From Mobula hypostoma (taxonomy: Eukaryota): a stretch of DNA of 64,000 nt. Where the stretch lies: NCBI RefSeq assembly GCF_963921235.1, contig NC_086097.1, positions 95,234,001 to 95,298,000 on the forward strand, given 5' to 3'. Below are positions 1 through 64,000 of the stretch, piece after piece. The notes below the pieces were generated by a model. That model was not told the DNA's origin and searched no databases. It saw only the letters and a program-made list of their open reading frames with translations. Each line of letters opens with the position of its first letter. Positions within the stretch are counted from its first letter, which is position 1. The position numbers and the translations under genes are program-made.

Positions 1-429
1 AGCTTTTTTTTTGTCATTGACCCACAGCACGTTTAAGATATGTGAGGAAACCCACACAGTCAGAGAAAGAACAGGGATACTCTGTCCAGGCAAAAGGTGA
101 GGCCGGAATCTAAACCGGGTTCCTACAGCTCTGAGGCTGCTGCACAAACTGGGTAAGTAACTGACAGGAAAATTTTGGAGTGTTATTGTGAAAGAGCCAG
201 AGATCAGGAACTGAGCAATTAACTCTTTTAGACAGCCAGTTTAGATGCAGAGGGACAATTTTTTTGTGCATCCACAAAGCCCATCATTTAATACCCATCA
301 CTAAATGCCCTTGAATAGATGATGGTGGTGAAGGCAGAGTTCCAGGTGTTTGACACAGTGACAACAAAGCTATGAAAGTGCCTTTTGAAGTCAGGTATTA
401 CACTAATTCGACATTAATCCCACATTCCC

Positions 430-665
430 ATTCTCTCCAGTTTCTACTGCTTACTTACCCACGAGAAAAAATTTGCAGTGGGCATTAACCCCTAAAGGTG
501 CATATCTTTGAGGGCAAGAAAGGAAACTGGAGTACCCGGAGGAAAACTACACATTTACAGGGAGAATATGCAAATGTCACACAGACAGCATCTGAGATCA
601 GGGCTAAACCCGTGTCCCTGGAGTTGTGAGGCAGTGGCTATACTGGCTATGCCACTGTGCTGCCT
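430..665 (-). mobile_element. Degenerate tRNA-derived SINE (V-SINE/HE1-like)
   Basis: Reverse-strand SINE body motif GGAAACTGGAGTACCCGGAGGAAAAC...CAGGGAGAATATGCAAA, shared with the SINEs at 3200, 24997 and 63283; boundaries approximate. Confidence 0.6.
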
Positions 666-811
666 AATATGTTAACTACTCCTCCTTCTTCAAAAATTGT
701 CTGGCATTCCAAGTATTTCCTTACTTTATGTTTGTATTTCAGACTTCCAATACACACAATATTTCACATTTATTTTAATTCAGGACATTCTTTTGTTACT
801 TAAAGAAAAGA

Positions 812-1115
812 TCTAAAGCTTAGCTTCATTGCAATATACAGTGAAATGCATTATTTGCATCAACAGTCCAGGGATATGCTGGGCAACAGCCCTCAAGTGT
901 CAGCATGCTTCCAGTGCCAATGTCGCATGCCCACAATTTACTGACCCTAACTCATACACTTATGGAATGTGGGAGGAAACCAGAGCACCCAGAGAAAATG
1001 CACGCGGTAATGAGGAGAATGTACAAATTCTTACAGACATCAATGGGAAATGAACTCCAATCTTCCAATTGCTAGGACAGTAAAGTGTTATGCTAACGGC
1101 TAAGCTACTATGTCA
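812..1115 (-). mobile_element. V-SINE-like element with Rex1/Babar-type 3' tail
   Basis: Colinear with 63283-63617 (CAGTGAAATGC...GCATGCCCACAA...CCCTAAC...GGGAGGAAAC). Confidence 0.6.
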
Positions 1116-1393
1116 TCTCACAGTACATCAAATTGGAACATGAAATAGATATTAAGTTCTACGTACTGCAGAAGGCTATGAAATTTTAAAATCCAGTTTG
1201 AACTTTTTACATTATATACCAAGTGACTGACAAATTGCCCCCTCTGGCCCATAAAAAACTGTCCTACACTTTTACTGTCATATATTATGTATTATAACAT
1301 ACAGTATTCCCTCTCCACCTCACTCATAACCACCTGACATCTAATTTTTCGGGAGAAGTAAAAAACTGGAATTGAAATCCAGGTCAACTTAGT

Positions 1394-1414
1394 GGGGATT
1401 CCCCGGGAGATTCC
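1394..1414 (+). promoter_or_regulatory. Two abutting NF-kappaB consensus sites (candidate only)
   Basis: GGGGATTCCCC (1394-1404) directly followed by GGGAGATTCC (1405-1414); motif match only. Confidence 0.25.
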
Positions 1415-3199
1415 TCCACAGAGGCACAACACAGTCTTGCAGGCAAAATATGCAGCTTAGCCATTCTGGGTGTCACCACAGACCACAATTAGTGAATCTT
1501 GCCAACAAGTCAGCTGCTCTATCCCCTGTACAATTGCAAGTGTCCAGCTGCTGACTCATTGTGCTGTCCCACAGTCCTGTCCCACAACCTGAGAATAAAC
1601 AAGACTCCAACAAGACACAAGATCCAACTTGCAAAAAAAAAATTGAAGAGGTTTCTTTAAGAAAACAAGTCTGCTTATTATAAGCAGACTTCGGCAAGTT
1701 TAGTCCCAGCTGCTTATGTGTTTGAAACAATTCCAAGAGATTTCTTATTTTAATTTTTGAACTTACCTCAGAAGAAATCATGTTTCAACGTGTGCTGATG
1801 TTTACACATTGGAGACTAGCTACTCAAGCTACTTTCTTAGGGGTTTTACTCTATTAACATTCCACTTGAGGTGATGGGATTTACACAGAAATATCTCATG
1901 CTAGCTAATTTTGCTCTCAGTTAAAGGGAATTAGCTACTATTTCTTCCTCTTTGGTGGGTTATCAACCAACCACTTTTATGGTTGATTCACATACCCATT
2001 ACCTCTTAACTGAGATTTGTCGCTCGTCTATGAAAATGAAATGTTAACTTTCAATAACAAAGTCAATGTTAACTTTCAATAACATATCAAAGACACTCTA
2101 TAACATTGCACAGAATATATCTCAGCTTATGTTTCCTGGGCACCAAACATATACCAGACTATGTTTTACACCACATGTAATGCATCCAAGTCTGCTTTAA
2201 GAAATGCTTTTAACATGTCCCTGGCTATGTTTGATCCTGCATCTAATATATCCCAGACCACGTCCTGGTAATAACATGTGCTTGGGTGCCCATCTGTACA
2301 AAATAAATTCTCTCCTGCTCACCATCTAAATGTGCAGGGCTGCAGGCAGAACTGGACCCAAGAGGGGTATACCCATTTGCCAAGATTCAAGGGATACATT
2401 TGCTCCTGTCCTGCCTCCTACACCCTTCCTGTAAAATTCTCCAGGTTCTGGCTGACTGAATTACAGCAGCTTGTAAAAATCCTGCTGACACAACTCTCTT
2501 TGTCTGCTTTCCAAATAAAAAAAATCTCAAGGGCTTATCGCAGAGTAATAGAATTCTGCAAATGTTTCAAGTTCTGTTTCACCAATCTACAGTGCATGGT
2601 ATGCTCAGAGAAACGTCTAACGCCCGAGCAGCACCTTCCTTTCTGCAACAGGTCAAGCTTACACTTCCAGAACCAAATGAATAGCAGAGGTACAGGGATG
2701 GGGTGGGGGGGCGGGGTGGCACCAAAACCAGAAACAGAAACATTTCAGAGATTCAGGATTGATTTCTTTGCCCAGGCAGTGGTGAGAATGTTGAACTCAC
2801 TACCACATGACATGGTAGCTTTAAAGTAGTTAAGGAAAAACTGAAAGGAAGTGACTGGTTTGGACAAAATACCAGAAACCATTTGTACATCTTGCAGTTT
2901 CATCGTCTGCAGTAAGCATTTACTAAAGCACATCAAATCAGGTTGCTTAATATTTCAAACAGAGCACAGATAAATCTATAAAAAAGCTTCTGTAATTTTT
3001 GGGCATAGGTTATTCATAGAAGAAAGGTCAGGAGGCTTCAGCATGATCTAGAGGGTCAGAAGCCATACAGTGGCTAGATTTTTTCTTTGTAAGGATCTGG
3101 TGACACTAATGCCTCATTAGTCCTAAAGTAAAGCCAACTAGAACCTTAACACAAGAACCAAGAATGCAAGTTCCTTTTGCCACTTTTTTTTTTACATAT

Positions 3200-3800
3200 T
3201 ACAACTGCCTCTCAGTCCCAGGGTTTGATCCTGACTCTCCAGTGCTGTCTTTGTGGCGTTTGCATGCTCTCTCTTCGACCACGTGGGCTTCTCCTGGGTG
3301 TTCTGATTCCCTCCTACATCTTGAAGAGGCGCAGCATAGTAGATTAGTTGCTGACTGTAAACTGTTCCTAAATTGCAGCCTGAGTAATAGAATGTTGTGT
3401 TGGCGCGTGGCCAAGCGGTTAAGGCATTCATCTAGTGATCTGAAGGTCGCTAGTTCGAGTCTTGGCTGAGGCAGCGTGTTGTGACCTTGAGGAAGGTACT
3501 TAACCACACATTGCTCTGCGACGACACCGGTGCCAAGCTGCATGGGTCCTAATGCCCTTCCCTTGGACAACATCGGTGGCGTGGAGAGGGGGAACTTGCA
3601 GCATGGGCAACTGCCAGTGTTCCATACAACCTTGCCCAGGCCTGCGCCCTGGAAACCTTCCAAGGCGCAAATCCATGGTCTCATGAGACTAACGGATGCC
3701 TATAATAGAATGTAGAAAGGTTGGTGGGATTGTGAAGGGAATAAAATGGAATCAGTGTAAAATAGGTGTTTGTTGGGCCAAAGGTTCTGTTTTCATGCTC
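3200..3800 (+). mobile_element. V-SINE/HE1-like SINE split by a younger SINE
   Basis: Body TGTGGCGTTTGCATGCTCTC...GTGGGCTTCTCCTGGGTG (3200-3395) resumes at 3714 and ends in CR1-like tail TGGGCCAAAGGTTCTGTTTTCATGCT. Confidence 0.65.
3396..3702 (+). mobile_element. tRNA-derived CORE-SINE with RTE-like tail and 11-bp TSD
   Basis: A box TGGCCAAGCGG, B box GTTCGAGTC, CORE-like TGTGACCTTGAGGAAGGTACTTAACC; TSD TAATAGAATGT at 3385-3395 and 3703-3713. Confidence 0.85.
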
Positions 3801-4571
3801 CAACTAATTAATTCTACCTCTAGGTATGGTTCACACTTTCAGCACATCTCATGCACTATAACACGGTCATTGTTACTCTGGAAGTATAAGCAGCAGCTGC
3901 ACTGCACAAAGTGAGCTTCTACAAAGAACAATGAGATAACGGAAAGACTTTGAGCTTGAAACTAACACTTTTTCCTCTTCACAGGTGCTGACTGGCCTGC
4001 AGAGCATTTAGACCATTTACTTGCTTTACTTCAGACTTCCAGCAGTTGCAGTGTTGTCCTTCACCATGGAAAAAAATAACCTATTTACTTGTTTTCAAGA
4101 TATTGCCATGGCATCTTTTACAGCTACCTGATCGAGATGATAGATGCTCAATATCTCGTCAGATGAGGACTGCATCTTCAACAGTGCAACACTCTTTCTG
4201 CCTGGGATGGGTCTTAACACTGATTCAGAAGTGCTATCCAGGGATGTAATTGGACAGTACTTGCCACCCATGGACCCAACCCACCTAAACTCACCAAGGC
4301 CTAACATGGTCCAATTTCACGGACCTTCTGCGCTAATGAAGCAGACATCTAAGATGCAATGAGCTCTCAGCAGTGATTCAGCCTCACATGACATGGTATC
4401 ACATTAATGATCTTTGATTGAGGAAAGAAAAAGGAGAGGTTTATCTTCCGTCAATGCTGGAAGATTTTTAAAATAGGTTTTAAGTGTCTCTGATATTCAT
4501 TATGTGATGCATATAATTAATAAATAAATAGGATGAAATAAACATTCATAATGCAATAAAAGCTAAAGTAA

Positions 4572-5113
4572 GAGAAAATCTGCAGATGCTGGAAATCCGA
4601 GCAACACACACAAAATGCTGGAGGAACTCAGCAGGACGGGCAGCATCTATGGAATAGAGTACAGTCAATGCTTTAGGCCGACCCTTCATCAGGACTGGAG
4701 AAAGAAAGATGAGGAGTCAGGATTAGAAGGTGGTGGGGGGGGGGAGGGGAGAAAGAAACACAAGGTGATAGGTGAAGCTGGGGTGGGGTGTGACGTAAAG
4801 AGCTGGGAAGCTGATTGGTGAAAGAGATAACAGGCCGGAGAAGGTGGGGGGTGGATCTTATAGGAGAGGATAGAAGGCCATGAAAGAAAGAAAAGGGGGA
4901 GGAGCAGCAGAGGGGAGGTGATGCCCGGGTGAGGAGACAAGGTGAGAGAGGGAAAAGGGGATGGGGAATGGTGAAAAGGGGGGGGGGGGCTTACCTGAAG
5001 TTCGAGAAATTGATGTTCATGCCATCAGGCTGGAGGCTACCCAGATGGAATATAAGGTGTTGCTCATGCAACCTGTGTGTTACCTCATCGCAACAGTAGA
5101 AGAGGCCATCAAC
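4572..5113 (-). mobile_element. Penelope-like element 3' end (left arm of composite)
   Basis: PLE terminus TCTGCAGATGCTGGAAAT...AAAATGCTGGAGGAACTCAGC, purine-rich UTR on this strand, end of GIY-YIG region homologous to 49700-49795. Confidence 0.9.
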
Positions 5114-6045
5114 TGAAACTCTCAACTCTCTTAAATTCAGCAGTGTTGCTGTAAACAGGAGCATGTGCAATCCCCCTTCGCTTCCTGAAGTCAGTGACCA
5201 GCTCCATTTGGTATGTTGAAATTGAGGAAAAGATTGTTGTCATGACAACATGTCACTAGCTCTCTACCACCTTCCTGTATTCCAATCATTGTTATTTGAG
5301 ATATGACCCATACATTGATATCATCTGCAAACTTGTCGATGAAGTTAGAGCAAAATCTGGCCATGCAGTCGTGAGTGTCGAGACAGTAGAATAGGGGCTG
5401 AGGATACAGCCTTGTGGGCACTAGTGTTGAGGATAATCATGGTGGATGTCTTGCTGCCTACCCTTACTGTTTGCACTCTATGGGTCAGGAATCCACCATT
5501 AGTGTGGAAGTGAGTTTACTTGGAATTGTGGTATTGAAGATGGAGCTAGACTCAATAAATAGTGGTCTAACATGCGTGTCTTTACTGTCCAGAAGGTGCA
5601 GAGGTAAGTGAGGGGCAGGGAGATGGCCCCTGCTGTAAACCTGTTTCGGTGGTTGGTGAATTGCTGTTGGTCATGGTTGTCATGGAGGCCGCAGTTATTG
5701 TGCGCCATGATCAGTCTCTCAAAGTACTTCATGATGGTGGATGTCAGAGCCACTGGGCGGTAGTCATTAAGGAACTTAATAACTGCAGTACCATGATACC
5801 TAATGACTAACATTAAGTTGCCATGGTTGAAATCAGCAAGCTGAGTACAGACTGGGAATGAAGTTTTGGTCCTTCTGATCTTCACTGAGTCTGCAGTGGT
5901 ATAACCCACTGAACTTTAGTTTAGATGTAAACACCTCTTAATCTTTGCTGACACCTTTGGTGTGGTACTGCAGGAGGATGACAGTAGTCACCTCCTTATG
6001 ACTTACACTGAGACCCCTGTGCTCATTTTATAAGTGGTTGCAAAA
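5114..6045 (-). repeat. Inverted copy of ~7063-8019 (unique DNA plus Rex1/Babar fragment)
   Basis: Reverse complement match; ORFs 5499..5909(-) and 7201..7614(+) translate almost identically; ~22-nt deletion in this copy near 5503. Confidence 0.95.
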
Positions 6046-6049
6046 CGTA

Positions 6050-6498
6050 GTCATCAACATGTCAGTCGATAGCCTCCTCCACTGTCGCGATGAGGCCATA
6101 CTTAGGTTGGAGGAGTAACACCTTATATTCCATCTGGATAGCCTCCAACCTGATGTCACGAACATCGATTTCTCAAACTTCTGGTAATGGCCCCCCCCTC
6201 CACCACCCTCTCTCACTTCATCACCCGCCCATCAGCTCCCTTTCGTGCTCCTCCTTCTTTCTCCAACCCTGGACCCCTTTCACCAATCAACTTACTACCT
6301 CTTTACTTCCACCCCCCCCCACAGACCGGTTTCACCTATCACTTTGTGTTTCTCCCTTCCTCCTCCCACCTTCTAACCCTGACTCCTCATCTTTTTTCTC
6401 CAGTCCTGCTGCAGGGTCTCGGCCGAAAACGTCAACTATACTCTTTTCAATAGATGCTGCCTGCCCTGCTGAGTTCCTCCAGCACTTCGTGTGTGTTG
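6050..6498 (+). mobile_element. Penelope-like element 3' end (right arm of composite)
   Basis: GIY-YIG C-terminal coding remnant, CT-rich UTR, terminus GCTGCCTGCCCTGCTGAGTTCCTCCAGCAC...GTGTGTTG. Confidence 0.9.
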
Positions 6499-7337
6499 AC
6501 TGTACTAAAGTAAACATATTTAAAATTACACACGTTCTCTGTTTCCAGGTCCAGAGTCTCCAATGCAGGATTAGTGAGGTAAAATACGAAGTATTCTCAG
6601 CAAATCTGGACTCAACCACTGGAGCAAGCCTTGGACCTCAAGTAGGAATGGCTAAATGTCAGCAATTTCTCTTGGAAGCAATGGCTCTACTGACAATATT
6701 TGGCCCGAAGTGACTCTGAAACAGTTTGGATATCCCCAAGGATGTTATAGTAGATGAAAATCTTTTGACATACAGTCACGGTTAGTCTCTAGGTTAAAAA
6801 GGGCAGCCAATACGTGGTCGGCAAATTTACCCAGTGACCACTGAGAATATTCTTTTAGGAGATATACTTGCACATTCAAATGAAATGAAGTATGAGGAGA
6901 ACATGGGGAAATAGCACTGAGTTAGATCAGTCATGAATGCAGAGCAGATTCAAAGGGACAAATTTCCTATTTCCACACTTTCCTCCCATATTTCTTAATA
7001 ATTATCCTATTTTTAGCTGGGGAGAGCTTATTTTATTTCTTTAATATCCTTTAGTGAGATCCTTTGAAACCACTTGCAAAATGAGCACAGGGGCCTCAGT
7101 GTAAGTCATAAGGAGGTGACTATTGTCGTCCTCCTGCAGTACCACACCAAAGGTGTCAGCAAAGATTAAGAGGAGGTGTTTACATCTAAACTAAAGTTCA
7201 ATGGGTTATACCACTGCTGACTCAGTGAAGATCAGAAGGACCAAAACTTCATTCCCAGTCTGTACTCAGCTTGCTGATTTCAACCATGGCAACTTAATGT
7301 TAGTCGTTAGGTATCATGGTACTGCAGTTATTAAGTT

Positions 7338-8670
7338 CCTTAATGACTACCGCCCAGTGGCTCTGACATCCACCATCATGAAGTACTTTGAGAGACTGGT
7401 CATGGCGCATAATAACTCCAGCCTTCCTGACAACCATGACCAACAGCGATTCACCGACCCCCGAAACATGTCTACAGCAGGGGCCATCTCCCTGCCCCTC
7501 ATTTACCTCTGGACCTTCTGGACAGTAAAGACACCTATGTTAGACCACTATTTACTGAGTCTAGCTCCATCTTCAATACCACAATTCCAAGTAAACTCAC
7601 TTCCACATTCTTAGACCTGAAACTCAACACTAATGGTGGATTCCTGACCCATAGAGTGCAAACAGTAAGGGTAAGCAGCAAGACATCCACCATGATTATC
7701 CTCAACACTAGTGCCCACAAGGCTGTATCCTCAGCCCCTATTCTACTGTCTCGACACTCACGACTGCATGGCCAGATTTTGCTCTAACTTCATCGACAAG
7801 TTTGCAGATGATACCACTGTAGTGGGCCATATCTCAAATAACAATGATTGGAATACAGGAAGGTGGTAGAGAGCTAGTGACATGTTGTCATGACAACAAT
7901 CTTTTTCTCAATTTCAACATACCAAATGGAGCTGGTCACTGACTTCAGGAAGCGAAGGGGGAATGCACATGCTCCTGTTTACAGCAACACTGCTGAATTC
8001 AAGAGGCTTGAGAGCTTCACATTCCTAGGAGTGAACGTCACCAATAGTTTGTCCTGGTCCAACCGTATAGAAGCCATGACCAAAAAAATTCACCAGCGCC
8101 TCTACTTCCCCAGGAGGCTACAAAAATTTAGCATGTCCTCTGAACTTCACCAGTTTTTTATCAATGCTCCATAGCTTCCAAGCAGATGCAATACAACTTG
8201 GTATGGTAATTGCTCTATCCATGACTGCAAAAAGTTGTGGACACATGTCTCCTCTCCATGGACTCTGTGTACATTTCTGACTGCCTTAGTAAAGCAGCTG
8301 GCATAATCAAAGATCCCACCCACCCTAGATCTCCTCATTCTCCCTCCCATCAGGCAGAAGATACAAAAGCCTGAAATCACATATCATCAGGTTCATGGAC
8401 AGTTTCTACGCCACTATTAAAAGACTATTGAACAATCCTCTAGTACGAAAAATGCACTCGTGACCTCACAATCTACCTTGCCATGGCCTTGCACCTTCTG
8501 GCCTACCTGCACCACACTTCCTCTGTAACTCTAACACTTCAATCTATACTCTGCTATTGTTTTACCTTGTACTACTTCAATGAACTGCTGTCATACATTG
8601 ATCTATACGAAACGTGTACCGGACGAGTTTTTCACTGTACCTCGGTACATGTGACAATCATGAATCAATT
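7338..8670 (+). mobile_element. 5'-truncated decayed Rex1/Babar LINE (RT to 3' tail)
   Basis: NDYRPVALTSTIMKYFERL, KFADD, ELVTDFRK, FTFLGVNVTNSLSW; tail TTTCACTGTACCTCGGTACATGTGACAAT. Confidence 0.85.
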
Positions 8671-9039
8671 TACCATCTGCCAGCACAACAACTGACCATA
8701 GGTCCTCGGGCTGGAATGGAAGAGACCATGCCATCAGCAAAAAGTGACTTCCCTCACCTCATCTGATAATCTGCAACAGCACCCAAAGAGGGAAGACATT
8801 GCATTTACTGCAAGGGTTTGGAACACTAATCTCTCACGTGTGAAGACCTTCAGAGTTACTCACACCCAGTGGACAGAGTGCCAGTTTCACCTGACTGTTT
8901 ACACAGCTCTAACCTAAAAGACCAGCACATTCTTCCTCTCACTTGAGCAGAAGACACAGTACAGTTAATGGAGTATTCCAAATAGAAAAGGAAGTAAGCT
9001 ATTAAAGTATGCATAATTTCCCCCAGTGATTCCTTCTGC

Positions 9040-9342
9040 CTTACAAGGCACGAAACGAAAGACTGTGTGGTGCGCCACTCCTCACACAGACAGTAGGTGG
9101 CCGTTGACTCACAAGGAGTTCATCCGCCCTTTGACAGGTTTTACTTTTCTGTCCTGCTGGGTGCCTACACACCCTCCTCCCTGGTTAACCGAAGTGCACC
9201 AGGGGGTGTGCCGGCTGAGTCACCGACAACCCGACCCGAGACAGGTAGTACTGGGCTACGTGGTACCAGCAGCAAGGCAAGGCCCTGACCTGCCCAACGC
9301 CAGCCCCCTAGGCCTGAGTCGACATCATACTCCCACTCCCAG
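9040..9342 (-). mobile_element. CpG-rich short element resembling an RTE 5' leader or RTE-related SINE
   Basis: Minus strand has TACTACCTG and GGGCGGATGAAC...GTCAACGGCC motifs similar to the RTE leader at 26280-26421. Confidence 0.4.
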
Positions 9343-9394
9343 TAATTTCTCTCCTTAATGCATGAATATTCAAGCTGTTCTACATCCCCCAACT

Positions 9395-10812
9395 AAAGTT
9401 CTAAAGTTCAAAGTAAATTTATTATCTAAGTACATATATGTCACCCTGAGATTCCTTTCCTGTGAGCATATTCAGTAAATCCAAGAATAGAATCAATGAA
9501 AGACCGCACCCAACAAACAACCAAAGTGCAAAAGATAACAAACTGTGTTAATACAAAAGAAAAAAAGAAATAATAATGATAAAACATATAAGTAAAAAAT
9601 ATCGAGAACATGAGATGAAGAGTCCTTGAGAGTGAGTGCATAGGTTGAAGGAACAGTTCAGTGATGGGACAACTGAAGTTGAGTGAAGTTATCCTCACTG
9701 ATTCAAGAGCCTGATGGTTGAGGGATAATAACTGTTCCTGAACCTAGTGGCAAGGGTCCAAAGGCTCCTATACCTTCTTCCTGATGTCAGTAGCAAGAAG
9801 AAAGCATAGCCTATCTGGAGGGCATCCTTCGTGGTGAATGCTGCTCTCCTGCAACAGTGCTCCATGTAGATGTGCTCAATGGTGATGAGTGCTTTGCCCA
9901 TTGTGGACCAGGCCATATTCACCACTTTTTGTGGGATTTTCCATTCAAGGGCATTGGTGTTTCAATACCAGGCTGTGATGCAATCAGTCAATATACTCTC
10001 CACCAAACATCTATAGAAGTTTTTTAGATGTCATGCCAAATATTTGCAAACTTCTAAGGGAGTAGAGGTGCTGCCACGCCTTCTTTGTGATCGTACTTAC
10101 GTGCTGGGCCCAGGACAGATCCTCCAAAATGATTACACAAAGAAATCTTCAGTTGCTGATCCTCTTTATCTCTGAACCCTCCACAATGAGGACTGGCTCA
10201 TGAACCTCTGACTTTCTTCTTCTTAAGTCAATAATCAGCTCCTTGGCCTTGGTGACATTGAGTGAGAGGTTATTGTTGTAGCACCACTCAGCCAGATTTT
10301 CAGTCTCCTTTCTATATGCTTATTTGTCACCACCTTTAATTCAGCTAACAACAGTGGTATCATCAGCAAACTTAATTTGCTTTTGGAGCCTCATGGTCAT
10401 AAGTATAAAGCGAGTAGAGCAGGAGGCAAGCCCATGTCCTTGTTATGCACTTGTGCTGATGGAGATTGTGGAGGTGATGTTGTTGTTAATCTGAACTGAC
10501 TGGGGTCTGCAGGTGAGGAAATGGAGGATCTAATTGCACAAGGAGGTATTGAGGCCAAGGTTTTGAAGTTTATTTATTACTTCTGAGAAAATGAAAGTAT
10601 TGAATGCTGAGCTACAGTCAATAAAAAGGGTCCTGATGTAAGCATCTTTGCTGTACAGATAGTCTAGGACTGAGTGAAAAGCCAATGAAATGGCATCTGC
10701 TGTTGTACAGGTAGGCAAATTGTACAAATCCAAGTCACTTTACAGGCAGAAGTTGATATACTTTATTACCAACCTCTCAAAGCACTTCATCACAGTGAAT
10801 ATAAATGCTACT
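9395..10812 (-). mobile_element. Rex1/Babar LINE, 3' part (host of the Gypsy insertion)
   Basis: TADAISLAFH...FIDCSSAFNT (10530..10733), C-terminal SGRRYRSL...TRFRNSYYPSTIRLLN, tail at 9395-9425. Confidence 0.85.
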
Positions 10813-11554
10813 TGTCATGTGACCAGCAACAATAGAATTGAGTCAGGTTTTATAAACAAACATAAACACTTATTAAACTCTGCTCAACAATAGCAAAAAG
10901 TATTCAAACGACTAACTTAACTGGAAGTTAACTGCTATACGGCAACTCTGGAACAGTTCTTAAAGTGGTAAATTCGAACACAGTCTTTAAGTGGTAACTT
11001 CAAAAGTCCAAGTGATTTACACAGTCAATAAGGAGAGACTTCTCTGGAAATGGATTTCTTCGAAGACGTGACATTACTGCTGATTCTGTCCAAAGGATTC
11101 ACGATGAAGGAAATAAAATGGCTTCAAGGAACTGACCTTTTCCTGGCGAATGAACACTGCAAAAACCTTCCTGACTTACAGGGGTTATCTCAGATGCAGG
11201 CCATTGCTGAACAAAGATTCAATAAGGTCGATCGCCGAATGACACCGACTTTACTCAATCCTTCAGGTTAGTAAGATCTTCACTCTCCAATACTAGGCTT
11301 ACAAAAGAAAGTAAAACTCCACTTTAAAACGAAACTGCGTCATGAGACGAATACGCAGCATAACGGAGTAACTGACAAATTAAACAACGAATCAACTGCG
11401 TAACAACCTGTTGAGAAAATATCATCACGTGGCCTTACACTGGCGGGAAAATTACATCATCCCACCATCACAAGACTATTACATCATGCTCACAAGATAC
11501 TCAATTACATCATGGTCATAAGACAGTCACAAGATACCCACGAGGTATGTAACA
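10813..11554 (-). repeat. 3' LTR
   Basis: TGTCA...TAACA termini; direct repeat of 17014-17792. Confidence 0.95.
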
Positions 11555-11563
11555 CCTCTCTCC
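11555..11563 (-). other. Polypurine tract
   Basis: GGAGAGAGG on the minus strand abutting the 3' LTR. Confidence 0.8.
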
Positions 11564-11744
11564 AAAAAGGGAAAATTTTAGTCTTTTATGAGCAAAATTT
11601 TAACAACTGTTTACAAAAAAAATACAATTGTATAAAATATTCAACATACACAATATACACAGTATTATGATACAGAACCTTGCAAACTAATATACAGTAG
11701 GAGTGTTACAAATGTTAAAATACCACTCCATTTTCATTGTACTT

Positions 11745-14700
11745 TCAACATCTAGATAGACAGTCAGCAACCACATTATCTTTACCTTTAATATGAGTTA
11801 TCAAAATATTATACTCCTGCAACATCAAACTCCAATTCAATAACCTTATATTTTTGTTTTTCATCTTACTCAAAAACAGTAGCGGATTATGATTGGTGTA
11901 AACTATGAGTGGTTTTTGAATTGTATCGACATACACATCAAAATGTCGTAAAGCCAAAACAAGAGATAATAATTCCTTTTCTATGGTTGAACAATTTCTT
12001 TGATGCAAATTAAATTTCTTCGAAAAGTAAGGTACTAGATGATCAACCTCATCACCCTCATCCCTTTGAAGTAACACTGCTCCTGCAGCCTCATCACTAG
12101 CATCTACAGCTAATGAAAATGGTTTTTCAAAGTCAGGTGACCTGAGCACAAGTTGATGACATAGCGTAGTTTTCAATTTATCAAATGCCTCCTGACAAGA
12201 CTCTGTCCAAACAAACTTTTCACTTTTCTTCAAGAGATTAGTTCATGGAAGGGCAATGTCAGCAAAATTCTTACAAAATTTATGGTAATATCCTACCATT
12301 CCAACGAATCTTCTGAGAGTCTTTTTACCAGTTGGAGTGGGTACCTCTAAAATTGCCTGAACTTTTGCCTAAACAGGAGCTAACTTACCTTGAACCACAA
12401 CACACAGTGGCATGATCAAATTCACTTTTAGCTAAGTTAATAGTTAAGTTAGCTTTTGAAAGCCTTTCAAATAGCTTCTCCACCACAGTAATATGTGCTT
12501 CCCGAGTATCATTTCCTGTAACTAAATCATCAATATAAGCATCTGTATCTTTTAACTCATGAATCACAGAATTAATCATCCGCTGGAAAGTACCTGGTGC
12601 ATCCTTCATCCCAAAGGGAAGAGCATTATATTCATATAACCCAGATGGGGCTACAAATGCAGAAATGTCTCTACCTCTATCCGTCAATAGAACACACCAA
12701 TAACCTTTTAACAAATAAATCTTTGTAAGGAACGTTGCTTTTCCCACTTTATCCACATAATCATCCACTCCAGGGATTGGCTATGCATCAGTTTTTGTCA
12801 CAGCATTCACCTTCCTGTAATCAGTACAAAACCGAATACTATTGTCTGGCTTAGGCACCATAACACATAGTGAACTCCAATTCAAATTAGAAGGTCTAAT
12901 AATATTAATCTCTAACATATACTTAATTTCTTGTTCAGCAATTTCACATTTTTCCATGTTCATCTGATATGGATGTTGCTTTATGGGTTTGGCATCTCCA
13001 ACATCTACACCATGTGAAGCTACTGTGGTTCTTTTAGGAACATCTGGAAATAAATCCCTATATTTAAAAATTAACTGCTTCATCTGGTGCCTCTGCTCTG
13101 GCTGTAAATGAGCCAATTTCTCATCAATATTTTTCAGAATTGTCGAGTTTGGTAATCTGGCAGTAATAATGTTGGGCTTAAAATGAGTTTCAGATGAATC
13201 ATCCATTAAGTTCCTAGTGGGATCAGATTCATTATTATTGACCACAACTGTCATAGTAGCAGACTGTTTCTCATAATATGGTTTTATCGTATTGATATGA
13301 CAAAGCTATGTTGGCCTTCTTCGATCTGGTATTTTTATCACATAATCCACATCATTAACTCTAGATATAACCTCATAAGGACCATGAAATTTAGCTTGTA
13401 AGGGGTTCGTTTGCATCGGGAAAAGATCCAACACCTTATCTCCAGGCTTAAATGACCTCATTCTAGTTTCCTTACCATACCAAGTTTTCATTTTCTCCTT
13501 AGCTGATTTTAAATTTTCCCTAGCTAAGCTACAAGCTTTATGCAATCTTTCCTTAAATTTTAAAACATGATCCAGCAAATTAATATGTACCTCTTCATTA
13601 ATCCACTGTTCTTTTAACAAGGCCAAAGGTCCTCTAACTCTATGCCCAAACACAAGTTCAGAAGGACTAAAACCTAGGGATTCCTGCACTGTCTCCCGTA
13701 CTGCAAATAGAAGTAAATGTATGCGCTCATCTCAATCATTTTCATTTTCCACACAATACATCCTAATCATTGTTTTGAGGGTAGAATAGAACCTCTCCGA
13801 AGCTCCTTGTGATTCTGGATGGTATGCAGACGAGGTAATCTGTTTTGCTCCCAGTTTATAAACTATCTGCTAGAACAATCCAGACATAAAATTACTACCT
13901 TTATCAGACTGTATTTCCTTAGGCAACGCAAAGTAAGTAAAGAATTTTATAAGAGCCTTTATTACAGTTTTAGCCGTTATATTCCTAAATGGTATTGCCT
14001 CTGGAAACCCAGACGCTGTGCACATGATGGTCAGCAAATATTGATGGCCAGTTTTGGTTTTTGGCAATAGGCCTACACAATCCATAATAATTTTGGAAAA
14101 TAGTTCACCAAATGCGGGAATAAATTGCAGTGGGGCCATTGGATTAAATTGATTAGGTTTACCCACAATCTGACAAGTATGACACGTTTTGCAAAATGTC
14201 GCCACATCTTTTCTTAAACCAGGCCAGTAAAAATGTTTAAAAACCTTGTTCACAGTTTTCTTCACACCTTGATGGCCACCCAAGGGCATACTATGAACCA
14301 TAGTTAATACCTCATTCCGATAAACTTTAGAAACTACTACCTAGTGAAAAACCTTCCATTCATCACTTGCAGGAATTGTAGGTGATCTCCACTTCCTCCC
14401 TTCTCAAAATAATATCCTACCGGCACCTTCTCAATTTCACTATCTGGAAGACCTTGTTCCTTTAATTTGATAATCTCAGGGTCTTTATTCTGCTCTGTTA
14501 TCATCTCCTTCCGAGACAGAGACAAATCTTCATGGTCAGACTTACTACAAGAATCTTGATCAAACAATAAAGGTAAGAAAGTTTCTGACACATCCTCAAA
14601 ATTCAAATCCTGAGTTGAACAGTCATGGGTAACAGACCCATCCTGCACATCAATCTTTCTAGCCATAGCTCAGGTTACAACACAGGAGAAATCTGTGTTA

Positions 14701-15083
14701 GAATCCATCTTTGGTTCCTCAGAGATGGGCTTTATTGTCAAATGCACTTCAGGAAAAACTTGTCCATCTGCTAAGTCATTTCCTAACAATAGAGAAACAT
14801 CATTCACAGGTAAACTGGGTTGTAGTCTTACTTTAACAGGTCCTGTAACTAACCCTGACCTTAAATTTACTTTATGCAAAGCACTCCCAACACCTCGTAT
14901 ATAGTTTACCTCCCCAATGTCAGACTCATCACTAAACTTCAGAACACTGTCTAACATAAGTGACTGAAAAGCTCCAGTATCCCTAAGGATTTTTATTGGC
15001 ACTGGAGTGGATCCCTCTTTCAAGGATACAAATCCTTCGGTTATATCCTTTCTTAACTTGGTCAGACTCTGACAAAACTTCAT
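11745..15083 (-). pseudogene. pol: Disrupted pol: protease, integrase, reverse transcriptase, RNase H
   Basis: ILRDTGA protease (14670..15083); HSMPLGGH...FYWPG...CHTCQ and MDCVG integrase (13306-14301); FCTDYRKVN, PFGM, YIDD RT (12385-13254); LAVDAS, EKELL, NVVADCLSR RNase H (11745..12233); several stops and frameshifts. Confidence 0.92.
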
Positions 15084-15099
15084 TTGTATTTATCGAACC

Positions 15100-16886
15100 C
15101 TGTGGATTTATAGGTGTTTCAATATATGTTGCACACAAGCATCTGGGACTGCCTCCTTCTCTTTCTTCCTCAATCGGAAACAGTTAGCTATTACGTGACC
15201 AGGTTTCTTACAATAATTACAAATAGGACCAAAATGTCTTTCCTTCACATGTTTCCTTTCATCCTTACCTTTCTCACTAACTTCTGATTTAATTTCTGGT
15301 TTACCTTGACTCTCTGTGCTATTTTTCCTTTTAAAAGTTCTACCTGGAGGAAATTTACTCTTGTGGATTAAAGCATACTCATCTGCTAATTATGAGGACA
15401 CACGTCCTCGTTTACTGTCATTTAGAAATGCATGCATTAAAAAATGATACAATGTTCCTCCAGAATGATATCACAAGAAACACAGGACAAACCAAGACTA
15501 AAACTGACAAAAACCACACAATTATAATATATAGTTACAACAGTGCAAAGCAATACCATAATTTGATTAAGAGCAGACCATGGGCACGGTAAAAAAAAGT
15601 CTCAAAGTCCTCATAGCGTCATCATCTCACGCAGATGGTAGAAGGGAGAAACTCTCCCTGCCATGAACCTCTAAGCGCCGCCAACTTGCCGATGCAGCTC
15701 CACTGGAACCAGCCAACCGCAGCGGACTCTGAGTCCGTCAGAAAACTTCAAGCCTTCGACCAGCCTTCGTCACCAAGCACCATCCTCTGCCAAGGGCTTC
15801 GACCCCGCCCTGGTCGCTGAGCAACAAGCAAAGCCGAGGACTCGGGGCCTTCCCTTGTGGAGATTTCTGACCACACAGTAGCAGCAGAAGCGAAGCAGGC
15901 ATTTTAGAGGTTTCACTAGATGTTCCTCCGTGCTCTCATGTCCGTCTCCATAAAATCAGGATTGTGCACGCACCCTACTTGACAGATAACAGATATCACC
16001 ACCGAAGTGGCTGCTGGGAGCTGCGTCGCGCCGTCATCTTCTCCTCTTTAGCAGACTCCTGCAATGTAGCAGTGTCCCTCTCATTTAAGTATGTCCTTAC
16101 TTCAACAGAGATGCTCCTTTTAAATTCCTCCATTAAAATCAAATCTTCTAATTTATTATACTCCCCATTCACATTTTTAGAGGAAACTCATCGCTCAAAA
16201 CACACAGATTTACCATAGGCAAATTCCACGCAAGTTTTTTCCACAGATTTCTTCAAATTTCTTAATCTTTCTCTATAAGTTTCTGGAACCAGTTCATATG
16301 CTTTCAGTATATGCTGCTTCACAATATCATGATCAAGTATTTGCTCAGCAGTTAAAGCTGTATAAACTTGTTGTGCCTTACCTTTAATTACACTTTGTAA
16401 CATCACTGGCCATTTCTCTTTCATTAAATGGAGGAGCCAATATAACTTCCTGACTAGCAACAAACTGTTTCCAGAACCAGGGGACTGATTCTCCATGGTT
16501 AATTTCTCCATTGCTAGCTCAAATTCCCTCTTTTTATCTGCTTCTCTAGCTTCAAATTCCTTCTGTTTATCTGCTTCTTTAGCTTCGAATTCCCTTATCG
16601 TAATGGCTTCTCTTTCGGCCACCTCCGCTTTAAGTAATTCCAACATTATCTGTTCACTATGTAATTGCATCTCTAGATTACTCATTGGAAACATATCTAA
16701 CACTTCTTCATCAAAACCACCCGACTCTTTATAGTATGCCGCAATTTTTCTCTGAATTACTGGCTTTGTTGTAACCTTCGTAATTCCTTTAAGGTCCAAC
16801 CTTTTAGCAATCTCAGATACATCACCCTTTTTCGCCTTCGCTAATAATTCCGGGTCTGGCGATGCCTTAAACTCGTCAATATTCAT
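15100..16886 (-). pseudogene. gag: Disrupted gag with SCAN-like capsid region and CCHC zinc knuckle
   Basis: WPVMLQSVIKGKAQ...KAYELVPETYRERLR (16188..16886); CNYCKKPGHVIANC read at ~15180-15222; interrupted by 15390-16046. Confidence 0.85.
15390..16046 (-). mobile_element. Non-autonomous LINE-derived element inserted in gag
   Basis: gag frame LQESAK/LADEY rejoins across it; GC-rich head GAGGAGAAGATGACGGCGCG; Rex1/Babar-like tail ending GAGGACGTGTGTCCTCATA. Confidence 0.75.
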
Positions 16887-16991
16887 TGCTGCCGAATATC
16901 ACCCACAGACCAATCAAACAAAAGAATCGAGTATTTCCCTTTTCCAAATCAGATTGATAATTAAACAAGCACTTAAGCTCAAAATCGGAAC

Positions 16992-17009
16992 AATCCAAAT
17001 GAGCCCCCA
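16992..17009 (-). other. Primer-binding site, tRNA-Pro type (degenerate)
   Basis: TGGGGGCTCATTTGGATT 4 nt downstream of the 5' LTR; canonical Pro PBS is TGGGGGCTCGTCCGGGAT. Confidence 0.8.
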
Positions 17010-17013
17010 ATTT

Positions 17014-17792
17014 TGTCACGTGACCAGCAACATGAATATAGAATTGAGTCAAGTTTTATAAACAAACATAAACATTTATTAAACTCTGCTCAACAACAGC
17101 AAAAAGTATTCAAACGACTAACTTAACCGGAAGTTAACTGCTATACGACAACTCTGGAACAGTTCTTAAAGCAGTAAATTCGAACACAGTCTTAAAGTGG
17201 TCAATTCAAAAGTCCAAGCGATTTACACAGTCAGTAAGGAGAGATTTCTCTGGAAACGGATTCCTTCGAAGACGTGACGTTACTGCTGATTCTGTCCAAA
17301 GGATTCACGACGAAGGAAATAAAACGGCTTAAAGGAACTGACCTTATCCCTGGCGAATGAACACCGCACAAACCTTCCTGATCTTACAGGGGTTATCTCA
17401 GATGCAGGCCACTATTTCTGAACGAAGATTCAATAAGGTTGATCCAGTATTAAACCGCTGAATGACACCAACTTTACTCAATCCTTCAGGTTAGTAAGGT
17501 CTTCACTCTCCAATACTAGACTTACAATAGAAAGTAAAACTCCACTTTAAAACAAAACTGTGTCATGTGACGAATACGCAGCATAACGGAGTAACTGACT
17601 AATTAAACAACGAATCAACTGCGTAACAACAAGGGTTTCCCGTTATATACCTGTTCAGAACGTGTCATCACATGACCTCACACTGGCAGGAAAATTACAT
17701 CACCCCACCATCACAAGACCATTACATCATGCTCACAAGATACTCAATTACATCATGGTCATAAGACAGTCACAAAATACCCACGAGGTATG
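17014..17792 (-). repeat. 5' LTR (outer 5 nt missing)
   Basis: Matches 10813-11549; minus-strand TATATAA at ~17643-17649 and AATAAA at 17075-17080. Confidence 0.95.
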
Positions 17793-17935
17793 ATCGCCAT
17801 TGAGGTAAGTTACCACGTTCTTCTTAGGCACTGGTGTAACTGAAGCCTGCTTGAAGCAGGTGGGTACCTCTGACTGCTGAAATGAGAGGTTAAAGATATT
17901 GGTGAACACTCCAGCCAGCTAATTAGCACAAAGCA
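17793..17935 (-). mobile_element. Rex1/Babar LINE continuation beyond the Gypsy insertion
   Basis: Encodes VPTCFKQASVTPVPKKNVVTYLN, the segment directly upstream of the RT motif cut at 10812. Confidence 0.85.
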
Positions 17936-17959
17936 TCTTTTCCTTTTGAATAAGAAAGG

Positions 17960-18345
17960 AGTGGATTCTAATACAGAAATGCATTCAAATCTCAGTTCAG
18001 AAGCTTCAAGATAAAATCCAGACCTCTGCTCCTGCATTGTAGTGCACAAAGGAATGCTTCAGTACTCATAAGCACTAAACTCGGGCCCCATCTGTTGTCT
18101 CAAACGAGTGTTAAGGGTTCCACAGCATTATTCTGAAAATCAGCAGGGGAGTGTTTCCCCAAGACCCTACCAGTACTTAGCTCTCAACAAATATTAGTAA
18201 AACAGATGTTCTACTTATTATCACATTGCTATTTGCAAATTGCCTGTCTTGTTTCCTGTATTTTATCAGTAATTACACGTAAAAATATGAGTTCAATGTC
18301 ATTTGATTTTAGATGTAAAATATGCCTCATATATGCAAGCTTTAT
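17960..18345 (+). mobile_element. Ancient DeuSINE (SacSINE1/AmnSINE1-like)
   Basis: Deu-domain-like run TAAACTCGGGCCCCATCTG...GCAGGGGAGTGTTTCCCC...CTCAACAAATATTAGTAAAACAGAT...ATTATCACATTGCT and 3' end ATATATGCAAG, recognised from memory of the consensus. Confidence 0.7.
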
Positions 18346-19354
18346 CCCAATATAAATTATCAATAATTGCAGATGCTGTGAATCTGGTATAAAAACAGAA
18401 AATGATAGAAACATTCAGCAGTTCAGGTAGTGTCTGTGGAAAGAGATACAGAGTTAGCATCTATTTGAACTGTGTTTAGAGAGGACTAATACACAGCAAA
18501 TAGATCACAGGAAAAATCATCAAACTATAATTGGCAACACACCATTAAAGAAAAAGCTGGGTTAAGATAGTGAGTACTAAAGAGCATCTTAGTGAGTGAC
18601 GTGAAAATCCAGAGGATCTAGGCAGCTGGGGACTACTGCAGCCAGTGTGGAGGCATTATATTCAGGGCTCAGAAATCAAGAAGACCTTCATGAGGGCAAG
18701 CCCTAAAATGAAAAGTTTTAAAGCAAATCTCAGTGCCCAACTTTGACGCTGTGTCTTTGGAAACCACTCAGTGCAGTGAATGCTGATAAGTGTGCAGCTG
18801 GACCCAATGAGGTCAGCTCAGGGCAGTACTCAACCCACTGCATCGAACAATAACAACATCCCCAGAGGGCCCCACCCACCCAGCATGGCTTGGAGCTTCA
18901 TCAAAGGTTCAACAAGCCAAGCAATCTCTGCTCATCAACAAAACTCACCACCCAGCTTATCTGAACAAGGCATTTAGGTCAGCAACAGGGTCAGAGTCTA
19001 TCGTGAGTCAAACTCCTCCCATCTCAGTGACTGTCTGAAACAATGAGGACAGGATTCTATACTTTAAGATTTTTACAGTAACTGCAATTCCAGCCTCACT
19101 TTTTGTTTCCTCCTTTATCAGAAATTTAGATCATCTCCAATTGTTCCATACAGGGTTGAGCACTCTCCGGGACAATCCAGAATCTCTCCAGAGGATACCC
19201 AGGAGGACCACAGTTTAAGGCCCTACTGCCACTGGATATTGAAGTCTCTCAAGCATATCATGGGTGCATTATTTAAAGAAGAAATGTGAGTGGCATTAAT
19301 GCTCTATAAGTAAAATATATTGACTTGATGGCACAACAAATACAAATAAAGACA

Positions 19355-19725
19355 GAGTCCTACAATAATATAGTAAGGATATGACTCCTTGACCCAATAC
19401 GTCTATGCCAACAATGGTGCCCACCCTTCTAATCCCAATTTCCCGTGTTCTGCCCATACCCTTCCAAGCCCCAGCCCTCTATGGCCGTATCCAAACGCTT
19501 CCTGAAATTATACAATTGTAACTGCCTCAACCACTTCCTCTGGCAGCTCATTCCATATAATTCACCACCCTATGTGCATGAAAAAGTTGTTCTCAGGTCC
19601 CTTTTAAATTCTTCCCCTCCCACCCTAATCCTATGCCCCCTAGTTTTGGACTCCCTTATCCTGGGGGAAAATAGACTTACCAGCCACCTTATCCATACTT
19701 CACATAATTCAAACACTTCTATTAG
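19355..19725 (-). mobile_element. CR1 LINE 3' fragment, degenerate
   Basis: Similar to CR1 3' ends at 25825-26155 and 62690-63230. Confidence 0.65.
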
Positions 19726-20456
19726 GACCACATGTATTATCCCATATATGTATACTTTTTGTGAATTAAAAATATTTTAGAATAAATAAACAGGAGGAAT
19801 ATCATAGCAGACTATAATAAAATGTTGTACATTTAACATGCATTTATTAATTATACATTTATTAAGTGTTGGTTAGTGGACTAAAAAACACCAAGCTGGA
19901 CATTTTAGAGGTGCTGACAGATGTATGTATGACAGATGTGCAAAAATACCTCCAGGGAAATGACTGACCACATCAACAAATCAAGTTACAAGAGACTGAA
20001 GTTCTATGTCATACTAGTTGGGGAAAATCAACTGACTGCATCTCACCTCTGAAATGCAAAGTTAAAAATCAAGAGTGGGGGGTAAACGAGATAATAAATT
20101 GTCACCCAGTGAAAGACACACTGGAATATTCGGAATGATCATTAAAGTTAACAATATCAATAGATCTACAACCAATGACATGGATTTCGGGATGAGAAAA
20201 GTTCATCAAATCTGCCTTAGGATATACTGCAGAAGGCCATTCAGCCTACTGAGTCTACAGAATCTCTCACAGTATTCCCAGCGGTCCCATTACCCAACTT
20301 ATTTCCCTGCAACCCATTCCCTCTCCTAGCTATCAACCCCCTGATTTTGTCTGCTACCTATATACATTTGGGGAAATTCTATAGCAGCCAATTAACGCTG
20401 CAAGCTTACAAAGGGTAGAAAATGGGATACAGTAAGGCAGTGGTGTGCCTGATTAG

Positions 20457-22622
20457 ACCATAAGACCATAAGACATAGGAGCTGAATTAGGCCATTCAGA
20501 CTATCGAGTCTACTTCACCATTCCGTCAAGGCTGATCCCGGATCCCACTCAACCCCATGCACCTGCTCTCTTGCCATATCCTTTGATGTCCTGACCAAAC
20601 AGGAAACTATCAACTTCCACCTTAAGTATACATATGGACTTGGCCTCCACTGCAGTCTGTGGCAGAGCACTCCACAGATTCACTACTCTTCTGGCTAAAA
20701 AAAATTACCCTTACCTCTGTTCTAAAGGGTCACCCCTCAATTTTGAGGCTGTGCCCTCCAGTTCTGATACCCCCACCATAGGAAACATCCTCTCCACATC
20801 CACCCCAACTAATCCTTCAACATTCGGGTAGGTTTCAATGAGATCCCACCCTCCCCCCATTCTTCTAAATTCCACTGAGTACAGACCCAAAGCTGTCAAA
20901 CGCTCCCCATATGTTAACCTCTTCATTCTCAGAATCATTCTCGTGAACCTCCTCTGGACTCTCTCCAATGACAATGCATCCTTTCTGAAATAAGGGGCCC
21001 AAAACTGTTGTCAATACTTACTAGTGCAGCTTGACTAGTGTCTTAAAAAGGCTCAGCATTATCTCTTTGCTTTTATATTCTATTCCTCTTGAAATAAATG
21101 CCAACATTGCATTACTTTCTTTACCACAGATTCAATCTGTAAATTAATCTTCTGGGAGTCTTGCATGAGGACCCCTAAGTCCCTCTGCACCTCTGATATT
21201 TGAACCTTCTCCCCATTTAGATAATAATACACACTATTGTTTCTTTCACAAAAATGCATTATCACACATTTTCCAACACCATCTGCCACCTTTTTGCCCA
21301 TTATTCCAATTTGTTTAAGTCCTGTTACAATCACATTGCTTCCTCGGCACTACCTACCCCTCCACCTACCTCTGTATCATCTGCAAACTTTGCTACAAAG
21401 CCATCAATTCCATTATCTAAATAATTGACAAACAGCAGTCCCAACACTGACCCCTGAGGAACAACACTAGTCTCTGGCAGCCAACCAGAAAAGGCCCCTT
21501 TTAGTCCCACTCGCTGCCTCCTGCCCATCAGCCATTCCACTATCCATGCCAGTATCTTTCCTGTAATGCCATGGGATTTTATCTTGTTAAGCAGCGTCAT
21601 GTGTGGGACCTTAACAAACGCCTTCTGAAATCCAAATTAATGACATCCACTGCCTCTCCTTTGTCCACCCTGCTTGTTATTTCCTCAAAAAACTCTAACA
21701 GATTTGTCAAGCAAGATCTCCCTTTACAGAAACCATACTGATTTTGACTTATTTTGTCATTAGTCTCCAAGTACCTCGAAACTTCATTCTTAATACTAGA
21801 CTCCAACACTTTCCCAGCCTCTGAGTTTAGTTTAACTGGCCTATAATTTCCTTTCTTTTGCCTTCCTCCCTTCTTAAATTTGCAATCTTCTAGCTCGCAA
21901 GACCATGCCAGAATCCAGTGATTCTTGAAAGATCATAATCAATGCATCCGTTATCTCTTCAGCAACCTGTCTCAGGTCTCTGGGATGTAGTCCACCTGGT
22001 CCAGGTGACTTATCCACCTTAAGATCTTTGAGCCTGCCTAGCACTTTTCCCTTTGTAATAGCAATGGCACCCACTCCTGCTCCCTGACACTCATGGACCT
22101 CTGGCACACTGATAGTGCCTTCCACAGTGAAGACAGATGCAAAGTACCCATTAAGTTCATCTGCCATTTGTTTGTCCCCCGCTTACTACCTCACCAGCAT
22201 CATTTTGCAGTGGTCCAATATCAATTCTCACCTCCCTTTTACTATTTATATAACTGAAAAAAAGTTTCGGTATCCTGCTTTATATTAGTCTGTCCTCTTA
22301 TTTCATCTTTTCCCTTCTTATAGCTTTTTAAGTTGTATTTTGTTTGATTTTAAAAGCTACCCAATTATCCAACTTCCCACTCACTTTTGCTGCTTTATAT
22401 GCCGTTTCTTTGCCTTTTATGCAGTCCTTAACTTCCCTTGCCAGCCACAGCCTACCCTTGCCATTTGCGAACTTCTTCCTCTGTGGGTCATCTATCCCAT
22501 GCTTTGTGAACTATTCCCAAATACTTCAGCCATCTCTGCTCTGCTCTCATCCCCACCAGTATCCTCCTCCAATCCACCTGGGCAAACTCCTCTCTCATGC
22601 CTCTGTAATTCCCTTTATTCCT
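20457..22622 (-). mobile_element. 5'-truncated CR1-clade LINE
   Basis: KSPGPGGLHPR, GFCKGRSCLTNLLEFFE, VPQGSVLG, KFADDT, LERVQRRFTRMI; (TCTTATGG)n tail at 20457-20475. Confidence 0.93.
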
Positions 22623-22624
22623 GT

Positions 22625-23430
22625 TACAGAAATACTAACAGCCTGCAAATGATGGAAATATGAACTAAAAACAGAAAATACTGTAAACCCATAAAGGTGA
22701 GACAGCAGCTGTGGAGAGAGAAACAGTTAACATTGAAAATTTTTTTATCAAAACTGGCAAGAGTTGTTGTGGTATTATGCAGTTTTCGGGTAAAGTATTC
22801 TGCTTGATAGACAAGGAGAAGTAGAAAGACAAATAGGGAGGGAGACCATGAAAGTGAAGAAGGGAGGGGGAATGGAGAAGGAGAGAGGGAGAAAGCAGAA
22901 GAGCAAGGGAGAAAAAGGGGCAAGGGAGAGAGGGGGTGAGGGAGAGAGAGGGGGAGAGGGGGGTGAGGGAGAGAGAGGGGGAGAGAGGGGGTGAGGGAGA
23001 GAGGGGGGAGAGAGGGGGTGAGGGAGAGAGAGGGTGGAGAGGGGAGACAAAGAGAGGGAGAGAGAAAGAGGGAGGAAGGGAGAGAGCGAGGGAGGGAAGG
23101 AATGAGGGAGTGAGACAGGGAAAGAGTGAGGGAAGGAGGGAGGCAACAGCAAAGTTGTGAAATCAGTTCATAACTGTGGCTAAAAACCAAAATCACAGTG
23201 CTGCAAATGGCCAGTAGATCAGATGGTCTCTGAGGAGGGAGGAAAGATGAAATAATAACAAGTAGATAGCCTTACAGCAGAAACGGCCAAATCATGTTAA
23301 GCAGAGAAATCTGAGTTGCTTTCTATTGTTGGATTTGACCTCTATTCCCAAAGGCTAAGTATAACCAGATGTTAGAAGAGCTATTTTACAAGCTTAAGCT
23401 GGACCTTGTTAGAACAGTGCAGGTATCTAC
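22625..23430 (-). mobile_element. Old Penelope 3' remnant containing an expanded purine tract
   Basis: Degenerate PLE termini at 22635-22740 and 23180-23250; GIY-YIG end remnant near 23350-23425. Confidence 0.5.
22830..23145. repeat. GA-rich low-complexity/minisatellite tract
   Basis: Iterated GTGAGGGAGAGAGAGGGGGAGAGGGGG-type units. Confidence 0.9.
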
Positions 23431-24494
23431 TCAAATGCATCAACATCATTTTGTCTGCAGCAATACTCATTTAGAAAGTAATGCATCTAAACATATTGAT
23501 AGGGCTTAAATGAAAAACAACATTTGAACAAAATAGTGACCACACTGTCAGTTCCCAGAGATTATTGCGTTGGTTTCAAATTAGCAACGATCAAACCAAG
23601 AACCTTCCCAATTTGTACTATTTTAAGTGACATACATCATGATATCAGCTAATAGACACCAAGAATCAAACGTTAGGTGTGTAGCAGGTCATCAGCCAAG
23701 TAGAACATTTATTTCTCAAGCAGTGGCTGTACCCATTATTTGCAGATCAAAGATCACCGGGCACAGGTACTTTTGCAAGAGATGCCGAGAATAAATGGGT
23801 CAAACTAATGGGGGAGGGGTGTAAAATAATTTCATTTTACTCCTGTTAATGCCTGAATGTAAAGCACAGTTCAACAGCATTCCTATTATGAAGTGTAAAG
23901 TTTTTGTTCTTTGACTTATCGCAATTCACAGGTAGAGAACGAACAGCTTCAATGGGTTAGAGACAGGTTTTTCACAGACCACATTCTTCCTGCATTGCAA
24001 CGATGTGTACTGCACCCTTTCAGCATCAAGAACTTGTAACTCCTTCATAACTATGACCCCATGACATCTCAGTTCATATCTGTGAATCAGTCCCTTTATT
24101 CATTACTGGCCCAATACGATTTTCTAATGAACACAGAGCCAGGGAGATCCCAAGTCTGTTGCTCGCTGTTGCGGAATTGACTGAACTCAGCACAAATCTG
24201 GTACAGATATTAGAAATGGCCTGGTTTATGAAATATCTGACAGCAATACATTTGTGACCATCACCATCACCAGTAAACTTTGCTATAAAACAAGTATACT
24301 CAGAGCTGATGGATCAAGAACAAACCACCAAACAGTTTCCAATACTCATGACAACATTCACCATCTAGACATTGTAGATGTGCTTGTGGAAATGTACCAG
24401 TCTGAAATCAGGACCTTCATGAGATTGTAAGGTTAACAACTCCACAGAGTAATGCATTTGCACAGGAAGTTACCAATAGTACACAGGTAGGTTC

Positions 24495-24800
24495 TTTCTT
24501 CTTCCACCTCTATAGGACCAAAGATACAAAAGCACAAAAGCATATAGCACCAGCTCAAGGGCAGCTACTACACCACTGTTATAAGACTACTGAACAGTCC
24601 CTTTGTACCATAAGGTGGACTAGTGACCTCACGATTTTCCTCCTCGTGGCTTTGCACCTTCTTATCTGGCTGTACTGCACTTTCAGTCTAACTGTAGCAC
24701 TACATTCTGCATTCTGTTATTGTTTTTCTTAGTACTATCTCACCGCACTGATGAGATAAAGTGATCTATCTGGATGGAATACAAAACAAATAGACAATAA
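24495..24800 (+). mobile_element. Rex1/Babar 3' fragment
   Basis: Colinear with 8335-8620. Confidence 0.7.
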
Positions 24801-24996
24801 TAAACAAGTACTACTACTTCTACCAAAAACAACTGGATTATGAGAGGGTGATCAAAATAACCCAGCCAAGTATCTGAAACAAAGGGGTTTATTACGACCG
24901 ACAAGGTAGCAACCAAATTTTGGGCTATTATCAGAGTGAAAGTTAAGACCTCACTCAGCAAATATGAGGAAACTGCACTTACAAGATTGTTAAACA

Positions 24997-25270
24997 GGAT
25001 GGCATGGTAGCATAGTAGTTAGTACAATGCTCTATAGTACCAGTGACACAGGTTCATTGTCTGCTGCCATCTGTAAGGAGCTTGTACATTCTCCCCATGA
25101 CTCTGTGGGTTTCCTCACACAGTCCAAAGACATACCAGTTGGTAGGTTAATTGGTCACTGTAAATTGTCCTGTGGTTAAGCTAATCGTGGGTTGCTGGCC
25201 AGCACAGCTTGAAGGGCTGAAAGGCCCAGTTCCACGCTGTATTTCAATAAATAAATAGATAGATAGAAAG
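24997..25270 (+). mobile_element. HE1/V-SINE with CR1-type tail
   Basis: tRNA-like head TGGTAGCATAGTAGTTAG, body GTAGGTTAATTGGTCACTGTAAATTGTCC, tail GGGCTGAAAGGCCCAGTTCCACGCTGTAT plus simple repeat. Confidence 0.8.
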
Positions 25271-25824
25271 AAGTCAATGAGTACCACTGCAAGAAAAATA
25301 AGTTAAGATGGTTACAGTCAGGTACAAACAGTCCAAGTGTATGTCTTACTGAGGGAGAATGAGGGAACTGGATTATCAGTAGAGATACAATCAAAATTTA
25401 TCCATATAAATAAAATCCTGCAGCCTTGGTCAGGCACAATAAACTTTCCAAGCCACTAATCTTCAACTTAATCAATAACGTACAGTGAACATGGAAAATA
25501 TTTACAGAACAGACCAAACAGACACAAGCAGTGACATTAAAGTTTACCAGAAACCTTCATAGTTCCCATAATTGAAGTGATGCAACCTCATCCTGATTGC
25601 CACCCAATTTCAAATACCAGTCCTGGGACCAATTCCATACCAAGATGAAATCTATCAAGATTCTTAAAGTAGAAAACTCTTAAGCATCCAAGCTCAAGAA
25701 CCCAAGGTGATACTTGCTTTAAAAATGTTCTGAATGGTAGAGTGTACGATGAACAGGAATGTATATAGCAATGGAGTGGAGCCAATACTTTAATAGATAG
25801 ATGCAGCAAAATCTCATAGCTCAC

Positions 25825-26155
25825 TGTCATAGAGCCAGTTATACAGCATAGAAACAAGCCCCTCAGCCCAACTCGACAATGCCAACAATATGCCTACCCA
25901 GCTCGTCCCACTTGCCCGTATTTGGCTCATATCCCTCTGAAACTTTCTAATCCATGTACAGCACCTGTCTAAATGTCTTTTAAACACAGATATTGTACCT
26001 GCTAGTACCACTGTTTATGGTAGCTCAACCTACCAGTCTCCCTGTGAAAAAGCTGCTCCTCAGGTCCTCTCTTTAAATCAGCGCCCCCCCCCCCCCACCA
26101 ACCCCTCAACTTAAACTAATGACCTCTGGTTTTAGACTCCAGTACCCTGGCTAAA
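25825..26155 (-). mobile_element. CR1 3' end (host of the RTE insertion)
   Basis: VLAGTISVFKRHLDR; continues at 29361. Confidence 0.75.
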
Positions 26156-29100
26156 TTGTCCTGGGTATGATTCTAAACTGCAACTGGTGACAAGGTTCTG
26201 ATTGGTGACTTTCAGAGCTTTGGGGAAAGTGGAGTTACCTTTAGTCATTCATTGCTTCCAGGGCCACTCTGACTCAGAACGGTAGTACCTGCAAGGGTTC
26301 CTGCTCAGAATATGAGCAAAGGCAACGACAGATCCGGCAGGTTCTGTAACTGAACTTATGACGGAGAAGGTGGATGAGCTAGGACCTCAAATGTCAATGG
26401 CTATAGTACAGGCGGATGAACATTTGGGACGAGAAATGGCGATTTCTTTAGTTTGCCCAACGGTAGGCAATAGCAAACCACTGTTGCTAGATACTAGGTT
26501 TCCTAGAATCTATTTGCTAAGAAAACCATGGTCAAACTCACAAAATGTATCACACAACAACAGCGTCAAGATTATCTTCAAGACAATTCTGAAGATGCTT
26601 CACTCGGTAAGGTTGATTCTGGTCAGCAGGGAATCCCTGACTGTCATCAAGCTACTGCTCATAAAATTCAAGTGACACAAAAGAAAATTATTACCACCTG
26701 GAATGTAAGAACCCTATATCAAGCAGGAAGATTGGACAATGTGATAAATGAAATGGAAAGACTAAACATTAACATCATGGGAATTAGCGAAGTTTGTTGG
26801 ATAGGTGCTGGAACATGTCAGAATAGAAATAAAACACTAATTTATTCTTGTGGAACATCCCATACTAATGGAGTAGGAATTCTTAAGGATAAAAACATGG
26901 CAAAAAGTATTTTAGGACATTGGCAATATCAGAAAGAGTGCTCCTTGTTAGATTCAGAGGACAACCATTTGATTCAGCAATTATACAGGAATAAGCACCA
27001 ACAACAGATGGAACAAATGAGGAGATAGATAAATTTTATGAAGAGCTTGAACAAGCAAAGAATGGATGCAAATCTCAAGATATTGTTATTGTCATGGGAG
27101 ATCTAAATGTTAAAGTAGGACAAGGTGCTGATGGAATCACCATAGGAAAATTTGGACTAGGGGAAAGAAATGAAAGAGGTGAGAAATGGGTAGAATAGTG
27201 CAAGATGAATAATCAGGACATTATGGATACCCACTTTAAAAACCATCCAAGATGCTTGTGGACCTGGAAAAGTCCAGGTGATAACACTAGTAATCAAATT
27301 TACTTTATTACTGTAAACCAAAGATTTAGAAACTCAGTGACTCAATGCAAAACATATCCAGGTGCAGACTGTAATAGTGACCATAACCCAGTAGTATGTC
27401 ATGTAAAAGTAAAACTTAAAAAACTAAAGAAGCAAAAACCTGAACAATCCCTTGACTACTTGCAATTAATTAAAGAAGAAAACTTAAGACAAAAATTTAC
27501 AATTGAAGTAAGGAATAGATTTCAGTCTAGAAATAGATCTGTTGAAGATGATGCAATCATGTAGAAATGAAATTTAACTCTCTAAAGGATGCCTTGGTAG
27601 AATCAGCAAAGTCAGTGATTCCTAAAAAAGAAAAAAGCACAAAGAATAAATGGATGACAGATGAAATCAAAAATCTGATGGAAGAAAGGAGACGGAAGGA
27701 AGCAAATCCTATAGAATATAAGTCCTTAGATAAAAAAGTTAAAAGCTTATGTCAAAAAGCCAAAGAAGAATGGTTAAATCAGGAATCTGAGCAAATAGAA
27801 AGAATCCCTATTACTGATCCAAAAAGGTTACATCAACAAATCAAGAATATCACTGGTAAAAAGCTCCTCTGTTCTTCAGGTGGATGTTTGAAAGCAAAGG
27901 ATGGTACCATTATCATGGAAAAAGATGAGATTAATGACAGATGGACTGAGTATATTCAGGAATTGTAATAGTTAACCAATGACATTTATGAGACTGTAAT
28001 AATACCAGAAAAGATGAAAAAAATCAGTAGTTATCACTCTTCCTTAAGAAACTTGGAGCAATAGAATGTGAATTACATAGGACCATAAGTTTAATGAGTC
28101 ATATCACCAAGATACTTCTAAGAATTTTGATGACAAGAGCTAAAAGTAGGATACAAGCTGAAATAGGTAAAGAACAATGTGGTTTTGTGAAAGACAAAGG
28201 TACAAGAAACGCAATATTGATGTTAGGGATACTATCAGAACAAGCTATTCAAGTGCAAAAAGGTTTGTTTGTTTTATCGACTACACAAAAGCATTTGATA
28301 AAGTGAAGCACAATAAGTAATCTGAAATATTACAGAAAACTCTAGATCTAGATTCGAAAGACCTTTGCCTAATCAGAAATCTGTACTGGGAGCAAACTGC
28401 CGTTGTAAGAATAGATGGAGAACTGAGTAAGTTTACGAAAATCAAGAGAGGCGTTAGACAAGGGTGTGTTTTTTCCCCTGATTTATTTAATGTGTACAGT
28501 GAAAAAATATTACAAAAAATAAGAGACATCTTGGGAATCAAAGTTGGCGGTGAAAACATCAATGATTTTAGATATGCAGATGACACTGAGTTAATTGCAA
28601 GTACGGAGGAAGAACTACAAAACTTAATTGATATAATTGTTGAAGAAAGTGCAAAAATGGGTCTATCTATCAATTGCAAAAAGACAGAAACTATGGTGAT
28701 ATCCAAAAAGAAGGAGAATCCTATCTGCAGGCCGAGAATAAATGGGGAAGACATAAAACAAGTATAGAACTTTTGCTACTTAGGAAGCTGGGTGACATCA
28801 GATGGCAGGTCCGACATGGACATCAAAAGAAGAACAGGGATGGCAAAAGACACCTTTACGAGAATGAAGAGTATGCTGACCAACACTAAACTAGGCATGA
28901 CAACCTGCCTCAGAATACTGCAATGTTACGTTTATCCAGTTACGTTATATGGATCAGAATGTTGGACAATATCTAGTAACACGAGGAAACGAATTGAAGC
29001 AGCAGAGATGTGGTTTTTGAGGAGGATGCAAAGAATATCATGGACGAAATAAATATCTAACGAGGATGTCATGAACAGAGCAAACACAAAAAGAGAAATA

Positions 29101-29360
29101 ATGTATGAGATCATGAAAAGGCAACGTAACTTCATTGGACATGTGATTAGGAAAGAGGAGTTAGAATGCACGGTAACTATGGGAAAGATTGAAGGGAAGA
29201 AAGCAAGAGGAAGACAAAGACAAATGATGATGGAGACAGCAGCCAGAGAACCTGAAATGAATACCAATGAATTGATCCACTTGACCCGAAACAGGAGTGT
29301 GTGGGCCATGGCAGTCAAAGCTGAAGCTGGGCATGGCACCTGATGATGATGATGACGACA
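26156..29360 (+). mobile_element. Near full-length RTE-clade LINE, decayed, with an internal deletion near 27968
   Basis: ~370-nt leader, APE endonuclease and RT, (TGA)n tail at 29341-29355; degenerate possible TSD ACCCTGGCTAAA / ACCCTAAGTAAA. Confidence 0.93.
26528..29343 (+). pseudogene. RTE endonuclease-reverse transcriptase ORF, disrupted
   Basis: TWNVRTL, GISEV, SDHNPV, EQCGF, RQGCVFSP, FRYADD, GKIEGKKARGRQR; several stops and frameshifts. Confidence 0.9.
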
Positions 29361-29950
29361 ACCCTAAGTAAAAGACTGTGACCATTCACTTTAATTCTAT
29401 GCCAGAAGATTTTATAACCCACTGTAAGGTCACACCTCAGCCTCCTTCGCTGTAGGGAAAACATCCCAGTCTATCTATTCTCTCCTTATTACTCAAATTC
29501 CTCATCCAAGCGAATCTTTTCTACAATCTCTCCAGTTTAATCTCATCCTACTTATTGCATGGCAACCAGAACTGCACACCATATTCCAGGCATGGCCTCA
29601 ACCAACATCCTTTACAACTGTAACATGATGCCCTAACTCTTGTACTCAATGTGTCCAATGAAGCCATTTGCCTTCTTTACCACCTTGTCCACCTGTGTCA
29701 CCACTTTCTGGGAACTATGTAGTTGTACTCCCAAGATCTTGTAATTCACTTGTCTGCCCTACACTGGTTTTCTTTCCCAAAATGCATCATTTCACACTTG
29801 TCTGAATTAAATTCCATCTGCCATTCGTTTGCCCACTTTCCCAATTATTCTAAATCCTGTTGTAGCTTTAAGCAACCTTTTAAACTGTTCACCATATCAT
29901 TAATTTTAGTGTCATCCCCAAACTTACAAATCATCCCACTCACACTCTGA
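29361..29950 (-). mobile_element. CR1 fragment, continuation of 25825-26155
   Basis: Minus-strand WQMEFNSDKCEMMHFGK motif near 29770-29825; further CR1 remnant at ~32675-33005. Confidence 0.75.
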
Positions 29951-29954
29951 TTCA

Positions 29955-32670
29955 AAATGTTGCAGGCCTACTACCTGCATACAGACAGAGCCTAAAAAGC
30001 AAGGCTCCAGTGATCAAGACATCTAAGAGGTGGTCGCAGGAGGCAGCAGAATGGTTACAGGATTGCCTTAAGCCAATGGACTACGCCATGTTCAAGCACT
30101 CATCTGAGGATCTGTATGACTACACCAGGGTTGTAACAGACTTTATTAAAATAGCTGTTGATGAGTATATCCCTATGAAATCATTCAGGGTTTACCCCAA
30201 TCAAAAGCCCTGGATGAACCATGAAATCTGCAATTTGCTGAGAGCGAGATCAGAGGCATTCAAGCCTGAAGATCAAGAATGCTACAAGGGGTGCAGGGAT
30301 GAGCTCCAGAAAGCCACCTCACAGGCGAAATGGAGATTCCCGACTAGACTGGAATAAACGAAGAATGCTCAACAGGTACGGCAGGATTTGAATGCCATAA
30401 CTTCCTACGAAGTTAAATCTAGTGACATGGGGACAGCAGAGCTTCACTTCCAGATGAGCTCAATGCCTTCTATACTCACTTTGACCACCAGATCAGAAAG
30501 GAACCATCGTGCACCTCACACATCTCCCGGTGATCCTTTGATTTCAGTATCTGAAGTTGACATGCAGGCTGCCTTCAAGAGAGTAAATCCAAAGAAAGCA
30601 TCTGGTTTGGACAGAGTACCTGGCCGAGTACTGAAGACCTGTGCCAACTAATAAGCCAGTGTGATCTTATCAACCTCTTGCTTCAGTAGTGTGTGGTATC
30701 CACTTGCTTCAAGCAGCTTCAATCATAGCGGTGCCCAAGAAGAGGGTGTTACCTGAGTCTTGATTACCTGACTGACAGACCACAGTAGGTGTGCTTGCAG
30801 CACTGTGTGTCCGACAGAGTGATCAGCAGCACTGGGGCTACACAGGGGACTGTTTTGTCTCCCTTTCTCTTCACCATTTACACCTCGGACTTCAACTACT
30901 GCACAGAGTCTTGTCATCTTCAGAAGTTTTCTGTTGACTCTGCCATAGTTGGATGCATCAGCAGGGAAGATGAGGCTGAGTACAGGGCTACGGTAGGAAA
31001 CTTTGTCACATGGTGTGAGCAGAATTATCTGCAGCTTAATGTGAAAAAGACTAAGGAGCTGGTGGTAGACCTGAGGAGAGCTAAGGTACCGGTGACCCCT
31101 GTTTCCATCCAGGGGGTCAGTGTGGACATGGTGGAGGATTACAAATACCTGGGGATACGAATTGACAATAAATTGGACTGGTCAAAGAACACTGAGGCTG
31201 TCTACAAGAAGAGTCAGAGCCGTTTCTATTTCCTGAGGAGACTGAGGTCCTTTAACATCTGCCGGACGATGCTGAGGATGTTCTATGAGTCTGTAGTGGC
31301 CAGTGCAATCATGTTTGCTGTTTTGTGCTGGGGCAGCAGGCTGAGGGTAGCAGACACCAACAGAATCAACAAACTCATTCGTAAGGCCAGTGATGTTGTG
31401 GGGATGGAACTGGACTCTCTGATGGTGGTGTCTGAAAAGAGGATGATGTCCAAGTTGCATGCCATCTTGGACAATGTCTCTCATCTACTACATAATGTAC
31501 TGGTTGGGCACAGGAGTACATTCAGCCAGAGACTCATTCCACCGAGATGCAACACAGAGCGTCATAGGAAGTCATTCCTGCCTGTGGCCATCAAACTTTG
31601 CAACTCCTCCCTTGGAGGGTCAGACACCCTGAGCCAATAGGCTGGTCCTGGACTTATTTCCTGGCATAATTTACATATTACTATATAATTATTTATGGTT
31701 TTATTACTATTTAATTATTTATGGTGCAACTGTAACGAAAAACAATTTCCCCCGGGATCAATAAAGTATGATTATGACTACTATTATCCTGCCTCACTTA
31801 CATCCACAGTGACGAAGTGCTTTGAGAGGGTGAATTTGAAACATATCAGCTCCTGACTGAATGGCGACTTGGATCCGCTCTAATTTGCCTACTGAAGCAA
31901 CAGGTCCACAGCAAATGCCATGTCATTAGCTCTTCACACAACCCTGGAACACCTGGACAGCAAAGAGGCATATATCAGGATGCTCTTTATTGATTACAGT
32001 TCAACATTTAAACCCATCAAACCCTCAAAACTAATCAGTAAACTCCAAGACCTGGGCCTCAATACCCCTTTGTGCAATTGCATCCTATATTTCCTCATTT
32101 GCAGACCCCAGTCAGTGGCAAAAACACCTCCTCTACAATCTGCATCACAGGTGCAGCACAGGGGTGGGTGCTTAGCCACCTACTCTTCTCACTTTACACC
32201 TATGGCTGTGTGACACTATATTCAAGTTTGATATGGGCCATATCAAGGGTGGTGATAAATCAGCATACAGAGGGAGATTGAAAATTTGGCTAAGTGGTGT
32301 CATAACAACAACCTCTCACCAACTGTCAACAAAATCCAGGAGCTGATTATAGACTTCAGGAGAGGGAAACCAGAGATTCATAAGCCAGTACTCAATGGAG
32401 GAGCAAAAGAGGATAACTACACTCATTCTATTTCTGGTGTTCCCGCAATCAATGATCTCACTTTAAGGACTCTTTATCTTGTTATCTTATACTCTCGTTA
32501 TTTATTACTTTTAATTTATACTTGCATTTGTAAAGCTTGCTGTTCATTGATCCTGTTTACAGTTACTGTTTTATAGATTTGCTGAGTATGCCCACAGGAA
32601 AAAGAATCCCAGGGTTGTATGTAGTGGCATGTATGTACTTTGATAATAAATGTTACTTTGAACTTTTAAT
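29955..32670 (+). mobile_element. Decayed Rex1/Babar LINE interrupted by a second Rex1/Babar copy
   Basis: YPNQKPWMN, KASGLDRVPGRVLKTCAN, then after 31785 LFIDYSSTF, WCHNNNL; tail ATAATAAATGTTACTTTGAACTTT. Confidence 0.85.
30757..31783 (+). mobile_element. Younger 5'-truncated Rex1/Babar LINE nested in the previous element
   Basis: Open 283-aa ORF 30789..31640 (QGTVLSPFLF, KFSVDS with DD motif mutated, KTKELVVD, YFLRRLRSF); tail AATAAAGTATGATTATGACTA. Confidence 0.9.
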
Positions 32671-35600
32671 ATAAATGACAAACAACAGAAGACCCAGCAC
32701 CATTCACACAACTGCCACAGAACTCCAATCTGATAAACAACCTTCCATTATCACCCTCTGTCTTCTTACACCAGGCCAATGTTGTATTCAATTTGCCAGC
32801 TCACTTTGGATCTCTGTGATTTCACATGATCTCACCTTCCAAACTAGCTTAACCTCTGCGATCTCATCAAAAGCCTTACTGAAGTCCACCTGCCTCCCTG
32901 CCTTCATCAATCGTCTTGATCACTTCAAAAATTTTAAATCAGATATGTGAGACATGATTTCCTAATCATAAATCCATGGTAACTATCCCTAATCAATACT
33001 TGACTTTCTGCATGGAAGCTTGGCAATACATGCCACAACAAATCAGCGTGGTGTAACTTACATGCAGTACAGCATGGTACAGGTCCTCTCCAGGTCAGAG
33101 TTCTCCACATATCTATAGCATGTACATATAAATGGTCACTTGACTGACCAGTGGTATGGATTTTCTAGCTGTTACAGGGCTGCATGCACCTTCTTCAAGA
33201 AAGGGAAGTCAGTAGGACATATACCCCAGTCCATCAGGAAGGAGGTACAGAAGCCTGAAGACCCAGACCCAATGTTTTAGAAACTACTTTTTCCCCTCCA
33301 CCATCAGATTTCTGAATATTCCATGAAAACTACCTTGCTATTCCTCTTTTGCTGTATTTATTTTGTGACTTATAGTAATTTTTATTTTTTTTATTGTAAA
33401 AGTTCAAGTTTATCGGTGGTACTAAAACTGATTCTATTTCTGATTCCTCTGCTGTGTGTGAGCTCTAATTTTGATTGCATTTCCAACCTGTGAACAGTTC
33501 AGGTTATGAACAGTTCACAGGAGCAGAACCGTGCTGTAACCTGGACACAAGTGGTAAAATTATTGGATGGAATTGCACTGACCTCCTTGCATTTAAGGTA
33601 GACATTCATTAATGACAGGTACAACTCAGACAAACAAAGAGTTTGATACAGAAACATCAGTGATGAAACACTCATATTTTAATGAAAAACTTTGTTGCTT
33701 TGGTTCACATAATGTACAATTAACCTCCATGTGTTCAGTGACAAGTTGCTATCCAGAGGGTAACCTGGCATGCAGCATCTCTAACCCAGTGTGAAGAAAT
33801 TAACCAAGCATCAGAAAACTCAGACCAGTTTTGCTTAATGTGATTTGAGCCAAGCCGCTCTTGCTTACTTGTGTGAGTCAACAGCAAACTATTTCAAAAC
33901 AAAACACATTCAAAGCCTTTTAGTTAAGTTCAATCCACTTAAGATCTCTTAAAAAAACACCAATAATTAAAAAATAATGTAATGCTTGGCTGGCATGAGT
34001 TTCACAAGCATGATCAAAAATAAAAGTTATTCAGAACAATGAGCAAGGATGGAAGGTTTAGAAACATTAAGAAGCCATTATCTTCACAGAGAAATGGATT
34101 GCATTCTTCAGTCGTCAAATAAGTACATACACTGTCCAACAAACTCCACCGGGAAATGCTCTCTGCGAAACTAAACTCCACCAAGTGGCCCCAGTTGGAA
34201 ATATGGTGTGCTCTGCTCTGCCCAGTAGTCTGGCCACTATCATATTTTAGGATGATTTGTCGAGACCAGTGCAGGTTCAATTTGTTCATTGCCTTGGTCA
34301 TTATCCCCATCACACACAAGAATTCCACAATCAAAGGGATCGATCTCGGCAGAACTCTGATGACGCACAGCATCTCAGATAACCTTAGGTGTTAATTTGC
34401 CTGGAATCTTAAGATAAGATTTTCTCACAATTATCAGTAAGGAAGAGAGACTTTCTACTAACACTAACTAGAGAGGGCAAATTTAAGATAAATGGAAAGA
34501 TAATCGGGGAGATGAGGAGGACTACTGTGATAATCTGGAATGTACTATCTGAAAAGGAGGATGCAGAGTCAACTATAAATTTCAAAAGGATACTTGACAA
34601 TTTGGGGAACGCAACAGCAATATAGAACTGACTGTACAACCGTTTCAAAGAGATGCTTGAAAGATACATCACAGGAATATTCCAGTGCTTTAGAAGGCCA
34701 CCCAGCCCGTCAAGTCTGTTCTACCACTATGAAAAATACAGACAGTCCCACTCAGCCACTATCTGCCTAATGTTCTTTTCAAGTACTTCTGAATGCCAGA
34801 ACTGAATCTGCTTTCCCTGGCCCACTGGCAGTACATTCCAGATCCTAACCACTTGCCACATAAATAAATTTTCCCTCACATGACTTCTTGGCCTTTTGAC
34901 AATAACCCTCATTTTATGTCCTCTGCTACAATCACCTTCTGTGCTTTATGATTCTAACATCAAAACTAACCTCAGCAGGAAAAAAAAATCAAATTTGCTC
35001 AAGGGTGGCAAATTTTGTAAAAGATTGCCTAAGTTTTGCACTCACTGACCAGGTTCAATAGAATGCCTTCCTATGGGATCTGTCCAAATTGCAAACTGGA
35101 AATCAGTCAATGAACTAACCACAGAATACAACTTTAGTCCCTTCCGAAATTAATTCAAACAATAATGGCTAACCTTAAGACAGGATCTGGAGCAGGGTTT
35201 ATGGTGAGTAGGATGAAAGAGGAAGGCTGCTAATACGTAATTTCATTGCAAATATTGTTTTTTTTGATTTAGGCAAATGGGAATGTTCTTATTAACACAA
35301 TTTAATTTTGCCCTATTATAGTAACCTACTAAGGTCAATAGTATTATGCCTTCATGCCCAAACAAGGTGGAAAATTGCAGCTTTTAACTCCATATTTGCC
35401 TGTAAGTTCAAGAACACTGCAAATTTTTCCCATCAATTCAGAGCCCAAGTCAGGAAGGTTAGTGATCAAATGCTCAATTGGCCCTGTCTAAAAAGTTAAG
35501 AGTTAGGAGAGGTAACAATGGAGCATGAACTTGTGAACAAATGCACTGAGGGTGGGATGCCCTTGAAGTGTGACAGTGGGCTGCTCTGTGTCCCATGTTA

Positions 35601-36115
35601 GCCCTGGACTAGGAAGACTGAAGTGGGCTAGGAGTATCCAATGAGGACCAGCATGCTCCAATTTCTTGTGCGACATATCAAAAGCAGTGCTATGAGATGA
35701 ACGATGCTGTCTCAGAAACTGCACCAGCAGTTCAAGGCCAACTCATTACCAAAGTGGACAATCAAATTTTCACAATGACACAATGGTCACTAACCTAGAA
35801 AAAAAATTCAACATTCAATTGTATAATGCTAGAAAAAAGTGCTACACAATTGAATATCTTTCACTATTTGAAAGTCATATTTGCTTTAATGTTTCTTCTG
35901 CTCAAACTGTTGTTGCTTTCTCTTCTCAAATGAATCACTTTCATAATGTATGCTATTACACTGTCAAGGTTTATGCTATGAGATTAACTTCAAACTGCAT
36001 GCAACACAATTGTAAATACAGAGGGATTCACAGAGGCAACCTCAGTTAAAAACCCCAAGCTTCCTTGGTACTTAGTTTCATAGTGACAGCACACTGGATG
36101 AGGGCAGTTACTCAC

Positions 36116-36399
36116 AGTCTCACAAGCTAAATAAATCCAGCTTTACTCCTCTACAATTTACCATTATTATTGAAACCTCGCAAGACTCTCTCCAATGCAA
36201 ACGGCATGCATTTGAGATCTGTCCTCTGTCTCATGAATACTGTAACTCCCCAAATTCTTTGGTGGCAACATAAATATTTAAAAATAGTTTGTGCAGCTGG
36301 TATCTGGGAGTACACAGAGCCTTGCAGACCAGGCACTGCAGCTCAAAGGGGTGTGGGAAGAGCAGAATGGAGTGGCACTGAAAGGGGAAGAGATAATAC
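36116..36399 (-). other. Candidate non-coding or UTR exon
   Basis: Acceptor TCTCATTTTTGTTTGCAG/G and donor CT/GTGAGTA in repeat-free sequence; no through ORF. Confidence 0.3.
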
Positions 36400-36712
36400 C
36401 TGCAAACAAAAATGAGAATCTTGAAGAACACATGCCAAGATAGAGGAAACTTCATGGAGCTTGGAAAGAAACCTGGAAAGCAATGAATAAATCCAGTTGC
36501 CATGGTTCATCTATGTACAAGTAAAATAGGTAGACATATGGAGGAATTCTTGCTGAAAATGTTACAGAGCATGGCTTCGAGAGGGTAATAAACTCTGAAT
36601 TCTTGTCCAAGCAGAGCCAGAGTTAGAAAATTACTGTTAAAGGGGAGGGATCTGGGAGAGAGGGTAATTTTATGGGACAATGACAGGACCGAATGTGGGA
36701 CAGGAAAGAGCT

Positions 36713-37330
36713 GAACACAAGAGATCCTGCAGATGCTAGAAATTCAGAGAAGCACACACTAAATGCTGGTGGAACTCAGCACGCAAGGCAGCATCTATGG
36801 AAATGAATAAACAATCGACGTTTCAGGCCGAGAGCCTTCATCAGGACTGGAAAAGAAGAGAGAAGCCGCCAGAATAAAGAAGGTTGGGGGAGGGGAGGGG
36901 AGGAGGACAAGCTGGAAGGTGATAGGTAAAGGCAGGTGGGTTGGGGAAGGGGGATGAAGTAAGAAGCTGGAAGGTGATAAGTGGAAAAGGCAAAGCATTG
37001 GAGAAGAAGGGATCTGATAGGAGAGGAGAGTAGATCATGGGAGAAAGGGAAAGAGGTAAGAAGCCAGAGTGAAGGAATGAAGAAGGGGGAAGGGGGAGGA
37101 GAAAAAATTGAGAAATCTATGTTCATGCCATCAGGTTGGAGGCTACCTAGATGAAATATGAGACGTTGCTTCTCCAACCTGAGAGTAGTCTCATCATGGC
37201 AGAAGAGGAGGCCATGAACGTATCAGAACTGGAATGGAGATGGGAATTGAAATGGTTGGTCTCCAGGAAATTCCACTTTTTATGGATGGAGCTGTGGTGT
37301 TTCACAAAGTAGCCCCCCACTCTATGTCAG
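36713..37330 (-). mobile_element. Penelope-like element 3' end
   Basis: EKQRLIFHLGSLQPDGMNIDFS; PLE terminus with tail. Confidence 0.9.
36812..36849 (-). ncRNA. Minimal type I hammerhead ribozyme motif
   Basis: CAGUC-CUGAUGA-AGGC(UCUCG)GCCU-GAAA-CG-UC-GAUUG: intact core, stems I and II, palindromic helix III. Confidence 0.8.
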
Positions 37331-38334
37331 GAAAGAGCTGTGTTGATGGCATAGTCACGGCCTGACTGGACGGGACGCATGTCTTAGCAAATGGGGTGAA
37401 TAGAGAAATGGTAAAGACTTTAAAGCCAGCACAAAATGGTGAAGGACCTTGAAGAAATGCAGCTAGCTAAAATATAAACAAAGAAAAGAAAGCATCAGAA
37501 AGAGGGAGGGTGTTGATGGCTAGAGCACAAAGTTAAAGGAATCTAAAAAGACAATTAACCATAAAGGAAAAGTAAATTCTGGAAAAATGTGTTAAAACTC
37601 TCCGTACAGTGATGCACAAAATGTGATAAATGGGGCTTGACGGCAAAGTGCGCGAGGGAGGAACAAACATGTTGAGAGCACGGAGTCATGGTTACAGAAA
37701 AAATAGAATTTGAAGTGAACCATTGCTGGGTATTACATATTCACAAAAGAGATAAAAAGTAGGTGAAACAGCTGTACTTAATAGGGATAACATAATGGCA
37801 GTAGAAAACCACCGAGCCATAAGAAGGACAAAAAAGGAGTTCATATGATCCAAAGTGCAATGTGTCCATGGATAGACATATAGGATAATAAAGGATCAAG
37901 CACACTAACAGACAAAATAAACACTGACTTTCAATAAGTTCAATTAATGGATAATGCGAAGGAGATTAGATTACAACATTTTCTAAAATTATGGCAGCCA
38001 AAATTACACATGCAGTACTTGTACCTGCCATTGTTATTAAACACACACACCAAGCGACCACAGACATCAACAGGTGACCCAATCAAATGGTGTAGTTTGA
38101 GGGATACATAATGAAAGAGAGCACTAACAATAATTTGTGTAACTTGTTTATATCAAAACGATGCCAATAACCATCGGCTTTAAAGTCTACAGCTTTACAT
38201 TGACTGATCTTTCATGTATTGTGATCAACAATCACCCCTTTTTTTCTTTACAGACGCCTTTCACTTTGCAGACTATGATTGTTTCCTCATACATTATCTT
38301 ACATTTATATCCACAGTAAACTCTTCTTTTACTC

Positions 38335-38460
38335 AAAGCCACACACATAAAATGCTGGAGGAACTCAGCAGGCCAGGCAGCATCTACGGAAAAGAGTAAA
38401 CAGTCGATGTTTTGCACCAAGGCCCTTTATCAGGACTAGAAACAAAGAGAAGTCAGAGTC
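38335..38460 (-). mobile_element. Short Penelope terminus with degenerate hammerhead
   Basis: CACACATAAAATGCTGGAGGAACTCAGCAGGCCAGGCAGCATC. Confidence 0.8.
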
Positions 38461-38696
38461 CTATCCTCATTCCTGTTTTACTCACTATGCTTAATTCTTC
38501 TAAACCCCATAGATTACTGCTAATCTTCTTTCTGCTCTACAGTCATACAGTGTCTGTCATTTATAAATTTGTTAACATGCTATAAACTTCTGGCATCTTG
38601 CCCCATATCACCCACAAGCATTGTGAACAGCAAAGATCTAAAACAGATCCCAATGAATCAACTCTGAATACTGCATCTCCATTAACTCTTGTTTAC

Positions 38697-38736
38697 TACA
38701 GGAGAAGATCTGCAGATGCTGGAAATTCGAGCAACA
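38697..38736 (-). mobile_element. Penelope tail-only insertion between direct repeats
   Basis: GATCTGCAGATGCTGGAAATTCGAGCAAC flanked by AACTCTTGTTTAC at 38684, 38737 and 38762. Confidence 0.75.
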
Positions 38737-40494
38737 AACTCTTGTTTACAATAGATCCATAAACTCTTGTTTACTGTCATTTCCTGTCAATTTTCAATCC
38801 TCTTAGATAAAATATTATCGATTTAATGGCCTTGATGATGCCTCTTTTAGCTCTGGCATATGAAGTGCAGAACAGGCTGAGAGAAAGGGGAAAATCCTTT
38901 GGAAATCTATCAGTGCATAACAAAATTCATGGATCAGCTTTCCTCCCATCATTGTATAAATGTTAGCCCAATGTGTCACTAACATATACATGCACAGAAT
39001 AGTTCAGTGAACAGTTGTACACAGTTAAATATCACCCACTGAAATGTACAAGACTTGGCAGACTAACTACAACAATTATAATAATCTATGAACCAGCTGG
39101 TACAGTCCATACAAGTGTGTAGACAGCCTCCTGCATAATCAATAGGCATCATATTTTAAAATCACTGTTAAAGTCAAGCAATAGTGACAGCGGTTTCACA
39201 GTTGAACTGCTAAATAGATTCCTTCCATGCACTACATATGATTAAAGGCTGCTCTGGGCCCTTCACTTTGGAACAGAAGGACAAGATGACTAGCAAGTGG
39301 CCTGGTAACTTTAAGCTAAAACAACTCCAGGCTCAATGCAATCACTGAGTGTTAGATCAAGAATTCTTTAATAGTCAAGCAAAGTATAGCAATACTAGAA
39401 GCCTGAAATAAATGCTGAAAATACTGGAATACTCAGCAGATCCGGCAGCCCTTAGAGAGAGATAAACTGAGCTAATGCTTCAGGTCAATGGCCCTTCGTC
39501 AAGTAATTTCCAGTTTTCATGGAAGATCATCAACCTGAAAATGCTAGTTCCATTTCCAGCATTTGCTGATTTTTAGTTCAAACTTTGATGCCTAGCCTGT
39601 ACTAGGAATAGAATATAATCCTAATACAGGCATTACTATTAACAACAAACTGCGTCATTAGAATGCCCTTCCCCAACAAAATGTCCTCACTTCAACCACA
39701 GAAAAACATCTCATGCAACACCCCCACCAACCCCACTCCAATATAGCAGTGTTTTTTTTCTTGTTCTATGTTTGTTCCCAATTATTTTCCAGTAAGTCTG
39801 AGCCAAAAAAGGATCTTATCGATCTCAGTGAACCCAAGGCTACAGGGTGAATCTGAATGTAGCCCTTGCAGTCAACAATCACAAAAGCCTTTCACGTGTG
39901 ACTGAAAGATGATTTCAATTTACTTAGCAAATTCTAACGTCTCCAAAACATCTATTGTACCTTGAAATACTATTTTTACCAGAGTCACTTTGTAATGAAT
40001 GCAATGATCTGGCCAATTTGCCTATAGCTACCTTGCAAAAATCGCAATCATGATCTGGTAGTTTGTTTTGGTGATTTGAATGATGGATAATTACTGGCCA
40101 TTGCACTACTGGTATTGTAATCTACTGTCCTTCATAAATTCAGTGCAGGATCCTTTATATAACAGGTGGTCTGCTGTTCAAAATGTTATCTTAACAAAGG
40201 TAAATTTAGAAACACAAGAGACTACAGAGGTTAGATATTTTGATACATTTAAAAGCATTAGGCCATTCGGCCCCTCAAGCCTGCTATGCCTTTCAATATA
40301 TTCATGACAGATCTGCCCCAGGCCCTATCTCCTCTATTGTGCCAGTTTCCCATGGTTTTCAATTCTATGATTTTTGAAAACAATAACATTATCTACTTCC
40401 TCTTTAAATACCCCCCATGATCTGGCCTCCACAACCCTCCAGGGTAGAGAATTCCAGCGGTTCAACAGCCTCTGTAAGAAGTTCTCATGCACTT

Positions 40495-41480
40495 CAGTTC
40501 AAATTTAAATTTATTGTCATAGGGATATATCCCCAGGATATTTTAGACATTTGCAGCAGCAGAACAATACATTACAAACATAAGTTAACACAGACTTAAA
40601 TTAATATAAATTATACCTAAGCTACAAGATAAAAATAAACTAAATAAACTTAAGGACATTTTCTTGAGAGATAAACATGGCAAGTTGAAAGATAGAAGAA
40701 TTATAACAGGTAATGTTAGGGTTTTTCAGATTGGTTCAAGAACCAAATGGCAGTAGGGAAGAAGTTGTTGTTGAATCCTGAGGTGTAGATCTACATGCTC
40801 CTGTACCTCTTGAAACAAAAAGAGGGCATGGCCCTGAAGGTGGGTATCTTTAATGATGAATGACGCCATCCTGGGGCATCACCTCTTGGAGATATCGTTG
40901 TTGGTGGGGAGAGCTGTACCCATGATGGAACTGGCTGAGTCTAACATTCTCTGCAGCCTTTCTGTGCATTGGACTTTCCATGCAAGTCTATAATGCAACC
41001 AATTAGAATACTTTCCACCATGTATCAGTACAAGTTTGTTAGAGTATCTGATGACATGCCAAATCTTCTCAAACCTCTAACAAAGTGGAAGGGTTGGCAT
41101 ACCTTCAGTTTGACTTCATCAATGTGCAGGGGTCAGGCTAGATCATCCATGAGGCTGCTCATATTTTCCATCACATAACCTTTGATGAGAATTGGTACAT
41201 GTTCAACCATCTTCCCATTCCTATAGACTACAATAGTCCACTATCAGTTCCCTGGTCTTGTAAATGTTGTTGTTACAAGACTATTCATCTAGTTGACTTA
41301 TCTCAGTCCTGTATGCTGTCTCATCATCTTCTGTGATTTCTGCCACAAAAGTGGGGTGTAATCAGTGAATTTGTAGATGCCATTGTAGCTATGCTTAGCC
41401 ACATGGTTGCAGGTATAGAGATAGTAGAACAAGGGTCTAAGCACACAGTCCTCCAAGAGGACTGGAACCTTGTTGTGGTT
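40495..41480 (-). mobile_element. 5'-truncated decayed Rex1/Babar LINE
   Basis: VLRPLFYYLYT...IYKFTDYT (decayed QGCVL/KFADDT region); tail at 40495-40520. Confidence 0.75.
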
Positions 41481-41510
41481 TGGAGACAGAGAGAGATAGA
41501 AAGATATTGA

Positions 41511-42550
41511 GATAGAAATATGCTGACTCCTTGTGCATAAGTATTGCAACATTCTCTGGCTCTCACAATATCCTCAGGATTGATTGCATATCTTTGAAGT
41601 GGAGTTGAAACTAATTACAGCCACTCACCACCCATAACTGTGCCTGGGCTGAGAGTCAAAAAGTACCATCAAAATAATGATGAAGGAAAATCCAAACAGA
41701 AAATGCAGATGTTGGAGATCTGTAATAAAAACGGAAAACACTGTAAACATTCAGCAGGTCAGGAAGTGTCCATGGAAAAAGAAACAGAAGTACGGCTTCA
41801 GGTCTGAGACCTTTTGCAAGTCTAACACAGGGTGTGAAACATTCACTGTGTTTCTCCTGCTACAGATGCTGCAGACCTGCAGAGTGTTTCTAACATTTTT
41901 GTTTTTATCTGAGGTGGAAAAAATCTCCTTTTGATGACATATTAGAATTCGCTCTCAACAAGAGGTCCGTTCTGTTTGTGTGTCATGTGGCATGAACATG
42001 TATTTACTTAAGTCTAAGAAATACAATCTATCAACATCAACAATACTGCCAAAATGAGTAGAGGATTCAATCAGAGTAATTTTGCTCCAAAGTCAAAACA
42101 GGCTGAATTCATTCACCTTAAAGTCATGGGGTCGAGAGAGAGGATGTTCTATGCAACTTGTGCAAGAAAAGTACATAATCAGACAATACAGTTCCCTGCA
42201 CAGAGGTAAATCACGTTTCTGCCTAAGCCTGTACCAAATCAGGGTGTTACCATGTGCTGAATTGGCTTGGGAACCGGCAATGCCAAGAAATTCAAGAGTT
42301 ATGAAAGCAAAGCAATCATGTCTGATTTTATGGTGTGTACATAAAGGCTCACAATTTCTGCAGTTTTCTCTGGAGTATCCCTTTCATTCTTACATTATCC
42401 TTTAATTCCCCAGAACATTGCTGTTTGATTAATCTTCTTCAGTTCTGTGGATCTAACTCCACTTCAAAGATATGCAATCAATCCTGAGGATATTGTGAGA
42501 GCCAGAGAATGTTGAAATATTTATGCACAAGGAGTCAGCATATTTCTATC
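41511..42550. repeat. 96-bp inverted repeat pair (41511-41606 and 42455-42550)
   Basis: GATAGAAATATGCTGACTCC...GAAGTGGAGTT is the near-perfect reverse complement of 42455-42550. Confidence 0.95.
41693..41909. mobile_element. Old Penelope-terminus fold-back
   Basis: Left AAATGCAGATGTTGGAGATC...CAGCAGGTCAGG versus right ACAGATGCTGCAGACCTGC...CATTTTTGTTTTTAT. Confidence 0.6.
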
Positions 42551-43715
42551 ATCTTCCTTCTCCCCAACCCCTAGAAACTGTATTGCTTGTGACATGCATC
42601 CACACAGATCACATCAACACCAGTCCGTTGGGCTTGCCATCAGCCAAGAGATATTCATCAAAGGCTCTTTGGTCCAGTACCCAGACTAAGTTTTTCCATT
42701 CATGGAAAAGGTCCCAAACCCTATCTGCATTAGCTGATCTGAGTCAAGATTTAGAACTGGCCGAGAGAGATGAATAAAAACAGTTATCGTTCAAGCATCT
42801 AATAACTATCCAGTAACTCTCTGTCACATTTCTATACAATGAGAATAAGATCTATACCTGCACATTAGTCATCCTACTGTTGAATAATCTGCTGATGTTC
42901 TGAACTCTTTAGCTATGGCTGAAAATGGCAGTGAGCCACTATGAGATTATGCCTCATCAGTCTATGGGTGATGAACTAGGAGTGTGCTAGAACTGCAGTA
43001 TCTCACGTACCAAGTTTCCCATTTCAGCTGTAATGCAGTTGCCATCCTTACCAACTGTACTTTAGCAATAGGGGAGATATGTCAAAATAGTAAGGTTAGG
43101 AGATACAGGGAAGAATAACAAAGAATATCGATACAAGGAACAATCAAACCACAATCTTGCTGGCATCCCTGTAGGTTACCTAGAATAGAACAGCAGCTGT
43201 CAATTGCCTGGAAGCAAGTCAGTACAGTTAGGTAAGTATCCACAATGCAAGATGGAACAGCAATCCCATGCCCCTGTGCTTTCCAAATACTTTATTTGAA
43301 AATTCCTTCATTTCCCTCAAAGCCACAAAGGAGACAATTTGGCCCAAAAAGCCGATACTATCATGAATGCACACTTCTGAGCTCGGCCTATAACCTTGTG
43401 GGTACAGCTTGTTAAGTGTTTATCTAAGCACTTTCTGCTTCCACCATCCTTTCAATACCTTCACTGCTCACTGAAGCAAACAAAATCTCTAGTCCTTTTT
43501 TAATCATTCTATCAACTGGTTTGAAAATAACACCCCTAGTAATTGATATGTCTGCTGAGAGAATTAGGGCTTTCTATTCACTCTATTTACTCTTGAAATA
43601 ATATTCTTAACCTCAATCAAATATGCCCTAAGCCTCCTCTGTTCCAAAGAAAACAAAACCAGTTTATTTAATCTTTCCTCAAAACTAAACTGCTCCAGTA
43701 CTGCCAACACTCTTT

Positions 43716-44245
43716 TCAAGTCAAGTCAAGTCAAGTCAAGTCAAGTCACTTTTTATTGTCATTTCGACCATAACTGCTGGTACAGTACACAGTAAAAACA
43801 AGACAATGTTTTTCAGGACCATGGTGCTACATGAAACAATACAAAAACTACACTGAACTACATAAAACAACACAAAAACTACACTAGACTACAGACCTAC
43901 CCAGGATGGCATAAAGTGCACAAAACAGTGCAGGCATTACAATAAGTAATAAACAAGACAATAGGCACAGCAGAGGGCAGTAGGTTGGTAGTCCAATGGC
44001 TCGGGGGGAGAAACTGTTTAATAAATAAACAGCTGAATAGTGGCATCCGGGATCACGTCTGTTTCTGTACTCCCGCCGAGTATTTCGTTGAAGTCAGATG
44101 TAGTCTAATTTAATGTCCATTGGAAAGCAGAATGGATGGGAGAGCTGGCCGGGTAGGGCTTGCTTTTCCCCTGGCACGGACTCCTGCCCGCTCGCCTTGC
44201 TTCCACTTCCTCGCACACTGCTTACGACGTCCCCACCTCAGGCCT
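43716..44245 (-). mobile_element. Internally deleted Rex1/Babar element with (CTTGA)n tail, inside a CR1 remnant
   Basis: (TCAAG)6 at 43716-43745; 5' part encodes RKQCARKWKQGERAG...RPALPSILLSN, the start of a Rex1-type ORF, fused to a 3' UTR. Confidence 0.7.
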
Positions 44246-46204
44246 TTACATTCTTCTTTGTACCCTCTCCAGTGTTATCACGTATTTGCCATAATTTAAT
44301 AATCAGAATTGTACACAATCACCAGTTGCAACCAGTTCTAGCATGACTTCTACTATCCCTCAGCAATATGGGAACGTATTCTGTAAACTTGTTTAATCAC
44401 CTGTTCAATCTGCCCTGCCTCCATGATGGATTGGAGTAACATTGGGCCTCTGTACTTCTCAGTACCCCACTGTTCATTGTGTGTTCTCTTCCGTTGTTTG
44501 TTTCTCTTCATCAACACATTACTTCACACCACTCTGGACTGGTCCCACTTGCCACTCTCTACCACTATGATTGTTCTATTAAAATCTCTGCAATGTATTG
44601 CTTCTTTCCTCATCATGAGTTGCAGGGTGAATTTTTGCATCACCTTTCATTGATATTTACTGGAAGGGGCCAGAATTGATCCCGTAGAACTGCAATGTAA
44701 AAACCTTCCAGTCAATGAAATTAAACATATTTTGTTTCTAAACCTTTTTCTTGCATTGTTACTGTTTTACCTCATTCTAGCTCAATATACTGTGTACTGA
44801 TTTGATCTGTACAAAAAGCATGCAAGACAAGATTTTCACTCTATCTTGGTACATGTGACATCAATACCCTCCCAACTCAGTGCAAGCACTGAAACTGGGT
44901 TACACAGTAAAGAGTGGTGAAGGTTGCAGGGAAGTAAGAGAATTGAAGTAAAGGGAAAGTGGGGAACGAGATAGAGAGAGAGGTTAAAGAGCAAGCTGCA
45001 ATTAGGGAAAGAAGGAGCCAGGTGTATGTGACAAAAGATTATCCTCAGAAAGGTGGCATGCAGTGAAATCCACTAACACACTAAATATATTTTAAAAGCT
45101 CATATGTGCAACCCTACTGAACTGCCTATTGCCCTAAAAGCAGTGAAACAAGGATAGAGGTGACTGCTCTGTTTAGCATTAAGCCACCAGAGAGATAACT
45201 ATCTAATAACCTCCTGGAATATTTTTGCTGGCATCAGTCCTAATGGCAGAGAAACACAAACTTCCACCACAAAACAAAAGTATGATTTTACCTGATTCTG
45301 TTACAGTGCAAACTGAGTACCAAATCCAATCGATTATTAACCTTCTAGCTGGTACAACAGGTCAATACACCAGTCATGGGAGGTTAATGAGTTTGATTCC
45401 ATTTCTGGATAGAAAGCATCTTTGTAATCTCTTGGAGGGAACAGACGCCCACAGGGAGCTTGAGGCCAGCAACTTAATTAATTTTCTTTCTAACCTCCGA
45501 CTTTGATCAAGAGAGGAACAGTGTTTTCAGCAATGTGTGGCAAGGTTCCATGCAGTGCATCCAAGTTCATTCAAGCAGGGTGCATGCAAGAGTGACTGGG
45601 ACAACAGAGCAGGGGGTGGGAAGGTGTGAAGAACCATTTAACCAGCGTGGTCTGCAGAAGAGATGGAGCATGCGCTGGTGGATACAGCAGTGCTTCAGTG
45701 ACCTAGAGCTGGCGTAGCAACATATCTTTGTGAGTAAAAAGGCCCTTAAATGACTTACTCATGTTCCAAAGGCAACCTGTTGGACGAAATGATTTCAGCA
45801 TCTGAGATACCATAAGAGGCTGTACCTCCAGGCTAGAGGGGATAGTCTGGGAACAAGCATCAGCTAATTCAACCTGACACAAACAGAGAATTTTGTTTAA
45901 TGATGGCAGGATGAATTATTTAAGTTAGAGGGTTACAGATGCTTTGTCACTGGGTATAACTATGGATATTGACAGTTTATTGGATCTTTGAGGAATCAAA
46001 ATAAAGGGGAGAAGGTGGGAGATAAAAGTGGAATTCACACAGAAATTCAACTATTCTCTTATGAAATGGCTCCTTTTTCTAATACATTCTTCTTTTCATT
46101 GTCATGCACTATGAGAACGGGCCCTGTGGCCCAAAACAAAGGGCAGCACAGAAAATCAGTATTCTCCAACACCATCTTGCTTCAGCCCATAAGATCTGCA
46201 ATCT

Positions 46205-47270
46205 GCTGAGGGCCAGATCATTAGCATTCAGGTCTGCCACCCAAGTAAGATACAAGAGGACCCCGTAAGATCTCCGGAAAGCCATCTCATGTGCCCAGTG
46301 GCAATTCTGGACCAAACTTGAATCTCTGAAGGACGTGTGACAGCTGTGGCAGGGTTTGAATGCTATCACCTCTTACACAGTGAAACCAAGCATCACAGGT
46401 AACAACAAGCCTTCACACCCAGATGAACACAATGCCTTCTATACTCGCTTTGACTGCCAAAACATGGAGGCGACTCCTCAAACTCCCACAACACCAGATG
46501 ACCCTGTGATATCAGTCTCTGAGGCCATCGTGAAAACATCCTACAGGAGGGGGAACCCATGGAAAGCAAACGGCCTAGACGGGTAATCTGACCAAGGACT
46601 AAAGACCTGTGCTGATCAACTGGCAGGACCGTTCACTGATATCTTTAACGTCTTGCTTCAGCAATCTGAGGTACTACTGTAATGCCCTTGAATGGAAAAG
46701 CCTACAAAAGATGTGAATATAGCCCAGTCCATCACGAATAAAACTGTCTCCACCATTGAGACCCTACATAGAACGCTGTCACAAGGAAAACATCACCCAT
46801 CATCAAGGACCCCCACCACCCAGGCTATACTCTCCTCTCGCTGTTGCCATCTGGAAGAAGGTACAGGAAACTCATGACCCACTCCACAAGATTCAAGAAT
46901 AGCTATTCCTCCCCACTCCTCCCTCCAACCAACCATCAGACTCTTGAACCAGAGGAGATAACTTCACTCACCTCATCACTGAACTGTTCCCACAACCTAT
47001 GGACACACTTCCAATATCTCTTCATCTCATGTTCTTTGTATTTATTGCTTATTTATTTACCTGCTTGTTTGTTTGTTTATTTATTTAGTATTTGCACAGT
47101 TCATCATCTTTTGCACATTGGTTGTTTGTCAATCCTGTGGATGCAATTTTTTGTTGATTCTACTGTGTTTCTTGGACTTACTGTGTTCCATATCCTGCAC
47201 AAAAATGAATCTCAGGGCTGTATATGGTGTCATATATGTACTTTGATAATAAATTTACTTTGCACTTTGT
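46205..47270 (+). mobile_element. Rex1/Babar LINE fragment with internal deletion near 46675
   Basis: PDEHNAFYTRFD, KANGLDG, then PSGRRYRKL...TRFKNSY; tail TTTGATAATAAATTTACTTTG. Confidence 0.8.
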
Positions 47271-47324
47271 CTCAACTACATCATTCTGGATATGTCCTGT
47301 GTAAAAAAAAATGTTGCCCTTTAA

Positions 47325-47600
47325 ACATACACAAGATGCCGGAGGAACTCAGCAGGTCAGGAAGCATCTATGAAAAAGAATAAATAGTGAAAGTTTCTGG
47401 CTGAGACCACCCTCCTCCCCACACCTGTTTATTCTAATTGGGGCCTCCTCTACCTTCCTTTCCTGTGCTGATAAAGAGTCACAGCTCAAAACATCGATTG
47501 TCTATTCCCTTCCATCGATGTTGCCTGATCTGCTGAGCTCCTCCAGCATTTTAATGCATTATTCTGGATCTCCAGCATCTGTTGAATCTTGTGTTTATAA
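47325..47600. mobile_element. Penelope-terminus fold-back, older
   Basis: Inverted PLE termini, short left and long right; degenerate TSD GTTGCCCTTTAA (47313) / GCTGTCCTTTAA (47601). Confidence 0.7.
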
Positions 47601-48458
47601 GCTGTCCTTTAAGTTTTTATTAAATCTTTCTCTTCTTACCTTAACCTATGCCTCCAGTTCTAGATTTTCCAATGCTGGGGAAAAATACTGAGTGCACTCA
47701 TCCAATCCATGCCTTTTATAATTGTTACACCTCTGAAAAAATCACTCTTGAATACCTATGCTCAGAGGAAAAAAAATCCTATCCAGTCCAAGCTCTCCCT
47801 ATAACTCACTCTCTCAAACACACCTTTTCTCCACTCTTTCCAGTTTAATAACACTGTTCTTGTAGCAGGGTGACCAAAACTGAACACAACATTTCAAGTG
47901 CTTCAACAGCCACCAGTAAAGGCAACAAGATTGGATTGATAACTCAGCCAAAGGAGAACATTTTCAGGAAAGCAGTACTTTTCCGGGACTATGCTAGTGT
48001 TTGCTTCGATAATCCATCCACACTTGGTCTTCCCTGCATTCCACAAATGCAGTCAACACTTAACTTCCTCCTCTTTAGGGTAGCCTCGCATAGTCAATAA
48101 ATACTGATATTGCCAGCAGCATTCTCACTTCTTTTATTTCCTGTTATTATTTCTGATTTCCAGCACCTGAAGTTTTCTGCTTGTGGATAAATCAACTAAA
48201 ATTGGGTGCATTCATTCTAAAGCAAGTTCTTTATAGAAAGAGATCAAAATTATGCACCTAACAATGGCAAGGCACTCCTTTTATTCTAATGAATAATAAC
48301 AATATCAGGATTTGTACTGGGCACATCACGTTTTGTAGTCATGGTTCCACTAAAAAATTCTTGGTCAAATGCAGCAAAGGTTAAATAAAGAGTAAAGCGC
48401 CACACATAAAAGTTGCTGGTGAACGCAGCAGGCCAGGCAGCATCTCTAGGAAGAGGTG

Positions 48459-48496
48459 CAGTCGACGTTTCAGGCCGAGACCCTTCGTCAGGACTA
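48459..48496 (-). ncRNA. Minimal hammerhead ribozyme motif
   Basis: UAGUC-CUGACGA-AGG(GUCUCGG)CCU-GAAA-CG-UC-GACUG. Confidence 0.8.
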
Positions 48497-49468
48497 ACTG
48501 AAGGAAGAGTGAGTAAGGGATTTGAAAGTTGGAGGGGGAGGGGGAGGGGGAGATCCAAAATGATAGGAAAAGACAGGAGGGGGAGGGATGGAGCCAAGAG
48601 TTGGACAGGTGATAGGCAAAAGGGATAAGAGAGGATCATGGGACAGGAGGTCCAGGAAGAAAGACAAGGGGTGGGGGGGGGATCCAGAGGATGGGCAAGG
48701 GGTATATTCAGAGGGACAGAGGGAGAAAAAGGAGAGTGAGAGAAAGAATGTGTGCATAAAAATAAGTAACAGATGGGGTACGAGGGGGAGGTGGGGCATT
48801 AGCGGAAGTTAGAGAAGTCAATGTTCATGCCATCAGGTTGGAGGCTACCTAGACGGAATATAAGGTGTTGTTCCTCCAACCTGAGTGTGGCTTCATCTTT
48901 ACAGTAGAGGAGGCCGTGGATAGACATGTCAGAATGGGAATGGGATGTGGAATTAAAATGTGTGGCCACTGGGAGATTGCCCCTTCTCGCAGTTCCTTCG
49001 TGTCCGCCGCATCCACTCTCAGGATGAGGCTTTTCATTCTAGGATGAGGGAGATGTCTTCCTTTTTTAAAGAAAGGGGTTCCCTTCCTCCACTATCAACT
49101 CTGCTCTTAAATGCATCTCCCCCATTTCACGTACATCTGCTCTCACTCCATCCTCCCGCCACCCCACTAGGAATAGGGTTCCCCTGGTCCTCACCTACCA
49201 CCCCACCAGCCTCCGGGTCCAACATATTATTCTCCGTAACTTCCGCCACCTCCAACGGGATCCCACCACTAAGCACATCTTTCCCTCCCCCGCTCTCTCT
49301 GCATTCCGCAGGGATCGCTCCCTACGCAACTCCTTTGTCCATTCGTCCCCCCCATCCCTCCCCACTGATCTCCCTCCTGGCACTTATCCGTGTAAGCGGA
49401 ACAAGTGCTACACATGCCCTTACACTTCCTCCCTTACCACCATTCAGGGCCCCAAACAGTCCTTCCAG

Positions 49469-49795
49469 GTGAGGCAACACTTCACCTGTGAGTCGGCTGG
49501 GGTGATATACTGCGTCCGGTGCTCCCGATGTGGCCTTTTATATATTGGCGAGACCCGACGCAGACTGGGAGACCGCTTTGCTGAACATCTACGCTCCGTC
49601 CGCCAGAGAAAGCAGGATCTCCCAGTGGCCACACATTTTAATTTTACATCCCATTCCCATTCTGACATGTCTATCCACGGTCTCCTCTACTGTAAAGATG
49701 AAGCCACACTCAGGTTGGAGGAACAACACCTTATATTCCGTCTGGGTAGCCTCCAACCTGATGGCATGAACATTGACTTCTCTAACTTCCGCTAA
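49469..49795 (+). pseudogene. Penelope GIY-YIG endonuclease domain (ORF C-terminus)
   Basis: VIYCVRCSRCGLLYIGETRRRLGDRFAEH...LEEQHLIFRLGSLQPDGMN. Confidence 0.92.
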
Positions 49796-50094
49796 TGCCC
49801 CACCTCCCCCTCATACCCCATCTGTTACTTATTTTTATACACACATTCTTTCTCTCACTCTCTTTTTTCTCCCTCTGTCCCTCTGAATATACCCCTTGCC
49901 CATCCTCTGGGTCCCCCCCCTCCCCGCCCTTGTCTTTCTTCCCGGACCTCCTGTCCCATGATCCTCTCTTATCCCTTTTGCCTATCACCTGTCCAGCTCT
50001 TGGCTCCATCCCTCCCCCTCCTGTCTTCTCCTATCATTTTGGATCTCCCCCTCCCCCTCCAACTTTCAAATCCCTTACTCACTCTTCCTTCAGT

Positions 50095-50132
50095 TAATCC
50101 TGACGAAGGGTCTCGGCCTGAAACGTCGACTG
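50095..50132 (+). ncRNA. Minimal hammerhead ribozyme motif (weakened stem I)
   Basis: UAAUC-CUGACGA-AGG(GUCUCGG)CCU-GAAA-CG-UC-GACUG. Confidence 0.7.
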
Positions 50133-50649
50133 CACCTCTTCCTAGAGATGCTGCCTGGCCTGCTGCATTCACCAGCAACTTTTATGTGTGTTGCTTGAAT
50201 TTCCAGCATCTGCAGAATTCCTGTTGTTTGAAGAGTAAAGCTCCCTTTGTTATGTCTTATCAAACATTTCTGAAACTGTGTACAGCAGCTTACATAATAT
50301 CCCCCTTGATACACAATTGAGACATTCTTTTTATTACAAATACAAGCCATTGTAGTGGTTTTTCTCAAATGGCATCTGAATTTATTGGGACCATAGGGAA
50401 TTTACAGGGAATTTTATGATCCATTCCCAATCAAATCATTCCAACAAGCCACAGAAAGATAACTGTAATTAGATCAACAAAACAATCTGCTGGAGGAACT
50501 CAGCAGGTCAAGGAGCATCTGTGGAAGCTTTCATCAATCTGGTTATATATAAATCTCAAATTAACAGCACAAAGAGTCTCAAAGTCACTGCATCACCTAG
50601 TTCCTCTTTCCAGAGTATCTTTCTATCAGTTATTTCAATCCAGAGCATC

Positions 50650-51155
50650 AGAAGAAGAATAAGATTTATTTTCACTGCCTTGTATGACATGACATTTGGT
50701 GTGGCAACAGTACTGTGCAAAGAAATGAAATTACTATAAATTACAAAATAAATAAGTAGTGCAAAAAAAAAGGAATAATGAAATAGTGTTCTTGGGTTCA
50801 TGAACTTAAATCTAATGACAGAGGGTAAGGAGCTGTTCCTGAATTGTTGAATGTCAGTTTTCAGGTTCCTACACCTCCACCCCAGCAGCAGTAATGAGAA
50901 GAGGCCATGTCCTGGATGGTGAGGACACTAAATGACGATGCTCCCTTCCTGAGGCACAGATTTTTAAAGAGATCTGTGCTTGTGGTGGATCTGGCTGAGT
51001 CGACAGCCCTCTGCAGCCTCTTGCGTTCCTGTGCATGGGAACCTCCTTAACAGCTGTGATCCCACCCGTCAGAATGCCCTCTATAATGTTTGTAAGAGCC
51101 CTTTATGACATAAGGAATCTCCGCAAACTTCGTGATTGCATCATCATGCATGTAA
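50650..51155 (-). mobile_element. Rex1/Babar 3' fragment
   Basis: Similar to 9395-10070 and 40495-41100. Confidence 0.7.
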
Positions 51156-51581
51156 GTAATGTTCACTCTCAGTTATTGTTTCTCAACAAGCATTTAATGG
51201 TATTAACATCTGTTGTAATCTCTAGCATTATTGGCCACCACCTGCGTGTCTGCCACACTCCTGGTAACTTAAAGAGACTGGAACTGAGTTGCTTGCTCAT
51301 AAACATTTTTTAGAGAAAGCAATAAGACGGGAACATTGACTCCCCTCACTCTGCCCCTGAAATCCCAGCAATCCAATTATGTAGAAACACATAGGCATTG
51401 CCTTGGAAGGTAAATCCAAATGAAAAAATATTTTGAATGGCAGAAGGATAACAATTGAGATTTTAATGATGTATACCATGATTTATGGAACATAGCTGTT
51501 GAGACTATTCCAGAGACTTATAGATTGCCTATAGTGCCATGATGAAAAATTGATACCACCAATGAAAGTATAATTAATCTC

Positions 51582-53070
51582 TCAAACCTGAGGAAATCTG
51601 AAGATGCTGGAAATTCAAGCAACACACACAAAATGCTGGTAGAATGCAGCAGGCCAGGCAGCATCTCTAGGAAGAGGTACAGTCGAAGTTTCGGGCCGAG
51701 ACCCTTTGTCAGGACTAACTGAAAGAAGAGATAGTAAGAGATTTGAAAGTGGGAGGGGGAGGGGTGGAGCCAAGAGCTGGACAGGTGATAGGCAAAAGGG
51801 ATACAAGGCTGGAGAAGGGAGAGGATCATGGGACAGGAGGCCTAGGGAGAAAAAAGGGGGAGGGGAGCACCAGAGGAAGATGGAGAGCAGGCAAGGAGTA
51901 ATTGTGAGAGGGACAGAGAGAGAAAAAAGGTGGGGGGGGAGAGATAAATAAGTAAATAAATGGGATGGGGTAAGAAGGAGAGGAGGGGCATTAACGGAAG
52001 TTAGAGAAATTAATGTTTATGCCATCAGGTTGGAGGCTACCCAGACAGAATAGAAGGTGTTGTTCCTCCAACCTGAGTGTTGCTTCATCTTGACAGTAGA
52101 GGAGGCCATGGATAGACATGTCAGAATGGGAATGAGACGTGGAATTAAAATATGTGGCCACTGGGAGATCCTGCTTTCTATGGCAGACAGAGTGTAGGTG
52201 TTCGGCGAAACGGTTTCCCAGTCTGCGTCGGGTCTCACCAATATATAGAAGGCCCCCCTGGGAGCACTGGACGCAGTATATCACACCAGTGGACTCACAG
52301 GTGAAGTGTCGTCTCACCTGTAAGGACTGTCTGGGGCCCTGAATAGTGGTGAGGGAGGAAATGTAAGGGCAGGTGTAGCACTTGTTTCGCTTACAAGGAT
52401 AAGTGCTAGGAGGGAGATCAGTAGGAAGGGATGGGGGGTACGAATGGACAAGGGAGTCACGTAGGGAGCGATCCCTGCAAAAAGCAGAAGGTGGGGAGAA
52501 GAAAAGATGTGCTTGGTGGTGGGATCCCATTGGTGGTGGCGGAAGTTACGGAGAACTACATGTTGGACCCAGAAGCTGGTGGGGTGGTAGGTGTGGACAA
52601 GGGGAACCCTATCCCCAGTGGGGTGGTGAGAGGACAGGGTGACAGCAGATGTGCGTGAAATGGGAGAGACGCGTTTGCGAGCAGAGTAGATGGTGGAGGA
52701 AGGGAAGCCCCTTTCTTTAAAACAGGAAGACATCGCCTTTGCCCTGGAATGAAAAGCCTCATCCTGAGAGCAGATGCGGTGGAGACGGAGGAATTGCGAG
52801 AAGGGGATGGCATTTTTGCAAGAGACAGGGTGGGAAGAGGAATAGTATAGGTAGCTGTGACAGTCCATAGGCTTATAATAGACATCAGTATATAAGCTGT
52901 CTCCAGAGATAGAGACGGAAAGATCAAGAAAGGGGAGGGAGGTGTCGGAAATGGACCAGGTAAATTTGAGGGCAGGGTGAAAGTTGGATGCAAAGTTAAT
53001 GAAGTCAACGAGCTCAGCATGCATGCAAGAAGCAGCGCCAATGCAGTTGTTTATGTAGCGAAGGAAGAGT
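51582..53070 (-). mobile_element. Penelope element left arm (RT C-terminal half, GIY-YIG, 3' end with tail)
   Basis: FLRYINNCIG, LPFLDL, DVYYKP, IPFSQFLRL (52314..53090); VIYCVQC...YIGET (51991..52530). Confidence 0.93.
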
Positions 53071-55128
53071 GATCTCAGCGGGTCTACCAACCCCAGGCAT
53101 ATTCAAAACCCGGACTCCAGCGCCATCAATGCGGGTTCCAACGACAATGGACACCTTCAAACCGATTGTGCAGCCTCCAACTGCGACTCCAGCCTTGAAC
53201 TCCAGGCCGGGTCTTCACATGCTGCTATTGTGACTCCCGTCTCCCCTTCCCCCACCACTACTCTGCAACCCCGTCTCCCTCAGATCCCATCGTCAGGTCC
53301 TGGGCCCTCAGAGGCTCCATCTTCCTCTCACCCCAACCCTCCCCTCTCCACTGACACTACCAGCCTGCCCCTCCCCCCTCTGATCCCAGCTCTCATCTGT
53401 GCCAGGTCTTTACCATCCCCTCTGACCTTCAACTCTCTGAGGCAGAGCGCTCTGTCCTCAGTAAGGGCCTTACCTTTGTCCCCCTTCGCCCACACCTCAG
53501 CGAGTTCCGCATGTGGCATGACGCTGAACTCTTCTTCCGCCAGCTGAATCTTCGAGCCTACTTCTTCGGCAAGGACTCTCCCACCCCTACCGATGACCCC
53601 TTCTCCCGTCTTCAACCCTCCTCCTCTTCATGGACACCCTGCTGTGATCTTCTGCCTGCTCTGGATCTCTTTATTGCTAACTGCCGACGGGACATCAACT
53701 GTCTCGACTTCACCACACCTTGTTCCCATTCCAACCTCACTCCTTCCAAACGCTCTGCTCTCCACTCCCTCCGCACTAATCCTAACCTTACTATAAAACC
53801 CGCCGATAAGGGGGGATGCTTTTGTAGTCTGGCGTATTGACCTCTACCTTGCCAAGGCACAGCGACAACTCGCTGATACCTCCTCTTATTTATCCCTTGA
53901 TCATGACCCCACTAAGGAGCACCAGGCCATTGTCTCCCACACCATCTCCAGCCTTATCAGCTCAGGGGATCTCCCATCCACTGCCACCAACCTCATAGTT
54001 CCCACACCCCGACTTCCCGTTTCTACCTCTTACCTAAGATCCACAAACTTGCCTGTCCAGGTAGACCCACTGTCTCAGCTTGCTCCTGCCCCACCAAACT
54101 AATTTCTGCATACCTCGACACTGTTTTATACCCCCTTGTTCAATCCCTTCCCACCTATGTTCATGACACTTCTCACACTCTGAATTTTTCCAATGATTTT
54201 AAGTTCCCTGGCCCTACCGCTTTATTTTCACCTTGGATGTCCAGTCCCTATATACCTCCATCCCCCACCAGGAAGGTCTCAAAGCTCTCTGCTTCTTTTT
54301 GGATTCCAGACCTAACCAGTTCCCCTCTACCACCACTCTCCTCCATCTAGCGAAATTAGTCCTTACTCTTAATAATTTCTTCTTTGGCTCCTTCCACTTC
54401 CTCCAAACTAAAGGTGTAGCCATGGGCACCCGTATGGGTCCCAGCTATGCCTGCCTTTTTGTTGGCTTTGTGGAACAGTCCATGTTCCAAACCTATACTG
54501 GTATCCGTTCCCCACCTTTCCTTCACTACATTGACGACTGCATTGGCGCTGCTTCCTGCACGCATGCTGAGCTCGTTGACTTCATTAACTTTGCATCCAA
54601 CTTTCACCCTGCCGTCAAATTTACCTGGTCCATTTCCGACACCTCCCTCCCCTTTCTTGATCTTTCTGTCTCTATCTCTGGAGACAGCTTATCTACTGAT
54701 GTCTACTATAAGCCTACAGACTCTCACAGCTACTTGGACTATTCCTCTTCCCACCCTGTCTCTTGCAAAACTGCCATGCCCAGTGGCCACATATTTTAAT
54801 TCCACGGTCCCATTCCCATTCTGATATGTCTGTCCATGGCCTCCTCTACTGTCAAGATGAAGCCACACTTGGGTTGGAGGAACAACACCTTATATTTCGT
54901 CTGAGTAACCTCCAACCTGATGGCATGAACATGATTTCTCTAACTTCTGTTAATGCCCCCCCCTTCTTACCCCATCCCATTTATTTATTTATTTCCCCCC
55001 TTTTTTTTTTCCCCTCTCTCTTTTTTCCCTCTCTGTCCCCCTCACAATAACTCCTTGCCTGCTCTCCATCTTCCTCTGGTGCTCCCCTCCCCCTCTCTTT
55101 CTCCCTAGGCCTCCCATCCCATGATCCT
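53071..55128 (+). mobile_element. Penelope element right arm (N-terminus and RT, internal deletion at ~54778, truncated 3' UTR)
   Basis: LTIKPADKGG, DVQSLYTSIP, GVAMGTRMGPSYA, YIDD (54233..54799); jumps to the GIY-YIG end. Confidence 0.93.
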
Positions 55129-55764
55129 GATGAGAGAAGCTTATTCAACACAGATTATCTTTGAAACCTTTCCTTCTTTGCGGATAAGCACACTGAATTC
55201 ATTGGGGCAGAGGCACTTGTGTCTTCCTGAAGCATATTCTTTGAAGGTTAACATCACTTCTAGCTTACTGTACTCTGCTATATGCTATACAATAAAACTG
55301 TGTCCACAAATTTTCTGTTCTTACAACCTTTTAACCCAATTGATTTCAGTGAGACCTCTGTACTTCAGGAATTTGGTGTTGTTTTCCCTACAGGTGAAGT
55401 GCAGGTTCTCTGGGTTAGATACAGAAAGTACTATACACAAATGATGCTGAAAGATAAAATAAAAACACAACTGTTTCTTTCTATCCTGTCTCCATTCCAC
55501 TGAGACAAAGTTTTCAACCTTAATAAAGTACTCAATATGACCAGAAATTATCGAGATTTACACTCGTTAACTCCTGGATTTAAAGCTGTACACATGTTCA
55601 CTGATTGGTATTCTGGTGTACCCAAGATTTCCTTCAATACATTATAGACATCTGTAACTGCACCTACTTGTTTCTTTAAGACTCTCCTTATTCCGTACAT
55701 TTTTTGTGTTGCTCTGTGCTCAGGGTCCTTAACTCTTGTTAACTGACTCATGCATACTTTACGT

Positions 55765-56295
55765 GTGCATTTTGCAGCATGGTGGTTGTCCAACATGTCC
55801 GACGATCACAAGAAACCTGTGCAAGAGGGTTTTTAAAGTGGAAGAGCCGTTGCACTGGGGCAGTTCCACTCTCTCAGTCTTGGTAGTTCAGGTCCAATGG
55901 TACAAACAAGTGTCACAGACTGGGATCTTCCTTGGTTGCAATGGATGACCATGACGTCTTCTGTGCCTTGTCATGGTCTTTGCTCTCCATGGAACGTTGC
56001 AGTACCGCCTTCCTAGCTGTTGGATCTCATCCGCTCAGTCCGCCAGAGCGGACTTTGCATGCTAGGACAGGGGTATGTCCAGTCTCACAGGGGTAGGAAG
56101 CCGCAGGCTGCACTTACCTGGTTAAGCTCACTTGTCGAAGCGATGTACCCCTGTAGACGCTGTTGTATGCAAACAGCTAACTGAAGCCACAGGTGAGAGA
56201 TGTGTGTTTAGTGCGGACGAAGGGTGAGCGAGCAGCCCTGGAATGGACATGACAAGCCCCCTCACCAGAGATGCTACCCCTCCCTGGACATCCCA
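55765..56295 (-). mobile_element. RTE-type 5' leader or non-autonomous derivative without ORF
   Basis: Minus-strand start GTCCAGGGAGGGGTAGCATCTCTGGTGAGGGGGCTTGTCATGTCC and GCGGATGAG...CAACAGCTAGGAAGGCGG motif. Confidence 0.55.
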
Positions 56296-57271
56296 TTTTG
56301 CAGCATTGATGGTGGTTAACTAATCAGGAGCTCTGCCTGATTTTCTCTCACGGATGCAGCATAAACTATATTCACCTAGTGGGACACAGTGAGAGAATCA
56401 ATGCGTGGATAAACTATTGATAATCAAATTAGCACTGAGATCGTGAAGTCTGCTTTCAAACAAAAGAAGAAAGGACAGGGCACTATAAAAGTAGCAGGGA
56501 GTAAAAGAAATCAATGTAGTCCAGATACAAGAAGACACTAGAAGTTAAATTAACACCTGCACCCACATGGGTTAAATCGATTCGGAGACACTGTATCCAG
56601 TTCTGGATGCTCAATCTCAGGAAGGATGTATCAATCTTAATGAGGATGCAGAACAAATTCATCAAAATTATATTGCTGCTAAAGGGAGTAAATTATGAGC
56701 AGGGGTTGCATGGACCAGGTTTACATTAGCTTAGGTATGGATGATTAGGTGATCTAATTGTGATGTTTAAAATAATTAAAATATTTGATAAATAAGTATT
56801 TCCTCACAAGGAATTCCAGAATAAGAAGAATCAAAACCAGAACTGGGATAAGAGATGAGATAAGATGAGACTGTTTCCACAACAAATAATCTAGACGGCT
56901 CTTTCAACAAAATCTGAAGTTAAGAGGCTCAAATAAAAATTCCAACTTCAGAAATTAGATTTTAGTGATCAGTAAATGGAGTCAAAGCATAACCAGTGGC
57001 ATCTTCAGTTCTGTACACCTCCAGCAGCAATGAAAACTGAAAGCTTACTAAATATCAGACATCACCAGCACTCTTTATATTTAAAAGGATCTCTTGATTA
57101 GTGCCAAATTCAGAAGGAAACAATCCATATTTGCATTGCTGCTTGAAGAATTTGCACACCCATTGTTAAGGTGCACTGAAACTCTCACCATGACACTCTG
57201 TTTTCTATTAATCAGGCTAAATGTCTTCATTAAACATCAAGCTCAGACATGAGATTGAGATTCTTCTAAGT

Positions 57272-57335
57272 CAGGGGCTCCCAACCCTTCTTATGCCATC
57301 CACCAAAAGCATTAACAAAGGTTTGGAAACCCCTG
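57272..57335. mobile_element. 64-bp hAT (Charlie/MER5-like) miniature remnant
   Basis: TIRs CAGGGGCTCCCAACC / GTTTGGAAACCCCTG; 8-bp flanks TTCTAAGT / TTTTAAAT. Confidence 0.65.
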
Positions 57336-57949
57336 TTTTAAATGAAGATGCATCCCATTCATCTGCTAAAGATCTATTTTATTGAATTTTATGTTGATCA
57401 TAAAATGATTTTGCTCAGTCCTAAACCAGAGACTTCAATAAGGTTTATTGCTATATTTACCAATGGATCCGAATGGCCTACTTCTGCTCCTAAATCTTAT
57501 GGTAATATAAAACTAAGGAGTAACACTTCTTCCCAAGGTGCAGTCTGAATGCAGAACTAGTTAACGCAGAGCAGTTGAGGTGAGTGACACTCTTGGGATT
57601 AGAATCTAGAGAAGTATATGGGGAAAGCAATAGAAAGTTTACATAACATGGAAGGGGAAGAGGCTCATGTGGCTTTGATCAAATGGCCAGTTTGTGCAAC
57701 ATAAATTCTACTGTAATTCTACACCACCAAACAGATGGATTTATGACTTATTCAGTCTAAAGCAGTCACTAATCACTTTTGACTATTTCTTGACTTGCTA
57801 TCTACCATCTTATCCTGCCCACAGTAAATCTTTTTTTTTGTTTTTCAAAAGATAGTCTCATTAATCACGATGATTAAACTACCAGTTGCTTGCGAAGATT
57901 TATCTGGCCTGATGTGGTCTATGTGTCTCCCTACCCATTAAGATTGACT

Positions 57950-59390
57950 CCCAATAAGGAAATGGCAGAGAAATTAAACAAATATTGTGTCCCTTTTCAA
58001 GAAGATACAGAAAACTTTCCAAAAGCAGTGCACAGTTCTACAGTGAATAGAAGCAAAAAGAAATTAGCAGTAGTTAAAAAATAGTACTGGAGATATCAAT
58101 GAGACCAAAAGGCAATAAATTCCCATAAGCTGATGACTTGAATCTATAGTTTTGTAGGAGGTGTGTACAAAGATAATGGATGCACTGGTTGCCAAGTTAC
58201 AAAATTCAATAGATTCGTGAATCATTCCTACTGATTGGAAGGAAGCAAATATATTTCCATTATTTAAGAAAGAAGGGAGTGAGGAAATAGAAATTGCTGA
58301 CATGTGTTGCCAGGAAGATGTCAAAATCCATTATTAAAAAGGAGGACACATCAAAATTAATGAGTCAACATGGATTTACAAAACGAACAAAAAATGTCTT
58401 GCGAGTTGTGAGGTTGAAACTAGCAAAATACAAAAAGAAAAAGATGATATGGTGTATTTTAACTTTTAGAAAGCTTCCAATAAGGTCCCACACAAGAGGT
58501 CAGTAAACAAAATTGACACATCGAATTGGGATTAACAATGGTGTAGGTTAATGAGATGAGAAAGCTGTAGGAATAAATGAGTTATTTTGGGTGATAAGCT
58601 GTGACTCCTGAGGTGCCTAGGGTTTGCTGCTATCGTCCAACTGTTCAAAATTAATATTAGTGGCTTGTATGAAAGGATAATATGAATATACTCAAGTCTG
58701 TTGATGATTCAAGGCTGGTTTCAGGGGAATATAAACTGGACAGATGAATGGGCAAGGACATAGCAACTGACATATAATGTGGAATAGATACCAAGTAGGG
58801 AAATTAAAACGATGGAAGAATAAAAGAACTGTATACGAAAGCACCTGTGTGCCCTTGTATATTAATCACTGAACGTTAACACGTAGGCCAATTGGAATTT
58901 ACTTCATGTGGATTTCAGTTCAAGAATAAAGGCATCCTGGTGAGACAGCACTCACTGTCTCACAGCCTACAGCAGTAATCTCCCAAAGTAATAAATTATG
59001 TACTTTTGATGGAGAGAGTACAATAAGAAGCCTTCAGATTAAATGCTGGACTGGGGTTTTATTCCAGGAGGAAAGAATGATAGGCAATCTCATTAATATA
59101 TAAAATATTCCAATTGGGGAAAGTGCAAGAATGGTGTTCACTCTGGGTCTGATATCCAGAACAAAATAAGGAATTGGCCATTCAGGACTAGGATGAGAAG
59201 AAACCTATTCACCCAGACAGTGGTGAATCTTAGAAAGTCTCTAATCAAAGAGAGCCGTGATGACTTAGTCAGCAAATCTATTCAGGACAGATTAAAAATA
59301 TTTAGATATTAAAGAAAAAATTTAGTCATGATCTTCCTGAATGCTGAAACAGACAAGAAGGGCCAAATAGCCGATACCTAATTTTTCTTC
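57950..59390 (+). mobile_element. Highly decayed CR1 LINE
   Basis: MAEKLNKY, IPTDWKEANIFPLFKK, SQHGF remnants; CR1-like 3' end. Confidence 0.75.
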
Positions 59391-59479
59391 TTCAACTATC
59401 TTATTGGCTAAATCAATAACCCAGTCTGGGAAATTGCTCACTTTTTAAACTCTGCTCACAGTTTCAATGTCATTACAGG

Positions 59480-60157
59480 ACCACCACATAGGAATAACAA
59501 GGAAAGTGTGCAAGCGCCTTTACTTTCTTAGAAGGTTGAAGAGGTCCGGCATGTCACTGAGCACTCTAACGAACTTCTTCAGGTGTACTGGTTGAAGTAT
59601 CCTGACTGGTTGCTTCATGGTCTGGTATGGCAATTTGAAAGCACAAGAACATAGGAAGCTGTAGAGAGTGGTGGATTCAGCTCAGTACAATATAGGCACA
59701 TCCCTCCCACCATTAAAAGTATCTACCTGAGGCACTGTCTTAAAAAGACACCTATCATTAAAGATCCCCACTACTTAGGCCATGACATCTTCATGCAGAT
59801 ACCATTGGGCAAGAGGTACAAAAGACTGAAGTTCCACACCACCAGGTTCAAGATCAGCTATTTCCCTTCAACAATTTGCATCTTGAACTAAATAGCAGAG
59901 CTTTAATCAGAATCTCAGTATATTCACACAGAGCTTTAATTAGAATCTCAGTAGATTCACACAATGACCATTTTTCACAACGAACCATTTTTTGTTCTGC
60001 GTTCTTTCTTGTATAATATTATGTAGAATATATGTTTTTTATGACTGCTGTGTCCCTAATGCTATGTGCTTAAGAATTTGCTGCAAGTATGTTTTTTTCA
60101 ATTATACCCATACATACATGTAGTTGTTGCAAATGACACTAAGCTTGACTTTGACTA
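59480..60157 (+). mobile_element. Rex1/Babar 3' fragment containing a 33-bp tandem duplication (59896-59961)
   Basis: RLYFLRRLKRSGM; tail ATGACACTAAGCTTGACTTTGACT. Confidence 0.8.
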
Positions 60158-60785
60158 TAGGTCTAATTTTTCCCTAGTACTGCACATTCTTCAAAGCCTA
60201 ATGCCATCGGAGATCTCTACCCACTTCCATTTCTGGCCTCCATGCCTGGAAAACATTGATGGGGATCTTGCTGTAAATAAAGCACTATTAAAAGGGTTGC
60301 GGCTTATGAAAGTGTGGTGCTTCACAGACTGGAAGTGTGGCAAGTTTGCAGCCTTGACCAAATAGGGAGACCAGACAAGTAAGCATCTTCAACCTGTACA
60401 TCCATCATGAATACATTTGAAAATAATTATCATGCATCTGAAAAAACAGCAAGTCAAGGCACCGAGTAAGATGCACAGAGATATATCATTATAACTATAC
60501 TGGAACTGAGAACACATCCTGTATATCGGAAAATTTAAAACAGGAAGGGAATCTTTTCTCTGGAAAATAGAAAGAAGATGGAATGACATAACAGAGGTGC
60601 TTAGAAGTATGAAGGGCTTGACAATATCGACAAAAAAAGCTACACATGAAGCTGGTCATCAATCCAATAAAAAATTTAGAATATTTTGTTTAAAACACAG
60701 ATTGATCAGAATGTAGAATACATTATCACCTCAAGTGACTGCCATGTATTTTAGAAGCACAGGGAGGTAAAGAAATTAAATAGGG

Positions 60786-61450
60786 TTCAGTTCAACTTCA
60801 AGTTCAATTTATTGTCATTCAACCGTATACATGTGTACCACCAAATGAAACAACATTCCTCTGGACAACACAGTACAGATAACTCACACACACAACACAT
60901 AAAGTAATATTACCTCAAATAAATTAACAAACAGTAAGGTGCATTTATGATACAAGATTAAAAGGTGACCTTCCAGATGAGCTCAATGCCTTCTACGCTC
61001 TCTTTGACCATCAAAACATGGAGGAAACATCATGAACTCCCACAACCCCCCATGATCCTGTAATTTCAGTCTTTGAGGCCAACATGTGTGTAGCCTTCAT
61101 GAAGGTGAAACTACAAAAAACATCCAGCCCAGACAGGGTAGCTCTCCAAGTACTAAAAACCTGTGCTGATCAACACAAAGATTTTTCACCTCTCGCTTGG
61201 GCAGTCCAATGTGCCCACCTACTTCAAGCAGGATTCAATTATACCAGTGCCTAGGCAGAAAATGGTAACCTGCCCCAATGACTATCATCCAGTGGGACTT
61301 GCAGCCACAGTGATGAAGTGCTTTGAGAGGCTGGTGATGAAACATATCAACTCTTGCCTGAGAATGGGACTAATTCTGGAGCAACGTACTGATGCCAGAA
61401 TACAACAAATTTCATAACGTATGCCAGTGGTTTTAAACCTGATTCTGATT
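60786..61450. mobile_element. Rex1/Babar fragments: minus-strand tail (60786-60960) then plus-strand RT fragment (60969-61362)
   Basis: VPTYFKQ...PNDYHPVGLAATVMKCFERLV; tails at 60786 and ~61440. Confidence 0.7.
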
Positions 61451-61659
61451 CAGTGGTCCTCTCAATCAGACATACTGTATATTGTAAATGAATGAATAGA
61501 GAGCCCACCCTTTCCTGAATGTAGCAACACAGATGGCTAGGGTAATGGTAACATGTGGCATGCTTGTCTTCATACTTCACGTGAGAGGTAGGATGCCATG
61601 TTGCAATTTTACAAAACACTAATTAGTTTGTACTTGGAATCTTCTGTGCACCTTTGTTC

Positions 61660-62165
61660 TCCACACTAAAAGAAGAATATACTGGTCTGGTGCTAGAAAG
61701 AATACAGGGGAGATTCACCAAGATGTTGGTTAGATTGGAGGACTGTAGTTATGGGAACAGATTAGATACCCAGGGTTGTTTACCCAGGAGCAAATGAGGC
61801 AGAGGGTGATCTGATAAGATTATGAAAGGCATTAAAAAGGGCAGATAGTCAGACTCTTTTCCCAATACCTGTAATAGGAATATCAAAAACAGACAGCATA
61901 GGCTTAATAAGAGCTGAAGAAGTTTAAAGGAAATCTAAGAAGTTTTTTTTTAAACCAAAAGAGTGCTTGATATTTGGAATGTGCTGTCACAGAAGGCAGA
62001 ATCAGATACAATTACAGCAGTTAAGAAGTATTTGGACAGAGGGTTAAATAGGCAAAGCTTAGAAGGAAATGATCCTAAAGTAGGAAAATGGGAGCAGTAG
62101 AGATGGGCAAGGTGGTCAGCGTGGATGTGGAGGCTGAAGGCCTGTTTCTGTGCTACACAAACTCT
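61660..62165 (+). mobile_element. CR1 3' fragment
   Basis: LERIQGRFTKML; tail GGCTGAAGGCCTGTTTCTGTGCT. Confidence 0.75.
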
Positions 62166-62431
62166 AGGATTTGTTTGAAAAGGACGCATTGCTAGGATTG
62201 GAGAAGTAGGGTGGGGAGAGAGTAACAACACAAACCACTTCAGCCAAATATCTATTCCCTTGCCATATACTATGCACATACTTGGCCGCAAAGAGCATGC
62301 AATGTGATCAGAGATATAAAAAGGATGAGGTATTTGTAGAATTTCCACCAGCTGTGTCTTAATAGAACAAACTAAAATACACTTTTAAAATACCTCCGGA
62401 TTTTTGATTTCAGACATCACTGAAACATATT

Positions 62432-62621
62432 CACGAGGAAATCTGCAGATGCTGGAAATTCAAGCAACACACACAAAATGCTGGTGGAACGCAGCAGGCC
62501 AGACAGCATCTATAGGAAGAAGCACAGTCGACGTTTCCGGCCCAGACCCTTCGTTAGGACTAGTGCTTCTTTCTATGGCTGCTGTCTGGCCTGCTGCGTT
62601 CCACCAGCATTTTGTGTGTGT
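62432..62621. mobile_element. 190-bp Penelope-terminus hairpin with 15-bp TSD
   Basis: Inverted PLE termini; TCACTGAAACATATT at 62417-62431 and 62622-62636. Confidence 0.92.
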
Positions 62622-62684
62622 TCACTGAAACATATTGGCCTTTTAGACCCTTGAGCCAGTTCTGACACCCAGTCTGATTTAAAG

Positions 62685-63235
62685 AGTCAGAGTCATACAG
62701 CATAGAAATAGGCCCTTCAGCCCATTTCACTCATGCTGACCAAACTGCCCACCAAGCTAGCCCCATTTGCACATATTTGGACTACATCTCTCTAAACCTC
62801 TCCTATTAATGTACTTATCCTCGTGCCTTTTAAATGCTGTTATTGTACCTGCCTCAACCATATTCTCTGACAGCTCATTCCAAGTGTGCACCACTCTCTG
62901 TATGAAGATGTTGCCCCTCCGCTCCCTTTTAAAATCTTTCATCTCCCATTTTAAACTTATGCCCTCTACTTTTTATTTACACTTCCCTGGAAAAAAAAGC
63001 TCTGTGTGTTCACCATATCAATGCCCCTCATAATTTTATATACCTCTACAAGGTCACCACTCCAAGGAATTAAATCCTAGCCGGCCCAGGTTTCCCCTAT
63101 AACTCAAGTCATAGCAGCATCTTCGTACATCTTTTCTGTACTCTCACTGGTTTAATGATGTCTTTCATTTAACAGGGTGATCAGATCACACGACATTCCA
63201 AGAATGATCTCACCAATGTCCTGCTTAACTCCAAC
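62685..63235 (-). mobile_element. CR1 3' fragment
   Basis: FIQRVVHTWNELSENMVEAGTITAFKRHEDKY. Confidence 0.85.
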
Positions 63236-63282
63236 AGTCCCTTGTAGTTCACAGTCTTTAATATCCTTGTTCAACATAAACT

Positions 63283-63617
63283 TAAAGATTAAAGATTAGC
63301 TTTATTTGTCACAAGTACATTGAAATGCACAGTGAAATGCGTCTTTTGCATCAAATTAAATCAGGGAGGATTGTGCTAGGCAGCCTGCAAGTGTCACTAC
63401 GCTTCTGGCACCAATATGGCATGCCCACAACTCACTAACCCTAACCATATGTCTTTCAAATATGGGAGGAAACAGGAGCACCCACTGGATACTCACGCGG
63501 TCACAGGGAGAACATACAGACTCCTTACGATCAGCAGCAGTGCTGTAAATCGGTGCTTGCTGGTGTTGTAAAGTGATGCGCTAACCGTTATGCAACCATA
63601 CATAACCGTGCTGCCCC
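63283..63617 (-). mobile_element. V-SINE-like element with Rex1/Babar-type tail
   Basis: tRNA-like head GGGGCAGCACGG...GGTTAGCGC, V-type body, tail TTTCACTGTGCATTTCAATGTACTTGTGACAAATAAAG(CTAATCTTT)n. Confidence 0.75.
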
Positions 63618-64000
63618 ACTTTATTCAACTGACCCAGGAACTGTCAGATTTTCCTCACCCGTTGTTGTGGATTCTTCCGTTCCAGGAAACATTTGCTAAC
63701 AACTGCATCAATTCCTTTAATTACTTTAAACAGTGCTCTGAAATCAACCCTTTAATCTTGCCATCAGCACAGCACCATCATAAAACTCCAAACTGCACAA
63801 CTTGCCTTGAGGTTACAAAAGTACCACTAAGGTGGATTTGATAACGTAACTGTGATAAACAAGAATCTGTAATGAGAAACAGCCCACTGGATTCCTTGCA
63901 GCCTTAAGTGTGAATCCAGATTTAGATAGTGCAGATGATAACAACACTGCCCAACAGACAGGGAATGATTCAGTGTGCTAAATTCCAGATTATTGTTTTG

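Follow-up and report, generated by a model that had tools for sequence, protein, structure and literature searches.

An inverted copy of neighbouring DNA between two opposed Penelope-like element ends in Mobula hypostoma

Structure of the insertion

The window analysed here is a stretch of 64,000 nucleotides from Mobula hypostoma (NC_086097.1, positions 95,234,001 to 95,298,000). Between positions 4563 and 6513, it contains two opposed 3' ends of a Penelope-like element (PLE), enclosing a piece of DNA copied from nearby and flanked by a target-site duplication (TSD). The following features were distinguished:

4563–4571, plus strand: left TSD copy (CTAAAGTAA), its last two bases overlapping the terminal bases of the left arm
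4572–5113 (5116 including the common TGA), minus strand: left PLE arm, with the end of the endonuclease ORF, the 3' UTR and a tail of ~30 nt; 5'-truncated
5107–5116, plus strand: left junction, with TGA (5114–5116) common to arm and source; two readings possible
5114–6045, minus strand: cargo, an inverted copy of 7062–8019, made of unique DNA and part of an older LINE
6046–6056, no strand: filler of ~11 bases at the right junction
6057–6498 (start approximate), plus strand: right PLE arm, tail-less, 5'-truncated and with internal deletions
6505–6513, plus strand: right TSD copy, preceded by 6 bases (6499–6504)
7062–8019, plus strand: source of the cargo, unique DNA to ~7325, then a decayed LINE that continues past 8019
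7399–7472, plus strand: divergent patch (15%) holding 11 of the 36 differences between copy and source, with changes in both

An earlier sequence-only reading had proposed the TSD, and its two 9-bp copies are indeed present, while the same lenient search found at least 9 exact bases in only 0.3% of mismatched-pair controls. The 6 bases preceding the right copy are either a decayed arm end or untemplated. The opposed PLE ends were confirmed as well, and only the left one carries the ~30-nt tail; the ends of copies accumulate at 4570 and at 4599–4601. Both arms are truncated within ~13 bases of each other, and they terminate near-symmetrically around a self-complementary octamer. The left arm is ~8% and the right arm ~12% from the majority of its subfamily, and 7 derived bases are common to both. 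Among the 40 best-scored of ~8,000–9,000 genome candidates, no close sister of either arm was found (best full-length matches 83% and 78%), which argues that both arms are truly old. A long sister copy in L053 matched RVT_1 (E = 6e-4) and then, weakly and below the cut-off, GIY-YIG (E = 0.045); both arms align to the end of its ORF at 79–82%, the left arm at 82%. An inverted, 5'-truncated second PLE copy sits at the 5' end of the first, but the cargo separates the two. Rfam returned no hammerhead in the insertion or in a young sister, and the matches it did return were rejected as hairpin artefacts. A decayed core resembling the hammerhead motif was recognized by eye only.

Aligned to 7062–8019, the reverse complement of 5114–6045 agrees in 896 of 932 bases (96.1%), and the cargo carries three deletions relative to the source, of 22, 3 and 1 bp. 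The source begins ~550 bp beyond the insertion, as had been claimed. The arrangement is an inverted repeat, but hardly the "large local palindrome" first described, as copy and source are spaced by 1,018 bp. The unique part (7063–7330) has two matches in the 3.48-Gb genome, namely source and copy; a third copy, as expected of the mobile cassette once suggested, was not found by this search, which skips common words. The LINE portion has 82 paralog matches over 7324–8700 in a 1.26-Mb sample of the genome and LINE-RT-like frames, although Pfam gave no match on these decayed frames. The sequence-only reading named this LINE Rex1, a label that fits. At the left junction, CATCAAC (5107–5113) appears again directly after the cargo, so that this junction can be read in two ways. 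No poly(A) is present at either cargo junction, only the TGA microhomology on the left and the filler on the right, whose best match elsewhere was 8 bases, equal to chance level.

A candidate exon at 6550–6790 was dropped, since it has stops in every frame and no Pfam match. No host gene was identified near the locus among 58 of the 170 candidate open frames of the window, where only an LTR retroelement matched. What remains today is a dead scar, with no sign of function.

Related organisms and assembly

Both in the own organism and in organism B, contigs run across the 22-bp deletion specific to the copy, and contigs of organisms B and C bridge the junction of cargo and right arm. Because of these contigs, and because copy and source differ by 4%, the structure at 4563–8019 is not an assembly artefact. 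Further contigs show the left arm/TSD junction in organism D (54 bases within the arm) and the right arm/TSD junction in organisms E and F (31 bases before the TSD), while organism G has 30 arm bases at the site, under the bridging rule. Organisms D, E and F are at 7–10% distance from this genome, the flanks of D at 8–10%. No empty allele was found in these contigs; all related organisms with usable flanks carry arm sequence, organism H having too little cover.

One contig of organism D fuses an inverted piece of 7784–7903 to 6786–7319. Across its 120 bases, this piece shows no gap and 10 differences, outscoring each of the 38 paralogs compared (none above 89%, many of them 2 bases longer), which suggests that the cargo is older than its 3.9% divergence implies. 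Contigs show presence only, and their cover is thin in places: organisms E and F have almost none over the unique part at either position, organism G has a single 480-base contig there, and organism D has none over most of 5349–6785. In these four organisms, the cargo could be absent, or later deletions could have occurred; the thin cover was given no weight as evidence.

Insertion layout of the PLE family

The 1.26-Mb sample was drawn from five large contigs of the genome. Here, close PLE pairs (<300 bp) face outward in 46 cases, compared with 10, 5 and 7 in the other orientations. A TSD, mostly 12–16 bp long in this family, bounds 29 of 72 outward pairs (4 of the 29 are doubtful); one arm is tailed and the other tail-less in 27 of the 29, while equal arms occur in none. 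Partner arms are usually near relatives of each other, and 961 young head-to-head junctions were retrieved by one exact pattern. A two-armed, one-tailed frame within a TSD is the normal insertion of this family, a layout that is already published, and the locus is therefore less singular than it had been rated at first. The intervals 48395–50196 and 51574–55128 of the window had been considered as host cargo and were rejected, both being PLE sequence.

If extrapolated, the 29 two-armed insertions in 1.26 Mb correspond to roughly 80,000 in the genome. With so many insertions, the tail rule and the junction patches together form a large natural record of the joining step.

Recurrence of local capture

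Five further junctions carry local cargo of 32–168 bp, derived from 0.4–2.4 kb away and placed exactly where the two arms meet (L111, L145, L146, L147 and L149); all except L111 were chosen by exact patterns. In L111 (5116–5369), the cargo of 32 bp is 100% identical to a source 1.9 kb away. By eye, 7 host-like spacers were selected among 64 distinct junctions; four have a clear local source, one (L151) has a weak 23-base match, and L148 and L150 have no source within 2.5–4 kb. L148 and L149 lack a TSD. The six clear sources all lie at a distance of 0.4–2.4 kb, both left and right of the cut and in both orientations, in searches reaching 30 kb in the 1.26-Mb sample only and 2.5–4 kb for the pattern-picked loci. 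With 932 bp, the cargo described here is the largest among the loci examined. In the upstream block, a PLE-made origin was rejected for an inverted duplication beside such an element, as the element sits within an older duplication.

In the loci covered here, the rate of local capture lies between 1/28 (unbiased sample, this locus left aside) and 4/64 (pattern-picked junctions). At these rates, a few thousand local duplications would be traceable to PLE junctions, with wide uncertainty. Local copying at PLE junctions likely seeds many small local duplications.

Arms and cargo are equally old in the four young further loci bounded by a TSD, with 6 differences in 349 and 6 in 464 bases, respectively (p = 0.77); this equality is also compatible with a patch soon after insertion.

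Ages of arms and cargo

At the present locus, arms and cargo disagree. The arms differ from each other at 59 of 423 positions (13.9%, i.e. 86% alike), whereas cargo and source differ at 36 of 932 (3.9%), a 3.5-fold gap (p = 1e-10) that is also seen for transversions in the cleanly aligned parts (11/241 vs 11/932, p = 0.002). The proposed bridging onto nearby DNA is backed by its recurrence at five junctions and the equal ages at four, but here the two divergences require a later conversion or a later patch. Neither this conflict nor the tail asymmetry, the filler and the 6 extra bases figured in the sequence-only reading. The copy/source differences are clustered: 11 of them fall within 80 columns (p = 0.006), and the gap variance is likewise significant (p = 0.014), while the longest identical run was not (p = 0.09). 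Divergence in the cluster (15%) equals that of the arms, with derived bases in both copy and source, and the patch at 7399–7472 is a candidate unconverted tract.

Origin of the insertion

Our main explanation, to which we assign a probability of roughly 50%, is that the cargo was captured during insertion and that copy and source later underwent gene conversion. The PLE protein would cut the two strands with a 9-base stagger, and cDNA synthesis on PLE RNA would be primed by both 3' ends, one per start site, giving one tailed and one tail-less arm. Priming on both cut strands had been proposed before; the layout of 27 of 29 pairs supports it, and it fits the in vitro results of PMC11167929. The two cDNA ends, having the same polarity, would usually be joined via a few matching bases. 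Here, the cDNA end of the right arm would instead have annealed back to its own flank at a distance of 550 bases, where a DNA-templated polymerase, more likely one of host repair than the PLE enzyme, would have added ~950 bases; this end would then have detached and used TGA to join the cDNA end of the left arm. Copy and source form an inverted repeat with 1 kb between them and would later have swapped sequence in patches. The patchy copy/source differences and the inverted remnant in organism D favour this explanation. However, conversion would have had to affect the cargo yet spare the arms, an inverted repeat at similar distance, and the arms are truly old while cargo and source are only 3.9% apart. 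The D piece covers only 120 bases in one contig and may be an independent insertion, and both the near-symmetric arm ends at the octamer and the 7-base repeat would also fit a later cut at a palindrome tip. The strand used in L145, described below, speaks against it as well.

Such a cut is the core of the second explanation, a strong rival that we rate below capture with conversion: the arms were joined as a palindrome of ~450 bp, whose tip broke much later and was patched by host repair with a local copy. This accounts for the 3.5-fold age gap and for arm/TSD junctions in organisms D (left), E and F (right), whose distance of 7–10% exceeds the 3.9% divergence of the cargo from its source. Of 8 other credible TSD-bounded inserts >500 bp, only 1 is truncated near-symmetrically, CATCAAC stands on both flanks of the cargo, and repair-mediated duplications are common in vertebrates, with donors mostly <5 kb (PMC2671141). 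However, the D contig suggests that the cargo predates the split from D, so that conversion would be needed anyway and the clock loses force. The young sister loci show no age gap, the TGA match must be a coincidence, and a 7-base repeat near both junctions has a chance of ~2% by rough estimate.

A template of RNA rather than DNA is unlikely. The PLE reverse transcriptase would have switched to a nascent host transcript of 7063–8019, which the geometry permits; rotifer PLEs capture host sequence (PMC3846280), and L145 shows extension of both arm ends from one site on the top strand, where resection would expose the other strand. Against it, the six sources at 0.4–2.4 kb, within the search reach given above, resemble DNA-repair donors (peak ~1.2 kb, PMC2671141), and the scanned open frames of the window revealed no host gene at the locus.

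Even less probable is a single step at the cargo's apparent age, in which each arm stems from an old PLE transcript of its own, the two having diverged beforehand, and conversion is dispensed with. It would explain 14% vs 4% directly, and L1 insertions from two different RNAs are known (PMC11702581), but no ~96% donor for either arm was among the 40 best-scored candidates, partner arms are usually near relatives, and these two have the 7 derived bases in common. Finally, we give almost no credence to a coincidence, with an unrelated inverted duplication caught between two PLEs that inserted independently, or to mis-assembly: the TSD is short for the family and offset by 6 bases, and a PLE inserted into an older inverted duplication does exist nearby in the sample, but the TSD is at the 0.3% chance level, the tails are complementary, the cargo fills the gap between the arms to within ~11 bases, and contigs of related organisms bridge the junctions.

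A broader proposition is doubtful in our view: PLEs would integrate by twin priming in which the division of start sites is fixed, and one regular branch of this pathway would bridge the two cDNA ends with a copy of DNA 0.4–2.4 kb away, made by the element's own polymerase. If true, this branch would have left a few thousand local duplications in this genome, each up to ~1 kb long, those in inverted orientation from ~0.5 kb and those in direct orientation from 1–2.4 kb away.

Comparison with known systems

The Poseidon PLE protein of the green anole, a predicted dimer with an AT-rich target, cleaves and extends both strands in vitro from two start sites a tail apart (available part of PMC11167929), which accounts for two arms with a one-sided tail. 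In that part, the in vitro work ends at first-strand synthesis, later steps are stated to be unvalidated, and cDNA-end joining and flank capture are not addressed.

Pen2a_Av and its relatives, as described in PMC3846280 and the general scheme of PMC8557442, resemble the present insertion in their inverted 5'-truncated copy with outward 3' ends, a 30–40-nt tail at one end only, and a TSD of ~9 bp. The accessible text of PMC3846280 mentions unrelated sequence between solo pLTRs with TSDs and places captured host DNA between direct repeats or at relocated positions, with no local inverted source described. Here, in contrast, the cargo copies the target's own neighbourhood at a head-to-head junction. 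In the Adineta NRPS case of PLE trans mobilization, the cargo lies at a new locus between direct pLTRs, whereas ours is local and within inverted arms, and the genome search found no third copy. The long TSDs of Dualen (PMC9977147) were rejected as a parallel because the structure is different.

Vertebrate repair-mediated duplications (PMC2671141) share with our locus a donor <5 kb away (peak ~1.2 kb) at a single other location, microhomology and filler without poly(A), and they are sometimes chimeric. However, they interrupt existing elements at any break, while the copies described here are concentrated at PLE arm–arm junctions, and the largest human proximal case measures 619 bp compared with 932 bp. 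In human L1 (bioRxiv 10.1101/2024.08.27.596794; PMC11702581), the growing cDNA likewise switches during integration from its RNA to a template of genomic DNA nearby, and its end can anneal back to a resected flank kilobases away. L1 templates are typically <250 bp and lie no more than 15 bp from the site, against 932 bp at a distance of 550 bp here; L1 foldbacks lead to large rearrangements rather than an insert between TSD copies with an element 3' end on either side, and an L1 templated insertion comprises an L1 body with poly(A) instead of PLE arms. The locus combines a known PLE inverted insertion with a known repair-mediated duplication, both with published precedents, and is notable for its size.

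Structure and identity of the locus

The locus (window 4563-8019) comprises an inverted pair of Penelope-like element (PLE) arms within a target-site duplication (TSD), with a cargo between the arms and the source of that cargo beyond them:

4563-4571 and 6505-6513: TSD copies, CTAAAGTAA
4602-5116 and 6062-6498: left and right PLE arm, inverted match
5114-6044 and 7063-8019: cargo (copy) and source, inverted match

The TSD positions, a self-comparison and the alignment of copy to source bore out the coordinates proposed in the sequence-only reading for TSDs, arms and inverted copy. Aligned over 932 bases, copy and source shared 896, and the copy carried deletions of 22, 3 and 1 bp; a genome search with the 268 unique bases at 7063-7330 returned two matches, namely source and copy. 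The LINE placed in the source was found to be a multi-copy element with RT-like frames; its name, Rex1, is that of the earlier reading. Mis-assembly was ruled out, as the 22-bp copy-specific deletion was spanned by contigs of Mobula hypostoma and of relative B, the copy/right-arm junction was bridged by contigs of B (5983-6102) and relative C (5934-6119), and the left TSD junction was bridged by contigs of B and relative D.

Both arms aligned at 79-82% with the end of the ORF in a long sister copy, whose frames match RVT_1 and then, weakly, GIY-YIG. PLE copies stop at two places approximately 30 bases apart (loose ends at 4570 and 4599-4601), and the tail of approximately 30 bases is present on the left arm and absent from the right. 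The locus belongs to the inverted insertion type of EN+ PLEs. As for the hammerhead ribozyme motif, Rfam returned no match for the locus or for a young sister, while by eye a decayed look-alike core could be made out.

A decayed LTR retroelement also lies in the window; its domains are arranged as named in the title of a publication on gypsy-like elements of deuterostomes with a copia-like order:

10812-17792, minus strand: LTR retroelement, direct repeats 10812-11549 and 17013-17792 (89%)
13309-14340: gypsy-type integrase domains, upstream of RT and RNase H
12388-12780: RT
11748-12242: RNase H

The two-armed frame across the genome

A profile search of 1.264 Mb in five blocks, one including the window, yielded 300 PLE 3' ends. 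Among neighbouring ends less than 300 bp apart, 46 pairs faced outward, compared with 10, 5 and 7 in the other orientations. Outward pairs within 8 kb numbered 72, and 29 of these carried a TSD (four of the TSD pairs being doubtful); 23 of the TSDs matched exactly over at least 8 bases, compared with 1% among mismatched controls. A tailed and a tail-less arm were combined in 27/29 TSD pairs, with two unclear and none of equal status, while tail status was equal in 12/43 outward pairs without TSD. A single exact pattern returned 961 young head-to-head junctions genome-wide; 15 of the 22 fetched had a TSD of at least 8 bases. The frame of the locus is therefore ordinary for its PLE family. The two-armed inverted layout already appears in PMC3846280 and PMC8557442, and PMC11167929 demonstrates a PLE protein that cuts and extends both strands from two start sites one tail apart. 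Because of the TSD and tail pattern, the published layout and these in vitro data, twin priming by PLE is well supported.

The window holds further PLE insertions. At 48395-50228, a young two-armed insertion has arms 96-97% alike, a TSD of 11-14 bp, a tail-less left arm and PLE ORF in the middle. Short head-to-head insertions lie at 62431-62627 (15-bp exact TSD) and 47324-47589 (10-bp TSD with one mismatch). Long PLE pieces in inverted order occupy 51574-55133, the right piece without a 3' end, and approximately 680 bases between them fall outside the PLE library coverage.

Local cargo at other junctions

Local copies were present inside two of the 29 TSD pairs, at the window locus and at L111. 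Patterns forcing an abrupt end of one arm listed 64 distinct junctions, from which seven host-like spacers were picked for a source search; a clear local source was found for four, a weak one for one and, within 2.5-4 kb, none for two. The cases, in stretches elsewhere in the same genome, were:

L111:5116-5369: 14-bp TSD and almost identical arms around 32 bases that match DNA at a distance of 1.9 kb without a difference
L145: a direct copy of 137 bp with its source 2.4 kb away, joined by 37 bp from that site in inverted orientation
L146: a direct copy of 144 bp with its source 1.1 kb away, 97% to local source versus 88% to family copies at a distance
L147: an inverted copy of 168 bp, unique DNA, with its source 0.58 kb away
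L149: an inverted copy of 112 bp with its source 0.44 kb away, without TSD

Local cargo at PLE arm-arm junctions thus recurs in this genome. By our count the sample contains approximately 19 non-tandem local repeat pairs of at least 80 bp; placed by chance, these would give around 0.03 local-copy cases across 64 zones of 30 bp at the junctions, against four seen. Direct joins are left out of the denominator, which overstates the rate. Arms and cargo of the four young TSD loci had 6/349 and 6/464 differing bases, respectively. Source distance splits by orientation, beginning at 0.44-0.58 kb for the three inverted copies and at 1.1-2.4 kb for the three clear direct ones; this split is a lead only. 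At L145:3799-4194, a single local site and strand served to extend both arm ends (by 37 and 137 bases) before they were joined, which gives a useful hint at the template used.

Many other inserts at the pattern-listed junctions were additional pieces of the arms themselves, as expected of a joining step that copies whatever is near. Across the genome, short arm pieces, iterated or folded back, occur at many arm-arm junctions and seem similar to polymerase-theta scars.

Two duplications were observed besides. Unique DNA at 41511-41606 recurs inverted at 42455-42550 (96 bp at 98% identity, separated by 849 bp); there is no PLE in the vicinity, and the pair looks like background repair-mediated duplication. 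An older inverted duplication (L009:872-4222 versus L011-L012), assembled from three or four segments at a distance of 17-30 kb with 75-97% identity, was later interrupted by a PLE.

Age of arms and cargo, and origin of the locus

The arms differ at 59/423 bases (11.9% outside CpG), whereas cargo and source differ at 36/932 (p=1e-10; on transversions p=0.002). The arms are old, since the best-scored genome candidates include no close sister of either arm and the arm junctions occur in organisms 7-10% away.

A greater age of the cargo than its divergence implies is suggested by patchy differences and by one D contig. Positions 7399-7472 hold eleven of the 36 differences (p=0.006); divergence in this patch is 15%, and both sides show derived bases. 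In the D contig, an inverted 7784-7903 piece abuts 6786-7319, the arrangement that would result had the cargo been inherited by D and about 5349-6785 then been lost; the piece matches at 110/120 bases without gaps and beats all 38 scored paralogs, although it is short. Sex-chromosome palindromes are an established case of gene conversion acting between inverted repeats (PMC3723533). Against conversion here, homogenisation is absent in the arms and the longest identical copy/source run is not significant.

The likeliest origin, at roughly even odds (about 0.5), is a succession of twin priming, fold-back copying of the flank, a TGA join and later patchy conversion. Twin priming would start the insertion; the right cDNA end would fold back onto its own flank and be extended on a DNA template, then be joined to the left side through TGA, and copy and source would afterwards undergo patchy conversion. 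The left junction itself is ambiguous between TGA microhomology (left arm/source) and a small CATCAAC duplication, which can be read as the trace of a later cut in a direct arm-arm join. A repair patch placed later at the palindrome tip is the main competitor, a strong one that we hold less likely than fold-back copying. A jump onto a host transcript is unlikely, two donor RNAs that had diverged beforehand are very improbable, and coincidence or artefact is more improbable still.

Comparison with known systems

No published description of locally templated cargo at head-to-head junctions of PLEs was found in a search that left most subscription papers, older Penelope work included, outside its reach. 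The cargo works like repair-mediated duplication, with donors mostly within 5 kb, a peak at about 1.2 kb and a proximal maximum of 619 bp (PMC2671141), and like L1 foldbacks (PMC11702581). It also works like L1 templated insertions, but these are typically shorter than 250 bp and within 15 bp (bioRxiv 10.1101/2024.08.27.596794), size and distance features that the cargo lacks. The locus is real, recurrent in kind and combines two already known ingredients, and local cargo at PLE junctions merits a genome-wide count.

What the first reader, a model, noticed from the sequence alone, without database searches (positions are those of the whole stretch)
48388..50241. Recurring asymmetric fold-back architecture of Penelope insertions
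Seen: at least five insertions (4572-6504, 41693-41909, 47325-47600, 48399-50230, 62432-62621) have two PLE 3' ends pointing outward. One arm ends at the (TG)n or T-rich boundary and the other carries 30-40 extra nt; exact TSDs of 9, 11 and 15 bp bound three of them. Known: inverted terminal repeats with a short tail are described for Drosophila virilis Penelope. Inference: a stereotyped two-ended priming mechanism using two defined RNA start points; transcripts across these loci would form long dsRNA, and intact copies carry a hammerhead on each strand.
Basis: partly seen in the sequence, partly recalled or inferred. Interest (0 to 1): 0.72.

Follow-up and report, generated by a model that had tools for sequence, protein, structure and literature searches.

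The report
Two-armed Penelope-type retrotransposon insertions
These mirror-image insertions are broken copies of a known kind of jumping gene (a Penelope-like retrotransposon) in what is probably a ray, laid down in a layout already described for the class, likely because both cut DNA ends start a copy of the element's RNA at two fixed points about 35 bases apart.

Summary
Five head-to-head pairs of Penelope-like element (PLE) 3' ends lie where stated, and each has the 30-40 nt tail on one arm only. Exact TSDs of 11, 9 and 15 bp bound three; the two old pairs have none above chance. The focal element is a 1,251-nt 5'-truncated copy (RT end, GIY-YIG, Neptune-type cysteine linker) behind a 579-nt inverted tail-less copy, about 97% identical.

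The layout is in print for endonuclease-bearing PLEs generally, not only Drosophila Penelope. So are hammerheads on opposite strands, and two RT start sites bracketing the tail were shown in vitro (Frangieh 2024). Both target ends priming on the RNA is the likeliest route but is inferred; snap-back self-priming remains open. Only 1 of 5 pairs keeps two intact hammerhead cores. dsRNA is predicted, not shown. Related contigs support a fixed tail end; the short end was not resolved.

Extras: a 40-nt tail-only insertion, and an unexplained match of breakpoints between two neighbouring elements. This scan has noted the architecture before (103 notes, at least 14 genomes). Verdict: real, a new member of a known kind.

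The parts
48388..48398 (+). Locus A: left target-site duplication, 11 bp
   Evidence: exact match to 50231-50241
48399..48977 (-). Locus A: inverted, 5'-truncated arm (579 nt) without tail; covers the end of the GIY-YIG coding part, 3' UTR and hammerhead
   Evidence: 15 substitutions and 11 gap columns against the right arm in 584 columns
48458..48497 (-). Locus A: minimal hammerhead motif of the left arm, core intact, stem I 5 of 6 pairs
   Evidence: descriptor scan after PMC4209133; activity not tested
48978..48979 (.). Locus A: inversion junction; 2 extra bases inside a possible 4-nt inverted microhomology
   Evidence: compared with the uninterrupted copy at 51582-53066
48980..50230 (+). 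Locus A: main 5'-truncated copy (1,251 nt) with tail
49070..49795 (+). Locus A: 241-codon open frame: region after the RT core, CX4CxxC linker, GIY-YIG endonuclease with CCHH; a frameshift lies just upstream
   Evidence: (PF01541 E=1e-4)
50094..50133 (+). Locus A: minimal hammerhead motif of the right arm, core intact, stem I 4 of 6 pairs; predicted cut after 50127
50191..50230 (+). Locus A: tail (34-40 nt, depending on how a 4-nt overlap with the TSD on the other arm is counted)
   Evidence: 542, 418 and 84 contigs of three runs leave the element at 50230
50231..50241 (+). Locus A: right target-site duplication
4563..6513 (.). Locus B: tailed left arm 4572-5113 (-), captured inverted copy of 7063-8019 at 5114-6044, tail-less right arm about 6058-6504 (+), 9-bp TSD
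62417..62636 (.). Locus E: tailed left arm 62432-62563 (-), tail-less right arm 62564-62621 (+), 15-bp TSD; the junction lies at the two strands of hammerhead stem I
41693..41909 (.). Locus C: old pair of the T-rich subfamily, tail on the left arm, no TSD above chance
47325..47600 (.). Locus D: old pair, tail on the right arm, no TSD above chance
51582..55128 (.).
36701..37340 (-). Solo tailed copy G with 13-bp TSD and an intact hammerhead core
38327..38484 (-). Solo tail-less copy H with a possible 9-bp TSD (null 9%)
38684..38749 (-). Tail-only insertion T (40 nt, 38697-38736) between 13-bp direct repeats; a third repeat copy starts at 38762

Best explanation
These are broken insertions of a Neptune-type Penelope-like retrotransposon, each made of two 5'-truncated copies joined head to head, and they likely form when both 3' ends of a staggered cut in the chromosome prime reverse transcription of the element's RNA, one at the tail end and one about 35 nt inside it. 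Shown here: the layout, the TSDs, the one-sided tail, the family. Shown in vitro for a related Poseidon element: both strands are cut and extended, and RT starts at two sites that bracket the tail. Inferred: the endonuclease, probably as a dimer, nicks the two strands 9-15 nt apart; each 3'-OH primes a cDNA from the same source RNA or a sister transcript; both cDNAs stop early; their 3' ends join through 0-4 nt of microhomology; gap filling makes the TSD. Where only one end primes on RNA, a solo copy with or without tail results. The hairpin shape, the second hammerhead and any dsRNA are likely by-products.
For: Geometry: in A, B and E each arm's RNA-3' end abuts one TSD copy in the orientation a target-primed cDNA would have. 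In A and E the arms are each other's nearest neighbours among 18 ends compared, and both E arms carry a variant seen in about 10% of summed contig depth in run X1 and less in X5 and X10 (50134 A>G), so they share a source or subfamily. The short end also occurs alone (H with a possible 9-bp TSD; 50472-50526), so it behaves as a start site in its own right. A 40-nt insertion consists of the tail only and stops at the short-end position. In F the tail is on the shorter arm, which simple snap-back does not predict. The tail end is fixed in many family copies: hundreds of contigs leave the element there, and summed depth falls about 44-fold between adjacent 10-nt bins. PMC11167929: both strands cut and extended, two start sites, predicted dimer.
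Against: No intermediate, empty site or active copy was seen. In 5 of 5 complete pairs the tail is on the longer arm, as snap-back predicts. F, the counter-example, lacks its right end and a TSD. C and D have no TSD and arms only 61-67% alike. B's arms differ far more (102/123) than its captured centre differs from its donor (896/931; p=2e-7), so B was altered later or built from two unlike RNAs. A fixed short end was not among the loose-end rows shown for related contigs (1,901 and 814 rows not shown). The in vitro work is on a Poseidon, not a Neptune, element, and the parts read do not report an inverted product.
Confidence: 0.6

Rival explanations
1. Snap-back self-priming: one cDNA is primed at the tail end, stops, folds back on a short inverted match within itself, and copies itself outward until it halts near the (TG)n point and joins the other target end.
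For: Self-priming is the printed explanation for inverted PLE structures (PMC3846280 Discussion; there on an antisense template). The tail is on the longer arm in 5 of 5 complete pairs (lengths of A, B, C, E; D). Junctions of A and E sit at short inverted matches: a possible 4 nt in A, the two strands of hammerhead stem I in E.
Against: Gives no reason for a stop at a point that is also an RT start site in vitro and the end of solo copies. F has the tail on its shorter arm. The A junction match is no stronger than 27-33% of random window pairs.
Confidence: 0.25
2. L1-style twin priming on one partial-tandem transcript: the second primer starts in the upstream pseudo-LTR of the same RNA, so the inverted arm is a copy of the upstream unit and ends at the RNA's 5' end.
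For: PLEs are often partial tandems. Five 5' break points of long arms (both B arms, A left, G, and the F deletion) fall within about 130 nt at the end of the coding part (read from the alignment).
Against: No tandem unit exists in the window. Short-arm lengths range from 58 to 579 nt, not one fixed length. The L1 model is recalled, not read.
Confidence: 0.1
3. Chance neighbours or later rearrangement: two separate insertions lie side by side, or a DNA-level inversion-duplication made the second arm.
For: PLE ends are dense (19 in 64 kb). C and D lack TSDs and their arms are not each other's best match. B shows that DNA-level inverted copying occurs at these loci.
Against: Single TSDs enclose both arms in A, B and E (null at most 0.5%); head-to-head pairing exceeds shuffles (p=0.003-0.008). 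It remains possible for C and D only.
Confidence: 0.05

Closest known systems
EN+ PLE insertion unit with inverted 5'-truncated copy and one-sided 30-40 bp tail (Craig et al. 2021, PMC8557442; passages read)
   Same: Inverted truncated copy at the 5' end, tail at one end only, hammerhead in the terminal part, CCHH GIY-YIG endonuclease.
   Different: No partial tandem in this window. That paper ascribes the tail to endonuclease resolution; TSDs here are clear and not in microsatellites.
Adineta vaga Pen2a_Av and Pen2_Av (Arkhipova et al. 2013, PMC3846280; passages and Discussion read)
   Same: Inverted pLTRs inside one 8-10 bp TSD, optional 31-bp tail on one inverted pLTR, host DNA captured between pLTRs.
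   Different: Different clade and host; explained there by self-priming on an antisense template.
PAc, Poseidon element of Anolis (Frangieh et al. 2024, PMC11167929; parts 1-2 of 4 and the text of supplementary figures 1-2 read)
   Same: Two RT start sites bracketing the tail downstream of a hammerhead; both strands cut and extended; start sites in a stem-loop.
   Different: PAc belongs to the Penelope/Poseidon clade, which lacks the cysteine linker seen here; its loop is AC-rich, this one UG-rich. The parts read give no model for inverted arms.
Minimal PLE hammerheads (Cervera and de la Pena 2014, PMC4209133; passages read)
   Same: Core with no helix III, bulge before helix II, expected to act as dimers; dual motifs on opposite strands 100-700 bp apart already noted.
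   Different: 'Shark' does not occur in that text; most cores in this window are decayed.
L1 twin priming (Ostertag and Kazazian 2001; recalled, not read)
   Same: Both target ends prime on the RNA; inversion joined by microhomology inside one TSD.
   Different: In L1 the inverted part is upstream, non-overlapping sequence; here both arms repeat the same 3' terminus.

Membership tests
Endonuclease-bearing (EN+) PLE | RT followed by a C-terminal GIY-YIG endonuclease | tested here: met
   PF01541 in locus A, PF00078 in locus F; both align in order to a 904-aa RT-GIY-YIG protein at 40-52% identity
Endonuclease-bearing (EN+) PLE | CCHH motif with two cysteines between GIY and YIG | tested here: met
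   Read in the 49070-49795 frame; definition
Endonuclease-bearing (EN+) PLE | Minimal hammerhead near the 3' terminus | tested here: met
   Three intact cores in the window (both A arms, G); others decayed. Cleavage not tested.
Endonuclease-bearing (EN+) PLE | Inverted 5'-truncated copy, optional 30-40 bp tail, TSD | tested here: met
   5 of 5 pairs with one-sided tail; TSD in 3 of 5
Endonuclease-bearing (EN+) PLE | Partial tandem forming a direct pseudo-LTR | tested here: inconclusive
   No full-length or tandem copy in the window; no genome held
Neptune clade | CX2-5CxxC zinc-finger linker between RT and EN | tested here: met
   CX4CxxC present; shared with Nematis, so not exclusive
Neptune clade | RT groups with Neptune references in a tree | not tested
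   No named reference set was on hand; clade call rests on the linker and on the vertebrate host
Neptune clade | Bias for microsatellite targets (a tendency) | tested here: not met
   None of 5 TSDs is a microsatellite; AT content 46-78% against 58% for the window
Penelope/Poseidon clade | Absence of the CX2-5CxxC linker | tested here: not met
   Linker present
Self-copying fold-back element (MITE-like or retrozyme) | Dispersed or tandem copies of one unit with a shared centre | tested here: not met
   Five pairs of about 190-1,930 nt with different junctions and subfamilies; tested within the window only

The most novel reading that the evidence does not exclude
One RNA is copied twice. A PLE dimer sits on a single transcript with one subunit at each of two nested stems (a repeated CCAGCA strand precedes each start site). 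The inner subunit leads, the outer follows and displaces its cDNA. This forces exactly one tail per pair, makes the tailed arm usually the longer, and leaves tail-only insertions when the leading subunit blocks the follower.
Probability: 0.25. Interest if true: 0.6.

Novelty: new member of a known kind. Interest (0 to 1): 0.3.

Why it matters
How PLEs make inverted ends is still called undefined in the papers read. Abundant, fairly young, TSD-bounded copies in cartilaginous fish make two-ended priming versus snap-back testable by counting alone. This window adds five examples and one tail-only case, too few to settle it; the architecture and the two start sites are not new.

Tried and rejected
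No whole genome is held, so the genome-wide catalogue could not be made.

Rfam scan of the window: no hammerhead family among 5 matches at E<=5, all below gathering score; the hammerheads rest on my descriptor. No solved structure matched the endonuclease frame.

Expression: no RNA holder listed. One run guessed to be RNA has a contig over 50210-50423; its status is a guess and editing cannot be judged without matched DNA, so it is not used either way.

Age: a contig of a second organism matches 26 tail bases joined to the right flank. This hints that A predates their split but is below the tool's 31-base bar.

Short end genome-wide: not among the loose-end rows shown; the depth step there is confounded by sequence differences.

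Idea that a strong RNA stem joins A's two junction points: rejected (27-33% of random pairs are as stable; pairing probability 0). Idea that A's loop was moved out of F's right arm: not supported (87% to F's left arm against 92-93% between F's arms).

Covariation of the terminal stem: 1 of 16 pairs with a two-sided change in 10 copies, so the structure is not established.

Partners or TSDs for five old solo ends: none above chance.

Literature: 'Penelope + twin priming + inverted' gave 2 listings, neither on this by title or abstract start; 'Penelope + inverted repeat + elasmobranch + retrotransposon' gave 0; two searches gave the papers cited. Subscription papers such as Arkhipova 2006 and Evgen'ev 1997 were not seen, and Fig. 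S2 and the sequence file of PMC11167929 could not be read; they may hold more on inverted copies.

Full report
Setting. The window is animal DNA rich in retroelement remnants. The closest named proteins to the focal frame come from rays and sharks (76% Hypanus, 82% over part Mobula, 55-65% carpet sharks), so the host is probably a ray. No whole genome is held.

The focal element (A). Between two exact 11-bp repeats (48388-98, 50231-41) lie an inverted arm of 579 nt and a main copy of 1,251 nt. The main copy starts in the coding part after the RT core and carries a 241-codon frame with a GIY-YIG match. The frame has the CCHH motif and a CX4CxxC linker, which PMC8557442 gives for Neptune and Nematis and not for Penelope/Poseidon. 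The arms differ by 15 substitutions and 11 gap columns in 584. The left arm stops at the (TG)n run; the right arm goes 34-40 nt further. Each arm has an intact minimal hammerhead core, the right one with a weaker stem I.

The other loci. A profile built from 13 window ends found 19 end matches at E<1e-4. All five adjacent outward-pointing pairs within 2 kb are the five named, more than shuffling gives (p=0.008). B and E have 9- and 15-bp TSDs; C and D have none above chance (null: 16 of 3,000 reach 9 bp). All five have the tail on one arm, the longer one. By arithmetic, independent 50:50 choice of start site would give five mixed pairs 3% of the time. Arms are mutual best matches in A (96-97%) and E (95%), about so in B (79-84%), not in C and D. 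A sixth fold-back, F, has the tail on its shorter arm but has lost its right end. Solo copies occur with tail (G, 13-bp TSD) and without (H, possible 9-bp TSD, null 9%). One 40-nt insertion between 13-bp repeats is the tail alone; a third repeat copy nearby makes its exact boundary ambiguous.

Beyond the window. Twenty of 24 listed runs hold part of the stretch, none on record as RNA. I laid five of them on two single-arm stretches. On F's arm 364 and 304 contigs of one run and 323 of another do so within a few bases of the end, and summed depth drops about 44-fold. So the tail end is fixed across the family. A matching peak at the short end was not among the rows shown, so that part of the claim rests on four window copies (A, B, E, H) whose ends fall within about 6 nt in the alignment.

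What is known. PMC8557442 describes an inverted 5'-truncated copy and a 30-40 bp tail often present at only one end as typical of EN+ PLEs. PMC3846280 shows inverted pLTRs inside 8-10 bp TSDs with an optional 31-bp tail and explains the inversions by self-priming. PMC4209133 notes paired hammerheads on opposite strands. PMC11167929 shows in vitro that an anole PLE cuts and extends both strands and starts RT at two sites that bracket the tail; its dimer is predicted. Passages of a 2026 preprint on retrozymes added nothing on inverted copies. Two targeted searches found no paper stating two-ended priming for PLEs, within a library that lacks most subscription papers. Earlier notes of this scan report the same layout and reading 103 times in at least 14 genomes; they are unchecked and not counted as support.

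Mechanism. Each arm meets its TSD as a cDNA primed from a target 3'-OH would. With the in vitro result, the simplest route is a staggered cut whose two ends both prime on the RNA, at different start sites, followed by joining of two short cDNAs. This is inferred (0.6). Snap-back of one cDNA (0.25) explains the tail on the longer arm but not solo short-end copies or F. Twin priming on a tandem RNA (0.1) lacks a tandem here. The terminal region folds into nested stems with the short end inside and the tail as the outer 3' strand, but covariation is nearly absent (1 of 16 pairs), so this is a lead only.

dsRNA and hammerheads. A read-through transcript of A is predicted to form 568 arm-to-arm pairs; nothing here shows it is made. 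Only A keeps two intact cores. One transcript would carry only one of them in sense, buried in the duplex, and minimal hammerheads are expected to need a tandem partner. The second motif is therefore likely a by-product.

Unexplained. F's right arm lacks almost exactly the segment that forms A's loop; both break points agree within a few bases (rough post hoc chance 1e-4 to 3e-4). A shared RNA stem and a transfer from F to A were tested and not supported. B's centre holds a 931-nt inverted copy of nearby DNA that is much less diverged than its arms, likely a later repair at the palindrome centre.

Verdict. Real, and a new member of a known kind. Interest 0.3: the layout and the two start sites are published, and the open mechanistic question needs genome-wide counts that this window cannot give.

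Noticed in passing
window 54776-54779 and 48977-48980: The deletion in F's right arm removes almost exactly the segment that forms A's loop; both break points match within a few bases. A shared stem and transfer of the segment were tested and not supported.
   Followed up: partly
window 5114-6044 and 7063-8019: A 931-nt inverted copy of neighbouring DNA (a LINE-like fragment plus about 280 nt of flank) sits at the centre of fold-back B, 896/931 identical to its donor while B's arms are 79-89% alike; likely a later templated repair.
   Followed up: partly
window 38684-38775: Tail-only 40-nt insertion between 13-bp repeats, followed by 12 nt and a third copy of the repeat.
   Followed up: partly
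window 62555-62570: E's inversion junction joins the two strands of hammerhead stem I, so the short arm begins within about 5 nt of the predicted cut site; one case only.
   Followed up: partly
window 41511-41606 and 42455-42550: A 96-nt inverted pair, 98% identical, encloses old locus C; much less diverged than C's arms; origin unknown.
   Followed up: no
window 39385-39590: Old tailed end with a faint plus-strand match just to its right (5.5 bits); may be a further, decayed fold-back.
   Followed up: no
window 11745-16898: Broken LTR-retrotransposon remnant on the minus strand, in several separate frames, with integrase matches.
   Followed up: no
window 29884-31640: LINE-type remnant with a reverse transcriptase match, in separate frames.
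   Followed up: no
window 50696-50887: A further high-copy repeat just right of locus A, seen as a depth peak in all four runs.
   Followed up: no
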